From the IMG/VR virus record IMGVR_UViG_3300029231_000023, positions 1 to 40,792 of that record: a DNA stretch of 40,792 bases, one strand, 5' to 3'. A program made the translations under genes and the position numbers. Source of the stretch: a virus. The notes beneath the pieces were generated by a model. The model saw nothing but the letters and a program-made list of their open reading frames with translations. It had not been told where the DNA came from and ran no database searches. Position 1 is the first letter of the stretch, and every line of letters begins with the position of its first letter. This document shows positions 1-40,792 of this stretch, one piece after another.

Positions 1-150
1 TGGCGGAGTAGCCCGAGCTGCCGATCTTGGCGGAGTCGCCCGAGCTGCCGATCTGGGCGTAGTCGCCCGAGCTGCCGATCTTGGCGTAGTCGCCCGAGCT
101 GCCGATCTTGGCGGAGTCGCCCGAGCTGCCGATCTTGGCGGAGTCGCCCG
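1..150. repeat. 27-bp tandem repeat, 5.5 units (left part of a 14.5-unit array)
   Basis: Units tggcggagt[ac]gcccgagctgccgatct at 1, 28, 55, 82 and 109, with a partial unit at 136. They encode G[D/Y][S/Y]A[K/Q]IGSS on the minus strand. Confidence 0.95.
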
Positions 151-511
151 TACCAATTTCACTTTTCGGCATATTGTCGATTGTCTGTTCCTTTGTGTAA
201 TCGATACACGCCTTTACAAATCCAGCGAAGCTCAGCTTCGCGCCGATATGCAGTTTCTTCGCCGCAAATTTCCCGTTACTTCCGGAAACTGGCGGATCGA
301 GCGCTTCGACTTCTGCGAAATCTGAAAACTTCCCGTTTTCACCTACGAGATCGTAGAAGTTAAGGGTATCGAAGGGGTTGACGCAGTAGTGCATCATTCC
401 TTTGCCGCAGATCGCGCCACCTGCCTCTTCGTAGTCCGTGTTCTCGGCATACTGCTTGCCTCGGCAGATCATACCGGGCGCAAATGCCTTGTAGCCTTTT
501 GCGTTTTCCAT
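1..511 (-). CDS. 5' part of early repeat protein (N-terminal Cys-containing globular domain plus start of 9-aa repeat array); continues in frame at 40792->40320
   Basis: ATG at 511..509 with GAAGGAGG 7 nt upstream. My translation is MENAKGYKAFAPGMICRGKQY...KEQTIDNMPKSEIGT followed by GDSAKIGSS repeats, open to position 1. It is absent from the ORF track because there is no stop inside the window. Confidence 0.8.
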   Translation of the reverse strand, partial: MENAKGYKAFAPGMICRGKQYAENTDYEEAGGAICGKGMMHYCVNPFDTLNFYDLVGENGKFSDFAEVEALDPPVSGSNGKFAAKKLHIGAKLSFAGFVKACIDYTKEQTIDNMPKSEIGTGDSAKIGSSGDSAKIGSSGDYAKIGSSGDYAQIGSSGDSAKIGSSGYSA

Positions 512-528
512 AATGTTTCCTCCTTCAT

Positions 529-750
529 TCATGCTGTCTTTTGTTCAAATCCCAGCGCCCCGGCCAGTTCCGATTCGCTGTACTCATCCTGCACATAGTC
601 CCCGAAGCACTCCGTATGTACCAGCACTCCGTTGCAGCAGAAGCACTCAGTTCCTTCATAGATGTCTTCCCGGCAGTATGCGCACTGGCCGACGATCTTC
701 GGTTCCGGTTCTTCAATGCCGAGATACAAATTTTCACCATTGTATGCCAC
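529..750 (-). CDS. Small Cys-rich (zinc-ribbon-like) early protein
   Basis: ORF 529..819. The likely start is GTG at 750 with AGGAG 10 nt upstream. Motifs CAYC...CFCC...HTEC are present. Confidence 0.4.
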   Translation of the reverse strand: MAYNGENLYLGIEEPEPKIVGQCAYCREDIYEGTECFCCNGVLVHTECFGDYVQDEYSESELAGALGFEQKTA

Positions 751-1084
751 TTCGCTCTGCCTCCTCTCTGAACAGCCGCTCGCACAGACTCTGCACGGTT
801 GCGCAGCCCTTCGTCTCACACAGCCGTTGCAACGCCGCCGCGCCGCTTTTTGTCAGCCGGAAGTAGAACCGGCAGGATTTCCTTCGTTTCTCCGGCTTCG
901 GCGCTCCTGAGGCGTCCAGCGCCTTGATCGCCGCAGCTGCCTCCGGAACAAGCTGTACGCCGTATTTCTCCGGCGCTTCGCACTGAGAAAGCAGGCATTT
1001 GTTGAACTTCGGGTAGTCGGCCCGAACCGCCTCGACACAGGCTTTCGCACCATGCCGGACGCGGGAATCCGTTAAACTTGACAT
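734..1084 (-). CDS. Hypothetical early protein
   Basis: 116-aa ORF in the minus-strand early operon. No motif recognised. Confidence 0.5.
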   Translation of the reverse strand: MSSLTDSRVRHGAKACVEAVRADYPKFNKCLLSQCEAPEKYGVQLVPEAAAAIKALDASGAPKPEKRRKSCRFYFRLTKSGAAALQRLCETKGCATVQSLCERLFREEAERSGIQW

Positions 1085-1168
1085 AGGTTCCTTTCTGCCC
1101 TATAATGAGGGCGACAATCGTTTTCCTTTCGGCCTCTGTCGCGTTGCCGCGCGGCAGGGGTCATTTCT

Positions 1169-1414
1169 TTATGCCAGCCCGTACAGCAACGCGACGAGTG
1201 CGACCAGACCGGTCAGAGCGCATTCATACGTCATTCCCGCCATCCCGGCCACCGCCGACAGGATCATCGCCGCGCCGCTCGTCCAGAGGCACAGGCCCTT
1301 GATGATCCGCAGTGTTGCCTTGCGGGCCTCCAATTCCTCAAGCAGCCGCGCCTGCCGCTCCTCGGTCGATTCCTCTGGCTTATACCCGAGCCGCTCTGCA
1401 AGATTGGTTCTCAT
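1169..1414 (-). CDS. Small membrane protein (C-terminal hydrophobic helices)
   Basis: 81-aa ORF whose C-terminal roughly 40 aa are hydrophobic (GLCLWTSGAAMILSAVAGMAG...LVALVALLYGLA). Confidence 0.5.
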   Translation of the reverse strand: MRTNLAERLGYKPEESTEERQARLLEELEARKATLRIIKGLCLWTSGAAMILSAVAGMAGMTYECALTGLVALVALLYGLA

Positions 1415-1650
1415 TCTGCGTCCTCCTTCGTCTCCGGCATTTCCACCCGCTCGAAGATCGTATCTGCGAGGCGTATCTCATCTTCAGCGTCCTGCCTGTA
1501 GGTTTCAATTAGGTTGCGCATTTCTGCATTGTCCCAGCCTCCGAACCGCGCTTCGAGCCTTTCCGCCCTCCGGCGGTCTTCGTATGCCGTGCAGCGGAGT
1601 GCGCACTCGATCACCTCCAGCTCAGTCGCGCTTAAGATCAATCTGCACAT
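1411..1650 (-). CDS. Hypothetical early protein
   Basis: 79-aa ORF with a 4-nt overlap to the next gene. Confidence 0.5.
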   Translation of the reverse strand: MCRLILSATELEVIECALRCTAYEDRRRAERLEARFGGWDNAEMRNLIETYRQDAEDEIRLADTIFERVEMPETKEDAE

Positions 1651-1865
1651 GGTTTCTTTGCCTCCTTCGTCTCCTGCATCCGCCTGATGAGCCGCGCCAG
1701 ACGGGCGCTTTGTGTAACGAGCTTCTGCGCGTCCATGTCAAGCCCCTTGCGCTTGAGTCCGTTAATGATCTGCGCCGTCTGGCACTCGCAGACCAGCGCC
1801 GCCTCGATCAGATCATGCAGCTCCTGCGCATTCAGCGTCAGGGTGTAGGTCTTCACTTCCGCCAT
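1638..1865 (-). CDS. Hypothetical early protein (75 aa)
   Basis: Internal ATG at 1865 preceded by GAAGGAGG (MAEVKTYTLTLNAQEL...). The upstream part of ORF 1638..2180 is not protein-like. Confidence 0.55.
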   Translation of the reverse strand: MAEVKTYTLTLNAQELHDLIEAALVCECQTAQIINGLKRKGLDMDAQKLVTQSARLARLIRRMQETKEAKKPCAD

Positions 1866-1899
1866 GTTGCATCCTCCTTCTGTCCACTCCTTTTTCGAT

Positions 1900-2241
1900 T
1901 TCTGTTCGTTGCTTCGCGATTCGTTGCCGCTGCGAGGCGGCGCTTTGCTTCGCTCTTCCCTTGCTTTGCATTCGTTGCTGTGCCGTAGCTGCGCATAGCC
2001 TTCGATGATTTGCCATACCATTGCCCATCGTCGCTTTGCCATTCCGCTGCCTGTCATCGCGTCGCGTTCCGATGCTTTGCCAAGCCCCTGCGTTGCCAGT
2101 CTTTGCCCTGCCATGCCATTCCATAGCATATCCACGCCTCGCTCTGCCGTTGCGCATCTACGCCAGTCAGTACAGAGCAATTCCGTTGCCGTTCACCGCT
2201 GCTCTCGGCGATGCGCTTCCCTCGCAAGTCCCTGCGTGGCC
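1900..2241. repeat. ORF-poor region with iteron-like short direct repeats
   Basis: (T)TTGCC(A/C) occurs at 2009, 2021, 2035, 2076, 2093, 2102 and 2186, all in the same orientation. CGTTGC/TTGCTT copies lie in 1905-1980. A 16-nt direct repeat AAG[C/T]CCCTGCGT[T/G]GCC occurs at 2082 and 2226. Confidence 0.6.
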
Positions 2242-2253
2242 TCACCCTTGCAC

Positions 2254-2841
2254 TTAACCATTCAGAACCTCGTAGGTAAATCTGCCCTTGCCGGAGTTCC
2301 GCCACTGGCCGATGCCGCGCAGGCGGCCATACTCCAGCCATTCCAGCACTGCCTCTTTGTGTGCCTTTTCGTCGAGCATCACGATATCAAGCTCGATGGA
2401 ACTGCCCGCCGGGATTTCCTCGGAGTTCGCAAGGCTGACCCGCTCGCCCTGTGCGGTCTGCGCACGAAGCGCCCTCTGGCATTCGCCGATCTCGCCGTTG
2501 ACCTCAATGGGAATCATGCGCGGCTCTACAAAGATCAGGCCGTCGATGATCTTCTTATAGGCTTTCAGGGCGCTGGATTTCTTGGCTTTCACGCGTGCCA
2601 GCATACCGCAGGCGTCCTTGAAGAACCCTTTAATTTGATAATCGTACAGAATCGGCTGTCCGTCGGTACGCGGGAAAACGGTTTTGCCCTTTTCGGCGAC
2701 AGCGTCCGCGCCGAGCGCTGCGATCTCATCCTTAATCGTGCTTGCGTCCGGGGCCTTGCTTGCGATAAAGTCCCGTGCAATGTTCTCGTTGCTCGGCCAT
2801 GTGCCAAGAACCGGCTCCAAAAATGTTAATCTGACTTTCAT
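2254..2841 (-). CDS. Conserved-looking early phage protein of unknown function
   Basis: 195-aa ORF with a C-terminal Gly-rich loop GIGQWRNSGKGRF. Third gene of the early leftward operon. Confidence 0.6.
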   Translation of the reverse strand: MKVRLTFLEPVLGTWPSNENIARDFIASKAPDASTIKDEIAALGADAVAEKGKTVFPRTDGQPILYDYQIKGFFKDACGMLARVKAKKSSALKAYKKIIDGLIFVEPRMIPIEVNGEIGECQRALRAQTAQGERVSLANSEEIPAGSSIELDIVMLDEKAHKEAVLEWLEYGRLRGIGQWRNSGKGRFTYEVLNG

Positions 2842-2851
2842 TTGTTCCTCC

Positions 2852-3052
2852 TCATGCTCCGAGAAACCGCAAAAACGGCTCTCTCGGGATCTTTACTCTG
2901 TGCTTGCTTGTGCAGCAAACCGGGAAGCCCAGCTTTTCAGGCCGTTCCCTCGCCATCAAGCGAAGCCATTGCGGGGTACAGCCGAGCACCTGCGCCGCCT
3001 CGCTTGCGAGGATTGTGGGCTTTGACATTGCCCGGATATCGTCCAGCGTCAT
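2852..3052 (-). CDS. Excisionase-like / MerR-type HTH DNA-binding protein
   Basis: Start at internal ATG 3052, an ATGA overlap with the upstream gene. Sequence MTLDDIRAMSKPTILASEAAQVLGCTPQWLRLMA. Confidence 0.5.
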   Translation of the reverse strand: MTLDDIRAMSKPTILASEAAQVLGCTPQWLRLMARERPEKLGFPVCCTSKHRVKIPREPFLRFLGA

Positions 3053-3246
3053 TTTTCCTCCTTTCTCGGCTTTAATAGCTCGTCCACTGTGCAGCCGTAC
3101 AGAGCTGCGATTTCGTGCAGGCGCGCTGTCTTCGGATACATCTGCCCGGTTTCCCACAGATAAACGGATGCGTCTGAAACCTTTAGCGCCTTGACTACCT
3201 GTTGAACGGTCAATCCAGCGGCAAGCCTCGCTTCCTTAAAACCCAT
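3049..3246 (-). CDS. XRE-family HTH protein, Cro-like
   Basis: 65 aa with HTH LTVQQVVKALKVSDASVYLWETG. RBS AGGAGG. First gene left of the operator region. Confidence 0.7.
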   Translation of the reverse strand: MGFKEARLAAGLTVQQVVKALKVSDASVYLWETGQMYPKTARLHEIAALYGCTVDELLKPRKEEK

Positions 3247-3270
3247 GCCTTTACATACCTCCTGTCTGAG

Positions 3271-3313
3271 AATACTAAGTTTTTCTTGACAACTTAGTGA
3301 ATTGTGTTATTAT
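3271..3313 (+). promoter_or_regulatory. Rightward promoter overlapped by a palindromic operator
   Basis: TTGACA at 3286-3291, 16-nt spacer, TGtTATTAT at 3305-3313. Inverted repeat ACTAAGTT (3274-3281) / AACTTAGT (3291-3298). Confidence 0.6.
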
Positions 3314-3399
3314 GAAAGTACCACCTATCATTATTTCACAATCCGATAAGCTGTCCGGGGCGGTGTTCTTTTCACGCCTCATAAGCCGAGGCATGAATC

Positions 3400-3621
3400 A
3401 TGTGCAAGTCGTTCAGAGAAAGAATCAGGTTGTTTCTCAATCGGAATAAGCGTTACAAGTCCATAGAAGAAAACGGTCTAAATGTGCTTGTCGAAACCGA
3501 AGGCTCGAAAGCACGCACGGAGAAAAGGCGGTTTCTTATCAACATGTTTTTCACCGTCGTATCTGCCGTCGCCGCAGTCGCTGCCGCGATATTTGCCGCC
3601 CTTACTTACATCAACTCGTAA
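3400..3621 (+). CDS. Small tail-anchored membrane protein (73 aa) in the immunity region
   Basis: Basic N-terminus and a C-terminal TM helix (FFTVVSAVAAVAAAIFAALTY). GAGG lies 9 nt upstream, and the promoter at 3286-3313 lies upstream. Confidence 0.5.
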   Translation: MCKSFRERIRLFLNRNKRYKSIEENGLNVLVETEGSKARTEKRRFLINMFFTVVSAVAAVAAAIFAALTYINS

Positions 3622-3723
3622 CGGAAGGCAATGACCGCACGCGCAATGAAACGTCCCGAACTGGTCATATCCGCAGTCTGAACCAACAATCTGAAATCCC
3701 CATATATACTTGTCTTTCTTCAC
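3478..3723 (-). CDS. Doubtful ORF antisense to 3400..3621
   Basis: GTG start with AGGTGA 4 nt upstream, downstream of a consensus promoter. Its C-terminal half is the G/D/C/R-rich mirror of the opposite TM helix, which looks like an antisense artefact. Confidence 0.25.
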   Translation of the reverse strand: MKKDKYIWGFQIVGSDCGYDQFGTFHCACGHCLPLRVDVSKGGKYRGSDCGDGRYDGEKHVDKKPPFLRACFRAFGFDKHI

Positions 3724-3760
3724 GCCATCACCTCACTTGTAAGTTCCGCCCTAACAAAAA

Positions 3761-3811
3761 CTATTATAACTAAGTTTACTAAGAATGTCAACAAAAACTT
3801 AGTTATAATAG
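3761..3811 (-). promoter_or_regulatory. Leftward consensus promoter embedded in a 16-bp-arm inverted repeat (main switch operator)
   Basis: On the minus strand: TTGACA (3791-3786), 17-nt spacer, TATAAT (3768-3763). Arms are CTATTATAACTAAGTT (3761-3776) and AACTTAGTTATAATAG (3796-3811). A TATAAT also reads on the plus strand at 3804-3809. Confidence 0.7.
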
Positions 3812-3844
3812 TACTGCATTTTGAACAATTATTTATTGACTAAT

Positions 3845-4201
3845 ATGGACACAATAGACAAAATCAATTATTACTTGACCAAGAACAAAAAGACCGGCGC
3901 TGACTTGTGCGAATTTCTCGGTGTATCTAGTGGCGTTTATAGTCAGTGGAACACTAGGAGGACAAAGCCAAGAAAGAGCAAGCTCCCGGCTGTCGCAGAA
4001 TATCTCGGTGTATCAGTAGCAGACTTGCTGCCGGACGATGACCCGTCTGCGGGCATAAAAAAAGACCCCATCCCGAAGGATGAGGCGGTGAGTTCTGCCG
4101 CGCAGGAGATATTTGATTTCTTGGATTCTGCGTCCGGCGAAGAACTCGCGGACGTGATCAAATATATCCGGTATTTGAAAAGCCAGAGGGGGCAAGCATG
4201 A
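3845..4201 (+). CDS. CI-like XRE-family repressor (no S24 peptidase domain)
   Basis: HTH TGADLCEFLGVSSGVYSQWNTRR. ATG at 3845, with an alternative TTG at 3821. Divergent from the leftward consensus promoter. Confidence 0.65.
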   Translation: MDTIDKINYYLTKNKKTGADLCEFLGVSSGVYSQWNTRRTKPRKSKLPAVAEYLGVSVADLLPDDDPSAGIKKDPIPKDEAVSSAAQEIFDFLDSASGEELADVIKYIRYLKSQRGQA

Positions 4202-4425
4202 AAATTCCGTCTTTTTCAGATTTCAAAGCGCAGCTCGACATCGAGGCCGCAGCATATGACTTTGAAAATGCGTTAACTGCATTTACTGCGGGAAATTCTC
4301 TCCCGTTTTCTGCGGAGCAGGTGTCTGCTCTTGCATCGTGCTCTGTCGCTGTTTCTCTTGTGCTTCTGCAACAATATCATACATGGCTTTCCGAAACGCT
4401 TCAGTCATTGCATGAATTGGAGTGA
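4198..4425 (+). CDS. Hypothetical protein coupled to the CI-like gene (conflicts with antisense ORF 4283..4438)
   Basis: ATGA overlap with the CI-like stop codon. GAGGGGG lies upstream. 75 aa. Confidence 0.4.
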   Translation: MKIPSFSDFKAQLDIEAAAYDFENALTAFTAGNSLPFSAEQVSALASCSVAVSLVLLQQYHTWLSETLQSLHELE

Positions 4426-4438
4426 ATGGCCTACTCAT
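4283..4438 (-). CDS. Small ORF (51 aa), not in the ORF track, antisense to 4198..4425
   Basis: AAGGAGGG lies 5 nt upstream of the ATG at 4438. Sequence MSRPFTPIHAMTEAFRKAMYDIVAEAQEKQ... Confidence 0.3.
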   Translation of the reverse strand: MSRPFTPIHAMTEAFRKAMYDIVAEAQEKQRQSTMQEQTPAPQKTGENFPQ

Positions 4439-4574
4439 GCATACCCTCCTTAATCATTCTCAAAAGTTCTTCCTGTTCTTCAACCGAAAGTTCTAACACG
4501 ATCCGCTTTAGCTGTGTGCGAATCTGCTCTATCTGGCTGCTATCATAGCACACTTCCTGTAAATTTTCCAGCAT
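4431..4574 (-). CDS. Small ORF (47 aa), not in the ORF track
   Basis: GGAGG lies 5 nt upstream of the ATG at 4574. Sequence MLENLQEVCYDSSQIEQIRTQLKRIVLELSVEEQEELLRMIKEGMHE. No competing ORF on the plus strand. Confidence 0.4.
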   Translation of the reverse strand: MLENLQEVCYDSSQIEQIRTQLKRIVLELSVEEQEELLRMIKEGMHE

Positions 4575-4764
4575 TGTGGCCTCCTATCTCCAAACTTCCA
4601 AATTTCGACGTCTATTTTTGTGCTGGTTCGGCATTGCTGTGGCTGGTTCTAGGTGGTAATATGTAATTTTTTACAGCGCTTGCATAGAAAACGCTGTAAT
4701 CTGGTGGTGATTTCAGATTTTCAACTTTTTTAAGAACAACAAAAAGCCAAAATTCAAGATAGAA

Positions 4765-5352
4765 ATGCACGCATTCGAAAACGGTCGCGAGGTCGAGCTC
4801 AAGCCTGATGCTTCACCATCGAGTGATATTCCGGACTTCGAAGAGATGAAGTTTATCAACGAGCATATCAAGCCGTATGAGGATATTATGATTGGCTTTT
4901 CCGTCGCGCTAAAAGAGCGGCATGGGCTTGACGAGGAAATCAGTCTTCTCGAATGCGAGATTTCCGCATATAACGATCTTCGGCAATTCTGTATATCTTG
5001 CGGAAGAAAACAGTATTTTGAAGAAGAGTGGGGAAAGCCCCTTCGGAAAATGCCAGGAGGAACTACATATATTACCCCAGCAACTGATCGTCTAAACTAT
5101 TTAAAGGAAAACTATCAGGAGTTGAAGCAGCGAGAAAATATAAGAGTTTCTATTCTTCCAACATTAGATGCAGATTTACTCGCTTTTATCTCTAAGGCCC
5201 AGCCAGTTTTACAAACCGATATATATAAGGCGTTTGATAATGCCATCAAGGAAGACATTAAAGAGCATCTTTATTTTCTGGATAAAAGCGGGCAGATATC
5301 CCGGGTAAAGCACGGAAGCACTTACGTTGTCTCGCTTCATATGTGTTTATAA
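4765..5352 (+). CDS. AT-rich orphan protein with a C-terminal winged-helix-like segment
   Basis: 195-aa ORF in visibly AT-richer DNA than the rest of the phage. Weak RBS. C-terminal sequence LLAFISKAQPVLQTDIYKAF...YFLDKSGQISRVKHGSTYVV. Confidence 0.5.
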   Translation: MHAFENGREVELKPDASPSSDIPDFEEMKFINEHIKPYEDIMIGFSVALKERHGLDEEISLLECEISAYNDLRQFCISCGRKQYFEEEWGKPLRKMPGGTTYITPATDRLNYLKENYQELKQRENIRVSILPTLDADLLAFISKAQPVLQTDIYKAFDNAIKEDIKEHLYFLDKSGQISRVKHGSTYVVSLHMCL

Positions 5353-5372
5353 GGCATTTTATTCCCACTCTC

Positions 5373-5555
5373 TTAATGCAGCACGTGCGGCCCCCGGCGT
5401 TCTTCCTGCTCCCGGCCTATGTCGGCGACGCAGGAAAAGAGCAGCGGCACGCCCTTGATGTAGTCCACGCTGACGCTGTGCACGTCTGTCAGCTTCGCAC
5501 CGTCTACTGTTACATCCACTTTCCCGTTGTTTACCCGGATGTTGATGCACTCCAT
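5373..5555 (-). CDS. Small protein (60 aa) under an operator-controlled consensus promoter
   Basis: ATG at 5555 with AGGAGG upstream. Sequence MECINIRVNNGKVDVTVDGAKL... Confidence 0.55.
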   Translation of the reverse strand: MECINIRVNNGKVDVTVDGAKLTDVHSVSVDYIKGVPLLFSCVADIGREQEERRGPHVLH

Positions 5556-5575
5556 ATTTTTTCCTCCTGTCATTT

Positions 5576-5614
5576 ATTATAGAACGATTGTTCTAAAAAT
5601 CAACATGGTATTAT
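5576..5614. promoter_or_regulatory. Divergent promoter pair sharing the palindrome TAGAACGATTGTTCTA
   Basis: Minus strand: TTGATT (5603-5598), 16-nt spacer, TATAAT (5581-5576). Plus strand: TTGTTC (5588-5593), 15-nt spacer, TGgTATTAT (5606-5614). The palindrome spans 5580-5595. Confidence 0.6.
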
Positions 5615-5705
5615 GAACAAACAGACCGTGTTATTTTTGGGAATCAGGAATCCGATGGTGTACAGTTTATGGGACTGATGATTTGATATAATATTCGGTT
5701 TGACC

Positions 5706-5738
5706 GGCCCCATCGTATCTGGAACATACGGTGGGGCC
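5706..5738 (+). other. Strong hairpin in the long 5' leader of the XRE-TM/integrase operon
   Basis: GGCCCCATCGTAT / ATACGGTGGGGCC, a 13-bp stem with one G-U pair and a 7-nt loop. Only a weak T tract follows. Confidence 0.4.
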
Positions 5739-5899
5739 ATTTCAGCAGATGCAGGATTCAGGAACTATCTGCTACGTTTTCATTGTACCAGATAATGTTT
5801 GTAAGAAAAGGGTGAATCCTGCGTTCTTGTCACATGTTTTGCATTTTTATATGGAAAATGTAAGAAATAAAACTGAAACTTACGAATGGAGGCGTAATC

Positions 5900-6475
5900 A
5901 TGTCCGCAATACAGGATCTCGCTCCGTTTATCGGCGCGTATCAGGGGAAGATCAGAAGGGCAAAAGATGCAAGCGGGATGACGTTGGAGGAGCTGTCGAA
6001 CGAGTCCGGCGTTTCCTTCTCTGCCGTGAGCCGATTATACGCTGGAACACAAGCGGATCCACGGCTTTACAACTCGGCTGCACTATGCAAAACGCTCGGG
6101 TTGTCGCTCGACGAGCTGTTCGGCCTTGAAAATCCCGTCGGAAGCCCGGAAAAGCTGACCAAGCAGATCCATCATGTCGAGCTTGAAAACGCCAAGCTGG
6201 AGGCAACAGCGGCCGCGCAAAGCGCACAGATAAAGTCTACACATACAATGTGTTACGTCCTCGCCCTGTTTTGTATGCTGCTCTCCTTTTCTCTGATTGC
6301 CTGCCTTGTGACGGATGCGCAGAGTCGGAGCGCAGGCCTCATTCGCGGTGGAGATTTGTCCGTAGCTGCATGGGTTTGCATTGCCCTGATCGTAGGTTCA
6401 GCGCTGGCTTCGGCAATTACTTTCTACGCGATCCGAAAAGAACGTGGAGGGAAACATGGAGTGCATCAAGTGTAA
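5900..6475 (+). CDS. Membrane-anchored XRE-family HTH protein
   Basis: N-terminal HTH (MTLEELSNESGVSFSAVSRLYAG), a coiled segment, then two hydrophobic helices (MCYVLALFCMLLSFSLIACLV; AAWVCIALIVGSALASAITFYAI). GGAGG RBS. Overlaps the integrase start. Confidence 0.65.
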   Translation: MSAIQDLAPFIGAYQGKIRRAKDASGMTLEELSNESGVSFSAVSRLYAGTQADPRLYNSAALCKTLGLSLDELFGLENPVGSPEKLTKQIHHVELENAKLEATAAAQSAQIKSTHTMCYVLALFCMLLSFSLIACLVTDAQSRSAGLIRGGDLSVAAWVCIALIVGSALASAITFYAIRKERGGKHGVHQV

Positions 6476-7559
6476 AAAGGAAATCCCAGACGGCGCGCCT
6501 TACTGTTGCTGGTGCGGAAAAAAACAGGAAGCGCGGCGAAACCGGACACGCGGGAACGGGCAAGGAAGCGCTTACCAGCGAGGGAAGACGTGGACGGCGC
6601 GTTGGACAGAAAGAACTTACCTAGACGAGAACGACAAGCTTCGGCAAAAGATGCGAACAAAAGGCGGGTTTACATCAAAGCGCGCCGCCCTCCAATATGC
6701 CGCAAACCCTCCGAAGGAAGAGCAGCGAAGCCCCACTCTCAGAGAATACTACAAAACATATCTGCGTGGGGATTATCTATCCTTATCGGCTGATCGTCAG
6801 GGCGCGGCGGAAAAGGCATTCGAGCGCATGAAAGAAATCGCCGACCGTGAGATCGACGCGCTTACCATCGCGCAGATACAGGATGTCATCGACCGCAACG
6901 CCAGCACCTATTACACGCGGAAAGATATGAAAACCGTCCTCTCCCACTGTTATAACCTCGCAATCGCAGAAAAGCAAACAACCGTGAATCTTGCAAAGTA
7001 CATAAAGCTTCCGGAATTGGAAGAGAAGTCGCCGGAGCCGTTTACCGACGCCGACGTAAAAAAGCTATGGGAAGCGTATGCAAAAGACCACTTCGTTGGG
7101 TTTATTTTAACGATGATTTATACCGGCATGATGCCCGGTGAGCTTCTGAAACTCAAGAAAGATATGATTGACTTTGAAAAGAATGAGATCGTCCGAGGCG
7201 GCATAAAGACAAAGAAGCGGAAGGAAACGCCTATGGTCTTCCCGGATTTCGTTGCGCCGGTGCTGCATGAACTATGCGAAGAAAGCAAATCGCGCGTCGG
7301 AAATATCTGCTGCATAAACAAAGATAATTTTTACAAGAGATATTATGAGTGTTTGGAGCTTGCCGGAGTGCAAAAGCTACCACCTTACTCATGCCGCCAT
7401 ACAACCGCTACAGCCCTCGCAATGAAAAACATCGACCCGTTTACGATCAAGGAAATCATGCGCCACACGAAGATAACGACTACCCAACGGTATGTACACC
7501 CGGACATGAAAGGCATGGTCAATGCCGTAAATCAGTTGCAAAACGACTCGACAGAGTGA
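6456..7559 (+). CDS. int: Tyrosine integrase with an N-terminal zinc ribbon
   Basis: GGAGG lies 5 nt upstream of the ATG at 6456. Zinc ribbon CIKC...CCWC. Catalytic-type motifs SCRHTTAT and MRHTKITTTQRYVH. Confidence 0.9.
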   Translation: MECIKCKKEIPDGAPYCCWCGKKQEARRNRTRGNGQGSAYQRGKTWTARWTERTYLDENDKLRQKMRTKGGFTSKRAALQYAANPPKEEQRSPTLREYYKTYLRGDYLSLSADRQGAAEKAFERMKEIADREIDALTIAQIQDVIDRNASTYYTRKDMKTVLSHCYNLAIAEKQTTVNLAKYIKLPELEEKSPEPFTDADVKKLWEAYAKDHFVGFILTMIYTGMMPGELLKLKKDMIDFEKNEIVRGGIKTKKRKETPMVFPDFVAPVLHELCEESKSRVGNICCINKDNFYKRYYECLELAGVQKLPPYSCRHTTATALAMKNIDPFTIKEIMRHTKITTTQRYVHPDMKGMVNAVNQLQNDSTE

Positions 7560-7621
7560 ATTATGTATGCTACAAAATATGTTACAAACGCCAATTTCCC
7601 CAGTGTTTTCAATGGGTTTTT

Positions 7622-7686
7622 CTCCCCTGCTAAGGGAGTAGGCGTCTAAAAAGCGCGCGAGAGTTCAAATCTCTCCTTCCGCGCCA
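7622..7686 (+). tRNA. 3' fragment of a tRNA-Ser(GCU)-like gene (anticodon arm to CCA), probable attP core
   Basis: Anticodon stem CTCCC/GGGAG with loop CTGCTAA (anticodon GCT), a long variable arm, T arm GAGAG-TTCAAAT-CTCTC, and acceptor 3' strand CTTCCGC-G-CCA. No matching 5' acceptor GCGGAAG or D arm lies upstream. Confidence 0.6.
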
Positions 7687-7688
7687 AA

Positions 7689-7731
7689 GTACCGATTTTA
7701 GATTTAAAACATCTAAAATCGGTACTTTTTT
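7689..7731 (+). terminator. Rho-independent terminator after the tRNA fragment
   Basis: 15-bp stem GTACCGATTTTAGAT / ATCTAAAATCGGTAC, 7-nt loop, then TTTTTT. Confidence 0.75.
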
Positions 7732-7852
7732 ATGCTTTTCACCCTATTTTCTGCGTATTTTCAAAAAGCAAAAAATCACGTTATGACACGCTCTGTAACA
7801 TAAAATCATTTCCCGTATGCTACATTGTATGCTACAGATTCAGCGCAATGCG

Positions 7853-7873
7853 AGGGGACTCCCCTATTTTTTT
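7853..7873 (+). terminator. Short GC hairpin plus T7 run (A run on the other side; possibly bidirectional)
   Basis: AGGGG-ACT-CCCCT followed by ATTTTTTT. It abuts the stop codon of the minus-strand gene 7875..8222. Confidence 0.5.
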
Positions 7874-7874
7874 G

Positions 7875-8222
7875 CTACATGGACTTTATTTTCCGAAGCA
7901 TAGAATCATAGACTTTTCGGTTCACAAGCGATAATGTGTCCATAAGTTCATCAACGACCGCCCAAGCCTTTGCCGGGTCTTTCCCAGCTACCGCAAGCAA
8001 AAACTCACTGTCCCCGTACTCGCCCACGGTAGCCGGTTCTGCGGTCACAGGGGCGGGAGCGCCGGAGTAGTAACCGACATACTTACCGCCGTCGCCCCGT
8101 TTCTCTTCCTGCATCTTGTCGCGTATCACATAAAGATCTGCCAGTTTGGCATAATTGGGATAGCTGGATTCCTCATATTCCAGCCGCGCTATCTCCTTGC
8201 GGATCTCGGCTTTATCCAGCAT
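7875..8222 (-). CDS. Cargo operon gene 10: hypothetical protein
   Basis: 115 aa. AAGGGGG RBS. No motif recognised. Confidence 0.55.
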   Translation of the reverse strand: MLDKAEIRKEIARLEYEESSYPNYAKLADLYVIRDKMQEEKRGDGGKYVGYYSGAPAPVTAEPATVGEYGDSEFLLAVAGKDPAKAWAVVDELMDTLSLVNRKVYDSMLRKIKSM

Positions 8223-8234
8223 ATCATATCCCCC

Positions 8235-8606
8235 TTATGCCCGCTCGATCTGCTCCATGCAGCGGCGGATCGCTTCGCGGGTCTTATCGTCGTCCGCGTC
8301 GCGCATCATATCGTCCAGCTGCGCGCGCATGTGCTCGCGGGCATCAGCGCGGGTATAGCGGCCCATTGCGTCACGGCGGCGGCCACGGTAAGAGCTGCCC
8401 CGGCCGTAAGTACCGCGCATATCCGCCTCCCACTCGCCATCGCGGGAATAGCCGCCGTCTTCAGCCATCTCGATCTTGTAGGTATTCTTGATGGAGCTGG
8501 TCAATTTCTGGATCGCGTCGAGGTCGCCTGCGGACATTTCCCGCTTCTCGGCAATTTCGTCCAGCTCTTTGCAGAGCATTTCGCGGAGATTCCTCAGATC
8601 ATACAT
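8235..8606 (-). CDS. Cargo operon gene 9: acidic/Arg-rich hypothetical protein
   Basis: Start at ATG 8606 with GGAGG 7 nt upstream. It has an RG/Y-rich centre (GRGSSYRGRRRDAMGRYTR). Confidence 0.55.
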   Translation of the reverse strand: MYDLRNLREMLCKELDEIAEKREMSAGDLDAIQKLTSSIKNTYKIEMAEDGGYSRDGEWEADMRGTYGRGSSYRGRRRDAMGRYTRADAREHMRAQLDDMMRDADDDKTREAIRRCMEQIERA

Positions 8607-8620
8607 ATTGCTTCCTCCTT

Positions 8621-9049
8621 TCATGCTACGCGCTCGACGGTAAGATTGCTGTTTGCAAAATTAACCGTTTGCGCGCTGGTGTTTCGCATACCTACCGTCA
8701 GGCAGCAGCCTCTTGGCACGCTCACATGTGCGGATACATAAACGTTAAAGTAGTTTTCTACCGCTGCCGGTGTCACGATCGCCGTCGCGCTTGCAAGGGC
8801 TTCACCGTTGATGGCAAGTGCGGCCGTGATCGCCTCGACCGTGCCGCCGGTTGGAATTGCGATGTTGCCGCCGTAGGAGACTTTGAAAACTGCTCTACAC
8901 TGATTCGTCAGCCCGCGCAGCGTAACAAGCCCGCTTCCTTCGCGATGTACGATGCACGGCTTTCCGCAAGCTGCCGTGGAGATCAGAGGGACGTTCTGCC
9001 CAGCGGCGACGCCGACGACGTTGGAATTTGTAAACTCAGCCAATCCCAA
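8621..9049 (-). CDS. Cargo operon gene 8: BclA-C-terminal / C1q-TNF-like jelly-roll protein (tentative)
   Basis: 142 aa with no ATG start; TTG at 9049. The pattern VPL...G.VTL...AVFKVSYGG...LAINGEAL...NLTVERVA parallels the BclA C-terminal domain, which ends ...IIIEKVA. Confidence 0.45.
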   Translation of the reverse strand: MGLAEFTNSNVVGVAAGQNVPLISTAACGKPCIVHREGSGLVTLRGLTNQCRAVFKVSYGGNIAIPTGGTVEAITAALAINGEALASATAIVTPAAVENYFNVYVSAHVSVPRGCCLTVGMRNTSAQTVNFANSNLTVERVA

Positions 9050-9260
9050 ACACCCCGCTTCCCGAATTGCCTGCTTTGCAGTAGTTCAAAATCGGCTCCA
9101 TCGCCGTCTTCATCGCCTCTGCGCAGCTCGGCTGCTCCATTTCGTCCACCGTTTTCAGGATACAGGCGTATGTATAGAGATCCGTGATGTTCATCTTGTA
9201 CAGATCCACGCCCATCAGGTGATCGATGAATTTCTTCTTGAGTTCCTTATATGTTGCCAT
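9036..9260 (-). CDS. Cargo operon gene 7: small hypothetical protein
   Basis: Internal ATG at 9260 with AAGGA 8 nt upstream. The upstream part of ORF 9036..9344 overlaps a terminator hairpin. Confidence 0.45.
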   Translation of the reverse strand: MATYKELKKKFIDHLMGVDLYKMNITDLYTYACILKTVDEMEQPSCAEAMKTAMEPILNYCKAGNSGSGVFGIG

Positions 9261-9269
9261 AAAATCATT

Positions 9270-9310
9270 CCTTTCATAAAAATATAGCGGCGGGACGATT
9301 GCCCCGCCGC
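9270..9310 (-). terminator. Intrinsic terminator or attenuator inside the cargo operon
   Basis: On the minus strand: GCGGCGGG-gcaatcgt-CCCGCCGC followed by TATATTTTTAT, ending about 10 nt before the RBS of the next gene. Confidence 0.6.
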
Positions 9311-9383
9311 GTTGCTTTCGAGTATCGGCAATGGGGCCGACCATTTTCGTGAGGCCACGAAAAAGCTCTACGATGTGGAGTTG

Positions 9384-10142
9384 TTACGCGCAGTTGCCGC
9401 AGCCGTAGTTGTAGCCGCTGTTGCAGCAGTACGGATTCGCTACAACATAGGCCGGGCTGGGACTCGGGCGAAGCGTGGAAACAAGGTAATTGTTTTGTGC
9501 CGCCTGCGATGCCGCCAGCTGGTAGCCGAAAAGCTGCTGGTTCTGCTCGGCGATCTTCGCGTCCTTCGCCGCAAGCTCCTGCGCCGTCAGACGCTGGTCG
9601 ATGCTGCGGAAGCCGCAGTTCATCGCGTCGATGATGTCGCGCGTGGTGTTCTGCACGGTGTTGCGGGTGTCGCATGCCTGCGTCGCCATGTCATAGCGCA
9701 CCTGGGCGATTGCAGCGCGGTTTTCGCAGCAGCACTCCTGTGCCTGCATCGCCATGTTGTTCAGCTGCTGCATAAGCGCGGCCTGCTGGTTGCAGCGGGA
9801 AAGCTCGGCCTGAGCAAAGCCGTTTGCCATCGCCATGTTGGTGCCGTTGACAAGCTGCGCCTGCTGGTAAAATCCGTCGCAAAGTCCCTGATTTACACTG
9901 TCGATCTTGCGCTCGATGTTGGAGAAGTCAGAGGCCAGCACATAGCCGTCTACAACGCCGCCGGAATTTCTGCCGTTGTTGCCGAATCCGTTTCCATTGC
10001 CGCCCCAGCCGCAGAAAATGGCAAGGAACAGGATGATGATCCACCAGCCATTATCACCGCCGAAGCCGCCCCAGCCGCCACCTGTCATGCCGGTAGGCGC
10101 GACGGGCATTGTCATGGTCGGGGAGCCGTCATTCAAACTCAT
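9384..10142 (-). CDS. Cargo operon gene 6: Gly/Trp-rich membrane protein with a Q/N/A-rich coiled coil and a Cys-rich tail
   Basis: ORF 9384..10151; the ATG at 10142 has better SD spacing. Sequence GGGWGGFGGDNGWWIIILFLAIFCGWGGNGNGFG, an internal CCC, and a C-terminal PYCCNSGYNYGCGNCA. Confidence 0.6.
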   Translation of the reverse strand: MSLNDGSPTMTMPVAPTGMTGGGWGGFGGDNGWWIIILFLAIFCGWGGNGNGFGNNGRNSGGVVDGYVLASDFSNIERKIDSVNQGLCDGFYQQAQLVNGTNMAMANGFAQAELSRCNQQAALMQQLNNMAMQAQECCCENRAAIAQVRYDMATQACDTRNTVQNTTRDIIDAMNCGFRSIDQRLTAQELAAKDAKIAEQNQQLFGYQLAASQAAQNNYLVSTLRPSPSPAYVVANPYCCNSGYNYGCGNCA

Positions 10143-10226
10143 ATTTTTCATTCCTTTCGTAGATTCAAAAGATTTATCTCAATCGTGGCCACGATTTTGA
10201 TCGTTCAACTGTTTGGAATTCCCGAA

Positions 10227-10442
10227 CTATTGCAGCAGTTGCCGGAATTGCCCCGCCACCTGCTGCAGCTGATTCAACTGCTGCTGCGAGATTTTCCCGC
10301 TTCGCACCAGCTTTTCGATCTCTGCTTTTGGATCCCCCTGAAAGCTGTTCTGGAATTGCCGGAACTGCTGTATCATGTTCTGGAACTGCCCCATCGGGCC
10401 GGGCAGCTGTCCGCCGCCGAGGGCGTTAAACAGTGGGTTCAT
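10227..10442 (-). CDS. Cargo operon gene 5: small Q-rich helical protein
   Basis: 71 aa. GAAGGAGG RBS. Repeated QQF/QQL motifs. Confidence 0.55.
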   Translation of the reverse strand: MNPLFNALGGGQLPGPMGQFQNMIQQFRQFQNSFQGDPKAEIEKLVRSGKISQQQLNQLQQVAGQFRQLLQ

Positions 10443-10902
10443 TGTCCGCCTCCTTCATCTTTCGCGGTCTGACGCTTGGGGCGGATAGCTTCGCCACAAG
10501 CTCTTCAAACTCCCTGCGGGTCACATATTCTTCGCTCATGTCTTTTCGCGGCGCTGCGGGCGCTGGCGCGGCCTGTGCGCGTTCTACGAGGTCGTAGACG
10601 ATCATGCTCGGCTTGCCGCTTGCATCAGCTTTTTTGACGTACACAACAGGCGCGTTCATGTCCCATAGCGTTACGGCATTGTTGGGTGCAACAATAAAGT
10701 CGTTTGCCGCCTGCTCGTTCGGGATCCAGATGATCGACTGATTCTGCGGCTGCTGGGGCTGCGGCTGGTAGGCCGACATCTGCGGCGCGGGCTGGTACTG
10801 CGGACGCATCATTGGCTCCTGCATCGGCTGACTGATCGGCTGGCCGATTGGCTGATTATAAATCGGCTGCTGATACACATACGGCTGTTGTCCGAACATC
10901 AT
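10426..10902 (-). CDS. Cargo operon gene 4: protein with a roughly 55-aa Q/P-rich N-terminus plus a small globular domain
   Basis: 158 aa. AAAGGAGG RBS. ATGA coupling to the upstream gene. Confidence 0.6.
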   Translation of the reverse strand: MMFGQQPYVYQQPIYNQPIGQPISQPMQEPMMRPQYQPAPQMSAYQPQPQQPQNQSIIWIPNEQAANDFIVAPNNAVTLWDMNAPVVYVKKADASGKPSMIVYDLVERAQAAPAPAAPRKDMSEEYVTRREFEELVAKLSAPSVRPRKMKEADNEPTV

Positions 10903-11291
10903 TTATCCTCCTTTGCCCAGTAGAACAGCGGGATCTCATTGCCGCTGTCCCATGTGTCGAAATAGCTTCCGTTCTCCGCACAGACCACATGACTGGACAG
11001 AGCAAGAACGTACACGCCGCGCGGATGGTCTGCGCAGAAATCCGCGACGGTGTAGCAGTCCGGGCATGTGTTTGGGATCACGTTCCGGGTAAAGCCCTGC
11101 TGCCGGAGGTATGCGCTCCACACGCTGTTTGCGCTCGGCAGATCGCCCATGATGAGCCCCTGCAGGCACAGGCCGATATACACCTCGTCCCAGCTCTTCC
11201 CGGTCGCCTTTGCGATGGCCCGGACGGTGCAGTCCCCGACCTTCTGCCCGGCGGGATTTGGATTGAAATAAGAAAAGCCCATACCGAACAC
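10899..11291 (-). CDS. Cargo operon gene 3: putative papain-fold cysteine peptidase-like protein
   Basis: 130 aa. Candidate triad: Cys in GDCTVRA, His in SSHVV, Asp in FDTWD. AAGGAG RBS. Confidence 0.45.
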   Translation of the reverse strand: MFGMGFSYFNPNPAGQKVGDCTVRAIAKATGKSWDEVYIGLCLQGLIMGDLPSANSVWSAYLRQQGFTRNVIPNTCPDCYTVADFCADHPRGVYVLALSSHVVCAENGSYFDTWDSGNEIPLFYWAKEDK

Positions 11292-11347
11292 TCCTTTGAT
11301 GTGTCCAGTATGGGCTTTTTACTATTTTCCTGTGCCTCAGTTATGCA

Positions 11348-11530
11348 TCAGTTTTGCTCAAATAAATATGCAGCAATCCAGCCGCGTATCAGTTCGTTTG
11401 GCGTCGTGCCGTTGGACTTGGCTGCGGCCTTAAATCTTTCCGCGATCTCCCGCTTGAGCTTGCAGGAGATCACGGACATGTTCTCAGCGTCCCACTTGTT
11501 GCGAGCGCGGCGCTGGGTGTCAGTCGGCAT
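11348..11530 (-). CDS. Cargo operon gene 2: ribbon-helix-helix (CopG/Arc-like) protein
   Basis: Start at the internal ATG 11530. Sequence MPTDTQRRARNKWDAENMSVISCKLKREIAERFKAAAKSNGTTPNELIRGWI. Confidence 0.55.
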   Translation of the reverse strand: MPTDTQRRARNKWDAENMSVISCKLKREIAERFKAAAKSNGTTPNELIRGWIAAYLFEQN

Positions 11531-11906
11531 AGCATACCTCCCACGCGCAGACGTTCGCCGCATTCAACGCGGCAGAAATCAGCGCTTCGGCGTCCACGCC
11601 CAGAACGCCGGAGACGGACCGCAGAACGCCCAAGACATCCTCCGGGGTGTCAACGGACGCATCGTCCATTGTGCCGTCGGAAAATTGCCAGCAGAAGCCG
11701 TCAGCCGTCACGGAAAAATACACGCGGCTGCCAAAATCGCCGCAGGACGTGTCGTCGGCCTCGACGGTGACAAGCTGGCCGTTAAGATCGACGACGATAC
11801 CGCCGGAAAACTGCCAGTAACCTCCGCCATTATTTGCAGTGTCCGGGTTATAGTGGGGATTTGTCTGCGCTCCCCACGCGGAAACGATATTAAACATGTC
11901 TGCCAT
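11520..11906 (-). CDS. Cargo operon gene 1: hypothetical protein with an internal YWQFSGG / FCWQFSDG repeat
   Basis: 128 aa. GGAGG RBS. First ORF after the consensus promoter. Confidence 0.55.
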   Translation of the reverse strand: MADMFNIVSAWGAQTNPHYNPDTANNGGGYWQFSGGIVVDLNGQLVTVEADDTSCGDFGSRVYFSVTADGFCWQFSDGTMDDASVDTPEDVLGVLRSVSGVLGVDAEALISAALNAANVCAWEVCYAD

Positions 11907-11953
11907 CCTCCGATTTTTTTGTCGTGTTTGTTTTGCTTTGTGTCTATGGCTGC

Positions 11954-11982
11954 ATTATATACTGTAATACCGTATATGTCAA
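11954..11982 (-). promoter_or_regulatory. Perfect consensus sigma-70/sigma-A-type promoter for the cargo operon
   Basis: On the minus strand: TTGACA (11982-11977), 17-nt spacer, TATAAT (11959-11954). Confidence 0.75.
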
Positions 11983-12002
11983 GGGCTTTTCAAAAATTTT
12001 TA

Positions 12003-12036
12003 TATAAAAAATAAGCGCCGAGAAACCGGCGCTTAT
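12003..12036 (-). terminator. Rho-independent terminator ending the late (structural/lysis) operon
   Basis: 9-bp stem ATAAGCGCC/GGCGCTTAT, 8-nt loop, then TTTTTTAT on the minus strand, 2 nt after the stop codon at 12038. Confidence 0.7.
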
Positions 12037-12037
12037 C

Positions 12038-12286
12038 TCAGTTATACAGTTTGCTGGATGTCCGCTGCATCTCCCGCATGATCTCCGGCAGGCGTCGCTG
12101 TACCGTGGCGCGGCCCAGATACAATTCTGCTGCAACGTCCACTTGCGGGAGCTTGTCCACGAAATAGAGCTGTGCAATCTGCGCGTTTTCCCGGCCAAGA
12201 TTGGCCTGATAGATTACGGCCTCCATATCCTTTCTGGTCAGCCTGCCCAGCTCTGGCGGCAGCTTGGCCCGCGCCTGCGGCGACAT
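12038..12286 (-). CDS. Small HTH protein (sigma-70 region-4-like)
   Basis: 82 aa. Sequence VAAELYLGRATVQRRLPEIMREM. Confidence 0.4.
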   Translation of the reverse strand: MSPQARAKLPPELGRLTRKDMEAVIYQANLGRENAQIAQLYFVDKLPQVDVAAELYLGRATVQRRLPEIMREMQRTSSKLYN

Positions 12287-12299
12287 AGGCCCCGCCTCC

Positions 12300-13010
12300 T
12301 TACTTTTCCTTGTGATTCAGCACAGCGATATTGCCCTTGTTGCTCACTTCGAGATCCAGCGCGGCGGCGATATCGCGGATTTTGACGTAGTTCGTGCCGT
12401 TTTTCAGGATGCGTTCAACGGCGACTTCCTTGCCGTCCACGATGATCTTGCTCTTTTCTACCATCTCAGTTTCCTCCTCTGCATTTTTTCCATCTTCGAG
12501 GGCCATCACGGTATGGCCCTCGCTTACCAGCACGTCCCCGCGCAGGAGATTGGCGTCCGTCTTCAGATATTTGCTACCAATCAACAATTTAAAATCTCCC
12601 GTTGCGGGCCAATCGTCCAGCATACAGTAGGTGGTGCAGGAATTCCCCTGCTTTTTGTAGAGCGCGGCGACGGCCTCGCAGCCTGCGGCCACGGCGCAGA
12701 GCGTCATGAGGCCGGAGCAGTCCGTTTCGACGGGCTTTGTGATCTTGCTCATGTCCCACCCGACGGCTCTGGCGGCCTCATACGCCGTGTTCCGGTCGCT
12801 CATGTCGTAACCGATATTCCGGTTTTTAATCGCTGCCTCGCACGTCTGCGCGGCCCGCTCGGCCTTTTTGCGGCTCTTGTAGCGCAGGACGCCGAGCCAT
12901 CGGCCGTTGTACCAGTTGGAGATATTCAGCTCCCGCCCATTCTGGTTGCCGGGCTGCTGATTGCGGCCGCCCGTCTCGCCGAGACTGGCCTGCCCGATCT
13001 TGATGCTCAT
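12300..13010 (-). CDS. Endolysin: Cys-His peptidoglycan hydrolase (NlpC/P60-CHAP-like) plus a C-terminal Cu-amine-oxidase-N-like wall-binding domain
   Basis: Catalytic-type motifs DCSGLM and EGHTVM. C-terminal sequence VDGKEVAVERILKNGTNYVKIRDIAAALDLEV. It follows the holin genes. Confidence 0.7.
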   Translation of the reverse strand: MSIKIGQASLGETGGRNQQPGNQNGRELNISNWYNGRWLGVLRYKSRKKAERAAQTCEAAIKNRNIGYDMSDRNTAYEAARAVGWDMSKITKPVETDCSGLMTLCAVAAGCEAVAALYKKQGNSCTTYCMLDDWPATGDFKLLIGSKYLKTDANLLRGDVLVSEGHTVMALEDGKNAEEETEMVEKSKIIVDGKEVAVERILKNGTNYVKIRDIAAALDLEVSNKGNIAVLNHKEK

Positions 13011-13315
13011 GCCCGCTCACTCCCGTACAACTCGTGGTGCAGCTGCAGCACGGCGGCCTCGATCAGCTGATCGATTGTAGATACGTCGAACCGGATTCCG
13101 TGTTCGGCCAGAAAATTGATCACATAGGCTTTCTTTTCCTCGCCGTCCGTTGCCGCGTAGAGCTGTTCCGCCGCCTTTACGCCGATCTCAACGTAAGTGC
13201 GGAGCGTTTGCAGCTTGTCCGCATCGATCTTGGTTTTGAGCCACGGGATCAGAAACGCCGAGACGAGCGCGCTGATGAGCGCGATCACTGCCGAGATGAT
13301 CTGTGTGTAGTCCAT
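13007..13315 (-). CDS. Holin, LL-H-like
   Basis: N-terminal TM helix IISAVIALISALVSAFLIPWL followed by a helical domain (KKAYVINFLAEHGI...IDQLIEAAV). Overlaps the endolysin start. Confidence 0.65.
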   Translation of the reverse strand: MDYTQIISAVIALISALVSAFLIPWLKTKIDADKLQTLRTYVEIGVKAAEQLYAATDGEEKKAYVINFLAEHGIRFDVSTIDQLIEAAVLQLHHELYGSERA

Positions 13316-13328
13316 AAGTATGCTCCTT

Positions 13329-13586
13329 TCAATCTTTCAGCACGATCTCCGCGATGCGTGCCGCCGCTTCCGGGCCGTATTTCTCGGCCCATTTATCCAT
13401 GTACTTCTGCGCGTACTTCGCGCGGTTCTCATTTTTGGCTTTCCAGAGGTAAAAGCCGCTGGAGGCCGTTGTTTCGGCCAGCACCGCAAGCGTGATCTCC
13501 GTCAGGTTTGCGCCTGCCGCGCAGGCGATGATAAGCGCGAGACTGACGAGCGCGCTGCAAATCAGCCATTTCTTACTAAACTCCAT
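13329..13586 (-). CDS. Two-TM holin-like small membrane protein
   Basis: 85 aa with two hydrophobic segments and a charged C-terminus. Confidence 0.5.
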   Translation of the reverse strand: MEFSKKWLICSALVSLALIIACAAGANLTEITLAVLAETTASSGFYLWKAKNENRAKYAQKYMDKWAEKYGPEAAARIAEIVLKD

Positions 13587-13920
13587 TGCTGTGTCCGCAT
13601 TGCGCCTCCAGCTGGTGCAGGAACTTTTTCACGTCCCCGTTTCCGCCCAGCTTGACGTATTTTTGCCCGGCGATCAGGCGTTCTGCCATCGGCATTTCCT
13701 CCGACATGATGGTTAGCCGGAGAATTGCCAGATACTGCTCGTCCTGATGCTCCTGCATTTTCCCGAGCTTTTTGTCGATCTCGGCTAGATGCGCCTCCTG
13801 CGTTGTGGCCTTGCCGCGCTTTTTCTGAACCGCGCTGACGATGGCATTGACTACCGCCGTCAGCGCGGACGAGCCAAGCGCGGCGCAGGCGAGGGTGACG
13901 ATGATGGTTTTTGTGTCCAT
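13576..13920 (-). CDS. N-terminally anchored membrane protein of the lysis/fibre junction
   Basis: Start at the internal ATG 13920 (MDTKTIIVTLACAALGSSALTAVV...). GGNGD motif. A 5' fragment of this gene is duplicated at 25901-25969. Confidence 0.55.
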   Translation of the reverse strand: MDTKTIIVTLACAALGSSALTAVVNAIVSAVQKKRGKATTQEAHLAEIDKKLGKMQEHQDEQYLAILRLTIMSEEMPMAERLIAGQKYVKLGGNGDVKKFLHQLEAQCGHSNGV

Positions 13921-13951
13921 TTTTCTGTACCTTTCTCTTTTATTTGCCGGG

Positions 13952-14383
13952 CTAATCGTCCGCCATTTTGATGTAGGTGGTGGTATCGCTGGAATAGCTG
14001 ATCGTCGGCAGCGTCGTGCCGCCGAGGACTGCATAAAGCGCCGGGTAGGACATACGCGAGAAGCGAGATCCGTCGCATTCATGCCATGGGGCAGAGAGAA
14101 TGCGGACGGTTGTGAGGATATCACCAACTTCCTTCGCTCCGGTCAGCTTGTCCAGCGCGTCGTTTACGGTCGGATTTGCAGGCTTCCCGCTCCCTGGCCA
14201 TATGATCTCCTCCGCTTCTCCCGATAATAGCGTTTCTTTGGTAAGTGGTGTCCCAGACTCCAATGGCTCATCCTCTGGGCGAATCCATTCTTCTCTGGTT
14301 GCAGTCACCCCCATGAGGACTCTTGTTGCTGAATAATATACTGCGCCGTTTTGCAGGACTTTCGTCGGTTTTCTGTCCTTCAC
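13952..14383 (-). CDS. Short tail-fibre paralog (shared N-terminus plus tail-collar-like segment only)
   Basis: MKDRKPTKVLQNGAVYY...GTPLTKETLLS...VGDILTT aligns with the N-terminal roughly 115 aa of 14387..15841. Confidence 0.6.
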   Translation of the reverse strand: MKDRKPTKVLQNGAVYYSATRVLMGVTATREEWIRPEDEPLESGTPLTKETLLSGEAEEIIWPGSGKPANPTVNDALDKLTGAKEVGDILTTVRILSAPWHECDGSRFSRMSYPALYAVLGGTTLPTISYSSDTTTYIKMADD

Positions 14384-14386
14384 GGG

Positions 14387-15841
14387 TTATTCCTCCAGCG
14401 CCTTGATGTATGCGTGGCTACGGCTATCTGGTATAATCGTTGGAACCGGTTTCGCTAAGTCGTTATAATTGCATATAGATATTGTTCCAGTTTTTGGCGG
14501 CTGTGCCGCTAAAGCGGCAGGTGATAATGCACCATCAAAGACACCACTAATTTTGTATACCTTATCTTCCGGATCGGAAACGCTGCAGATGTATCTAGTA
14601 CCGTCTATGGAGGCCGTAAATAGCAGTAAGCCTGACACAAACTCGAATCCAGACTGTGTGTATACATAGTCTGTTGAGCCTGTAGAGATTGCTTCCGCTC
14701 CAATGTGCCATGTTGTGCCATTATCAAGTGTGTAGGCGTACTTCAAGCCTTCATTTTGATATATCGCAATAATCGTACCTGTAGATGCACATATATACTT
14801 CCAAATAGCATAACCCTGTATGCCGCTTGGAACAGCAGCATCTGGAATTGTTCCAATTAGATCCTCCGAAGCGTTCGGGCTTAATTCTTCTGCCATGTAG
14901 ATATTTCGGTGATACGTCCAGCAAAACTGCCTTGAGGTCTCGTCGTAGCTTATTGCGTCTACAGAGTTATTTACGTTGTTCCACTTTCCCGAACTACTTG
15001 CGGTTATACGGTCTTCGTATACTACTCCACCAATGTAATTACTTGAAGAACTATTAGATCGAAAGCAGTACACATTGCCGCTACTCGAAGCAAATAGTTC
15101 TAATTTGTAAATATCATTGCCGCCGTTGTTCCATATCCAGTTGTTCTCCGATACGGTCTGAAGATCTTCCGAGATAGTATAGGACTCGCAGTGATTTTCC
15201 GTAGAGGTTGCTTCTACGATAGCCATACGGTAGACGCCTTTGAGCGGATTATAGCATACTGCAATATCTGCAATATGCTGACTGTCACCGAGCGTATAGC
15301 TAAACGGATAATCTACCCATACATCTGTATCACTCGATACATACATGTGCATTTTGGAATCGGACCGGTTGTAGGTGAAGGCAAACCACTTTCCATTTGC
15401 GTATCTTATGCTGCTTGTATCCTGATTGACCCCTGTTACAGGCTTGCTCGTCCATGGAGCCGGAGACGCCGCCGGCCGCAAGAGTTCAAACAGCTTCGGG
15501 TAGGCAGATCTTGTGATGGTTTGGCCATTGCATAAAAGCCACGCATCGGATGGTTTCGCTCTTACCGTCATAAGGATATCGCCAACTTTCGCGGTGCCTT
15601 TCTGCAATTCTGCAAGCGCCTCGCTGACCGTCGGGTCTTCCGGGCGGGTACTTGCGTTCGGCCAGATCTTGGCCGCGGTAGCATCGGAGAGTAAGTTTGC
15701 CTTATTGAGCGGCGTGCCCTCTTCGGTCGGGGCGTCGTCTCGCTTGAGATATTCGTAGTGATTCAGGGTTCCGTCGGCGTTATAAAAGCCGTACCGGATT
15801 GCGCCGTTGGATAAAACTTGTGTTGGCTGTCTATCTTTCAT
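14387..15841 (-). CDS. Tail fibre / receptor-binding protein: tail-collar-like region plus an AT-rich beta-propeller-like C-terminal domain
   Basis: ATG at 15841 (ATGA coupling). GDILMTVRAKPSDAWLLCNGQTITRSAYPKLFELL is collar-like. Asp-box-like YTLDNGTTW. Confidence 0.7.
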   Translation of the reverse strand: MKDRQPTQVLSNGAIRYGFYNADGTLNHYEYLKRDDAPTEEGTPLNKANLLSDATAAKIWPNASTRPEDPTVSEALAELQKGTAKVGDILMTVRAKPSDAWLLCNGQTITRSAYPKLFELLRPAASPAPWTSKPVTGVNQDTSSIRYANGKWFAFTYNRSDSKMHMYVSSDTDVWVDYPFSYTLGDSQHIADIAVCYNPLKGVYRMAIVEATSTENHCESYTISEDLQTVSENNWIWNNGGNDIYKLELFASSSGNVYCFRSNSSSSNYIGGVVYEDRITASSSGKWNNVNNSVDAISYDETSRQFCWTYHRNIYMAEELSPNASEDLIGTIPDAAVPSGIQGYAIWKYICASTGTIIAIYQNEGLKYAYTLDNGTTWHIGAEAISTGSTDYVYTQSGFEFVSGLLLFTASIDGTRYICSVSDPEDKVYKISGVFDGALSPAALAAQPPKTGTISICNYNDLAKPVPTIIPDSRSHAYIKALEE

Positions 15842-16329
15842 GTCAGAAGTCCTCCTGCGGCGCACTCCGCCGCGCCGGTGTGGCGGAATGCCTTTGTGAT
15901 GTTGTCGATCAGTTCCTCACAGAGCGCAAGAACGCGCTCGATATCATTTGCGCCGGTGTAGGCCATGCGGTTCAGCTCCGGCGCGTCCGGTGTTCCTTCG
16001 GGGTATGCCAGTGCGTCCCGGATGGACTGCACCTGCTTGCGGTATGCCTCGGCCTGTGATGCCGTTATAATGTCCGTTGCGGCCCAATCTGTTTTTGCGG
16101 ACCATGCGATACTCATGCCGCAGACCGGCGCAAGACGCGCCGCCAGATAGTTCATGGCGGTTCCCACGCGATTCATGTCGCTTGCGTTGTACGCGCCCTT
16201 CATCCCAGCCAGCCATTCCGCCTGCTCGGCTGCGGTCATGGCAGCAAAGCCCTTCGCGGCCAGCGCCTTGACGTGATCCACGTCCGCCTGCGTCCGGTCG
16301 GTGACGAGGGTGTCAATGATGGTACTCAT
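15838..16329 (-). CDS. Fibre-associated / upper baseplate protein
   Basis: 163 aa with the motif DRTQADVD...KGAYNASDMNRVG that I associate with Firmicute phage fibre modules. Position between the hub and the fibre genes. Confidence 0.45.
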   Translation of the reverse strand: MSTIIDTLVTDRTQADVDHVKALAAKGFAAMTAAEQAEWLAGMKGAYNASDMNRVGTAMNYLAARLAPVCGMSIAWSAKTDWAATDIITASQAEAYRKQVQSIRDALAYPEGTPDAPELNRMAYTGANDIERVLALCEELIDNITKAFRHTGAAECAAGGLLT

Positions 16330-17840
16330 GCGCCAACTCCTTTCGTTACGGCATAAATTCCGCCTCCGCTGAACGTCAGTTCCATACCGGTCTGCACAGC
16401 ATTTTCGTTTTGTGCGAATGCGTCGGAGATTTTGATGGTGTCGCCGGTTTCGAGCGCCGGATTGCCCCGGTTTTTCACGCTGTAGATCTTTCGGCGATTA
16501 TACTGCGCAAGCAGCCACGCGGCCACACTCTGATAGTTTGCAGGCGCTACGCACGGGTTATTTACGCTCTTGATGTTTTTGCCGCTCCCGGCGGTGATTA
16601 TCGTATCAATATTCGCGTAGTCGCTCTTAACGTGCAGCTCTACGCAATCAACCGCTTCCGATATGGACACACCGTCATAGTTATAAAGCTCATCCGGCGT
16701 TATTTCTCCCAATACTGCGCCTGCTGAAAGCTCCGCGATGTGCAGGTTTCCGGATCGATCAAACCACGCGGAGCACATTGCGGCCTGTGCCAGAATCCGG
16801 ATCGCCTCGCGTCTCGTCGTCTTCCGAGGGATTGCAGGGACTACCGTTCTTTCGTCTGCGCCGCCGCCGTAGATCACAGTGACGTCGTATCCTTCCAGTA
16901 CGGACGCAACTACAGTCTGGAGCTTGCACGCGGTAGCGTTTCCGGCCTCATAGGTTGCGCGATCGAGTGTCGCAGCCATATCGTTTCCGACAAGCTGTGC
17001 CGTAACGCCGGAATCGCGTGCTGTAACGGATGTAAAAAAGAACTCGCCAACGTCTATGCTCTCTCCGTTTACAATGCATCTGGCAAGCAATTTCTGGCCA
17101 TCCTGAATCACGGAGAAAACGCCGTCCGGGTTCAGAATGTTGTACCGATGATCCGCGTTGTCAAATGTAAAGGAAATCTGCCGGGACGGGAACGATTCGC
17201 AGGAAACGGATGCTTCCTCTATAATCTTCACGTCGGCCATTGTGTCGTTTTCGTAGGTTTCCGTCAGGCCGAAATCGATCTGCCGCAGCCGGGCGCGTGT
17301 CTTTGGCAGGAGCGTCTTGTCAAATCGAATCGTCAGCTTTGTGTAATTTGCGGCAGTCATGCTGATGTTCTGCCGCGCCTGCGTGATCATCTTTGTTCCG
17401 GTTGCGACCGCCGCTCCGTCGCTCGCATATGCGGTAATTGTGATCTGCGCCGGGTATTGGTTCATTTTTTCATCAAACAGCATCGCCCAACCAATCGTGG
17501 ATACCGGAGCGGAGAATTCAAACGTAATTATGCTTGCCATTTCGGCGCTCTCGTTTGATACTACTCCGCTCCACCAGCCTACATGCTGCCCGTCAAAGCT
17601 ATCGTTCGGAATATCGATTGTCCCATCCAGAACCCACCGGTTCAATTCAAGCCCAGCAAACTTCCCGGATATGGTTTCTCTGTCGCTGATCGTTTCGGCG
17701 GCGCTTGTGCCTGGTGCCGAATCAGATGCAGAGGCCGTACCGTTCTTCTTTGCCGACGGGTCAACAATGTAAAACCGGACAAGCATGCCGACCTCACGCA
17801 CCGGTGTAAACGGTGCGTAATTGCTCGATACCTTCTGCAT
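16326..17840 (-). CDS. Tail-tip / baseplate hub (Tal-like) protein
   Basis: About 504 aa. ATG at 17840 overlaps the upstream stop codon. Second gene after the tape measure. Confidence 0.5.
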   Translation of the reverse strand: MQKVSSNYAPFTPVREVGMLVRFYIVDPSAKKNGTASASDSAPGTSAAETISDRETISGKFAGLELNRWVLDGTIDIPNDSFDGQHVGWWSGVVSNESAEMASIITFEFSAPVSTIGWAMLFDEKMNQYPAQITITAYASDGAAVATGTKMITQARQNISMTAANYTKLTIRFDKTLLPKTRARLRQIDFGLTETYENDTMADVKIIEEASVSCESFPSRQISFTFDNADHRYNILNPDGVFSVIQDGQKLLARCIVNGESIDVGEFFFTSVTARDSGVTAQLVGNDMAATLDRATYEAGNATACKLQTVVASVLEGYDVTVIYGGGADERTVVPAIPRKTTRREAIRILAQAAMCSAWFDRSGNLHIAELSAGAVLGEITPDELYNYDGVSISEAVDCVELHVKSDYANIDTIITAGSGKNIKSVNNPCVAPANYQSVAAWLLAQYNRRKIYSVKNRGNPALETGDTIKISDAFAQNENAVQTGMELTFSGGGIYAVTKGVGA

Positions 17841-18220
17841 CAATCCACCCCTTGCTGTGTCGCGGAGATCGTGACGCCGCACCACTGCGATACGCCGTCC
17901 TCATCGTAGATGATCGCCTTGTATTCCGGCTGTTCAAAAAGGAAATCCCTTGTTTTGTCGCCGTCTACATCCGGGTATGTTACGCTCAACACATGTTTCG
18001 TGTTGATCATGCTGCGGAGTTTTCGGAGATCGGCGACAGAAAGCCAGCCCGTCGGGATTTTCAATTCATTTTTTACCCCGATGATATCCATAACCGTCTT
18101 TCCGGATGCCATTGTCGCGGTTGCGCCAATATCCTTCGGCTGAATCGTGAACACGAGATCGCGCAGAAGCGTGACCGTGTTTGTTCCGTCCGTGATTTTA
18201 ATCCTACGCAAGCGATACAC
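17840..18220 (-). CDS. Distal tail protein-like (short)
   Basis: 126 aa, immediately after the tape measure gene. Confidence 0.4.
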   Translation of the reverse strand: MYRLRRIKITDGTNTVTLLRDLVFTIQPKDIGATATMASGKTVMDIIGVKNELKIPTGWLSVADLRKLRSMINTKHVLSVTYPDVDGDKTRDFLFEQPEYKAIIYDEDGVSQWCGVTISATQQGVD

Positions 18221-20231
18221 CCCTTTGTACGATCTCGCCCCGCAGCGGATCGAATATTGCTCTTGCTATCGTCTGTCCGTCGAGTACAAGGTTGATCTGC
18301 ATTGGCGTTCCGGGCTGGTTGTTGGCAAGCAGGCCGTTCACGACGCCGACAGAGGACTTTGCCGCGCCGGACACGGAGAATGACGTTGTTCCGAAGGTCA
18401 TCTGATCTTCGATATCTTTCCGCACCCCGAGCATTTCCCTGTCAAAGCCCTGCCCAAGTCCTTCTGCCATGTAGCCGCCGATTCCGGCGAAGACTTTAGA
18501 CGGGGACGCAATACCGAGGATGCTCTTGACGCCGCTCACAAGGCCGTTGACCATATCGCTTACCGTCCGCTTTAGGCTCTCCCACATATGCAGAAATCCG
18601 TTTTTGATACCGTCAACGATATTTGTTCCGATGCTGCCCCAATCGTATCCGAGGAACGTATCTACAATCGATTTGATTATCGTTGGGATCGACATGACAA
18701 GATCCGGGATTGCGCTAATAAGGCCCTCAATAAGCGCCATGATGATTTTCGGGCCGGACATGATGATTTGCGGAAGATTGTTAAGAATCCCCTGTACAAT
18801 CCCGATAATGAGTTTTGGCACAGCCGCAGTAAGCTGCGGAATGGATTTAATCAGGCCATCGATCAGCGACATAACAAGTTTTGCGCCGGATTCAATGATT
18901 TTGGGGAAGTTTTCAGTAAGCGCGGTTATGAGATTTGTGATAATCTTGGGAGCCACCTCAAGCAGCCTCGGGACGGCATCAATGATCCCGTCCGCCAGAG
19001 CGAGGATGATCTCAAGCGCCGCATCTACCAAATTCCCGAGATTGCCAGGATCGGTCAGCGTTTCGGCGATTTTTATGATTGCTTCCGTTGCCGCCGGGAT
19101 CAGCTCCGGGAGCGCGTCTGCGATGCCCTGTGCCAGCGAGGCGATCACATCGATTCCGGTTTGTACGATCTCCGGCAGCAGCTCCAGCAGCGCCGGAACG
19201 AGAATTCCAATGGCGGTCGGCGCGATATCGCCCAGAACGGTAAGGATTTCCGGGAGCGCGGACATAAGCCCGGTGACCAGATTTGACGCGCCCTCGATAA
19301 GCGAGGGGAGGGTGGATCCGAGTATGCCCGGCAGCTGCGTGCTTACGGTGCCCATCAGCGCAGAAACCGCCTCCACGATACGCGGCAGTAATTCCTGAAT
19401 ACGCGGAATCAGGTTGTTTCCTGCGACAACAACGGAATCTGTAAAGTTCCCGACGAGGGTTCCCAAGTCCTGATCCGGGTCTGCAAGGCCGGTCACAAGG
19501 TTCTGCCATGCGGCTTTTACCATGCCGAACGAGCCTTGAATCGTGGACGCGGCTTCTTTTGCGGTCGTGCCGGTGATTCCCATTTCGGTCTGCACGACAT
19601 GGATCGCGTCCACGATATCCGCATAGCTGGAAATGTCGTACTTGACGCCCGAAATTTTCTCCGCATCTTCAAGTAGCCGCTGCATTTCGGCCTGCGTACC
19701 GCCGTAGCCGAGCTTCAGGTTATCGAGCATGGTGTAATTTGCTTTTGCGAACCCCTGATATGCGTTCTGGATTGATGTCATGTCCGTGCCCATTTTGTTC
19801 GCGTTGTCGGACATATCAGTCAGCGCCAGGTTTGCTTTTTCTGCCGCTGCACTGGTATCCCCATCGAGAGACTGCAGCAGGGATGCAGAAAAGCTTGTTA
19901 CCGTCTCCATGTACTCATTCGCAGACAGCCCAGCGGTTTTGTACGCGTTGTTTGCGTACTCCATAACTTTATCTTGGCTATCCTTAAAAAGCGTCTCTAC
20001 GCCGCCGACAAGCTGCTCGTAGTCCGCATATGCTTGGATTGCCTTTGTTCCAATCGTGCCGATTGCCGTCGCCGCTGCCGTCACGCCGACTACCGCGGCC
20101 TTTCCGACAGTTGCAAGCCCGCTCTTTATTTTTTCGCCAAGCCCAGATGTTTTCTTCCCGGTTTCGTCAATGCCCTTGTCCGCTTCAGACGTGTCCGCGC
20201 CGATTTTTACAAAAAGTTCAAATAGATTCAT
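18204..20231 (-). CDS. Tape measure protein
   Basis: 675 aa, highly alpha-helical and A/G/I/L-rich with repeated motifs. It follows the G/GT chaperone pair. Confidence 0.9.
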   Translation of the reverse strand: MNLFELFVKIGADTSEADKGIDETGKKTSGLGEKIKSGLATVGKAAVVGVTAAATAIGTIGTKAIQAYADYEQLVGGVETLFKDSQDKVMEYANNAYKTAGLSANEYMETVTSFSASLLQSLDGDTSAAAEKANLALTDMSDNANKMGTDMTSIQNAYQGFAKANYTMLDNLKLGYGGTQAEMQRLLEDAEKISGVKYDISSYADIVDAIHVVQTEMGITGTTAKEAASTIQGSFGMVKAAWQNLVTGLADPDQDLGTLVGNFTDSVVVAGNNLIPRIQELLPRIVEAVSALMGTVSTQLPGILGSTLPSLIEGASNLVTGLMSALPEILTVLGDIAPTAIGILVPALLELLPEIVQTGIDVIASLAQGIADALPELIPAATEAIIKIAETLTDPGNLGNLVDAALEIILALADGIIDAVPRLLEVAPKIITNLITALTENFPKIIESGAKLVMSLIDGLIKSIPQLTAAVPKLIIGIVQGILNNLPQIIMSGPKIIMALIEGLISAIPDLVMSIPTIIKSIVDTFLGYDWGSIGTNIVDGIKNGFLHMWESLKRTVSDMVNGLVSGVKSILGIASPSKVFAGIGGYMAEGLGQGFDREMLGVRKDIEDQMTFGTTSFSVSGAAKSSVGVVNGLLANNQPGTPMQINLVLDGQTIARAIFDPLRGEIVQRGVSLA

Positions 20232-20580
20232 GCTTCACCACCAATCCGCACCGCTTAACAACCTCGGCGGTGATTTCTTCGCAGGTTCGGTTGTCCTGCG
20301 GCTTCGGGTCTATCAGATCGGAATATTTTGCCTGCACAAAGCTGCCGCCCGCGAATTTTGCTGTGTTTTCCGTCATTGTGCGCAAACACTCCGCCGTATA
20401 AATACGGAAGGCTGATTCTTCCTGCTGCCGCTTTACCAAAATCGGCAAAAGGCGAATCAGCCCTCCCGCGCTTATCTTTGGAGCTGCCAGAAGCGCAAGC
20501 GTTACGCTTTCGCCTCCGACGCGCACGATTTGAAAAAATTCTGCATATCCTTGTCCTTGACGATCTCCTGAATCTGCCAC
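20218..20580 (-). CDS. -1 frame extension of the tail assembly chaperone (T part of G/GT)
   Basis: The ORF overlaps the 3' end of 20502..20870 in the -1 frame, and a slippery heptamer lies in the overlap. Confidence 0.65.
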   Translation of the reverse strand: MADSGDRQGQGYAEFFQIVRVGGESVTLALLAAPKISAGGLIRLLPILVKRQQEESAFRIYTAECLRTMTENTAKFAGGSFVQAKYSDLIDPKPQDNRTCEEITAEVVKRCGLVVKHESI

Positions 20581-20870
20581 ATGGTTTTTAGGACGCTCTG
20601 CTTTTTGATCGCCTCAACAGTCGTTTCGTTGATCGCAGCCAGAATACCAAGCGTATCTTCCCGGTGCTTTTTCAGAATCAGAGGAATCCACTGACCGATC
20701 TTCTGCGCACCGATCGCGTACCGTTCTCCCGCCGTCTGCGGCTTCTCCGCGTCGATCTGTGCTTTCAGACTCTCCCGCAGCTCATCATCGGTCAGGATGT
20801 TGAGCGCGCACACGCTGACCTCGCAAAGAACGTCAGCCGCCCTATCAGTGCTAAGTTCCGAAAATTTCAT
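20502..20870 (-). CDS. Tail assembly chaperone (G-like)
   Basis: 122 aa, located between the major tail protein and the tape measure. Confidence 0.7.
   Translation of the reverse strand: MKFSELSTDRAADVLCEVSVCALNILTDDELRESLKAQIDAEKPQTAGERYAIGAQKIGQWIPLILKKHREDTLGILAAINETTVEAIKKQSVLKTMWQIQEIVKDKDMQNFFKSCASEAKA
20532..20538 (-). promoter_or_regulatory. Programmed -1 frameshift slippery site T_TTT_TTC
   Basis: The zero frame reads AAT TTT TTC AAA. The -1 frame reads GAA TTT TTT CAA and stays open to 20218. Confidence 0.65.
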
Positions 20871-20882
20871 ACTTTCTTCTCC

Positions 20883-21473
20883 TTACGTTTCAGCCGTACC
20901 GGCTTTGATATAAACCTCATATGGCACAACGTCCTGCTTTGACATCGAATAGTGCGCCGTGTACTCAAACGCCATCTGCCCCTTGCCCTTGTCGGCGGTT
21001 TTCAGCTGGAATCCGCCGGTCGATAGCGCGTTCATAAGACGAATAGCAATGAAACCACCGTTTGTCGCACCGTTCTTGTCGGAATAATCACCCACAAGCC
21101 AGATGTCCGCAAAGTCAGTCGGTGAAAGATCGCGCCGAGGAACAACCTTCGTCGTATCTGTGCCGTCGATGTCAGCCGCCGCCATAAGAGATTTCGCGGA
21201 GGCAGTCGTAGCCGTTACATATGTACCGGAAAGTTTCACTTCGACATCGTCCATCCGCTTCATTTCCATTGTGTTCTTTGGGCAATTATCCACATCCGAG
21301 CCGTAGTCAGAATACGTCGGTGTCGCGGAAAATGTAACGCCTCCGGTAGTTGCGCCGATCTGGTTCTCCGGTTCAAACGTTCCGGTTGCAGGCGTAAATT
21401 TGCTCAAAACAACGCCAGCATTGATTTGCAGCTGCTTAAACGTATCCGCCGGAATTTTTGTAAATTTCGCCAT
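20883..21473 (-). CDS. Major tail protein
   Basis: 196 aa. Its position and composition are typical of siphovirus tail tube proteins. Confidence 0.75.
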   Translation of the reverse strand: MAKFTKIPADTFKQLQINAGVVLSKFTPATGTFEPENQIGATTGGVTFSATPTYSDYGSDVDNCPKNTMEMKRMDDVEVKLSGTYVTATTASAKSLMAAADIDGTDTTKVVPRRDLSPTDFADIWLVGDYSDKNGATNGGFIAIRLMNALSTGGFQLKTADKGKGQMAFEYTAHYSMSKQDVVPYEVYIKAGTAET

Positions 21474-21486
21474 GAAATCAGTCCTT

Positions 21487-21855
21487 TCAGTTCGCGGTAA
21501 TGTATTCGATTGTGACGTTCAAATACCGCCGCTTGATATTTGCATCAGAATCGTCCCGGACGTTCTGGCACCACGGAGATCCGCGCTTGATCCAGATTGC
21601 GCCGTCGTCACACGGCACAAACACGCCGCCCAAGCCGATAGCGTCCGAGATTTCCTGCGCTTTCGCGTTTGGTTCTGCTTCCTGCGTTGTGTAGTACCAG
21701 AGATTCACTGTCAGGCCGATTTCCCCGCTGTCCCACGCGCCGGTAATCAGCTCATAGGTCAGCCACGGAAAAACGGCATCGTCCGGGACACTTGATGTGG
21801 GGTATGCCGTGAGAAATTGCGAGAACCACGCATGCAATGCTTTGTCTTTCGTCAT
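21487..21855 (-). CDS. Tail completion / terminator-like protein
   Basis: 122 aa, immediately upstream of the major tail gene. Confidence 0.5.
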   Translation of the reverse strand: MTKDKALHAWFSQFLTAYPTSSVPDDAVFPWLTYELITGAWDSGEIGLTVNLWYYTTQEAEPNAKAQEISDAIGLGGVFVPCDDGAIWIKRGSPWCQNVRDDSDANIKRRYLNVTIEYITAN

Positions 21856-22202
21856 GTTGGCAGCGCTTTCTTTTCTGCAGTGAAGTATTTCAGATCGAAG
21901 CTTGCGGACTTCGGTGTTTGCTTGTCCTTTGGCTCGGACGTGACGCGGTACGTCTCGCCGGTCGTCTTGTCGCGGAAGAAGTCGTTATAATCGATTGGTA
22001 CGGCTTTTTGCACAAGCACCGAGTAAACGCTTGTCACGCCCTCCTTCTCCGCTCTGCGAGCCTCCATGGACGTATCGAGCATCTGGTAATTTGCGAATTC
22101 CGCCCCGTCCGTCCATATCGTGACGTAACCGCCCGCTCCGTCCGGCGTCCGGCTTTTTTCGAGCAGCACGCACGGGCGGGCAAAATCATCAAGTAAACTC
22201 AT
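21852..22202 (-). CDS. Head closure / head-tail joining protein
   Basis: 116 aa. The call rests on synteny and size. Confidence 0.55.
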   Translation of the reverse strand: MSLLDDFARPCVLLEKSRTPDGAGGYVTIWTDGAEFANYQMLDTSMEARRAEKEGVTSVYSVLVQKAVPIDYNDFFRDKTTGETYRVTSEPKDKQTPKSASFDLKYFTAEKKALPT

Positions 22203-22203
22203 A

Positions 22204-22623
22204 TCAGATCTTCCTCCACTGGTTCATGCGCGATTTGAACGTCGTCTGCCATGTCACAGCCCCATTCGCGGAGGCACTTCCGCTCGATCCCTTCGAGTAG
22301 CTATAGCCTCCGAAGCTTTCCGAGGTAAACGGGCTTGCTGCCGCGTCCCCGTTTTTCTCCTGCCATGCTCTGATCTCAGCTTCGAGGGCGAGGACAGCGG
22401 ACGGGACGGCCATCGGCCAGACAGAGCCATCAAAGGTCTCGTCGGCCATCCCGTAATCCGGGTATTGGTGCACACCGTCATTAAAAACGGAACCTACAAT
22501 CCGGAAGAATTGCCCTTCTTGCAGGAACGGCAGCGCAATGCTGCCGTTTTCTACTGTGTACGTTCCGCTGATCCGATCCGTTTCAAACCAGTTCCGCAGA
22601 ACCCCGCACAATTCGGTTAGCAT
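22204..22623 (-). CDS. Head-tail connector (gp6/gp15-like)
   Basis: 139 aa, directly after the capsid gene. ESFGGYSYSK motif. Confidence 0.55.
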   Translation of the reverse strand: MLTELCGVLRNWFETDRISGTYTVENGSIALPFLQEGQFFRIVGSVFNDGVHQYPDYGMADETFDGSVWPMAVPSAVLALEAEIRAWQEKNGDAAASPFTSESFGGYSYSKGSSGSASANGAVTWQTTFKSRMNQWRKI

Positions 22624-22638
22624 TGCGCTGCCGCCTCC

Positions 22639-23802
22639 TTACTTTGCCGTTACCGTTGCGTTGCCAGCCTTCTGCGCTTTGTAAGTCGCGTCAGCCTCAA
22701 CGACTGTGATCTTCTTGCCCGTCGCTGCCGTGACATCGGACTTGCCGTCCCACGTCGGCCACGTTCTGACGTTCTGGCCGTAGGTGACAGTCTCAGCCGA
22801 ATCGCCTACCTTGTACTTGTAGACGTTGCCGCTTGCTTCCTTCGCGGGCGTTACCGTGATCTTCGTGTCACCTGTCGCCGTGCCCGCCGCAGAGGTAACC
22901 GTCAGCGTGCCGAGCGACGGGGTCTCGTCAATGTCAGCAACGGCAATGCCGTCCTGATACTCCGCGAACAGGGTCATGCCCATGATCGCAAAGGACTCGG
23001 AGACCGCAGTGGAGTAGTTGCCCTGCACATGGAAACCGACAAGGTTGGTTTCTCCGTCGGTTCTGTAGTCGAGACCGGCACGGGCGAAATCGCTGTCAGC
23101 TGGGTCAATGTAGTACAGGACAATGTTCTCGACCGGAGTCGCAATAACACGACCGCGTTTGATCTCATCGTCAGACAGCAGGAACACGGTGCTATAGCCC
23201 ATGAAGTTCTTGATGTACTGGAAGCCGAATTCAGTCTGGATGGTGATATCGGCGCCGCCGAGGTAATCGTACAGATCCATCACGTTCACGAAGCCAACAA
23301 CGTTGGTCGCGGTGCGGTGCATCTGCTTGAACTTGTTGATAACAGCGCCCTTCGCCATTGCAAGCGCGCGCTGCCAGTTGGTTTCGCTGACGGTCAGCAG
23401 GCCGGTATTCAGATAATCGTAGAAACGATTGGTGACATTGGTCTGCAGCTCATACAGGAAAGCTTCGTCGGTCATTGCGACGGCAACGTCATAGCCGTAT
23501 TCCTTGATCGCCTCGATGGAAACAGCCTTTGCGTACTTCTCGACGTTGATGTTGGCGTAGTCCTTTTCAATGACAGTCGCTTTGGAATAGGGGATCTCTT
23601 CGCCCTCGCCGACGCTCTGCGCGAGCGTCACGCTTGCAGTCTTGGATTTCAGGACGGTTCCCGGCTGCTTTTTGATGGGGCGCATAATGCCTAGAATGTC
23701 GCGCAGGTGCTGCCAGTTCCGCGCAAAGCGGGTTACAAAATCGATTTCACGAGCGGTTACCTGAACGTCGCTCGTCATCGTCAGATTGGTCTTTGCTGCC
23801 AT
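22639..23802 (-). CDS. Major capsid protein with a C-terminal Ig-like extension
   Basis: 387 aa, following the scaffold gene. The C-terminal roughly 90 aa are T/V/A-rich and beta-like (LTVTSAAGTATGDTKITVTPA...). Confidence 0.8.
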   Translation of the reverse strand: MAAKTNLTMTSDVQVTAREIDFVTRFARNWQHLRDILGIMRPIKKQPGTVLKSKTASVTLAQSVGEGEEIPYSKATVIEKDYANINVEKYAKAVSIEAIKEYGYDVAVAMTDEAFLYELQTNVTNRFYDYLNTGLLTVSETNWQRALAMAKGAVINKFKQMHRTATNVVGFVNVMDLYDYLGGADITIQTEFGFQYIKNFMGYSTVFLLSDDEIKRGRVIATPVENIVLYYIDPADSDFARAGLDYRTDGETNLVGFHVQGNYSTAVSESFAIMGMTLFAEYQDGIAVADIDETPSLGTLTVTSAAGTATGDTKITVTPAKEASGNVYKYKVGDSAETVTYGQNVRTWPTWDGKSDVTAATGKKITVVEADATYKAQKAGNATVTAK

Positions 23803-23804
23803 GT

Positions 23805-24395
23805 TTATTCTTCCTTTCCGAACAAATTGAGATTTGCGGCAATTGCTGCCTGCCGTTCAGACGCGTCCCTGATTTTGAAGATGTCGTCCCGGCTCATAGC
23901 GCCGCCGTTGTTTGCGGGCGGGTCTTTGGTGTCCGCGCCCTTCTGTTTCGTGGTAACAACGAAATCTGCCCACTCTTCCTTGATGGACTTCTTCAAATCA
24001 TCGGCATTCTTGATCTTGCCGTCTTCCAATTCAATCGAAGAAAGATCGGTGACCTTCAAAACCGAATCAATTCGTTTTTCGCTGATACCCACAGACTTCA
24101 AAAGTTCCCGATACGCGGATTCTTTCGCGCTCTTGGTTTCCTTCTGCATCTGCTCTCTTTTGTAGTCGTCAAATTCCTTTTTGATCTTGTCGTGCTTATC
24201 CTTCCAGCCATCGTCGCCTTTGGCTTTCAGGTTTTCAAGCTCCGCCTGTACTCCGGGGAGCTTTTCGGCGTCTGCCTTATACCGTGCAAGGTCGCTTTTC
24301 AGCCCGTCTACGGTATCGGTGTGCGCCTCAATGATCGTATCCATCTGCTCTTCTGTCAGCCCCATTCCCTTCAGGAGCTTGCGCGTCAGTGCCAT
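23805..24395 (-). CDS. Scaffolding protein
   Basis: 196 aa, highly charged coiled coil, immediately upstream of the capsid gene. Confidence 0.8.
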   Translation of the reverse strand: MALTRKLLKGMGLTEEQMDTIIEAHTDTVDGLKSDLARYKADAEKLPGVQAELENLKAKGDDGWKDKHDKIKKEFDDYKREQMQKETKSAKESAYRELLKSVGISEKRIDSVLKVTDLSSIELEDGKIKNADDLKKSIKEEWADFVVTTKQKGADTKDPPANNGGAMSRDDIFKIRDASERQAAIAANLNLFGKEE

Positions 24396-24442
24396 GTTCT
24401 ATCTTCCTTTCCCTTGTCGGCGGTGCTTTGCCGCGACAGAAC

Positions 24443-24478
24443 AAAAAATGTGGCAACAGTCATTTCTTTGCTGTTACC
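24443..24478 (-). terminator. Intrinsic terminator-like hairpin between the gp10-like and scaffold genes
   Basis: On the minus strand: GGTAACAG-11 nt-CTGTTGCC followed by ACATTTTTTGTT. Confidence 0.6.
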
Positions 24479-24498
24479 ACACTTATACCGTATATTTA

Positions 24499-24513
24499 TG
24501 GCTCTGGGACGCA
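24499..24513 (-). promoter_or_regulatory. Conserved 15-nt box, copy 1 (TGCGTCCCAGAGCCA on the minus strand)
   Basis: Identical 15-mer at 32822-32836. Both copies lie a few nt after a stop codon, and each is followed by TATAAG and a hairpin. Confidence 0.6.
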
Positions 24514-24517
24514 ATCT

Positions 24518-24916
24518 TTATCCGTTTTTCATCTCATCTTCGACGATTTTCAGGTACTGCGCCGCATAGTTCGCCGCCGCTGGCTTCAAATACGGCTGTG
24601 CTTTGTTTCCAGCCGTCCAGTGCCAGTTCCCCTTCGCGTCCTGATACGCCCACGGCGTATGTCTCCCGCCCGGATAATACTTTCCGGTTCCGAGTTCGAC
24701 GTATGCGGCATATTCCGTGTCACTTCCGATGTATGCAGCCGGTTCCCCTTCATCTACGCGGTGCGTGATGCTGTTGCGTAGGTTTCCGGTATCAACCGGG
24801 CATAGCCGCTTCGCGTACTTTTCCGCCGTCATGCCGATCTTTTCAAGCGCACGAAGCAGCACGTTTTTCATATTGTCCTTGATTTCCTCTGAGTTGTCGA
24901 TAAATTTAACGTCCAT
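24518..24916 (-). CDS. HK97 gp10-family protein
   Basis: CPVDTGNLRNSI...YAAYVELGT motifs. The likely start is ATG 24916 (MDVKFIDNSEEI). Confidence 0.7.
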   Translation of the reverse strand: MDVKFIDNSEEIKDNMKNVLLRALEKIGMTAEKYAKRLCPVDTGNLRNSITHRVDEGEPAAYIGSDTEYAAYVELGTGKYYPGGRHTPWAYQDAKGNWHWTAGNKAQPYLKPAAANYAAQYLKIVEDEMKNG

Positions 24917-25904
24917 TTTTCTTTTTCCACCCTGCCCATTCGGCATAGCTCATGTTCTCGATCAGCTCATTCCGTCCGGTCGCCTGGTTCCTGGCGCGGC
25001 GCTTGCCTCCGGAGGTGTCGATTCCTTCGATCTCGGATACCAGCGTGCAGCGGCAGTTATAGATTTCGGACGGTGGGCCGTTCGGGTCACCTGGGTAGCG
25101 GCAGCCGTTGGAGAACTTTTTGTCGTTGTCCACGATCTCGCCGTCGAGCATGGCGTGGGAGTGGCGGGTTCTTCCGTCGAGCGTCGCCATCCATTGTTTC
25201 CTGCACTTGATTCCCATTTTCTCAGCGGCATAATAAGAATCCAGCCGTCCGGCGTTCTGCGCGCCCGTGACTGCCGTTCGAGCTGTCCGGATAGCGGAAT
25301 CGCGGTTCATGGTGGTGATACGACTTTGCAGATCATCTGCCATGCCCTTGAGGCTCCGGCCCTGCAAGATGGAGCTGGTGACACTGGCGGTTATCTGCTT
25401 TTTCCCGTATGCAAGATCAATCCCACGTTTGAGTGCTCGCTTCTCCGGGTAGGACGGCATAAGGCCCGGCTGCTCGGCAATCAGGCGCTTCACAACCCGC
25501 TCATCCCAGAGATCGAATCCAACGTCCCCCACCACCTGCTCGATCATATAGGCTGCTAGGTTCCTGTTCAGGCTGTAAATCCCCGGCGTTGCGTCGTTGA
25601 TATAGGCGATTGCGGTTGCGTTTGCATTCGTCATTCGCTCTGCGACTTTATCCCTTAGCGCTTCAAACCGCTTCCCGCGTCCAATCTGAGCAGCACGCCA
25701 CAGCTTGTATTGATCCTCCGAGATCTCCCCAGCGTCCAGCCGCGCCTTTTCCACCGCGTCACGCGCTGCAAATTTACCGAAGTAATCCCTGATCGTATCC
25801 GTCAGATCGTTATACGCTTCCCTATATATCGCAGCAATCCGCTTTTCAAGCTTTGCGAGCTCTGCGTCTGTCATTTTCTGCCCGGCGGTGTTGCTTGTGC
25901 TCAT
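24906..25904 (-). CDS. Head morphogenesis protein (Mu F / SPP1 gp7-like)
   Basis: TLDGRTRHSHAMLDG and NCRCT motifs. 332 aa. Confidence 0.85.
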   Translation of the reverse strand: MSTSNTAGQKMTDAELAKLEKRIAAIYREAYNDLTDTIRDYFGKFAARDAVEKARLDAGEISEDQYKLWRAAQIGRGKRFEALRDKVAERMTNANATAIAYINDATPGIYSLNRNLAAYMIEQVVGDVGFDLWDERVVKRLIAEQPGLMPSYPEKRALKRGIDLAYGKKQITASVTSSILQGRSLKGMADDLQSRITTMNRDSAIRTARTAVTGAQNAGRLDSYYAAEKMGIKCRKQWMATLDGRTRHSHAMLDGEIVDNDKKFSNGCRYPGDPNGPPSEIYNCRCTLVSEIEGIDTSGGKRRARNQATGRNELIENMSYAEWAGWKKKNGR

Positions 25905-25969
25905 ACGCTTTTATCCGCCCCGCCGAGCACGGCGCAGACGAGGGTAACGATGATGGTCTTGGTGTCCAT
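25901..25969 (-). pseudogene. 22-codon remnant of the 5' end of the 13576..13920-type gene
   Basis: MDTKTIIVTLVCAVLGGADKSV*. About 42 of the first 48 nt are identical to 13920-13873. It retains an RBS and an ATGA overlap with the MuF-like gene. Confidence 0.6.
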
Positions 25970-25998
25970 GGTGTTCTCCCTTTTCCGGTTTTCGGCGT

Positions 25999-26817
25999 TC
26001 ACATCGCAACGATGTAACTCGCATAATCCTTCCATCCGTCGGCAGCTTTATACGCCGCGACCGATGCAGCCGGGACTTTGATGGTAAATCCCGCTGTGCT
26101 CGAGCGGAACACGCTACTTCCGAGTGTTGGAGGCGTTGCAGCCAAGCATGTAACCGATGCAAGTTGCCTACAGTAGCCGAAAGCCCTGTCCCCGATCTCT
26201 GTTACCGTATCCGGTATAGTGATCTGCTTAATCATTGCACTCATAAAGCACCGGTTTTCTATCTTGGTGAGATTTTGTGGCAGGATGATATTGATTGGCA
26301 GTTCTTCATCCGTTGCATTATTGTAGACTGGCCGAACATCTTCAAACGCACTAGTTGGAAGCACTGTCACAAGTGGCGGAACTGTCAGCGTTGCGATGGC
26401 TGCACCACTAAAGCATGCATCCCATAACTCACTGATCGTATTTGGCAGAACCAGCCCGTGTACCAATGCCTGGTTAAACGCCATTGATTCTATTACCGTG
26501 ATGTTATTTGAAGCATCACTACAGTCAAGGTTTTGTAGTCGGCGCTGCCCTGCGAACTCATACGCGTAGATTGCCGTGTGGTTATAGAGTTTTGCGCGCT
26601 TGATATAGTGGCCTGGGTTGCCGCTTGTGATATCCCCCATCGCAATATACTCTGCTTCCATGTACGGTGTAGTCGGTGCGGATTTTATTCCGCTGATCGC
26701 GCCTGCAATCCCTTCGATGGTCTGTGCCGCTGGGGCTGTGCCGCCTTTGGCCTCCACTGCGTCATACGCCGCGCCGACTGCCGTGATAATGCGGTCGATT
26801 TCTGTCTGTACGCTCAT
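25999..26817 (-). CDS. BspA-type leucine-rich-repeat protein with a fibre-like N-terminus
   Basis: ITIPDTVTEIGDRAFGYCRQLASV...TPPTLGSSVF...IKVPAASVAAYKAADGWKDY. The N-terminal MSVQTEIDRI resembles the MSTQTEITRL of the neighbouring gene. Confidence 0.7.
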   Translation of the reverse strand: MSVQTEIDRIITAVGAAYDAVEAKGGTAPAAQTIEGIAGAISGIKSAPTTPYMEAEYIAMGDITSGNPGHYIKRAKLYNHTAIYAYEFAGQRRLQNLDCSDASNNITVIESMAFNQALVHGLVLPNTISELWDACFSGAAIATLTVPPLVTVLPTSAFEDVRPVYNNATDEELPINIILPQNLTKIENRCFMSAMIKQITIPDTVTEIGDRAFGYCRQLASVTCLAATPPTLGSSVFRSSTAGFTIKVPAASVAAYKAADGWKDYASYIVAM

Positions 26818-26830
26818 GTCTGTTCCTCCT

Positions 26831-27712
26831 TTAAATCGCGGCGAGAGCCGTTTCGATCGCGTCTGTCAGCGATACCGTGCCGCCGGAGGTGTATCCCGCC
26901 GGGATATCGGCGCTGGTCTGCGTGAGGCCGTCGATGGTCTTTGCGATCGCGCCGTTGTTGGCCATGGTGCCCTCGACCTTGCTGCCGTCGGCCAGCACGA
27001 TAAACTTTCCGTCCAGCACGTCAGCAGCTCCGGCAGTCACGCCGGAAACGTCCTTGTATTTGTCCGGGATCGCGCCGACCGTGACCTTGCCGAGGACTTT
27101 GCCCTTGGTGGGCGTGATGTCCTGCGCGGCCTCGGTAGGCGTGGCGGACTTGGTTTCCAGCATGATAGATACCTTGCCCGTGCCGGAGTGCTTACCGGCG
27201 GGGACAGTGTACTCCTGATTGCCGGTCGTCGCGTCCAGCACTTTCTCCACTGCACCGTTGTCCGGCATGGTGCCAGCCTGCGTTACGCCGTCCGCGTCGA
27301 TAAATACTTTATTCGCCAGCACGTCGCCGGGCGCGGCGGTCGTGGCGGAGACGTCCTGATAGTTTTCCGGGATCGCGCCGACGGTCACACCGGACAGGCC
27401 GTAATAGCCCTGATCTGGTGTGACGGACTGCTGCTCCTTCGTCGGCGTGACGGATTTGGCCTGCAGGTTGTAGTTGCCGCCGCCGGAGACGCCCTTGACC
27501 GTGCCGGAGCCGTTGTGATAGCCCGCGGGGATGGTGTAGGACTCGCCCTCCTTGACATTGGCGTCAACCGCGCCCTGATTTTTGATGGCGGCAGCCTTGT
27601 CGGTCAGCGCGTCGAGTTTGTCCGTGCTCGCGGCGAGGCCGAGGCCGACGAGCCATGTGCGCAGCTTGTTCCGCGCGGTCTGCAATCTGGTAATTTCGGT
27701 TTGTGTGCTCAT
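26831..27712 (-). CDS. Fibre-like protein with roughly 100-aa internal repeats
   Basis: Two and a half repeats containing IPAGYHNGSGTV / VPAGKHSGTGKV / IPAGYTSGGTV and VTVGAIPENYQDVS / VTVGAIPDKYKDVS. Confidence 0.6.
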   Translation of the reverse strand: MSTQTEITRLQTARNKLRTWLVGLGLAASTDKLDALTDKAAAIKNQGAVDANVKEGESYTIPAGYHNGSGTVKGVSGGGNYNLQAKSVTPTKEQQSVTPDQGYYGLSGVTVGAIPENYQDVSATTAAPGDVLANKVFIDADGVTQAGTMPDNGAVEKVLDATTGNQEYTVPAGKHSGTGKVSIMLETKSATPTEAAQDITPTKGKVLGKVTVGAIPDKYKDVSGVTAGAADVLDGKFIVLADGSKVEGTMANNGAIAKTIDGLTQTSADIPAGYTSGGTVSLTDAIETALAAI

Positions 27713-27724
27713 AAAATCACTCCT

Positions 27725-27973
27725 TTAGATTGTCGCCAGCAGGGCGTTGATGTTGCCGACCTCCGCATACACGGCGGCGGACGTTACGGGCTTGGTGTTG
27801 TCCTTTTCGACTGCGTCCGCCGTATCGACGGACAGGGTGTTGGTTTCCGCGTCCAGCTTCAGGCCGGAGCCGATGTTGTAGCCGCCGGAGCCGCCGTCAG
27901 CACGCACGGAAACGTTAAAGGAAACGTCGATCGGATCGCGGTTCTTGAGTTCAAATTCAATGCCGCCCATCAC
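27725..27973 (-). CDS. Small fibre-like protein
   Basis: NTLSVDTADAVEKDNTKPVTSAAVYAEVGNINALLATI, a motif I associate with phage fibre stems. Confidence 0.5.
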   Translation of the reverse strand: MMGGIEFELKNRDPIDVSFNVSVRADGGSGGYNIGSGLKLDAETNTLSVDTADAVEKDNTKPVTSAAVYAEVGNINALLATI

Positions 27974-28275
27974 AACACCGCCTTTGAAAGCGCGTGCGCA
28001 ACGTCGATCTGCTTGATCTCCGAGCCAATCACGTCACCGCTCTTGAATTTCACGCGCACCTGCATCTGGCAGAGCTTCGGGAGCCGAAAGGTCTCCTGCT
28101 GGGTGAGGGGAATGTGGAACTTTCCATCCGAGTATTCCGCTTCCCCCGGATAAATTTTTTTGAAATTGAATAAAGTGAACTCAACCGCCTTGACATCCGC
28201 AATATTGATGGGGGAACCGTTGTTTTTGATCGTAACATCGAGGCTGTACGCATCACCCTGTACCATACTGCTCAT
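27970..28275 (-). CDS. Small beta-rich structural-looking protein
   Basis: 101 aa (QGDAYSLDVTI...LTQQETFRL...VRVKF), directly after the portal gene. Confidence 0.45.
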   Translation of the reverse strand: MSSMVQGDAYSLDVTIKNNGSPINIADVKAVEFTLFNFKKIYPGEAEYSDGKFHIPLTQQETFRLPKLCQMQVRVKFKSGDVIGSEIKQIDVAHALSKAVL

Positions 28276-28279
28276 ACGT

Positions 28280-29626
28280 CTATCCCTCCATATCTTTCGT
28301 GGAATATCGCTCTAATTCTTCCGCGCTTTTCCTCTTCAAAATGTTTGCGATTTCCTCCTGTGTAAGCCACGGCAGCTTGCTCAGAATCGTTTCGTCGTCA
28401 AGGTAGCTCGCGGCAAGCAGCACCATTTGCGTCTGTTCTAACTGATTTGTTATTTTGGATCGCATAAAGGACGGCTCGTCATCAATACCAACGATCTTAA
28501 ACAATGCCTGCAGGAACTCGATCACGCAGTATTCAAATTGATCCACCTTGTTATCCATCGGCTGATACGCCGCCATGATCTCCGTCGCCGTCTTCTGCCC
28601 CGCCTGCATTTTTGTCACATCAAGCATTTGCGCGTCACGGTAAAGATCGTCGCTGATTCTGGAAAGAAGCGCTTCCCGAGCTTCAACTGGGATTGTGAGC
28701 GTATGAGCCTCTGCCTTCGCACCGTCATCGTCCACAAGACCTACACCAATTCTCCGCATGGACTCTTTGAATCGTGCCATATCGATCTCGTCCATTCCGC
28801 CAGCGTTCGAGATCGTCCAGTAAATGATTGACGCCTCATCAACTGTATTCGCAAAGCCTGACTTAATGAGATCGTAGCAGTCTATCGCCTCGCGTTGGCC
28901 GACAAGCTCTGACTGCCTTGCGCGGTTGCCGTAGAGCGGAATAATCGGGAAGCCGGGATAGTTTTGATATGCAAGGATCTCCGTACCGTCCGCTTCGGAA
29001 CTTGCCTCGACAGATACATATCCGCGCTTTGCCTCTAGGATCTCCATGTTTTTTCCGCTTCTGCGGATGAACTGCGTAAAGCCGTCCGGCTCGTAGAGTG
29101 CTGCGCGAAGCGGCTTTGTATCAGATACCTGCCAGAATCTAATCCCGGAGCGCAACGCACCGTTTTCCTCATCGAGAAGCGGAACGAACTCTGTTACATC
29201 GAAAACCTCAAGATGATCAAGGTTCCAGAAGCCATACGATACGCCTCCAACAAGCGCCGCATGCGCTGCGTCCTGCAGCCGAACGTCGAACGATGTGCCG
29301 AGTTTTTCTTTGTTCGCGGCTTCTTTCAGCGTCACACCGTTTCCGAGCAGATACTGCGTTTCCTGCGTGATGAAATTTGCAAAGAAATTGCTCCGAAGCT
29401 TATAGTTCGGACTGTAGTTGTCCGGAATGACTTTCCCGTTGAGTGTATAAAGCAGCTTTTGAAAATTAGCAATCGTCACATTCCTGTGCGCGTCATACTC
29501 CTTCGCAATAACCGCCTGTTTGTATAAATCCGAGTCTTTGTGATTATTTATCGCGGACAGAACAAATTCCATCCGTTCCCGGTCAGACTTTTCCGCGACC
29601 TCTAAAAAATCTTGATATGTTTTCAT
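28280..29626 (-). CDS. Portal protein (SPP1 gp6-like)
   Basis: 448 aa, immediately after TerL. Confidence 0.8.
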   Translation of the reverse strand: MKTYQDFLEVAEKSDRERMEFVLSAINNHKDSDLYKQAVIAKEYDAHRNVTIANFQKLLYTLNGKVIPDNYSPNYKLRSNFFANFITQETQYLLGNGVTLKEAANKEKLGTSFDVRLQDAAHAALVGGVSYGFWNLDHLEVFDVTEFVPLLDEENGALRSGIRFWQVSDTKPLRAALYEPDGFTQFIRRSGKNMEILEAKRGYVSVEASSEADGTEILAYQNYPGFPIIPLYGNRARQSELVGQREAIDCYDLIKSGFANTVDEASIIYWTISNAGGMDEIDMARFKESMRRIGVGLVDDDGAKAEAHTLTIPVEAREALLSRISDDLYRDAQMLDVTKMQAGQKTATEIMAAYQPMDNKVDQFEYCVIEFLQALFKIVGIDDEPSFMRSKITNQLEQTQMVLLAASYLDDETILSKLPWLTQEEIANILKRKSAEELERYSTKDMEG

Positions 29627-29634
29627 CTTTTACC

Positions 29635-30903
29635 TCACCGCGCCAGCTCCGGCACAAATCTGTGTTCTTTGAAGTGCTTTTTCAAGACCGTCATCACCAT
29701 GTACCTGATTTCGTCCATAGCGTGGTCGTTTTCCTTCACGACGCGGTCAGATTCTGCTTTTTCGTCCCACCTGTAAAGCCCGAATTCGCGGATGGCGTCC
29801 TCGCAGCTCTCATGGATTTTGACCTTCCCGGACGCGATCATCTCAGCCGTTGTCTGTATGCCGGGCAGTACATCATTCACAGCCCCGCGAACTTTGAACT
29901 CATGGTGCTTCTTTACGGTGGCAATGAAAGCGTCCGCAGACGGGTCTACAATCAGACATTTTATATCTCTCCCACCCGCAAGACGCTTTACCTCTGAATA
30001 ATACTCTTCTGGCGTTTTTTCTTTCCGTTCTTCTCGCCCGCAGTAATAATACTCTCCAATGCGCACCGCTTCTGTTTTCGTCACGCACCACAAGCCAGCC
30101 GAAAACGGATTGTGCGTGCCGTAGTCAATGGAAATGTAATAATCGCCGGTGTCCGGTGTGTCCTGCACGATGCAGGAATCGCCAAACATCGGATACACAA
30201 GCCCTTCCGCAATGCAGCGCTCACCGAGGATATCCCGTCGATACCAGATGCTTTTTATATCATACTGGCTTTCGATTTCCGCAAGCCTTTGGGCTGTAAT
30301 CGTTGCGTTGTCCCGGATAGTAAAGTGCCGGTAATTATACCGCGCTCCAAATTGTTCCGGGAATCGGTCTATGTAATTCTGGTAAATCCAGTGTCCAGGC
30401 GACGAAGGGTTTAAATCCCAAAAAACACGTCGAAGTTTTGCGGCAAGCTGTCGATTGAATGCCTCCTTGATCGTATCCTCATGGTGAAGGTTGATCTCGG
30501 TTGCTATCCACATCCCATAGGAGTTGCCGCGAATCTTCTTGAAGCTGTCCGCTTTCGCGCCGCCCGCGAATATCACGACGTAATCCCGCTTATGTGAGCG
30601 GATAACCAGTGCTTCATTTCCCTTATACTTCGTCCACCGGCAGCGGCCACGGAAAAGATACTCCAATCCGTAGCCGTTCGCGTCCCCGATGTTCAGTTTC
30701 GCGTTTGCCGCTGTGGAACCTGTCGCAAGGTGGATGCGGTCAGGCGTCCCTTTCTCGATCAAATAGGCAAATGCCGCAATGTTGTCGATGGTCTTACCGG
30801 CACGGACAGCGCCCTCCGCTACGGAAATCGTCGCCCGCGTCGCCGCCGCGATATATGCCTTATGCTTCTCGCCGAACTTCGGTTGAAGGGTCTGCGTAAT
30901 CAT
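29635..30903 (-). CDS. terL: Terminase large subunit (PBSX/Terminase_3-like)
   Basis: Walker A GAVRAGKT. 422 aa. It follows TerS with an ATGA-type overlap. Confidence 0.9.
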   Translation of the reverse strand: MITQTLQPKFGEKHKAYIAAATRATISVAEGAVRAGKTIDNIAAFAYLIEKGTPDRIHLATGSTAANAKLNIGDANGYGLEYLFRGRCRWTKYKGNEALVIRSHKRDYVVIFAGGAKADSFKKIRGNSYGMWIATEINLHHEDTIKEAFNRQLAAKLRRVFWDLNPSSPGHWIYQNYIDRFPEQFGARYNYRHFTIRDNATITAQRLAEIESQYDIKSIWYRRDILGERCIAEGLVYPMFGDSCIVQDTPDTGDYYISIDYGTHNPFSAGLWCVTKTEAVRIGEYYYCGREERKEKTPEEYYSEVKRLAGGRDIKCLIVDPSADAFIATVKKHHEFKVRGAVNDVLPGIQTTAEMIASGKVKIHESCEDAIREFGLYRWDEKAESDRVVKENDHAMDEIRYMVMTVLKKHFKEHRFVPELAR

Positions 30904-31238
30904 TCCATACCAGCTTCCGCCAGATACGCGGAAGTGTCCTCCATGTCAACCGATTCCTCCGGGTTGTCCTTCTGGCCGAGATACTGCTTCCCGAGCCAGA
31001 TTGCCATGTTTGCATTTTTCTCCGCTAATTTCCACTGGTTCCGCCTAAGAGATATTTTCCCCGCTCCTCGCTTTTGCTTAAAAACTTCGGAGAAATTTTC
31101 TCCATATGTGCGTTTACACCAAGCATTTAGTGTTTTATCTGTGACGTCGAACCAGCCGCAGATTTCCTCAAGCGTGCATTGCAGGCCGCATAGATTCTCG
31201 AACTGCTTTTGATCTATTTCCTTTTTCAGCCTTGCCAT
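30900..31238 (-). CDS. terS: Terminase small subunit
   Basis: KQFENLCGLQCTLEEICGWFDVTDKTLNAWCKR (HTH) and SLRRNQWKLAEKNANMAIWLGKQYLGQ. GGAGG RBS. Confidence 0.8.
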   Translation of the reverse strand: MARLKKEIDQKQFENLCGLQCTLEEICGWFDVTDKTLNAWCKRTYGENFSEVFKQKRGAGKISLRRNQWKLAEKNANMAIWLGKQYLGQKDNPEESVDMEDTSAYLAEAGME

Positions 31239-31333
31239 ATACGCCCTCCTTCCTTCGCTGGTGTTTGATGAGCTTCTCCATGTCCCGCTTTAAGTGCGGG
31301 CTGTCTGTTTTGGCAATGATCGCCTGTGCTTCT

Positions 31334-32626
31334 TCAATCGTCATTTCCCAAGCCTCGCACGATTGTCCATTCCCGCTCCGACAACTCCCAAATATCCGTG
31401 TTGACCTTGTCCGCAGCAGCCTTGTCCGCAGCAGCCTTTTCCGCAGCAGCCTTTTCCGCAGCAGCCTTTTCCGCAGCAGCCTTTTCCGCAGCAGCCTTTT
31501 CCGCAGCAGCCTTTTCCGCAGCAGCCTTTTCAGATAGCAAAAAGCCGGAGCCGAACAATCCTTTCCCCGACGCTTTCTGTGCGTCAAGCGCGCGGATAAA
31601 ATGTGCATCTCTTCCGCTAATTTCAAGGCTTACGCCGTGAGCTGCCATATAACACAGCATTGTTGCTGTCAAAACCTCGTCTGGATATGAGTATTTTGGC
31701 AGTTCTCTGTGCAACTTTTTGAGATTCTTTTTGTTCTCGCCATCCAGTATTTCTCTTAAATCAGCGGCAGCAACAATCTTATTGCCCCCCATGTTGGTAA
31801 CAAACGACGTATTGACAGACGCGCCATTTTCATACACAACTCCGCACCCGCACGCCACATAGTTTGCCGAGCCGCGCATAATTCCGAGAAGCGTAAGCGT
31901 TGGAGCAAACAGAAAGAAGTTGATTCTCTTGCTTGTGTACCACTCGCAGATTTCTGAAATAATGGAAAAAGGCGGATTGTCTATCACAACACACCCGAAA
32001 GGGTATTTCTCGCTTTTATAATCTCCGCCCGGATAAAACGGGCGCACAATCGCAGCACTGCCAATTTCGTACTTCTCCGCCACCCAATCTCTTACTGCGT
32101 CGTAGATGTTATCCGGCGTGTAGCAATCGTCCGTTTTTTTCTTCGCTTCAAACTTTTTCAGAAACTCTTGATATTCTTCATCATCGTCCGAAAGTTCCCC
32201 GCGCTCCATGCGTTCTCTAAATTCCTGTTCGCGGTCTTCGTTAGTAAGTTCCGTTTCGTCGGTATCTTGGAAATCCCAGTCAAAGTCAAACGCCGACAGG
32301 TCAAGACCAGGCAGTTCATCAGCCAGCAGGTCAAAGTCCCAATCGCTCTCGTTGCTCTTGTTATCCACCAGGCGAAGGGCGTTCACCTGCTCCGGTGTCA
32401 GATCGTCCACGCAGACGCAAGGCACTTCTTCCATGCCCAGTTTCTTTGCCGCTAGAGCGCGGCAGTGGCCGATTACAATCACACCGTCACGATCGATCAC
32501 AATCGGCTGCACAAATCCATACTGCTTGATGCTCTCCGCAACGTTGTTGATTTGTGTCTTGTCATGCTTCTTTGCATTTTTCCCGTATGCAGTAATGCTG
32601 GAAAGCTTTCTGTTTTTTACCTCCAT
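31334..32626 (-). CDS. ParB-N-domain / DNA methyltransferase fusion with a (KAAAE)n C-terminal linker
   Basis: ATG at 32626 after GGGGAGG. ParB-like VIVIGHCRALAAKKLG. MTase motif IV VIDNPPFS. Eight KAAA[E/D] units near the C-terminus. Confidence 0.65.
   Translation of the reverse strand: MEVKNRKLSSITAYGKNAKKHDKTQINNVAESIKQYGFVQPIVIDRDGVIVIGHCRALAAKKLGMEEVPCVCVDDLTPEQVNALRLVDNKSNESDWDFDLLADELPGLDLSAFDFDWDFQDTDETELTNEDREQEFRERMERGELSDDDEEYQEFLKKFEAKKKTDDCYTPDNIYDAVRDWVAEKYEIGSAAIVRPFYPGGDYKSEKYPFGCVVIDNPPFSIISEICEWYTSKRINFFLFAPTLTLLGIMRGSANYVACGCGVVYENGASVNTSFVTNMGGNKIVAAADLREILDGENKKNLKKLHRELPKYSYPDEVLTATMLCYMAAHGVSLEISGRDAHFIRALDAQKASGKGLFGSGFLLSEKAAAEKAAAEKAAAEKAAAEKAAAEKAAAEKAAADKAAADKVNTDIWELSEREWTIVRGLGNDD
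31405..31530. repeat. 15-bp tandem repeat, about 8 units, coding
   Basis: ccttgtccgcagcag x2, then ccttttccgcagcag x6. Confidence 0.9.
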
Positions 32627-32675
32627 GTTGTCCTCCCCATCATGCCCGATCACCGGTCAGCCACCTCATTTTTTC

Positions 32676-32733
32676 GTTCTCGTGTCTCCGTGTGTGAATA
32701 AATATATTTATTCACACCGGAGAACACGAGAAC
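32676..32733. repeat. 58-nt imperfect palindrome with an AT-rich centre
   Basis: Arms GTTCTCGTGTCTCCGTGTGTGAATAAATAT / ATTTATTCACACCGGAGAACACGAGAAC with two 1-nt bulges. The central 18 nt GAATAAATATATTTATTC are a perfect palindrome. Confidence 0.85.
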
Positions 32734-32777
32734 AGGAGGAGGAGGTTTCCGCAGAACGCTGCGGTGCCGATGAAGAA

Positions 32778-32802
32778 GGGCGTAGAGTTGATCTCTACGC
32801 CC
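32778..32802 (-). terminator. Terminator-like hairpin after the late-regulator gene
   Basis: On the minus strand: GGGCGTAGAG-atcaa-CTCTACGCCC followed by TTCTTCAT, a moderate U tract. Confidence 0.4.
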
Positions 32803-32821
32803 TTATAGTAAATGTTAAATT

Positions 32822-32836
32822 TGGCTCTGGGACGCA
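32822..32836 (-). promoter_or_regulatory. Conserved 15-nt box, copy 2 (TGCGTCCCAGAGCCA on the minus strand)
   Basis: Identical to 24499-24513. It lies 7 nt after the stop of 32844..33134 and is followed by TATAAG (32807-32802) and a hairpin. Confidence 0.6.
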
Positions 32837-32843
32837 GACTTTT

Positions 32844-33134
32844 TCATGAAAGCCCTCTTTTTTGCCCCACAAGGCGAATAAATTGCCTGTGCCACTCCTG
32901 TGCAGTGCGTTCGGACACATAAACCGCCATCGCAGCGCCCTGTAAGGTGTGTGTCCGCTTCCAAAGAACCAAGTCTATGAGCCGGAGTCGCTCCGCGCCG
33001 TCAACGAGCCGTTCCGTCTCTGCGATTGCATCCTCAACGGCAGCGCGCTCGGCCCTCGTCATCAGCCCGCCGCCCTTATAGCTGCGGATCATCCATTTTG
33101 CATAGGCCCACCAGCCGTATCGCGGCGTGCTCAT
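32844..33134 (-). CDS. Putative late-gene transcriptional activator (RinA/ArpU-class position, sigma region-4-like HTH)
   Basis: 96 aa. HTLQGAAMAVYVSERTAQEWHRQFIRLVG. It is the last gene before the packaging genes. Confidence 0.5.
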   Translation of the reverse strand: MSTPRYGWWAYAKWMIRSYKGGGLMTRAERAAVEDAIAETERLVDGAERLRLIDLVLWKRTHTLQGAAMAVYVSERTAQEWHRQFIRLVGQKRGLS

Positions 33135-33173
33135 TTGAAAACGCCCTCGTCTTCATCATCGTACTTTGCGCCC

Positions 33174-33434
33174 TTAATCTGTTCCATCGTCTACGCCCTC
33201 CATCATGGCCTTGATTTCTGCGGCATTTGCCTTGATAATGTCCAGCACGATATCGCTCTGGATATGGTGGGCAAACACGGCCTTGTCCTGTGCGTTCGCA
33301 TTGTAGTAGCCCGTAAGCGTATTGCCCGCTTCCGTTTTTGCCACAATCGTGATTGCAAGCGGCTTGGATTTATAAAGCGCTTGCAACGCCTTTTCCAGCC
33401 ACGCCGCATATTCCTGCTCTGTGATCCCGCTCAT
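33174..33434 (-). CDS. Hypothetical protein
   Basis: 86-aa ORF with ATGA coupling to the upstream gene. Confidence 0.5.
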   Translation of the reverse strand: MSGITEQEYAAWLEKALQALYKSKPLAITIVAKTEAGNTLTGYYNANAQDKAVFAHHIQSDIVLDIIKANAAEIKAMMEGVDDGTD

Positions 33435-33664
33435 CAGTAATGTTGCCTCCCTTCACGTCTTGCACGGTTTGCGTCCCGCAGCGTCCGCATGCAGCCCCGC
33501 GTGGACGCGCACCGCGTCATGTCTTTTAGGCGCTCCTTCTTGTATCTGTCCGCCTCCCGGCGGAATGCTATGTATCGGGTGCAGTCCGTGTGACAGCCGG
33601 TGTGCCTGTCCGTACAGCCTTTGCACGGAGCCTGCACCGGTGTGAGCCCTAGATTTCCCTGCAT
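33434..33664 (-). CDS. Small Cys/His-rich protein
   Basis: CKGCTDRHTGCHTDCTRY. ATG at 33664 with GAGGGTGG upstream. Confidence 0.5.
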   Translation of the reverse strand: MQGNLGLTPVQAPCKGCTDRHTGCHTDCTRYIAFRREADRYKKERLKDMTRCASTRGCMRTLRDANRARREGRQHY

Positions 33665-33954
33665 TCGTCCACCCTCACACATACCCGCTTGCCGTTGACC
33701 TCTACGACATAGCCTGTTCGGTTTGTCCTGTATTTGTATTTTTCGGCGGGATACACCCGCCCGCAGACGGGCCGCATTTCCGGGTATACCGGGATTGATC
33801 GTGTAATCAGGATCCGCACGCGCTCCGCCCGGCCCATCACAGCTTCCCTATGTGCCGTCCATGCGCACACCTCGCTGCAAAAATTGTATTTTGCCTTGTA
33901 CTTCGACGGTGCACGCATAAACGTCTTCCCGCAGGCATCGCACGTCAGCCGCAT
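33649..33954 (-). CDS. Small zinc-finger-like protein
   Basis: CDACGK...CSEVC. 101 aa. Weak RBS. Confidence 0.45.
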   Translation of the reverse strand: MRLTCDACGKTFMRAPSKYKAKYNFCSEVCAWTAHREAVMGRAERVRILITRSIPVYPEMRPVCGRVYPAEKYKYRTNRTGYVVEVNGKRVCVRVDECREI

Positions 33955-33986
33955 CGGCGGTCTTGGTGGCTTGCGCTACATCTTGC

Positions 33987-34148
33987 TCATGGCCTCCACC
34001 CGGAAATCCATTTTGCCTTCTCCCAGCCCGTCAGCGTGCAAAACTTGATATAATCCGGCATATCCGAATTGAGAATCGCTTCTCTTATCAAAAGCGAAAC
34101 AAACACGGCAGCCGCAAATAAAAGCAGCATTTCAACGAATCTTTTCAC
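33987..34148 (-). CDS. Possible 53-aa membrane peptide (not in the ORF track)
   Basis: The GTG at 34148 overlaps the upstream stop (GTGA). Sequence VKRFVEMLLLFAAAVFVSLLIRE... Confidence 0.3.
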   Translation of the reverse strand: MKRFVEMLLLFAAAVFVSLLIREAILNSDMPDYIKFCTLTGWEKAKWISGWRP

Positions 34149-34813
34149 TTACAGTTCTCCTTCTCGTTTTTCCAGTCACAATATTTCTGGCAAAGCTCCT
34201 CACTTTCAAACGACGAATCATACGGGTTGACTTTTTCAAAGTCGCAGCCGCTTCTTGCAACGGCTCTATTCCTGTAATCAGATTCGTTCTCCGTTTTGCA
34301 TTTTACAGAATCGTAAAATCTTTCTATCCTTCCCCTCCATTCAGAAATTCTGTACAGCATCAATTCCCGCGGTTTGTATACCAGCGTGCTCTTTGCGCAT
34401 GTGCAAGATTCTGTCATTTTCCGCCCGCAAGGTGTGATGAAATGGCGTAACCTTTTCTCATCACATAGATCGCATTTCGGGCCTTGCACCAACTCACCTT
34501 TTGCTTCCCACGTCGTTACCAGATTATCGCCAAGCAGCTCTTTCAACCGCGCATCTTTGTATTTCTTTTGCGCCTCCGTTTCCGCCAGCACTGCCCTTCT
34601 CTCTGCCGCCGCCAGCTTTTCCAGATACATCTTTCTGTCGTCTCTGAACATCCGCAGGCTCTTTACTTCTTCTTCCAGCGCCACGATTTTGTCTTTGATT
34701 TCCTCGCGCGCATTCACAATCAGAGCCCGTTTAAATTCATCGATTTGCCTGTCAAATTCGGAACATTCAAAATATTCATCGTCGTCAAAATCAAAAACAT
34801 CAGCAAAATTCAT
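34145..34813 (-). CDS. Hypothetical coiled-coil plus Cys-rich protein
   Basis: 222 aa, in visibly AT-richer DNA than its neighbours. Confidence 0.55.
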   Translation of the reverse strand: MNFADVFDFDDDEYFECSEFDRQIDEFKRALIVNAREEIKDKIVALEEEVKSLRMFRDDRKMYLEKLAAAERRAVLAETEAQKKYKDARLKELLGDNLVTTWEAKGELVQGPKCDLCDEKRLRHFITPCGRKMTESCTCAKSTLVYKPRELMLYRISEWRGRIERFYDSVKCKTENESDYRNRAVARSGCDFEKVNPYDSSFESEELCQKYCDWKNEKENCK

Positions 34814-35319
34814 AGCTTTACCCCCTTGATGTACTTATCGAAATACGTCACGGCTACCGCCATCGCCGCCCACATATCTGCCGAGAAGCCGTAGAAGAAG
34901 CCGGGATCTTTCTTCGTGCCCTTTCCGAAGTTCGGCTGTCCGGGCGCGTAGCGGTCACACAGGGCCTGCCGGATGTTCGCATCTTTGGCAGATAGCGAAC
35001 CGCACAGATACAGCTTTTCTTCCCGGCGGTAGATTTTCTTCGGCTCATATCCGCCCGACCTCAACGCGATTTCCCAGAATCGCCCGATCCAGACGCAGGT
35101 GTCGAAAACCTCTTGTCCGACCGTCATGCCCATGCCCGCGATCATCTCGATTGCAACGTCTATGCAGTTCGCATAAAGCTTCCGATCCAGCATATCAGTC
35201 ACTGCCGGGTTCTCGATCTTCCCGGCGTCCAGCACGCGGCGAATTTCTTCTCCGTCGTGCTCGACCACCACATAGCCAGATTTGATATTGCCGGGATCAA
35301 TCGCAAGAATTGTTCCCAT
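34810..35319 (-). CDS. RuvC-like Holliday junction resolvase
   Basis: N-terminal ILAIDPGNIKSGYVVV (catalytic Asp motif). 169 aa. Confidence 0.6.
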   Translation of the reverse strand: MGTILAIDPGNIKSGYVVVEHDGEEIRRVLDAGKIENPAVTDMLDRKLYANCIDVAIEMIAGMGMTVGQEVFDTCVWIGRFWEIALRSGGYEPKKIYRREEKLYLCGSLSAKDANIRQALCDRYAPGQPNFGKGTKKDPGFFYGFSADMWAAMAVAVTYFDKYIKGVKL

Positions 35320-35485
35320 CAGGCCACCTCATTTGTTCAAAGTCTTTGCATTCTTCTCCGGAAAAGTACATCCGTTCCAACTCATTCTCCGAGAACCGTT
35401 CGGCCTTGTGCTTCAGGCACCGATACGGGTAAACGTAGTTCTTTCTGTATTCCAGACTCTTGCAAGTCAGGCAGCAATCCTGCAT
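35297..35485 (-). CDS. Small Cys-containing protein
   Basis: ATG at 35485 with AAAGGAGGG upstream. Sequence MQDCCLTCKSLEYRKNYVYPYRCLKH... Confidence 0.45.
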   Translation of the reverse strand: MQDCCLTCKSLEYRKNYVYPYRCLKHKAERFSENELERMYFSGEECKDFEQMRWPDGNNSCD

Positions 35486-35529
35486 CAGTTTCCCTCCTTT
35501 CGCGCGCCCACGAGCAAATCGCAATCCGC

Positions 35530-35838
35530 TCATTCGGCAGCTCCATCCATCTTCGCCCCGCAGCCTGGGCAGTATTTCGGCAGGCAATCCGGGTTATCCG
35601 TGCCGTCGTCGATGCAGTATCCGCATTGAGAGCAATGCCACACATCAAGCACAATCTCGCCGTCTGCGTATCCGTCGCCCTCACCTTCCCACTGCCCATA
35701 CGCCACCTCTGCAACGTCGGCGGCGGGTTGACGCAGCAGAAGCGTTTTTACCCGTTGGGGCGTCCAGTTCGGATTTTCCGCGTTGCAGGCTTCAAAGTCT
35801 TCCAACGCCGCCTCGCGGCTGATATAATCACCCATCAT
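35530..35838 (-). CDS. Hypothetical protein with a C-terminal zinc ribbon
   Basis: CSQCGY...CPGCGA. CAGGAGGG RBS. Confidence 0.5.
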   Translation of the reverse strand: MMGDYISREAALEDFEACNAENPNWTPQRVKTLLLRQPAADVAEVAYGQWEGEGDGYADGEIVLDVWHCSQCGYCIDDGTDNPDCLPKYCPGCGAKMDGAAE

Positions 35839-36073
35839 TTACCCTCCTGTTCCATGCCTCGACTGCTAGTGGACGTTCGTCCAGAGTCGTTTCTAATTCA
35901 CCGTTACTATTAAGTTTTAACTCAATGCCATAATTTGTTTTGGTTGTACTAATGCCGCATTTTGTGCAGCATATTCCAAAGTTGTATCCTCTTGTAATTC
36001 CACGTTCCATGTGACATTTTATTAAAAATTTGGCTTCACCGCCGCAAAACGGGCACGGTTTCAGTTCAGCCAT
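35828..36073 (-). CDS. Lar-family restriction alleviation-like protein
   Basis: Internal ATG at 36073: MAELKPCPFCGGEAKF...CCTKCG...AVEAWNRR. Confidence 0.6.
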   Translation of the reverse strand: MAELKPCPFCGGEAKFLIKCHMERGITRGYNFGICCTKCGISTTKTNYGIELKLNSNGELETTLDERPLAVEAWNRRVNDG

Positions 36074-36428
36074 CCTTCTTGCCCTCCATCTGTTCAAAGT
36101 AAAACGTGATCGGTTTCTCGTGCTCGACAACGTTGCCGTAGATGATTCCAACCTTATAGATGTAGTTTTCTCGGAGCTTTCTGGGAATCTCCGCAATATA
36201 CCGCCGGAATGTTTCCAGAGAATTTGCCCGTTTGTAGTGGTTGCACATCCGGCATGCTGGCATGAGGTTTGAAATATCGTCCGTCCCTGCGTCTTCGGCG
36301 TTCCATGCACGTTGCGGCTTGAAATGATCGACTTGCATACCCTTGATGTCGATAGCCCGTCCACAATACGCGCAGTGTCCATCATACTTAGCATAGACCG
36401 CTTCCCGTTTTTTCTTACTGAAGCTCAT
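36066..36428 (-). CDS. HNH endonuclease
   Basis: CAYCGR...VDHFKP...NLMPACRMCNHYK. Confidence 0.8.
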   Translation of the reverse strand: MSFSKKKREAVYAKYDGHCAYCGRAIDIKGMQVDHFKPQRAWNAEDAGTDDISNLMPACRMCNHYKRANSLETFRRYIAEIPRKLRENYIYKVGIIYGNVVEHEKPITFYFEQMEGKKDG

Positions 36429-36772
36429 CCCTTGTCCTCCATTTCCTGCAAAGCCTTCTCGGCTTCTGCCTCCGTCAAAAACACCGTCCGCCCGATTGCG
36501 TCCTCACAGAATCTCTTCCGCCCGGTAATGTACGTCGTGCCTTCCCGGTCAATGCGAATCGCGTCTACCGTGACCGGCACGGGCTTTTTGGGCCGCGTGT
36601 AAAACATCTTAGACAGCCAAACCGTATCGCCCGGTCTGAGCCGCTTACTGTCCATATCCTCATACGCTGCGAGACGTTCCGCCATCTGGACGAGTTCGCC
36701 GATCGTCGCATAACCCAGCGCGTGACCGTTTACCAGCACGCAATCCTCATCTCGGCTTGTCATCCGTTCCAT
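36425..36772 (-). CDS. Hypothetical protein, paralog of 36786..37322
   Basis: ATG at 36772 after GGAGG. It shares MER.T..., ERLAAYED and GDTVW motifs with the upstream gene. Confidence 0.5.
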   Translation of the reverse strand: MERMTSRDEDCVLVNGHALGYATIGELVQMAERLAAYEDMDSKRLRPGDTVWLSKMFYTRPKKPVPVTVDAIRIDREGTTYITGRKRFCEDAIGRTVFLTEAEAEKALQEMEDKG

Positions 36773-36785
36773 CCTGCTTCGCCTC

Positions 36786-37322
36786 CTAAACTTCCAAAAT
36801 GGAATTTCCAGCCGGAGGTTTCGCGTCAGCCGCAACCGCTTCGGTCTCGCTCAAAAATACTCTCACACCGATCTGGTCCACAGGGATACCGATATCCACA
36901 ATTTCCCCCGGAACAATGATGCTTGCTGATATTCTTGTAACCTCATGTGGTTGCACGCCAATGCAATCTCGCGCGTTATTTTTGTATGTCTTAAACCACA
37001 CCGTATCGCCCACCTTGCACGGCAGCACCACCACGCGCCCGTCCTTGTCGGCCTCGGCAAGCTCACGGATGTGATGGAGCAATGTAAGCTGCTCAGTCAG
37101 CGTTTTTGATTCTTTCAGCGCGTAATCGAACAGCTCTCCTAGCGCAGTTACCTCTTTTGGCGTCAGCCCCGTATCCTCGTAGGCCGCGAGTCGCTCACAC
37201 ACCGCTATTTCAAACGGGCAATCCTTGATTTTGCACCCTCCGCCGTAGCACGGTTCTTTAAAGCAGCGCGGATAATAGGCGTGTTTATGCGATGATTCGT
37301 TCCATTTAGTCAGTCGTTCCAT
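36786..37322 (-). CDS. Hypothetical protein (MERLTKW... / RLAAYEDTGLTPKEV family)
   Basis: ATG at 37322. Cys-rich N-terminus. Confidence 0.5.
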   Translation of the reverse strand: MERLTKWNESSHKHAYYPRCFKEPCYGGGCKIKDCPFEIAVCERLAAYEDTGLTPKEVTALGELFDYALKESKTLTEQLTLLHHIRELAEADKDGRVVVLPCKVGDTVWFKTYKNNARDCIGVQPHEVTRISASIIVPGEIVDIGIPVDQIGVRVFLSETEAVAADAKPPAGNSILEV

Positions 37323-37840
37323 GTCTCTTCCTCCACATAGCACCAGCTTTGTGGTGCTTTAGTAATCGCCGCTGGAATTATGCAATTTTCATCATAGATA
37401 CAGGCTGTGCTTTCGTACCCACTCTTGTTGCATGATTTGCATTTTTTCCAAGTGTGAAATTCTATCAGCTCCTTCGGCGTGTCGTAGATTTTCAGGTCAG
37501 AAATATGCCAACCGAAGCCGACGCCGCCGTCCAGATACTTCTCCAGCTTGTCTTTTGTCAGGCAGGCATCCGCAAGAAGCGTATCAAGCGGTGTGCAGTC
37601 CATGTTCCAATCGCAGATGCAATATTTCGGCGGTTCACAGTTTCCTCCTACTCTGACGATTTTTTCAAAAATGTTGTCGCATACAAACTCGCCGATGACG
37701 CCGCCCCGAACCGAACGGTAAATGTAGCACTTAAAATGCGGAATGAGCTTCGGTCGCGTCTTGCGCACCTCGATCGTTTTCTCTCCGCTTATGATCTTCT
37801 CGCACCACCTTGGTCTGATGCTGATTAAAACAGCTATCAT
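37310..37840 (-). CDS. ASCH-domain protein
   Basis: Internal ATG at 37840 (ATGA coupling). MIAVLISIRPRWCEKIISGEKTIEVRKTRPK. Confidence 0.65.
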   Translation of the reverse strand: MIAVLISIRPRWCEKIISGEKTIEVRKTRPKLIPHFKCYIYRSVRGGVIGEFVCDNIFEKIVRVGGNCEPPKYCICDWNMDCTPLDTLLADACLTKDKLEKYLDGGVGFGWHISDLKIYDTPKELIEFHTWKKCKSCNKSGYESTACIYDENCIIPAAITKAPQSWCYVEEETWND

Positions 37841-38241
37841 GCCTTGTCTCCTTTCTCCGGTGCTCCCGGCAGCGGCATCCAGTCGGTAATCAAACCCTGC
37901 GGAACCTCCCAGTTGCGACACTCCCAACCGAGCCCCGGAATATACCGAGCCGCATCCACGATGCTTCCGCCTGCGTCCTTAAAAGCGATAAGGTATCGCT
38001 TAATATAATCTGCTGGCAGCTTCTCCTCCACGCTGATCCACTGCGGCACCTTCTCCCGCAGCGCCGCGTTCTCGGCGGTCAGGCGCTCGATGAGCCGATC
38101 CGCCGCAATGCTTTTAACCGTCTCGTAGCACTCACAGCCAGTGGCGCTACTCTGCGCCATCGGCTCGCCGCATTGTCTGGAGCACGCAAAAAAATGGATG
38201 CACTCTTCACAGGCTCTTTCAGGATTTTCTTTAGGTGGCAT
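37837..38241 (-). CDS. DUF551-like protein
   Basis: C-terminal WISVEEKLP...ITDWMPLPGAP. Confidence 0.6.
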   Translation of the reverse strand: MPPKENPERACEECIHFFACSRQCGEPMAQSSATGCECYETVKSIAADRLIERLTAENAALREKVPQWISVEEKLPADYIKRYLIAFKDAGGSIVDAARYIPGLGWECRNWEVPQGLITDWMPLPGAPEKGDKA

Positions 38242-39005
38242 TATTCTCCTCCCTCCAAATAGTCATTTGCTCCATGTCCGGTTCCTTTTGACACCGGCCC
38301 CATCACCCTGTCCACAGCCGCGCGTTCCAGCGGGTTCAGCTCGTCATGGTGTCCCTGCACGCCGTAGCCGGGCTTTGCAGCGCGGCCAAGCGCCGCAGGG
38401 CGTGTGCTGGCCTCTTTCAGCCAGTCAAACACGATCCCCTTGTAATTTGCGGCCATAGAGCGGGTTATCACGTCGATCATTGCAGCCTCGCCATATTCCT
38501 CTGCGGCTTTCGTGATCTGTGTGACAAGGCTTTGCAGGCCAACAGGCTTATACTCCTCCCGTCGTTCTCCCTTGTATGCCACCCATTTCTCAACTGATTC
38601 GCGCAGCGTGGGGGGAAGGGGGGAAAGAATACTGTCCATGTCCTTTTCCTTTGTCCTTTTCCTTTGTCCATAGCTTTTTTTGCTTTCCTCAGAAAGCATT
38701 TGCTTTTTTTGCTTTTCGTTGCTTTCGTCAAAAGCATTTGCTTTTTCGGATTCAGGACGACCGCCCTGCTTTCCTGCCTCACTTCTGGACGCGGAGACGG
38801 CTTTTTGCGCCGCTACGGATTCGTCAATATCCCGTCGAATCGCAGGCCAAATGAAACGTTCACTCCCGCTGAACTCTGGCTCTGCTCCCGACTCGCGATA
38901 ATCCATCGCAGCCAGCACCAAGCGCCCCACCTCAGCAGCACTGTACGCCTCGAAATAGCTCCTGTAACTCAGCCACAGCTTGACGTATTCCTTTTTATCT
39001 CCCAT
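38241..39005 (-). CDS. Replisome-organizer / DnaD-like replication protein (tentative)
   Basis: N-terminal YVKLWLSYRSYFEAYSAAEVGRLVLAAMDY. It follows ssb and carries an internal AT-rich repeat region. Confidence 0.5.
   Translation of the reverse strand: MGDKKEYVKLWLSYRSYFEAYSAAEVGRLVLAAMDYRESGAEPEFSGSERFIWPAIRRDIDESVAAQKAVSASRSEAGKQGGRPESEKANAFDESNEKQKKQMLSEESKKSYGQRKRTKEKDMDSILSPLPPTLRESVEKWVAYKGERREEYKPVGLQSLVTQITKAAEEYGEAAMIDVITRSMAANYKGIVFDWLKEASTRPAALGRAAKPGYGVQGHHDELNPLERAAVDRVMGPVSKGTGHGANDYLEGGE
38641..38746. repeat. AT-rich direct repeats inside the replication gene (candidate ori)
   Basis: TCCTTTTCCTTTG x2 in tandem (38641-38666). AAGCATTTGCTTTTT at 38694 and 38732. At least 4 TTGCTTT copies. 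Confidence 0.5.
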
Positions 39006-39015
39006 CCGTCAGACC

Positions 39016-39471
39016 TCAGAACGGAAGCTCGTTTTCGTCGCCGATCTCCATCTGCGGCATATCCGGCGAAGAGAACGGAACCGGCGTTGTGCTCGGCAGC
39101 GGCCTGAACTCCGAAGAGGCCGGTGCAGCGGCAGAAGCATTCTGCCCGTCCCGCTTGCTGTCGCCGAAATAAACGCTTTCTGCGACGATCTCCGCCGTCT
39201 TGCGCTTGTTTCCGTCCTTATCTTCCCAGTTGCGGATCTGCAAACGGCCAGACACGACGGCCATGCGGCCCTTGGAGAAATACTTGCTGACAAAATCAGC
39301 TGTATTCCGCCATGCGACAACATCAATAAAATCCGTTTCCTTCTCCGCGCCCTGCGCCGCGAAATCGCGGTCGCAGGCAAGCGTGAAGGATGCAACAGAT
39401 TTTCCGCTTTGCGTCTGCCGAAGCTCCGGGTCACGGGTCAGACGGCCCATCATAACGATTTTATTCAGCAT
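39016..39471 (-). CDS. ssb: Single-stranded DNA-binding protein
   Basis: Internal ATG at 39471: MLNKIVMMGRLTRDPELRQTQSGKSVASFTLA. Acidic tail DENELPF. Confidence 0.9.
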   Translation of the reverse strand: MLNKIVMMGRLTRDPELRQTQSGKSVASFTLACDRDFAAQGAEKETDFIDVVAWRNTADFVSKYFSKGRMAVVSGRLQIRNWEDKDGNKRKTAEIVAESVYFGDSKRDGQNASAAAPASSEFRPLPSTTPVPFSSPDMPQMEIGDENELPF

Positions 39472-40084
39472 TCTTTTTCTCCTTTCCCTGCCTCTGTGCG
39501 CACGTCCAGCAGAGGCAGCGGCCAAACTTCTTGGCCGTCTGCTCCGCAATGCTCACGCCAGAATACGTATGTCCGTTGATCGTTTCGCCCACAATCTGCT
39601 GGCCGCAGACTGCGCAATTAAATGACATTACAGATGTTTGCGGTGCTGTTTTCCTCGCCTGCGCAGGCTGGCTTTTCGCTGCCCGGCCCGTTTCCTTTGC
39701 ATATTCGTCCGTGTCCGCGTCCTTCGTATCGTCGATTGCAAAAAGGCCGTTCAGTGCGTACTTGCGGGCGTAAGAGCTGGCCGTACCTGTTACCTGCGGC
39801 TCGTCCATGCCCTTCTTGCTTTCCGGCTCACGGGCAAAGCCATACGTCGTATACTCGCCCTCACCATCGGAAATCGTAGCCTTTGCCCTAACATAAATGC
39901 GGTTTCCGATCTCTACAATCTCGTCGGATATCGTCAGAATGCAGCTCTGCGCCTGAAGCAGAGGCTTCACAGCCTCCAAAATGCTTTCGCAGGAACGGTA
40001 GTTGTAACCGCCGAAGCTATTCTTCTTGTCCTTCGGCGCTTTCAGCTGCGCCTGAATGGCATTCAGCTTTTCTGTTAATTTCAT
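39461..40084 (-). CDS. erf: ERF-family single-strand annealing recombinase
   Basis: GGYNYRSCESILEAVKP and TGTASSYARKYALNGLF motifs. C-terminal zinc ribbon. Confidence 0.8.
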   Translation of the reverse strand: MKLTEKLNAIQAQLKAPKDKKNSFGGYNYRSCESILEAVKPLLQAQSCILTISDEIVEIGNRIYVRAKATISDGEGEYTTYGFAREPESKKGMDEPQVTGTASSYARKYALNGLFAIDDTKDADTDEYAKETGRAAKSQPAQARKTAPQTSVMSFNCAVCGQQIVGETINGHTYSGVSIAEQTAKKFGRCLCWTCAQRQGKEKKNAE

Positions 40085-40323
40085 TTGTTTTCCAAGTCCT
40101 CCTTCAAATCATCAGTTTCGGGCGGTATCAGCTCGCTCGGAATCTCCAGCGGGCAATAATACCCGCGTTTCTGCCACGCCGGAATCAATTCCCCAGTCCT
40201 CATGCACTGCCGCCTGCTATACGTTTGCAGCAGGGGGCAAATATCACATTCGATATGCCCGGTGGGAAAAAAGATTGATACCCGGCATTCGCACGGTATG
40301 TATATCTCTTCGGCGCGCGTCAT
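40081..40323 (-). CDS. Small Cys-rich protein
   Basis: 80 aa. CEC...CDIC...C...C. ATGA coupling on both sides. Confidence 0.5.
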   Translation of the reverse strand: MTRAEEIYIPCECRVSIFFPTGHIECDICPLLQTYSRRQCMRTGELIPAWQKRGYYCPLEIPSELIPPETDDLKEDLENK

Positions 40324-40792
40324 TCAGCCTCCACAAATTCACCGTTTTTCAGGCAGTACCATGTATCGGCCTTGATCTTCTCGCCGTCTACATATTCCGT
40401 CTTCACGCAGCGCGGAACGAACCGTCCTTTTTCGTCGGAATATTCCCACTCCGCAAGCGTGATCCAGCTTCCTGCCTTTGCCTTTACGGCAGAGCCGTTG
40501 CCAGCGCAGCAGATCACGGAGTCTTCGCCGGTACTATTGATCTTGGCGTAGTTGCCCGAACTGCCGATCTTGGCGGAGTTGCCCGAGCTGCCGATCTTGG
40601 CGTAGTTGCCCGAACTGCCGATCTTGGCGGAGTTGCCCGAACTGCCGATCTTGGCGGAGTTGCCCGAGCTGCCGATCTGGGCGTAGTCGCCCGAGCTGCC
40701 GATCTGGGCGGAGTCGCCCGAGCTGCCGATCTTGGCGGAGTAGCCCGAGCTGCCGATCTTGGCGGAGTAGCCCGAGCTGCCGATCTTGGCGG
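40320..40792 (-). CDS. 3' part of the early repeat protein (repeat array plus a C-terminal globular domain)
   Basis: The frame is open from 40792 down to the stop at 40320. C-terminal sequence ...WITLAEWEYSDEKGRFVPRCVKTEYVDGEKIKADTWYCLKNGEFVEAE. In frame with 511..1 across the window junction. Confidence 0.8.
   Translation of the reverse strand, partial: AKIGSSGYSAKIGSSGYSAKIGSSGDSAQIGSSGDYAQIGSSGNSAKIGSSGNSAKIGSSGNYAKIGSSGNSAKIGSSGNYAKINSTGEDSVICCAGNGSAVKAKAGSWITLAEWEYSDEKGRFVPRCVKTEYVDGEKIKADTWYCLKNGEFVEAE
40544..40792. repeat. 27-bp tandem repeat, 9 units plus 6 nt (right part of the array)
   Basis: Units start at 40544 and recur every 27 nt to 40786. The final tggcgg equals window positions 1-6. 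Confidence 0.95.

Follow-up and report, generated by a model that had tools for sequence, protein, structure and literature searches.

The ten small genes between the lysis cassette and the attP/integrase end of the virus record IMGVR_UViG_3300029231_000023 (40,792 nucleotides, here called the window) are, with roughly even confidence on our part, a composite of two units of differing history, a swappable cassette and a module kept by a phage lineage. The organization of Unit A (approximately 11345-12036: a terminator, a promoter and genes g1 and g2) suggests a 0.7-kb self-regulated accessory cassette. Unit B comprises sig82 together with g3, g4, g5, g6, the hairpin T2, the variable g7, g8, g9 and g10. 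We regard it as an ancient, vertically inherited accessory module, carried by a lineage of Clostridia siphoviruses from gut and rumen and located at the extreme end of the late strand, 3' of holin and endolysin. An earlier note on this DNA had placed the 4.1-kb block (7875-11982, minus strand) correctly, and all ten ORFs named there exist (Table 1).

Table 1. Features of the block and its surroundings, in the order of minus-strand transcription, with the attP end last
Feature	Position	Strand	Description
sig82	12038..12286	-	82 aa, sigma-70 region-4/GerE-LuxR-type HTH; last gene of lysis operon, conserved partner of the module
Direct repeat, left copy	12037..12045	-	9 bp, ATAACTGAG, read from sequence; overlaps sig82 stop codon
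T1	12003..12036	-	intrinsic terminator, first cassette element; 14-bp stem + U-run, -19.7 kcal/mol, z -5.2
Promoter	11954..11982	-	sigma-70 consensus, TTGACA-17-TATAAT, 12/12 match
Candidate operator	11959-11973	-	ACGGTAT-T-ACAGTAT; covers most of the spacer and first -10 base
g1	11520..11906	-	128 aa, cassette payload; ORF of no known family
g2	11348..11530	-	60 aa, ribbon-helix-helix, last cassette gene; ATG 11530 (refined start)
Direct repeat, right copy	11336..11344	-	9 bp, ATAACTGAG, read from sequence
T0	11273..11319	-	hairpin, 19-20-bp stem, -33.9 kcal/mol, z -8.1; U-rich tract UUUUCUUAUUU 3' of stem
g3	10899..11282	-	127 aa, papain-like; ATG 11282 (refined start, as in homologues)
g4	10426..10902	-	158 aa; phrog_21718, E 8e-26; family alignment
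g5	10227..10442	-	71 aa; phrog_22984; alignment
g6	9384..10151	-	255 aa; phrog_16490, E 1e-39; >7900 homologues
T2	9287..9310	-	GC-rich hairpin + U-run, -24.3 kcal/mol; 3' of g6, divides module before g7/g8
g7	9036..9260	-	74 aa, variable accessory ORF; ATG 9260 (refined start)
g8	8621..9049	-	140-142 aa, predicted TNF/C1q-type jelly roll; probable start TTG 9043 (140 aa); phrog_20016
g9	8235..8624	-	phrog_28802, E 9e-9; alignment; likely start ATG 8606, SD-led
g10	7875..8222	-	115 aa, helical, last module gene; kept in distant loci (Ceridwen, E 3e-15)
Probable attP core	7617..7687	+	resembles 3' part of a tRNA

Unit A opens with the strong terminator and the perfect promoter that the earlier note had already recognized. 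Three perfect copies of TTGACA-17-TATAAT occur in the window, where 0.10 matches would be expected even allowing up to one mismatch, and the cassette promoter is the sole obvious promoter upstream of g3. The g1 product is strongly acidic (net charge -16) and does contain the internal repeat YWQFSGG / CWQFSDG; its reading frame overlaps that of g2 by 11 nt. Assignment of g2 to ribbon-helix-helix proteins is borne out by matches to Pfam RHH_10 (E 4.2e-5; 24.2 bits, below the cut-off of 27) and to a PHROG of CopG-like repressors (E 4.5e-5), and it is probably the cassette autorepressor. A weak hairpin (-11.7 kcal/mol) lies 3' of g2; like the lone obvious promoter upstream of g3, it counts against the reading we favour. 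The two copies of the direct repeat bracket the whole cassette. This layout resembles autoregulated morons, especially anti-defence operons of the acr-aca type; general family libraries, which are not anti-defence-specific, returned no Acr, Aca or toxin homology for g1-g2. T1, carried by the cassette, would stop the late transcript, g2 would bind the candidate operator in the spacer and shut off its own promoter, and g1 may target a protein of the host, in the likeliest case one belonging to its defences.

The same site was compared in about 75 close-relative loci containing both flanking genes, sig82 and g3. It is empty in about 22 of them (sig82-g3 distance 76-86 bp, no promoter or terminator), a count which, like those for cassette presence, includes closely related loci and does not represent independent events. 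The remaining loci carry 750-2300 bp of inserted DNA whose small ORFan genes vary. The pair g1-g2 is confined to a minority of near-identical phages, other relatives having other cassettes or nothing. At the repeat position, empty sites show CTGAG motifs and 11-bp TGAnGCACAnn repeats. T1 is missing from them, while almost every cassette examined is headed by this same terminator, followed by a consensus or near-consensus promoter. The promoter spacer type tracks the last gene of the cassette (RHH 24/24, HTH 30/30, long RHH 2/2, again with closely related, non-independent loci included), and this covariation suggests an autoregulated moron with acr-aca-like layout. We conclude that the sig82-g3 gap is a recombination hot spot for cargo cassettes.

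The term cargo operon, applied by the earlier note to all ten genes, therefore holds for g1-g2 with their terminator and promoter but not for g3-g10, which, minus the variable g7, are lineage-core. The supposed ten-gene synteny reduces to seven genes, g3-g4-g5-g6-g8-g9-g10, which are collinear in hundreds of Oscillospirales and Lachnospiraceae phage loci (IMG/VR, GTDB, GenBank); in 80 GTDB loci this order holds down to 30-60% identity. The module is also present in the isolated Butyrivibrio phage Ceridwen, 3' of the endolysin and immediately after a predicted terminator. Its identity between the window and Ceridwen is 29-50%, versus 28-52% for head and tail genes (TerL, portal, MuF, scaffold, MCP, connectors, major tail protein and TMP). 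As the module is kept as faithfully as these genes, it is probably not lysogenic-conversion cargo. Ceridwen infects Butyrivibrio fibrisolvens, was observed to grow only lytically, carries no gene annotated as encoding an enzyme of integration or excision, and was rated probably virulent by its authors (PMC7372960). Lysogenic conversion, the function originally proposed, is therefore not what maintains the module.

These results bear directly on the first alternative, in which the ten genes form one prophage-expressed conversion operon remodelling the spore coat, exosporium or another surface layer. The block does stand at the prophage end, adjoining attP; in a 58-kb phage, however, the module adjoins replication genes and not an integrase. 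The host of Ceridwen is, to our knowledge, non-sporulating, which weakens any inference of a spore coat or exosporium role. The probable attP core (T-arm GAGAG-TTCAAAT-CTCTC and acceptor end ...CGCGCCA as read from the sequence; no complete tRNA found there by ARAGORN) shares 86% identity with an intergenic segment that lies about 570 bp away from the integrase in Faecalibacterium phage Aster, and Faecalibacterium is likewise, as far as we know, a genus without sporulation. Nor do the ORFs make up a single tightly packed operon, since two strong hairpins, T0 and T2, lie in its gaps, and the hairpin at 7853-7873 that was thought to close it scores as weak when read on the gene strand (z -0.6), and its T-run is located on the plus strand. 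No sequence-level link to coat or exosporium families was found. We consider this alternative very unlikely; a BxpB/BclA-like fold and a GerE-like regulator, described below, keep it as a minority reading.

T0 pairs the start codon of g3 and part of its SD. Among 10 sequence variants it is kept, mostly by one-sided (wobble) changes; a few pairs are broken and compensatory double changes are absent. Its inverted repeat was recovered by a second search too. At the entry to the core module this hairpin could either terminate transcription or block translation. Of 70 unique loci, 43 also have a terminator preceding g8. Ahead of g3, many distant loci possess first a terminator and then a -10 box of TATAAT type, often TG-extended; a strict scan upstream of g3 in 87 loci detected terminators in 23, -10-like boxes in 14 and both in this order in 5. 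The module may thus have transcription of its own, separate from that of the late operon; this would agree with expression in lysogens too and counts in favour of a conversion operon. In several lineages the module is preceded by a small sigma-70-region-4 HTH gene: genes of the sig82 type stand immediately upstream of it in the window, in L100, in the 58-kb bajarodcaudo virus 5 and in distant loci. sig82 itself matches Pfam Sigma70_r4 under the gathering score (E 0.0056), whereas its counterparts in L100 (Sigma70_r4_2, 28.7 bits) and in bajarodcaudo virus 5 (Sigma70_r4, 26.7 bits) score above it. The family scores on GerE/LuxR as well, another point for the conversion-operon alternative.

As the earlier note anticipated, searches of Pfam, NCBIfam and PADLOC link none of the ten products to a family of virion, lysis, replication or defence proteins. 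Six match PHROGs lacking assigned function and g2 matches repressor PHROGs; family libraries, a PDB sequence search and a literature search assigned no function to the module. The peculiar compositions pointed out before are real: against a background of 3.2%, Gln makes up 24% of g5 and 12% of g4, the latter having also 14% Pro. The papain-like nature of g3 is supported by its AF2 model (pLDDT 93.8) and by Cys18, His98 and Asp109, invariant across 63 sequences. Its homologues count 2820 representatives at E<1e-3 (PHROG match phrog_3754); its matches in BFVD comprise 21 phage proteins at E<1e-3 and, at 3.4e-3, a single protein annotated as C39, and the best PDB match is Josephin-2, at E 0.44 only. 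g4, whose start overlaps the g3 stop, begins with a disordered Q/P/Y-rich N-terminus, followed by a small conserved domain and finally a charged C-terminal helix. g5 overlaps g4 by 17 nt and shows allele linkage with g6 (Spearman 0.81 vs 0.04-0.2 in other neighbouring pairs). Overall enriched in G/N/Q/C, g6 starts with a Gly-rich/hydrophobic segment/Gly-rich arrangement and continues with a long Q/N-rich region that contains conserved Cys motifs (CCC), before a tail rich first in Pro and then in Cys/Gly. The core of its hydrophobic segment spans about 14 residues (KD19 1.49), a shortness that counts against the reading we favour. g7 has no family in Pfam or PHROGs and occurs in some relatives only, always with 91-93% g8 alleles or one 82% g8 allele. 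g9 has a low-complexity R/G/S/Y-rich core between helical ends.

The likeness of g8 to the C1q/TNF-like C-terminal domain of BclA, noticed earlier, is upheld by its AF2 model (pLDDT 78.5, pTM 0.73) and a Foldseek search of PDB, which returned F-BclA CTD 9h38 (E 1e-6) and BxpB 8d02 (TM 0.78), and further ExsFA 7r1m, EDA, 4-1BBL, BclA 3tyj and the phi812 central spike knob. The modelled fold thus appears nearest to BclA-CTD, BxpB and ExsFA. The resemblance is structural, with no sequence-level link found, and g8 has no collagen-like or other N-terminal extension. That these neighbours are exosporium proteins speaks for spore-surface remodelling, as do the Q-, Cys-, Gly- and Tyr-rich products without signal peptides, like coat proteins supplied from the mother cell, and a papain-fold enzyme beside Gln-rich proteins, which recalls the Tgl/GerQ cross-linking system. 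A role in a vegetative cell-surface layer is unlikely, because hydropathy reveals a hydrophobic segment only in g6 and no signal-like N-terminus was seen in the products.

Our best guess, held with low confidence and reasoned from folds, composition and position, is that the module builds a late, membrane-anchored assembly. Unit B would be expressed mainly late in lytic growth, via read-through or antitermination and possibly aided by sig82, with T0 gating it at the buried g3 start codon and T2 splitting it after g6. g6 may insert in the cytoplasmic membrane by its single hydrophobic segment and, with its covarying partner g5, form a long Cys-rich stalk. A TNF-like trimer of g8 would dock on this assembly, a step modelled on BxpB/ExsFA, which dock fibre N-termini, and the g3 enzyme might process or cross-link the Gln-rich g4/g5. 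The resulting structure would serve an envelope-linked step of infection, for example egress, control of lysis, or prevention of re-adsorption or superinfection, and not lysogenic conversion.

Alternatively, the module may encode accessory virion or virion-assembly proteins, such as a receptor-binding or decoration complex with g8 as head and g3-g6 as assembly factors. Conservation equal to that of structural genes on the same strand would agree with this, and so would the lack of signal peptides and the mosaic alleles of close relatives, as in receptor-binding proteins; TNF/C1q-like knobs are also common at phage fibre tips, like that of phi812 matched by g8. Still, a terminator or hairpin separates the module from the lysis cassette, 3' of which it lies, g8 alleles are unlinked to tail-fibre alleles (rho 0.03-0.10), hydrophobic-segment and Gln-rich low-complexity proteins are atypical of siphovirus virions, and no structural PHROG annotation was obtained, so that we find a virion role unlikely.

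Quite unlikely, in our judgement, is that the module works as a membrane-based system for superinfection exclusion or anti-phage defence, with constitutive expression, in lysogens too, from its own promoter. The prophage-end location, the terminator and -10-like box upstream in many loci, the single membrane-type protein, the mosaic, diversified alleles and the adjoining hot spot, which gathers arms-race-type cargo, are what such a system might display. Against it, PADLOC yielded no match, and known exclusion genes are single and patchy, whereas here seven collinear genes show capsid-level conservation across Oscillospirales and Lachnospiraceae phages, with the start of the first of them, g3, buried in a hairpin of -34 kcal/mol.

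The minus strand from 12286 to 7875 carries eleven ORFs (see table): sig82, coding for a small protein of 82 aa with a sigma-70 region-4/GerE-LuxR-type helix-turn-helix (HTH), followed by the ten genes g1 to g10. An earlier note had read these ten genes as a single operon of cargo (moron) genes. Our present results describe a composite block, in which an accessory cassette (terminator, promoter, g1 and g2) is inserted into a core module (sig82 and g3-g10, with g7 variable). The cargo claim stands for g1-g2 with their terminator and promoter and falls for g3-g10, which belong to the core of the phage lineage. That the overall picture is right, composite anatomy and proposed mechanism together, we consider about an even chance, the anatomy carrying most of this weight and the mechanism far less.

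Genes of the block and the neighbouring integrase
Feature	Position	Strand	Remark
sig82	12038-12286	-	ORF
g1	11520-11906	-	ORF
g2	11348-11530	-	from SD-led ATG
g3	10899-11282	-	ORF
g4	10426-10902	-	ORF
g5	10227-10442	-	ORF
g6	9384-10151	-	ORF
g7	9036-9260	-	ORF
g8	8621-9049	-	probable start TTG 9043
g9	8235-8624	-	probable start ATG 8606
g10	7875-8222	-	ORF
tyrosine integrase	6444-7559	+	far side of block

The genes upstream of the block code for an endolysin-like protein (Pfam ELLD, E 2.5e-59), a holin (Phage_holin_6_1) and tail fibres with Collar domains. We class the whole block as accessory, placed where the late region ends. The stretch at 7617-7687 resembles the 3' part of a tRNA and is 86% identical to intergenic DNA next to the Faecalibacterium phage Aster integrase, which makes it a plausible attP core; ARAGORN found no whole tRNA at attP. 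Directly after this tRNA-like stretch, a perfect 18-bp-stem hairpin with a T-run is present on the integrase strand (7686-7728, plus strand). On the gene strand, the hairpin at 7853-7873, previously taken for the end of the block, has little strength (z -0.6), and its T-run is on the opposite strand. Rfam gave chance-level matches only for the block.

The variable nature of the first unit was apparent from 80 IMG/VR loci found with g6. About 22 of them have just 76-86 bp between the stop of sig82 and the start of g3, with neither terminator nor promoter, and the remaining loci have inserts of 750-2300 bp with various small ORFan genes, coding for g1-like proteins, multi-zinc-ribbon proteins and small acidic proteins, almost none of them recognised by Pfam. 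In the window, the insert reaches from just past the sig82 stop to about 11345 and is flanked by a 9-bp direct repeat, ATAACTGAG (12037-12045 and 11336-11344). Nearly all cassettes share their opening elements, the same terminator and a promoter at or near consensus, and close with a gene for a small DNA-binding protein. The sequence of the -35/-10 spacer tracks this last gene without exception: in counts that include related loci, the tandem repeat ACGGTAT-T-ACGGTAT (window: ACAGTAT) is paired with a ribbon-helix-helix (RHH) protein (24 of 24 loci), palindromes such as ACACGCAtTGCGTGT with a 113-aa HTH protein (30 of 30) and a third spacer type with a longer RHH protein (2 of 2).

At the level of sequence, both transcription signals of the cassette pointed out earlier are borne out: the hairpin T1 at 12003-12036 (-19.7 kcal/mol, z -5.2) qualifies as a good intrinsic terminator, and the TTGACA-17-TATAAT promoter at 11982-11954 is perfect (12/12). 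Further perfect copies of the same class are located at 1078-1106 (plus strand) and 3763-3791 (minus strand). As 0.10 consensus matches are expected by chance (with at most one mismatch), such promoters are evidently no accident in this phage. Together with an HTH_3 repressor-like gene at 5900-6475, the latter two probably mark a divergent early/lysogeny control region.

Presence or absence among close relatives is a trait of g1-g2 only. From the patchy inserts, their own signals and the covariation of spacer and regulator we conclude that the terminator, promoter, g1 and g2 constitute a putative autoregulated moron in a hot spot, with acr-aca type architecture. In this arrangement g2 would repress its own promoter, and g1 might be an anti-host payload, possibly with an anti-defence role. 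Like acr-aca and moron operons, the cassette is patchy among near-identical phages, has its own terminator and strong consensus promoter, codes for a small acidic ORFan (g1, net charge -16) and apparently ends with a small DNA-binding gene (g2) whose presumed target, a repeat or palindrome, lies within the promoter. It is situated near the prophage end, past the lysis genes; the acr loci of Listeria prophages lie downstream of the endolysin. Unlike acr-aca operons, g1-g2 gave no match to a known Acr, Aca or defence protein in the Pfam, PHROG, NCBIfam and PADLOC searches; the HTH is the usual fold of Aca proteins, whereas g2 is probably an RHH protein, and no clear terminator is present past g2, so that read-through towards g3 is possible. 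No match to g1 was found in Pfam, PHROG (E>0.1), NCBIfam or PADLOC. The g2 protein matches Pfam RHH_10 (E 4.2e-5, 24.2 bits, below the cut-off of 27) and the CopG-like repressors of PHROG (E 4.5e-5), and weakly also BrnA/RelB antitoxin models (E 0.016-0.06). A type II toxin-antitoxin reading of g1-g2 was dropped, since g1 matches no toxin family and shows no toxin-like feature.

The second unit behaves differently. In 80 loci of GTDB genomes (Acutalibacter, Ruminococcus, Oscillibacter, Lawsonibacter, Subdoligranulum and Lachnospiraceae), g3-g4-g5-g6-g8-g9-g10 are collinear at 30-70% identity, g7 being variable. The patchiness expected of a moron is lacking here, as each of these seven genes occurs in nearly all loci reaching far enough. 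In Acutalibacter sp. 1XD8-36, tail fibres, holin, an XhlA-like gene, a 114-aa ORF and a sigma-r4/GerE-like gene of 70 aa precede g3 to g10, and past g10 one more ORF is followed by host TrkA/TrkH. In the isolated Butyrivibrio phage Ceridwen, the module comes downstream of the endolysin, from which two small ORFs and a predicted terminator separate it. Between the window and Ceridwen, the collinear TerL, portal, MuF-like, scaffold, major capsid, connector, major tail and tape-measure proteins are 28-52% identical, and the module proteins, with 29-50%, equal the structural ones. Judged from this collinearity and these matching identities, the core module is an old, vertically kept part of the phage lineage. 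A virion-accessory role of the module is an unlikely alternative to the envelope-linked role that we propose below. A satellite or second-virus reading of g3-g10, with a jelly-roll "capsid" and a membrane protein, was rejected because of the absence of any replication or integration gene and the vertical inheritance with the phage.

By gene order, the sigma-r4 HTH gene is the regular upstream neighbour of the module. Sig82 and its counterparts have 70-90 aa and contain little beyond the region-4-type HTH; the window protein scores below the Pfam gathering score. Like small regulators of the GerE/LuxR type and those consisting of sigma-70 region 4 only, sig82 adjoins, on the upstream side, the module that it may control. 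At 11325-11350 of the window and in the sig82-g3 spacers of five other loci (L006, L069, L070, L075, L097), 2-4 tandem 11-bp units TGAnGCACAnn occur, each beginning with TGA and thus placing stops in all three frames. These repeats are candidate sig82 binding sites or candidate recombination sites for cassette exchange.

Another phage, the 58-kb bajarodcaudo virus 5, has a holin, a C39_2-type lysin, a coiled-coil gene and a Sigma70_r4 gene (above the gathering score), past which weak g4/g5-like ORFs, g6 (E 1e-29), two ORFs and replication genes follow; neither g3 nor an integrase was found at the module position. Its endolysin position (4415-5281 of the locus) is occupied by Peptidase_C39_2 fused to a Cu_amine_oxidN1 wall-binding domain. 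A C39_2 endolysin in a phage with no separate g3 may be a hint of cell-wall action by g3-type papain-fold proteins. In some distant loci (L100 at 8800-9000, L117, L133, L144), a small ORF whose end is a Cys-rich motif (...CxCGGxGNCPDCPNKNK) comes before g3 and is coupled to it.

Pfam, NCBIfam and PADLOC searches with the ten proteins yielded nothing beyond the sub-threshold RHH match of g2. A defence or exclusion role of the module is quite unlikely. In PHROGs, g3, g4, g5, g6, g8 and g9 fall into families of unknown function and g2 among the CopG-like repressors. From 222 diverse members of the g4, g5, g6, g8, g9, g10 and sig82 families, Pfam returned only the sig82 HTH as a useful match. The unusual compositions noticed earlier are real: Gln makes up 24% of g5 and 12% of g4, against a background of 3.2%, and G, N, Q and C are abundant in g6. 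A hydrophobic segment is found in g6 only, and a signal-like N-terminus was seen in none of the ten products. Throughout its family, g6 keeps a Gly-rich/hydrophobic/Gly-rich N-terminus and the motifs GLCDGFYA, CCC(E/D)TQR, YNMATQACDTRNTIQN-TRDIIDN-NAN-RAILD, LAASQAAQN and CPxPAYVV, followed by a Cys/Gly tail. Homologue searches with g6 and g8 returned more than 7900 proteins each.

The AlphaFold2 model of g3 is very confident (pLDDT 93.8). Cys18, His98 and Asp109, invariant in 63 sequences, form a triad of papain topology, with Cys at the N-terminus of a helix and His and Asp at the edges of consecutive strands. This Cys-His-Asp arrangement resembles that of papain-like cysteine peptidases (C39/C39_2, Josephin, NlpC/P60-type amidases) and of Tgl, the transglutaminase of Bacillus spores; the spacing C18/H98/D109-112 is one that we take to resemble C39 domains. 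Foldseek against PDB gave nothing significant, weak matches being Josephin-2 (the best, E 0.44, TM 0.48) and Tae4. The fold recurs in BFVD among phages of many phyla, where the only C39-annotated match is the model of a Bacillus phage protein (E 3.4e-3). No Pfam match was obtained with g3 and nothing useful with its long relatives, and PDB sequence searches with g3 and its profile gave no real matches. Among 1.84 billion representatives, the g3 profile found 2820 family representatives at 50% clustering, none of which yielded an annotation. Unlike characterised papain-like peptidases, g3 belongs to a large, phage-wide, uncharacterised family of its own.

The earlier note had likened g8 to the C-terminal domain (CTD) of BclA. 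The fold part of this claim is upheld, and at the level of sequence no link appeared in the searches. The g8 model is an all-beta, ten-strand jelly roll (pLDDT 78.5, pTM 0.73; confident in one of five models only), and its best PDB matches by Foldseek are F-BclA CTD (9h38), BxpB (8d02, TM 0.78), ExsFA (7r1m), EDA, 4-1BBL and BclA (3tyj), those to BclA-CTD and BxpB-ExsFA having E 1e-6 to 4e-5 and TM 0.63-0.78. Like BxpB and ExsFA of the Bacillus cereus group exosporium, g8 is a stand-alone domain of about 140 aa. Unlike BclA it has no collagen-like region, its identity to BclA, BxpB and ExsFA is 12-14%, and, unlike exosporium proteins, it is encoded in phage genomes, one of them infecting a host that we take to be non-sporulating, Butyrivibrio fibrisolvens. 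As the human TNF ligands EDA and 4-1BBL match equally well, the likeness of the modelled g8 is one of TNF/C1q fold class and not exosporium-specific. No exosporium or BclA family was found with g8 and its profile in Pfam, NCBIfam and PDB-sequence matches (E<=1-10), or with about 48 diverse family members (E<=0.01).

This bears on the proposal of the earlier note that the block serves lysogenic conversion of the spore surface. Such conversion would account for a fold resembling BxpB, a regulator of GerE type and compositions reminiscent of coat proteins, and is attractive, but it is probably wrong and in our view very unlikely. It leaves unexplained why a phage growing lytically on a non-sporulating host has the module among its core traits. 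The module is found in a B. fibrisolvens phage, and the putative attP core is shared with a Faecalibacterium phage. Ceridwen showed lytic growth only, has no annotated integration or excision enzyme and is called probably virulent by its authors (PMC7372960).

The co-variation with tail fibres that a receptor-binding role of g8 would predict is absent (no linkage between g8 and tail-fibre alleles, rho 0.03-0.10). Among close relatives, genes are reshuffled at gene boundaries, yet the g5 and g6 alleles are linked (rho 0.81). None of the homologues and loci listed is more than 93% identical to the window g8, whereas the window g6 is 100% identical to many, which points to recent mosaic exchange inside the module. 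In a comparison of the g7-g8 stretch (window 8621-9260) with the relatives L003-L082, g7 occurs only alongside 91-93% g8 alleles or one 82% allele. In Ceridwen, an additional ORF of 264 aa (9518-10312 of its locus), whose C-terminus contains an HTH_17-like stretch, is inserted between g8 and g9. Recombination in the window lineage is seen on this side of g8, too; g7 is on the opposite side.

Two strong terminator-like hairpins between the first and last gene speak against a single operon. T0 (11273-11319, minus strand; 19-20 bp, -33.9 kcal/mol, z -8.1), followed by UUUUCUUAUUU, pairs the g3 start codon and part of its Shine-Dalgarno sequence. As g4 overlaps the g3 stop and g5 overlaps g4, all three genes depend on g3 initiation. 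T0 is kept wherever the g3 allele group of the window occurs; in ten sequence variants it is retained mostly via one-sided changes, with a few pairs broken and no compensatory double change. Its flanking A-runs and U-runs give it the shape of a bidirectional terminator. A regulon-signature search revealed this inverted repeat around the g3 start and found no other convincing copy of the g3-upstream motifs elsewhere in the window. T2 (9287-9310), a strong hairpin with a U-run, follows g6 (-24.3 kcal/mol), and a terminator is present upstream of g8 in 43 of 70 unique loci. In distant loci, a terminator and then a TATAAT-like box, sometimes with extended TG, often precede g3; a strict scan for sigma-70-type boxes found this order in only 5 of 87 loci. 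Since these signs vary, reading of the module from the late operon or from its own promoter appears to differ between lineages.

We propose that the core module is made mainly late, that a membrane-anchored stalk of g6/g5 would carry a g8 trimer, that g3 may act on Gln-rich partners and that the assembly would serve an envelope-linked step of infection. In a further, quite improbable reading, sig82 and g3-g10 could be a phage-encoded self-assembling protein coat system. The GerE-like regulator would turn on synthesis very late; g6/g5 would form a Cys/Gln-rich stalk anchored in the membrane and g8 an adaptor with a TNF fold like that of BxpB, g4, g9 and g10 would serve as low-complexity matrix proteins, and the papain-fold enzyme g3 would cross-link or process. 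The resulting layer, exosporium-like or occlusion-like, would cover the dying cell, a spore or progeny virions. We know of no counterpart of such a layer in tailed phages. The titles and abstracts found in literature searches on prophages and exosporium/BclA, phage-encoded sporulation/gerE, Faecalibacterium temperate phages and Heliusviridae do not mention the module.

The cassette is of a known kind, a putative autoregulated moron, and the core module matches no characterised system. The module is present in very abundant gut and rumen phages and has been kept as long as the capsid genes, and therefore makes up a large and conserved portion of phage dark matter. Experiments on it are feasible in the cultured pair of Ceridwen and B. 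fibrisolvens DSM 3071 and in the prophage of Acutalibacter sp. 1XD8-36. The hot spot offers a ready catalogue of small, apparently autoregulated cassettes, each with a matched promoter-operator-regulator set; it could be a source of new anti-defence proteins and of orthogonal parts for gene regulation in Clostridia. In L003-L082, the inserts are a combinatorial set of 184-aa and 213-236-aa multi-CxxC zinc-ribbon proteins, 73-122-aa acidic proteins and a 185-aa protein, situated behind promoters with at least five operator variants.

Follow-up and report, generated by a model that had tools for sequence, protein, structure and literature searches.

The sequence analysed here, called the window in the following, is the whole 40,792-nt viral record, and all genes discussed lie on its minus strand. 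Both an SPP1_portal and a Phage_Mu_F domain are found in the window, and the adjacency of the two genes is interrupted. Between the portal gene (28280-29626; 448 aa; phrog_64; PF05133, E = 4.8e-32) on the left and the MuF-like head morphogenesis gene (24906-25904; PF04233, E = 5.6e-19) on the right lie four genes and a 22-codon open reading frame (ORF), at the coordinates reported in a preliminary description of this DNA. That description had taken portal and MuF-like genes to be normal neighbours, which is borne out by three annotated phages (Dulem virus 33, Flavonifractor phage Chenonceau and Butyrivibrio phage Ceridwen) and by 33 of the 80 closest IMG/VR relatives. The first inserted gene starts 4 nt from the portal stop codon. 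Spacers and overlaps amount to 4-29 nt, and neither a terminator nor an own promoter was found on the coding strand of the cassette; transcription and translation of its genes would go with those of the late head operon.

The first gene, p101 (27970-28275), encodes a stand-alone Ig-like beta-sandwich of 101 aa that resembles BppU_N-type or collar-type anchors. It had been described as a small beta-rich protein, in agreement with its AlphaFold2 model, a beta-sandwich with a pLDDT of 86. Its match to BppU_N (PF10651) reaches 13.5 bits (E = 0.06) and stays below the gathering cut-off of 23.1 bits; a single homologue carries the source name "BppU domain protein", and the BFVD matches include a few "BppU N-terminal domain" or "baseplate component" entries with weak E-values of about 0.02-0.06. 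The top four solved-structure matches of the model are Ig-like collar proteins of phages Sf14 (9c39 I, J) and Bas63 (9mt4 G, H), with Foldseek TM-scores of 0.58-0.61 and E-values of 0.009-0.04, which is weak for a very common fold. TP901-1 BppU was not among the top 50 PDB matches of the model, and no baseplate protein was its best solved match.

The GTG start of the second gene, p82 (27725-27973), overlaps the p101 stop (GTGA). Its product, a putative stem of 82 aa ending in ..TSAAVYAEVGNINALLATI, consists of a conserved N-terminal part of about 25 aa (MMGGIEFELKNRDP.DVSFNVSVRA), a GGSGG hinge and a swappable connector ending in ..GNINALLATI. Among cassettes, the 25 N-terminal residues are constant and the C-terminal part is variable; in the window the latter shares 61% identity with the end of a 217-aa protein from a tail locus of MT835625. 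The third product, p293 (26831-27712; 293 aa; phrog_13589), is a candidate shaft with the N-terminus MSTQTEITRL and the C-terminus ..IETALAAI. Internal repeats of roughly 100 aa had been noticed in it, and there are 2.3 copies. Two are full, at 27164-27463 and 26867-27157 (residues 84-183 versus 186-282, 47% identity over 100 aa, E = 8e-26), and residues 39-72 represent part of a third. At least 7996 proteins, with lengths of 293, 394 or about 495-503 aa, belong to its family, and the monomer structure model is poor (pLDDT 61). The putative tip, p272 (25999-26817; 272 aa; N-terminus MSVQTEIDRI), is indeed the BspA-type leucine-rich repeat (LRR) protein it was thought to be, scoring 74.6 bits against LRR_5 (PF13306; cut-off 27.7) and matching the solved BspA-like LRR structures 4gt6 (E = 4.8e-23), 4fdw and 4fd0. 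Its LRR_5 domain is most like those of cell-surface proteins of gut bacteria. Across cassettes the variable tips include LRR_5, DUF6273 and CBM_5_12, and Phage_tail_C is among the domains of the distal modules.

The N-terminal module shared by p293 and p272 is real (9 of 13 residues identical, a score reached by 2 of 2000 shuffles). It had been read as the mark of alternative tips on a common base. However, p82 and p293 also carry a C-terminal motif, which p272 lacks, and wherever a product ends in ..ALLATI or ..ALAAI, the next product starts with MS.Q.EI.R. About 50 gene pairs conform to this pairing, and one LRR family changes its N-terminus with its upstream partner. Because the C- and N-terminal motifs of adjacent products co-vary, the sequences suggest serial docking rather than alternative tips. 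Assembly would then follow gene order, from the Ig-like anchor p101 through the stem p82 and the repeat shaft p293 to the LRR tip, with the ..LA(A/T)I helix at each C-terminus docking the MS.QTEI.R N-terminus of the next protein. In anchor-branch receptor-binding systems with conserved N-terminal docking peptides, such as Klebsiella phage depolymerase systems and T4 gp34-37, separate fibre proteins are likewise joined non-covalently via short conserved terminal modules, and tips can be exchanged horizontally without loss of the docking peptide. The protein families differ from those found here, and the succession of ..LA(A/T)I and MS.QTEI.R is read from the co-variation of neighbouring genes.

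To place the cassette, about 300 related loci were compared, with 80 closest IMG/VR relatives and 80 loci anchored on m114, the first gene after the tail fibres. In the window, the tail-tip genes for a Dit-like protein of 126 aa (17840-18220) and a Tal protein of 519 aa (16326-17885) are followed by a resident tail-fibre set B (13952-16329), made up of f163 (15838-16329), f492 (14387-15865; Collar domain in Pfam) and f143 (13952-14383). Then come m114 (13576-13920; 114 aa, hydrophobic N-terminus), m85, holin and endolysin; a Holin_LLH and an endolysin-like domain were found next to m114, relatives of which are encoded on 419 viral contigs. A cassette of 2.3-4.4 kb occupies the portal site in 47 of the 80 closest relatives, with p101, the constant first gene of every cassette, directly after the portal. 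In the 43 cassettes examined, the flanks are constant and the gene contents between them are of about 20 kinds, so that the single insertion event originally envisaged does not hold. Comparison with relatives lacking the insertion, proposed earlier as a check, showed a portal–MuF gap of at most 44 bp in the remaining 33, with the cassette in the tail adjoining m114. In such relatives the equivalent cassette is the sole fibre set after Tal. By comparison, all nine window-lineage contigs that could be paired have a tail without cassette (Tal519, f163, f492, f143, m114), and MT835551 carries the cassette at the portal site only.

Loci anchored on m114 have the entire cassette either between Tal and f163 or immediately ahead of m114. 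Tail-locus counterparts are 76% identical for p101, up to 94% for p82 and 94-98% for p293; homologues of p293 are found in the tail loci of MT835625 and Dulem virus 35, and those of p272 directly before m114 in one locus (L150) and before f163 in two others (L113 and L163). The tail loci also carry the C12/C13, C3, C10 and C5/C14 families. These sequence comparisons demonstrate that the cassette genes are those of tail clusters in other gut Clostridia siphophages, with 76-98% identity, and the initial description of a fibre/adhesin cassette of fibre-locus type is thus upheld.

This distribution bears on two other readings of the block. As a "moron", it would be non-virion cargo such as a surface adhesin of lysogenic conversion. 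BspA-like LRR proteins are bacterial surface proteins, with those of gut bacteria nearest to this LRR_5 domain, and the locus is hypervariable. We nevertheless regard this as highly improbable: inspection of the translations revealed no signal peptide and nothing anchor-like, the genes are tightly packed with stop/start overlaps inside the late operon and have no promoter or terminator of their own, and the block always comes with a virion-type anchor and stem and is found in tail clusters elsewhere. Head fibres or capsid decoration proteins, one of the earlier suggestions, are just as hard to credit. The genes do lie within the head block and are probably co-expressed with it, and the anchor fold is Ig-like. 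But phages whose capsids are unrelated have the identical cassette in their tail clusters, p101 is missing from relatives that share 98% identity in the major capsid protein, and the distal modules contain domains of tail tips and tail fibres (Phage_tail_C, DUF6273, CBM_5_12). The anchor type co-varies with the tail-tip module and not with the head/neck module.

The origin of the cassette is recorded at its right end. The 22-codon ORF (25901-25969, MDTKTIIVTLVCAVLGGADKSV) has a TGA stop that overlaps the MuF ATG, and its first 48 nt (25922-25969) correspond to the 5' end of an m114-type gene. A match of about 42 of these 48 nt to the window's own m114 had been counted before; the formal alignment with 13873-13920 gives exactly 42 and is significant (blastn E = 1e-9). 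It is the sole significant match of the cassette elsewhere in the window (next best E = 0.22, blastn). Since m114 alleles in ten tail loci of other phages are identical to the remnant at 48 of 48 positions, the window's own fibre locus is not the source: of the proposal that the cassette was copied or translocated from a fibre locus, the tail-locus origin stands and the resident locus as donor does not. The similarity extends to the left as well. The last 150 nt or so of the cassette and the 48 nt of the remnant form a contiguous alignment with junctions of other phages at which the last fibre gene is followed by m114, such as L150 (LRR before m114), L169 (C5 before m114) and L107 (C24 before m114). 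Identity from -150 to +48 is mostly 94-98% (range about 88-99%) over 160-199 nt, and tail-locus homology stops at nt 48 of m114 in every case. The remnant polymorphisms METK, MDSK and LACAALG mirror m114 alleles. The alignments support the view that the 22-codon ORF has been left over from the gene located after the fibre genes.

Alternatively, the ORF could be a functional gene for a small membrane peptide, or the similarity could stem from chance or from mis-assembly across a repeat, so that there would be no scar. We consider this very unlikely, even though the ORF is intact and conserved in position, has a good ribosome-binding site, encodes a hydrophobic helix and overlaps the MuF start with its stop. 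Against it stand the nucleotide-level similarity of up to 48 of 48 positions that ends abruptly at nt 48, and the co-linearity of the upstream noncoding sequence and the end of the preceding gene with tail junctions. Non-synonymous variation at residues 17-22 and codons 2-4 (G/E/K, K/R, S/N) also speaks against it, and mis-assembly is excluded by the same two junctions in 47 contigs from at least ten metagenomes. At most, the 22-aa ORF would couple translation into MuF.

The same junction recurs at the other tail position. A core sequence, ACCATCATCGTNACNCTCGTC, which encodes TIIVTLV, opens the gene after the cassette, be it f163, m114 or the remnant, and f163, too, starts with the motif MDTKTIIVTLV wherever there is a cassette upstream. 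The 5' end of f163 (16303-16329, ATGAGTACCATCATTGACACCCTCGTC) has this core. The leader of f163 switches with its upstream neighbour: it is m114-like in about 108 of 110 loci with a cassette upstream, and reads MSTII.. when Tal is upstream. Because homology stops at nt 48, m114 alleles match the remnant completely and the junction motif is shared with f163, the scar seems to be both the ancestral breakpoint and a right-hand recombination arm that has been reused. Six kinds of terminal gene converge inside the 22-codon ORF, the first four codons and the ribosome-binding site of which go with the upstream gene; as judged from these alignments, right-hand crossovers took place inside the m114 fragment. 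In the carrier lineage the flanks are constant, with p101 and the first 25 or so codons of the next gene on the left and the 48-nt m114 fragment on the right, and comparison of the loci establishes that the interior between them has been replaced many times by cassettes also known from tail loci. Compared with the cassette in the tail locus of L113, identity rises abruptly within p101, from 51-57% to 90-100%; p101 acts as the left recombination arm.

Exchange may have proceeded by short-homology recombination, during co-infection or with prophages. Rad52-like recombinases are known to carry out relaxed homologous recombination on short or diverged homology (PMC3945230), and the phage's own ERF-family single-strand-annealing recombinase (39461-40084; PF04404, E = 1.6e-41) is a candidate enzyme for catalysing it. 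A transposable element or insertion sequence was considered and rejected: no inverted or direct repeats were found in the flanks of the cassette, and domain searches detected no recombinase domain in any cassette protein. Separately, we note that constant flanks around a variable interior could partly stem from repeated re-insertion instead of exchange in place.

Altogether, we think it probable that the block is a portable host-adhesion cassette of tail type that was relocated from a tail-fibre/lysis junction to the portal–MuF site, where it was swapped repeatedly, and that it most likely serves at the tail tip. The relocated copy carried the first 48 nt of m114 along. A bolder version, which we put forward as speculative and rather unlikely, is that the TIIVTLV-coding junction and p101 are a standing "landing pad", at which a receptor-binding cassette plugs in before three unrelated genes at two distant sites. 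The head-block locus would be kept in continuous recombinational exchange with tail loci of unrelated gut phages, ERF being perhaps tuned to this, and relocation could bring a neck-collar address of BspA-type LRR adhesins.

As to location, the comparison favours the tail tip, because the anchor type tracks the type of tail tip and not that of head or neck. The p101 anchor is found along with the Dit126/Tal519 type of tip. Some phages are unrelated in head, neck, tube and TMP and still have a 76%-identical p101, a related Tal and set B, and group-2 phages have such a 76%-identical homologue directly after Tal; no similarity to the window was detectable in the neck, portal-side and tube proteins of these p101-bearing phages. 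Conversely, p101 is absent from relatives that match the window at 82-98% identity in head, neck and tube and have a different Dit/Tal. Between the two contexts, identity is 76% for p101 and 24% for the Tal proteins, which makes a shared docking partner no more than putative. The device would then be an accessory or primary receptor-binding apparatus, and, if so, a cassette swap would change the host range.

A neck collar with whiskers would have the same origin and the same history of exchange. Here p101 would form a ring round the head-tail connector, with stem, shaft and LRR protein as whiskers that aid reversible adhesion. This is doubtful, yet deserves attention: the cassette adjoins the portal gene in this lineage, the collars of Sf14 and Bas63 are the top four solved matches of p101, and the collar domain of Bas63 and of podophage GP4 carries a "rope" along which fibre subunits are threaded, an arrangement that resembles p101 plus the p82 N-terminus. 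In lactococcal phages, moreover, a BppU_N-type anchor forms the neck collar although its gene belongs to the end of the tail module (PMC6669499, PMC4493119), and gene position in relatives is thus weak evidence of location. The lactococcal neck passage structure, with its N-terminus of BppU_N fold and variable carbohydrate-binding tips, is non-essential, and is found at the portal despite being encoded at the tail-module end in TP901-1. Against a collar stand the weak Foldseek E-values for so common a fold, the presence of p101 in phages with a dissimilar neck and its absence from those with the same neck and another Dit/Tal. In cassette-less relatives the tail cassette is the only fibre set after Tal, which fits a primary tail-tip device better.

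A close likeness to the cassette is offered by the adhesion devices of lactococcal siphophages, both in the BppU/BppL baseplate of TP901-1 and Tuc2009 and in the neck passage structure of the 936 and P335 groups (PMC6669499, PMC4493119); the anchor fold serves both places there. As in the cassette, a small N-terminal beta-sandwich anchor is followed by a stem and by swappable distal binding modules, including carbohydrate-binding ones, and the N-terminal part is constant while distal parts vary across relatives. A trait of the neck passage structure is recognizable in the variable distal modules (LRR_5, DUF6273, CBM_5_12) on a constant p101 plus about 25 aa of the second gene. Unlike the one long protein of the lactococcal devices, however, anchor, stem, shaft and tip are separate polypeptides here; the anchor falls below the BppU_N threshold (13.5 versus 23.1 bits), and the tips are of the BspA-type LRR_5 or DUF6273 kind. 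BppU directly follows Tal, whereas p101 in the window follows the portal gene. The position of the cassette, between portal and MuF, and the piece of a lysis-side gene retained in it are further differences. The collar-whisker system of the Ounavirinae Sf14 and Bas63 and the fibre-tail adaptor, rope and Fiber-1 of podophage GP4 share the principle of an Ig-like ring protein that holds an extended segment for fibre subunits. These phages infect Gram-negative hosts and have no sequence similarity to the cassette, the p101 match is weak (E about 0.01), and, in contrast to the Sf14 and Bas63 collars, the co-occurrence data point to the tail tip.

With respect to exchange, the "linker" sequences at mosaic boundaries of temperate phages are comparable (PMC3945230, PMC2327257). 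These, too, are short conserved stretches at module borders that serve as exchange sites, and, as in systems of Rad52-like relaxed recombination, a single-strand-annealing recombinase is encoded, in this case ERF. The boundary described here differs in being a coding 5' end that is reused to start three unrelated ORFs (m114, f163 and the remnant), and in tying a site in the head block to a distant one in the tail block.

The genes from terminase to lysis all lie on the minus strand of the window, and five ORFs separate the SPP1-type portal gene (28280-29626) from the MuF gene (24906-25904), both identified by Pfam. In gene order these are p101 (27970-28275), with a sub-threshold BppU_N match (E=0.06); p82 (27725-27973), whose GTG start overlaps the p101 stop; p293 (26831-27712); p272 (25999-26817), with a Pfam LRR_5 (BspA-type) domain; and a 22-codon ORF (25901-25969), whose TGA stop overlaps the MuF ATG. 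Spacers in the block measure 4-29 nt, and no terminator-like site was found on its coding strand. Neither p82 nor p293 belongs to a Pfam family; PHROGs likewise gave nothing usable for p82, and for p293 a single match to an unnamed PHROG. The features named in the preliminary description, i.e. internal repeats in p293, an N-terminal module common to p293 and p272, and a match of the 22-codon ORF to the 5' end of m114 (13576-13920, the gene after the tail fibres), were all borne out. Residues 84-183 and 186-282 of p293 are 47% identical (E=8e-26), and there is a partial third copy. Of the 13 N-terminal residues, 9 are identical between p293 and p272. Formal alignment of the 22-codon remnant with m114 gave exactly 42 matches in 48 nt (E=1e-9); nowhere else in the window does the cassette have a significant match. 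The G+C content at 27001-28000 is 0.61, compared with 0.50-0.57 in the flanking kilobases, and the composition of the cassette interior differs from that of the head genes.

Portal and MuF adjoin in Dulem virus 33, Flavonifractor phage Chenonceau and Butyrivibrio phage Ceridwen. A scan of IMG/VR with the portal yielded 224 relatives, the best 80 of which (portal identity 84-100%) were examined. The two genes are at most 44 bp apart in 33 of these 80, in line with the claim that they are normally neighbours, and p101 directly follows the portal in 47. In the 42 of these 47 loci that reach MuF, the gap is 2.3-4.4 kb long and holds about 20 different gene contents, a comparison from which the wrong-frame ORF families C4, C7, C8, C11, C16, C21 and C22 were left out. 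Three elements stay constant: p101, the N-terminal ~25 residues encoded by the second gene (MMGGIEFELKNRDP.DVSFNVSVRA, with a GGSGG hinge behind them), and the 22-codon ORF. The interior differs from cassette to cassette and may contain p293-type shafts, the Ig-like pair C12 + C13, or C18 + C19; tips carry LRR_5 or DUF6273, and small CBM_5_12 proteins are also found. When 22600-31300 was compared with GenBank phages by megablast, a single partial relative was detected (MT835551, 14% coverage), which has a different cassette, 3.6 kb long and with an LRR protein, at the portal-MuF site. The cassette-less relatives do not allow a precise comparison with an "empty site", as their portal and MuF genes no longer match those of the window where the two face each other (last 8 residues of portal, first 7 of MuF). 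A transposon-type insertion was ruled out: the window shows no terminal inverted repeats or target-site duplication, and no recombinase gene marking the cassette as a transposon was found. As possible hosts, a genome scan returned uncultured Clostridia MAGs only.

To characterize the right-hand junction, the last 190 nt before MuF were aligned from 43 cassettes. Six kinds of terminal gene converge within the 22-codon ORF. Its ribosome-binding site and codons 1-4 vary with the upstream gene (MDTK, MDDA, MNAK, METK, MDSK, MS--), and from ACCATCATCGT on all sequences are alike. Each cassette junction was then searched by blastn against 105 tail-locus junctions between the last fibre gene and m114. 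Wherever the terminal gene has a tail counterpart directly before m114, contiguous alignments of 160-199 nt were obtained, mostly with 94-98% identity (range ~88-99%), and every one of them ends at nt 48 of m114. The junction of the window, for example, is 95.7% identical over 188 nt to the LRR-m114 junction of locus L150. In 10 tail loci the m114 allele matches the remnant of the window at 48 of 48 positions and diverges abruptly thereafter, and the polymorphisms seen in the remnant (V/A at two sites, D/E, T/S) are those that segregate among m114 genes. The contiguous alignments stopping at nt 48 and the matching alleles thus show that the term "recombination scar" in the preliminary description was right; the closest m114 alleles, however, are those of other phages and not that of the phage's own genome. 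Changes past nt 48 and in codons 2-4 of the ORF are largely non-synonymous, and this substitution pattern gives no sign of selection on the 22-aa peptide itself. Judging from the alignments, the breakpoint would be ancestral to the lineage, and the m114 fragment appears to have been used repeatedly since then as the right-hand crossover region.

First pointers to a tail-locus origin come from p293 homologues in annotated phages. In the tail locus of MT835625 they are preceded by a Tal-like protein and by a BppU-like protein with a C-terminus matching p82; in Dulem virus 35 their neighbours are minor tail proteins on one side and lysis genes on the other. Decisive for the probable origin of the cassette was a scan based on m114, which found 419 relatives, 80 of which were examined. 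It revealed a large set of phages (group 2) whose Tal is 24% identical to that of the window and whose capsid, neck, tube, tape-measure and Dit proteins have no detectable similarity to those of the window. Their tail cluster nevertheless holds the cassette, with p101 76%, p82 up to 94% and p293 94-98% identical, and also C12/C13, C3, C10 and C5/C14. Along this cluster of group 2, the genes run Tal, p101 and further cassette genes, the tail-fibre genes f163, f492 and f143, m114, the following gene m85, holin and endolysin. In some loci the cassette end lies directly at m114 (p293-LRR-m114 in L150, C5-m114 in L169, C24-m114 in L107). Contigs of the window lineage have a tail without cassette (Tal519-f163-f492-f143-m114), and all nine that could be paired by name carry the cassette at the portal site. 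In head, neck and tube, relatives that lack a portal-site cassette share 82-98% identity with the window, but they have a tail tip with FN3-type insertions in Dit and another Tal, and an analogous cassette directly before m114. MT835551 (L325) has a tail tip of this same second type; there (reverse complement, ~7500-10800) Tal is followed almost directly by an m85-like gene, holin and lysin, with no cassette and no m114, and the sole cassette is at the portal-MuF site, without the remnant. Due to these pairings we conclude that, in this sample, each genome has one cassette, at one of two kinds of site. The idea that p101 and p82 arose by splitting of fused BppU-like proteins was dropped, since by hhalign the p101 alignment is similar neither to the N-domains of those in L006 and L008 nor to C25 of L001. 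In Dulem virus 36 (L005, PP511521.1, 1-10209), a p293 homologue (61%), further "tail proteins", a holin and a cell-wall hydrolase lie between the terminase and portal genes, and the terminase annotation is split by an endonuclease gene; here fibre and lysis genes form a displaced block of a third kind.

In ~108 of 110 loci with a cassette upstream of f163, this gene too begins with the leader ATGGACACCAAGACCATCATCGTNACNCTCGTC (MDTKTIIVTLV). Where Tal is directly upstream, as in the window (22 loci), f163 begins with ATGAGYACNATCAT.. (MSTII..), so that its first codons and ribosome-binding site go with the upstream gene. The right-end junction of the cassette thus becomes the start of whichever gene follows: f163, m114, or the remnant before MuF. 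At the left end, homology to the tail-locus copies starts at about codon 4 of p101, and no scar of a Tal gene was found. Identity to locus L113 climbs from 51-57% to 90-100% about 150 nt into p101, whose alleles are mosaic. The GGSGG hinge appears to be a further exchange point: in L014, L016 and L019 (~10654-11394) an in-frame deletion at the hinge has brought residues 1-25 of p82 directly before the p293 repeats, and the window has the matching 21-nt microhomology at 27473-27493 and 27875-27895 (86% identical). A plausible catalyst of such short-homology exchanges is the ERF-superfamily annealing recombinase encoded at 39461-40084 (E=1.6e-41); enzymes of this class recombine short or diverged homologies in temperate phages (PMC3945230).

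We infer the functions of the cassette products from sequence comparison and structure prediction. Nearly all of 87 homologues of the putative anchor p101 are, like it, stand-alone proteins of ~100 aa, and its model is a confident Ig-like beta-sandwich (pLDDT 86). In the stem p82, a conserved N-terminal segment is joined through the glycine hinge to a connector. At least 7996 proteins (E<=1e-5) belong to the p293 family; their length classes of 293, 394 and ~495-503 aa (2.3, 3.3 and 4.3 repeats) differ by whole ~100-aa repeats, as would be expected of a shaft of adjustable length. The AlphaFold2 monomer of p293 (pLDDT 61, pTM 0.33) was too poor for fold searching, and profiles of p101 and p293 had no meaningful match among PDB sequences. 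By its domain, p272 is predicted to be the LRR tip. Throughout the cassettes (~50 pairs), a C-terminus ..ALLATI/..ALAAI is always followed by a product with the N-terminus MS[TVI]Q.EI.R. Likewise, ..ANGGSF precedes MAEYLTNT.., and ..TLYL[LVI][ER]G precedes MASFFNL, MAYNSQ or MDYLTN; in the LRR family C17, the N-terminus switches with the upstream neighbour. This co-variation suggests serial docking in gene order, in which each C-terminus would bind its cognate N-terminus to build a chain of anchor, stem, shaft and tip. The earlier proposal that p293 and p272 are alternative tips on one base fits these motifs less well.

Two conflicting lines of evidence bear on the location of the device in the virion. 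The best matches of p101 among solved structures are the Ig-like collar proteins of Sf14 and Bas63 (TM 0.58-0.61, E 0.009-0.04), which hold whiskers on an extended "rope" (PMC12609058). In lactococcal phages, moreover, an anchor with the BppU_N fold makes up the neck passage structure, although in TP901-1 its gene sits at the end of the tail module (PMC4493119, PMC6669499). Both would fit a neck collar. However, p101 is present together with an unrelated head, neck and tube in group 2, and is missing where these are 82-98% identical to those of the window and Dit and Tal are of the other type. Since the anchor thus tracks the type of tip and not that of head or neck, we favour a location at the tail tip, which we hold to be probable, and regard a neck collar as rather unlikely. 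Also counted for the tail tip are the distal modules, which include Phage_tail_C and other tail-fibre-type domains, and the equivalent cassette of the cassette-less relatives, which is their only fibre set after Tal. Capsid decoration, an option in the preliminary description, is made very improbable by the same tracking, and we give as little weight to non-virion cargo. The allele types of p101 and portal do not co-vary and thus offer no clue to the docking partner of p101.

Receptor-binding devices built of modules, in which the anchor is constant and the tips can be swapped, are well known, as are mosaic exchange at short conserved boundaries and the annealing recombinases of phages; the domains LRR_5, DUF6273 and CBM_5_12 are known as well. 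What appears unusual is that a whole lineage, as well as a second one (MT835551), carries a complete tail-type adhesion cassette between portal and MuF. Also unusual, as far as the alignments indicate, are a 48-nt fragment of a lysis-side gene serving as the right arm, through which a displaced locus would still exchange with tail loci of unrelated phages, and the reuse of one coding junction motif as the start of three unrelated ORFs. Phages of gut Clostridia are mostly uncultured and their host range is poorly understood; this locus displays, at base-pair resolution, the exchange of a whole putative receptor-binding apparatus between phages with unrelated virion cores. A conserved junction of 48 nt (in places ~20-33 nt) seems to suffice for a displaced locus to go on taking part in exchange. 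In this lineage the adhesion genes would escape annotation pipelines in which receptor-binding proteins are sought solely downstream of Tal. A design rule for engineering host range in phages of gut Clostridia may be drawn from the constant anchor, the hinge and the matching docking motifs. As receptors, the BspA-type LRR and CBM tips suggest proteins or glycans of the cell surface.

Among the resident fibre genes, f143 (13952-14383) encodes a truncated paralogue of the 492-aa Collar-domain fibre (14387-15865), with 44% identity over the first 126 aa; the two are also alike at the C-terminal end, as if they were two tips, or a tip and a remnant. Two low-complexity proteins, one Gly/Asn/Cys-rich (255 aa) and one Gln/Pro-rich (158 aa), are encoded after the lysis genes (9384-10902). 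Within the gene 31334-32653, a 15-bp tandem repeat at 31405-31531 (8.5 copies, 99% identity) encodes (AAEKA)n in a ParB_N-domain protein. A 27-bp tandem array (unit TGGCGGAGTCGCCCGAGCTGCCGATCT) is found at both ends of the window, at 1-150 (5.6 copies) and 40539-40792 (9.4 copies); this suggests that the window is a complete genome of ~40.5 kb, either circular or terminally redundant, that was cut within the repeat.

Follow-up and report, generated by a model that had tools for sequence, protein, structure and literature searches.

Promoter-like cassettes overlapping predicted terminators at two junctions of a gut phage genome: candidate late promoters of a short RinA-type regulator

The window analysed here is the whole 40,792-nt stretch of IMG/VR virus record IMGVR_UViG_3300029231_000023, from a lineage found in gut metagenomes. 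Minus-strand open reading frames (ORFs) run uninterrupted from about 40.5 kb to position 32844, and the last gene of this early region, on the same strand as the packaging cluster, encodes a 96-amino-acid protein (32844..33134, minus strand) that we tentatively place as a short, distant member of the RinA/Ltr family of regulators by its sigma-region-4-like fold and a sub-threshold RinA match. The minus-strand genes that follow encode a 439-aa protein with a ParB N-terminal-like domain (31334..32653), a small-terminase-like product (30900-31238), the large terminase (29635-30903), the portal (28280-29626), an LRR protein, a Mu-F-like minor head protein and an HK97-gp10-like protein (tail completion or neck; 24518..24946); beyond these lie the genes for the scaffold (23805-24395), the major head protein (22639-23802), the major tail protein and further tail components. 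Two junctions in this array concern us: site 1, between the regulator gene and the ParB-like gene, and site 2, between the gp10-like and scaffold genes. From the order of ORFs and annotated genes around them, site 1 is the early/late boundary and site 2 is an internal junction preceding the capsid genes. The succession of early region, regulator and packaging genes is also seen in relatives.

Scanning the whole window for the 15-mer TGCGTCCCAGAGCCA returned exactly two copies, both on the minus strand: one at 32836-32822, beginning 7 nt after the stop codon of the regulator gene (TGA, 32846-32844), and one at 24513-24499, beginning 4 nt after the stop codon of the gp10-like gene (TAA, 24520-24518). 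A third copy was not found in the window, even allowing up to 3 mismatches. These coordinates confirm a first-pass annotation of the same DNA, which had reported the exact repeat at both junctions; its further argument, that such a pair is improbable by chance in 40 kb, does not hold. Four dispersed exact 15-mer pairs occur in the window, three of them besides TGCGTCCCAGAGCCA, while first-order random sequences contain 1.08 pairs on average and at least one pair in 68% of cases; a mismatch-tolerant shuffle test of the 15-mer was likewise unremarkable. Thus, the pair alone is expected by chance, and its significance rests on its context and on related genomes. No relationship is seen between the sequences flanking the two copies, and nonetheless an extended motif and its spacing recur at both. 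We also considered the boxes as direct repeats around an inserted 8.3-kb module, a reading ruled out because distant relatives hold both positions with other boxes and because each box is part of a promoter-like motif.

This motif is a cassette of ~38 bp built around the 15-mer, with an A-rich stretch, T(T/G)GC, N8, GCCA, N11 (an A/T-rich spacer in the window) and TAnnnT in that order. Forty distinct instances anchored on GCCA gave the consensus AAAG(T/A)-T(T/G)GC-N5-AGA-GCCA, an A-rich N11 and TAnnnT, with TGn directly before the hexamer (an extended -10) in many of them. Numbered from a start assumed to lie 7 nt after the hexamer, the A-rich stretch occupies roughly -45 to -41, T(T/G)GC lies at -39 to -36, and a near-invariant AGAGCCA, preceded by a lineage-specific stretch, lies at -30 to -24; the box as a whole (-39 to -24) is single, bipartite and 16 bp long, with partial dyad symmetry (T(T/G)GC-N8-GCCA). 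The 15-nt repeat originally described is therefore real, but the box that appears to be functional is longer than 15 nt and in two parts. With its upstream extension it reads AAAGT-CTGC-GTCCCAGA-GCCA at site 1 (32822..32842, minus strand; predicted position -44 to -24) and AAAGA-TTGC-GTCCCAGA-GCCA at site 2 (24499..24519, minus strand). A weight matrix built from other genomes only scores these sites at 26.7 and 35.7 bits, respectively; elsewhere in the 40.8-kb window, with both strands scanned, the best score is 6.0 bits, and the shuffle maximum was 11.9 bits.

The predicted -10 hexamers lie 11 nt after each box: TACTAT at site 1 (32805..32810, minus strand) and TATAAG at site 2 (24482..24487, minus strand). 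TATAAG occurs at both sites, 14 nt past box 1 (32807-32802, overlapping TACTAT) and 11 nt past box 2 (24487-24482), and had initially been proposed as the -10 of both. At site 2 that position stands; at site 1, however, TACTAT fits the conserved N11 register better, and taking it as the -10 makes the spacing 11 nt at both sites, so that the discrepancy between 14 and 11 nt is gone. In the site 1 register the -10 hexamers of relatives, all at N11, are TACAGT, TACAAT, TATCAT, TATCGT, TATATT and TATGCT, and site 2 homologues carry TATAAA (L124 and L135, in our numbering of loci), TAAAAT (L157, L163) or TACAAT (L153). Both window sites thus have a -10 of the sigma-A kind (TAnnnT, optional TG), with G at -7 at site 2; TATAAG lacks the T at -7, a highly conserved promoter position. 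Standard sigma-A promoter geometry places the predicted transcription starts 7 nt after the hexamers, at G32798 and A24475 on the minus strand, each preceded by a pyrimidine.

By contrast with this -10, a -35 hexamer (TTGACA, 16-18 nt upstream of the -10) is absent at both sites; positions -35 to -30 read GTCCCA and vary among lineages, and a consensus promoter scan called no promoter at site 1 or site 2. TTGCGT was ruled out as a sigma-A -35, since the spacer would be 22 nt. The TGGC...GCCA arrangement, together with the TGGCAGT repeats of phage 80alpha, suggested a sigma-54 promoter (TGGCAC-N5-TTGCA), but neither its spacing nor its second element agrees with the cassette; S. aureus, moreover, is not known to have sigma-54.

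Each cassette runs into a hairpin that begins 1-3 nt past the -10. Hairpin 1 (32768..32802, minus strand; stem 32802-32793 / 32787-32778, loop ATCAA, tail 32777-32768) has the arms GGGCGTAGAG and CTCTACGCCC and a folding energy of -20.9 kcal/mol over 32802-32778 (z -7.8). Hairpin 2 (24443..24481, minus strand; stem about 24481-24449), with the arms GTGGTAACAG...CTGTTGCCAC, folds at -20 kcal/mol over about 24480-24450 (z -5.4) and ends in T6 (24448-24443). Both are predicted intrinsic terminators, and their sequences are unrelated to each other. The GC hairpins of the first-pass annotation are accordingly predicted at both sites; the U-rich tail that it added is only weak at site 1 (UUCUUCAUC), where several close relatives have TTTTT. 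The predicted starts lie 4-6 nt within the 5' arms, so RNAs initiated at the cassettes would lack a complete stem, as had been anticipated for a transcript begun there, and hence would not be terminated. Such an RNA would retain a 5-6-bp remnant of the stem, separated from the U-tract, whereas transcripts arriving from upstream would form the full stem; no full terminator is predicted downstream of the start in either window leader.

Sequence searches of Pfam, PHROG and PDB with the 96-aa protein returned nothing usable, and its 110 close homologues are all labelled hypothetical. An AF2 model (pLDDT 92) has five helices, and its best fold matches in the PDB, weak at E 0.2-3, are the -35-binding region 4 of SigL, SigD, SigE and SigA, followed by KorA and YlxM-type HTH proteins, which are weak too. 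Against the NCBIfam model TIGR01636 (phage_rinA) the protein scores 15.3 bits (cutoff 31.9), and 12 of 15 family members give below-threshold matches, the best with an E-value of 1.1e-4. A profile search of 1.8 billion representative proteins retrieved 841 relatives, many of ~133 aa. When ten of these ~133-aa proteins, drawn from the profile hits at E <= 1e-20, were tested, five exceeded the curated RinA cutoff. Alignment to 80alpha RinA with hhalign (P 3e-4; 40% probability over the HTH) brings the two recognition helices into register, SERTAQEWH with SDRTAHRIK; the 96-aa protein has no counterpart of a ~38-residue insert. These data suggest that the protein is a short, deep and distant branch of the RinA superfamily, linked to it through intermediate sequences at a sub-threshold level of similarity. 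The name 'RinA-like' given to it at first can be kept in that distant sense, although its direct score is under the cutoff of the model. A Q-family domain was found in it by none of Pfam, NCBIfam and PHROGs. Its invariant N-terminal helix, PRYGWWxYxKWMIRxY, resembles sigma region 2.3 (YATWWIRQ), a speculative likeness to which profile searches lend no support.

Conservation of the cassette was judged on 46 loci retrieved through the regulator protein (30-98% identity) and not via the box. An exact-match scan of IMG/VR had returned >120 loci, mostly near-identical relatives, with ~15 chance matches within coding regions; requiring the box makes that set biased, and the protein-derived loci were used for this reason. 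The relatives lie mostly in genome bins of Oscillospiraceae and other Clostridia (Oscillibacter, Faecousia, Gemmiger, Faecalibacterium, Pseudoflavonifractor). The pattern GCC[ACT]-N11-TAnnn[TAG] occurs within -40 to +45 nt of the regulator stop codon at 32 of the 46 loci, against a background of 0.026 per interval of this length in those loci, and the weight matrix adds four, so that a cassette follows or overlaps the regulator stop in 36/46; three further loci have a site 0.1-1.5 kb downstream of the regulator. Four lineages keep the regulator but show no cassette within the DNA available for them. Spacing is strict at N11 among relatives, while the spacer sequence and the -10 hexamer vary: L121, whose regulator is 57% identical, has TGCGTTAAAAAGCCA-N11-TACAAT, and the stop codons of the regulator genes in L124, L131 and L130 are accompanied by TGCGTAAAAGAGCCA-N11-TATCGT, TGCACCCCAAAGCCA-N11-TATATT and TGGCCTTAAAAAGCCA-N11-TATGCT, respectively. 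The cassette is found at the stop codon even where the downstream genes differ, as with tRNA genes (L121, L149) or other terminases. Only the L157-type lineage has a direct repeat, GAGCCA-N3-GAGCCA.

The hairpins of these relatives keep their place more than their sequence. At site 1 the position is retained in relatives with differing sequences, and the short-form clade holds five or six unrelated hairpin sequences, all starting -3 to +2 nt from the end of the -10, a narrow range expected if the start has to fall within the stem. Hairpin 2 is conserved in L124 and L135, and L157 and L163 have a different hairpin with T7 in the same place. L121, L147 and L159 retain box and -10 without any nearby hairpin, and in L140 the terminator precedes the box, the ordinary arrangement. 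For the site 1 hairpins of nine lineages we rely on individual folds and not on a consensus fold, since their loops differ in length and align poorly in MAFFT.

The variable half of the box follows the regulator. The recognition helix TAQEWH pairs with TTGCG in ~8 loci, among them L142 and L147, which have long or intermediate-length regulators only ~40% identical and of which L147 has the identical 15-mer; TARRWH pairs with TGGCC, TAKRWH with TGAG or TGAT, and TAWRWH with TGAT. The paired sites of single genomes behave in the same manner, their boxes agreeing inside one genome and differing across genomes amid unrelated flanks: CTGCGTCCCAGAGCCA at site 1 and TTGCGTCCCAGAGCCA at site 2 in the window, TTGCGTAAGAGAGCCT at both sites in L135, TGAGCCACAAGAGCCA at both in L157, and, one base apart, TGAGCCACAAAAGCCA at site 1 and TGAGCCACAAGAGCCA at site 2 in L153 and L163. 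The second site is kept between the gp10-like and scaffold genes in L153, L157 and L163, whose proteins are 35-54% identical to those of the window. L135, judged on box and hairpin, has its second site 4.5 kb further down; the box there matches that of its first site, and the hairpin is the one found at window site 2. The search of related phages for the box at packaging and capsid junctions, which the first-pass annotation had recommended, finds lineage-specific forms of it at both kinds of junction. Judging from this conservation, the repeated feature is real and functional, and the box is most likely the docking site of the adjacent small phage regulator.

Characterized Ltr/RinA proteins offer the closest parallel. 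Known in phi11, 80alpha, phi55 (LtrC), phiFL2A (ArpU), Listeria (LlgA) and Phi13 (Ltr) (PMC3152322; PMC3753634; PMC7397523; PMC13123087), they bind sequences directly past their own coding sequence, with specificity set by the C-terminal region, and are the sole phage protein required for late transcription; the ltr gene and terS are separated by a terminator, and reporter data require one there (PMC3152322; PMC3753634). The window resembles these systems in several respects: firstly, the last early gene codes for a small regulator whose C-terminus is sigma-region-4-like, and the packaging and morphogenesis cluster follows it directly; secondly, the candidate recognition sequence adjoins the 3' end of the regulator gene; thirdly, a predicted terminator parts that gene from the late genes; and fourthly, regulator and site vary together among phages (PMC3152322; PMC3753634; PMC7397523; PMC13123087). 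It differs from them in its regulator, which has 96 rather than ~140 aa, lacks the ~38-residue insert and scores under the RinA model cutoff, and in its single bipartite 16-bp box, where RinA/Ltr phages have two to four direct repeats of 7 nt or 18 bp. Whereas the published start of 80alpha and phi11 lies >155 bp from the required sequences, the -10 of the window is fixed 11 nt from the box, which therefore occupies the -35 region, and the terminator stem overlaps the predicted start. The window also has a second, internal copy before the scaffold and capsid genes, unlike 80alpha, which is judged to have a single late promoter, and its hosts, unlike those of the RinA/Ltr phages listed, appear to be Oscillospiraceae and related Clostridia. 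By gene position, site position, terminator and the pairing of site with regulator, and with a single box in place of a repeat array, the window system belongs, as far as sequence comparison reaches, with RinA/Ltr late activation.

A phage-encoded factor working from the -35 region has precedent. T4 middle promoters combine a MotA box centred at -30 with a sigma-70 -10 and have no -35, and the Lpa box of P1 late promoters is centred at -22. As in those systems, a phage activator box would replace the -35 upstream of a host-type -10 (PMC3152322, discussion); unlike them, the window has no detected MotA, AsiA or Lpa homologue and no known co-factor, and differs in box sequence and protein fold.

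We propose that the cassettes are probably two activator-dependent late promoters of RinA type, fused to terminators in such a way that their starts fall inside the stems. By binding the box, the 96-aa regulator would substitute for -35 recognition, and it would recruit host RNA polymerase, with promoter 1 driving the ParB-like, terminase, portal and minor-head genes and promoter 2 driving the scaffold, major-head and tail genes. The hairpins would act as intrinsic terminators for incoming transcripts, those of the early operon at site 1 and those of the first late operon at site 2, and RNAs started at the cassette, with an incomplete stem, would escape. Site 1 could in this way shield the late genes from early transcription, and site 2 could end the first late operon and restart transcription ahead of the capsid genes. 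One of the two original readings, a regulator site forming late promoters, is thus favoured by the cassette at the stop codon, the fixed -10 spacing, the tracking of the recognition helix and the conserved two-site layout, and from these we infer binding. The other, a nut- or qut-like element, is disfavoured for this window by predicted starts inside the stems, the missing -35 and the unrelated hairpins. Several points count against our proposal: the G at -7 in TATAAG, the weak tail at site 1, the near-invariance of AGAGCCA among diverged regulators, the four lineages with a regulator and no detected cassette, the complete hairpins downstream of the predicted start in other lineages, and the position of the published S. 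aureus start.

Among the alternatives, the one that survives best is a Q-like or hybrid mechanism, in which the RinA-like protein, once bound to the promoter box, would load onto polymerase and confer terminator resistance, the hairpins serving as barriers that modified polymerase alone can pass; this is the DNA-level form of the read-through reading in the first-pass annotation. The window does resemble lambdoid Q/qut systems: the regulator gene is directly upstream of the putative late promoter, and a candidate DNA site for the regulator lies in the -35 to -10 region with a terminator close downstream. A complete terminator-like hairpin with a U-tract follows the predicted start by 3-25 nt in L149/150, L151, L160, L143, L166 and the second L144 copy, and long-form lineages carry, 2 nt after the first hexamer, a second strongly conserved -10-like hexamer, TAnCATGG, with a loose resemblance to sigma-dependent pause elements. 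The published 59-nt block of 80alpha is made up of the repeats, an invariant TATTAT and another hexamer, with a strong terminator ~75 nt on, and the requirement of RinA for sequences lying >155 bp ahead of the mapped start still lacks an explanation (PMC3152322). Complete hairpins downstream of the start, in those lineages and in 80alpha, are not explained by simple recruitment. In the window, however, the predicted start lies inside the terminator stem and not upstream of it, so that cassette RNA would meet no full terminator; the second hexamer, and with it a pause-inducing -10-like element, is missing from both sites; no Q homologue is detected; and without a -35, a constitutive promoter like lambda PR' is unlikely. 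The L140 terminator, placed ahead of the box in the ordinary way, also counts against it. The two Q/qut features, a terminator past the start and a pause-like -10, are therefore absent from the window and present in some long-form lineages. We regard the Q-like mechanism as doubtful here, while members of the wider family in other lineages may confer read-through of this kind; the window sites would need none.

It is improbable, in our estimate, that some other factor (a host protein, or the ParB-like or small-terminase-like product) binds the box and that the RinA-like gene is linked to it by position only. AGAGCCA stays near-invariant across regulators down to 30% identity, which rapid co-evolution of protein and site would not predict, and that half of the box might be read by something besides the variable helix. 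The upstream half-site, on the other hand, tracks the recognition helix of the regulator; the cassette overlaps the regulator stop in most lineages, including those in which tRNA genes or other terminases follow; site 2 lies outside the packaging context; and published family members bind just past their own gene (PMC3753634).

Far less credible is an RNA-level element of nut or put type, in which the box in the nascent transcript and the hairpin together modify the elongating polymerase. Upstream transcription does pass through the box, and each copy has a hairpin after it, but N/nut systems have a conserved boxA-like sequence and a boxB hairpin, and here the two hairpins are unrelated in sequence, three lineages have box and -10 with no hairpin nearby, the box has no predicted structure, and an Rfam scan of the whole window gave no match. 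The fixed distance to a -10-like hexamer with extended TG is a DNA-level signature, and the fold of the partner protein is that of a DNA-binding, sigma-4-like domain. A chance repeat, or a functionless remnant of duplication or recombination, is effectively refuted, for all that random sequence of this size would supply such a pair, by the extended motif and spacing amid unrelated flanks, by a weight matrix from other genomes that selects only the two window sites, and by a position conserved over deep divergence with lineage-specific boxes.

Many phages of Gram-positive bacteria have packaging, lysis and gene transfer under the control of RinA/Ltr superfamily activators. This type of switch is already known; here it would take a compact, well-defined form. 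The window lineage is an unusually clean case, with a short box, a fixed distance to the -10, two copies per genome and a testable match of helix to half-site. The cassette geometry predicts exact start and stop positions and provides a sequence rule by which late promoters could be located in gut phages that have not been cultured. It also points to a simple design, with early read-through blocked by a terminator whose action the promoter embedded in it escapes.

Phage 80alpha of S. aureus can be read in terms of this geometry as well. Its rinA stop codon is followed by TGGCAGT-aaag-TGGCAGT, 20 nt and the invariant TATTAT-ga-TAGTGT; taking TATTAT for the -10 puts the second repeat at -39 to -33, the place of the T(T/G)GC half-site in the window. 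This stretch corresponds to the published 59-nt block, which is sufficient for specific activation, and the RACE-mapped 5' end is located just past the strong terminator that follows (PMC3152322; PMC3753634); the published start is ~140 nt downstream of the position equivalent to our predicted start (PMC3152322). The S. aureus RinA loci in IMG/VR fall into two allelic classes only and so say little on generality. One might speculate, and we hold this to be unlikely, that RinA/Ltr proteins generally are -35 surrogates that build a promoter at their own box and add terminator read-through, as a Gram-positive counterpart of lambda Q; the 59-nt block would then itself be a promoter, and the window a derived, compact version with the start moved into the stem. 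The suggestion of read-through comes from the many lineages, 80alpha among them, in which a full terminator falls in the initial 5-100 nt of the predicted transcript. Were this so, it would account for the distance, >155 bp, between the mapped terS 5' end and the upstream sequences that RinA needs, and the shared geometry makes this old puzzle of a distant RinA binding site experimentally approachable.

Just after the stop codon of the regulator gene, the long-form relatives of the RinA-like regulator (about 134 amino acids) have a further conserved hexamer besides the -10 element of the predicted late promoter cassette; it reads TA(T/G/C)CAT(G)G and lies 2 nt past that element (loci L142, L146, L148-L152, L156, L158-L161, L164, L168, L170 and L173 of related phages). 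This second hexamer covers the predicted transcript start, from -4 to +4, and its conservation exceeds that of the -10. The same layout is found in the S. aureus phage 80alpha, as TATTAT-ga-TAGTGT. The 80alpha rinA-terS intergenic region (L175 1722-1907, corresponding to DQ517338 16221-16406) admits a reading in which a complete promoter directly follows rinA, with repeats at -50 and -39 and TATTAT as the -10. In this reading a terminator follows about 75 nt downstream, and the published start is located past it.

In two lineages the whole cassette is tandemly duplicated, with copies 100-170 nt apart (L144, 10424 and 10522; L168, 10415 and 10582). In three other loci (L121 10606-10697; L149 1678-1753; L150 2781-2856), the cassette is followed directly, ahead of the terminase genes, by tRNA genes (Ser-GCT, Ile-TAT, Thr-TGT). 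The first late product of these phages would be a tRNA.

The predicted late leader of the window contains two structured elements on the minus strand. The first, a small hairpin, CCGCAGCGTTCTGCGG (32764-32749), is nearly identical in the divergent relatives L017/L119, L124, L134 and L135, whereas the leader around it differs. The second is a near-perfect 58-nt palindrome (32733-32676) with a stem of ~27 bp and an AT-rich centre, which lies 22 nt 5' of the start of the ParB-like gene. A large palindrome of different sequence occupies the equivalent position in L124, L130 and L131. The window palindrome could be a packaging site or a protein-binding site; alternatively, it could be an element for RNA processing or stability.

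Within the regulator family, conservation is highest in the N-terminal helix PRYxWWxYxKxxIRxY (residues 4-19; window 32847-33134), which is invariant over regulators of 30-98% identity. The helix loosely resembles the aromatic motif of sigma region 2.3, a likeness that no profile search supported.

An Ala/Lys-rich pentapeptide repeat is encoded at 31405-31531 of the window and accounts for a weak histone-H1-like Pfam match there. Within the head gene region, the minus strand encodes a 272-aa BspA-type leucine-rich repeat protein (25999-26817), flanked by the portal gene and a Mu-F-like gene. This protein is possibly a moron or a decoration protein; in L124, other genes occupy the homologous stretch.

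Finally, both ends of the window carry tandem repeats of a 27-nt unit (5.6 copies at 1-150 and 9.4 copies at 40539-40792) that match one another. The ends are probably a cut inside a single repeat array, and the genome circular or circularly permuted. The repeats would encode a 9-residue peptide repeat.
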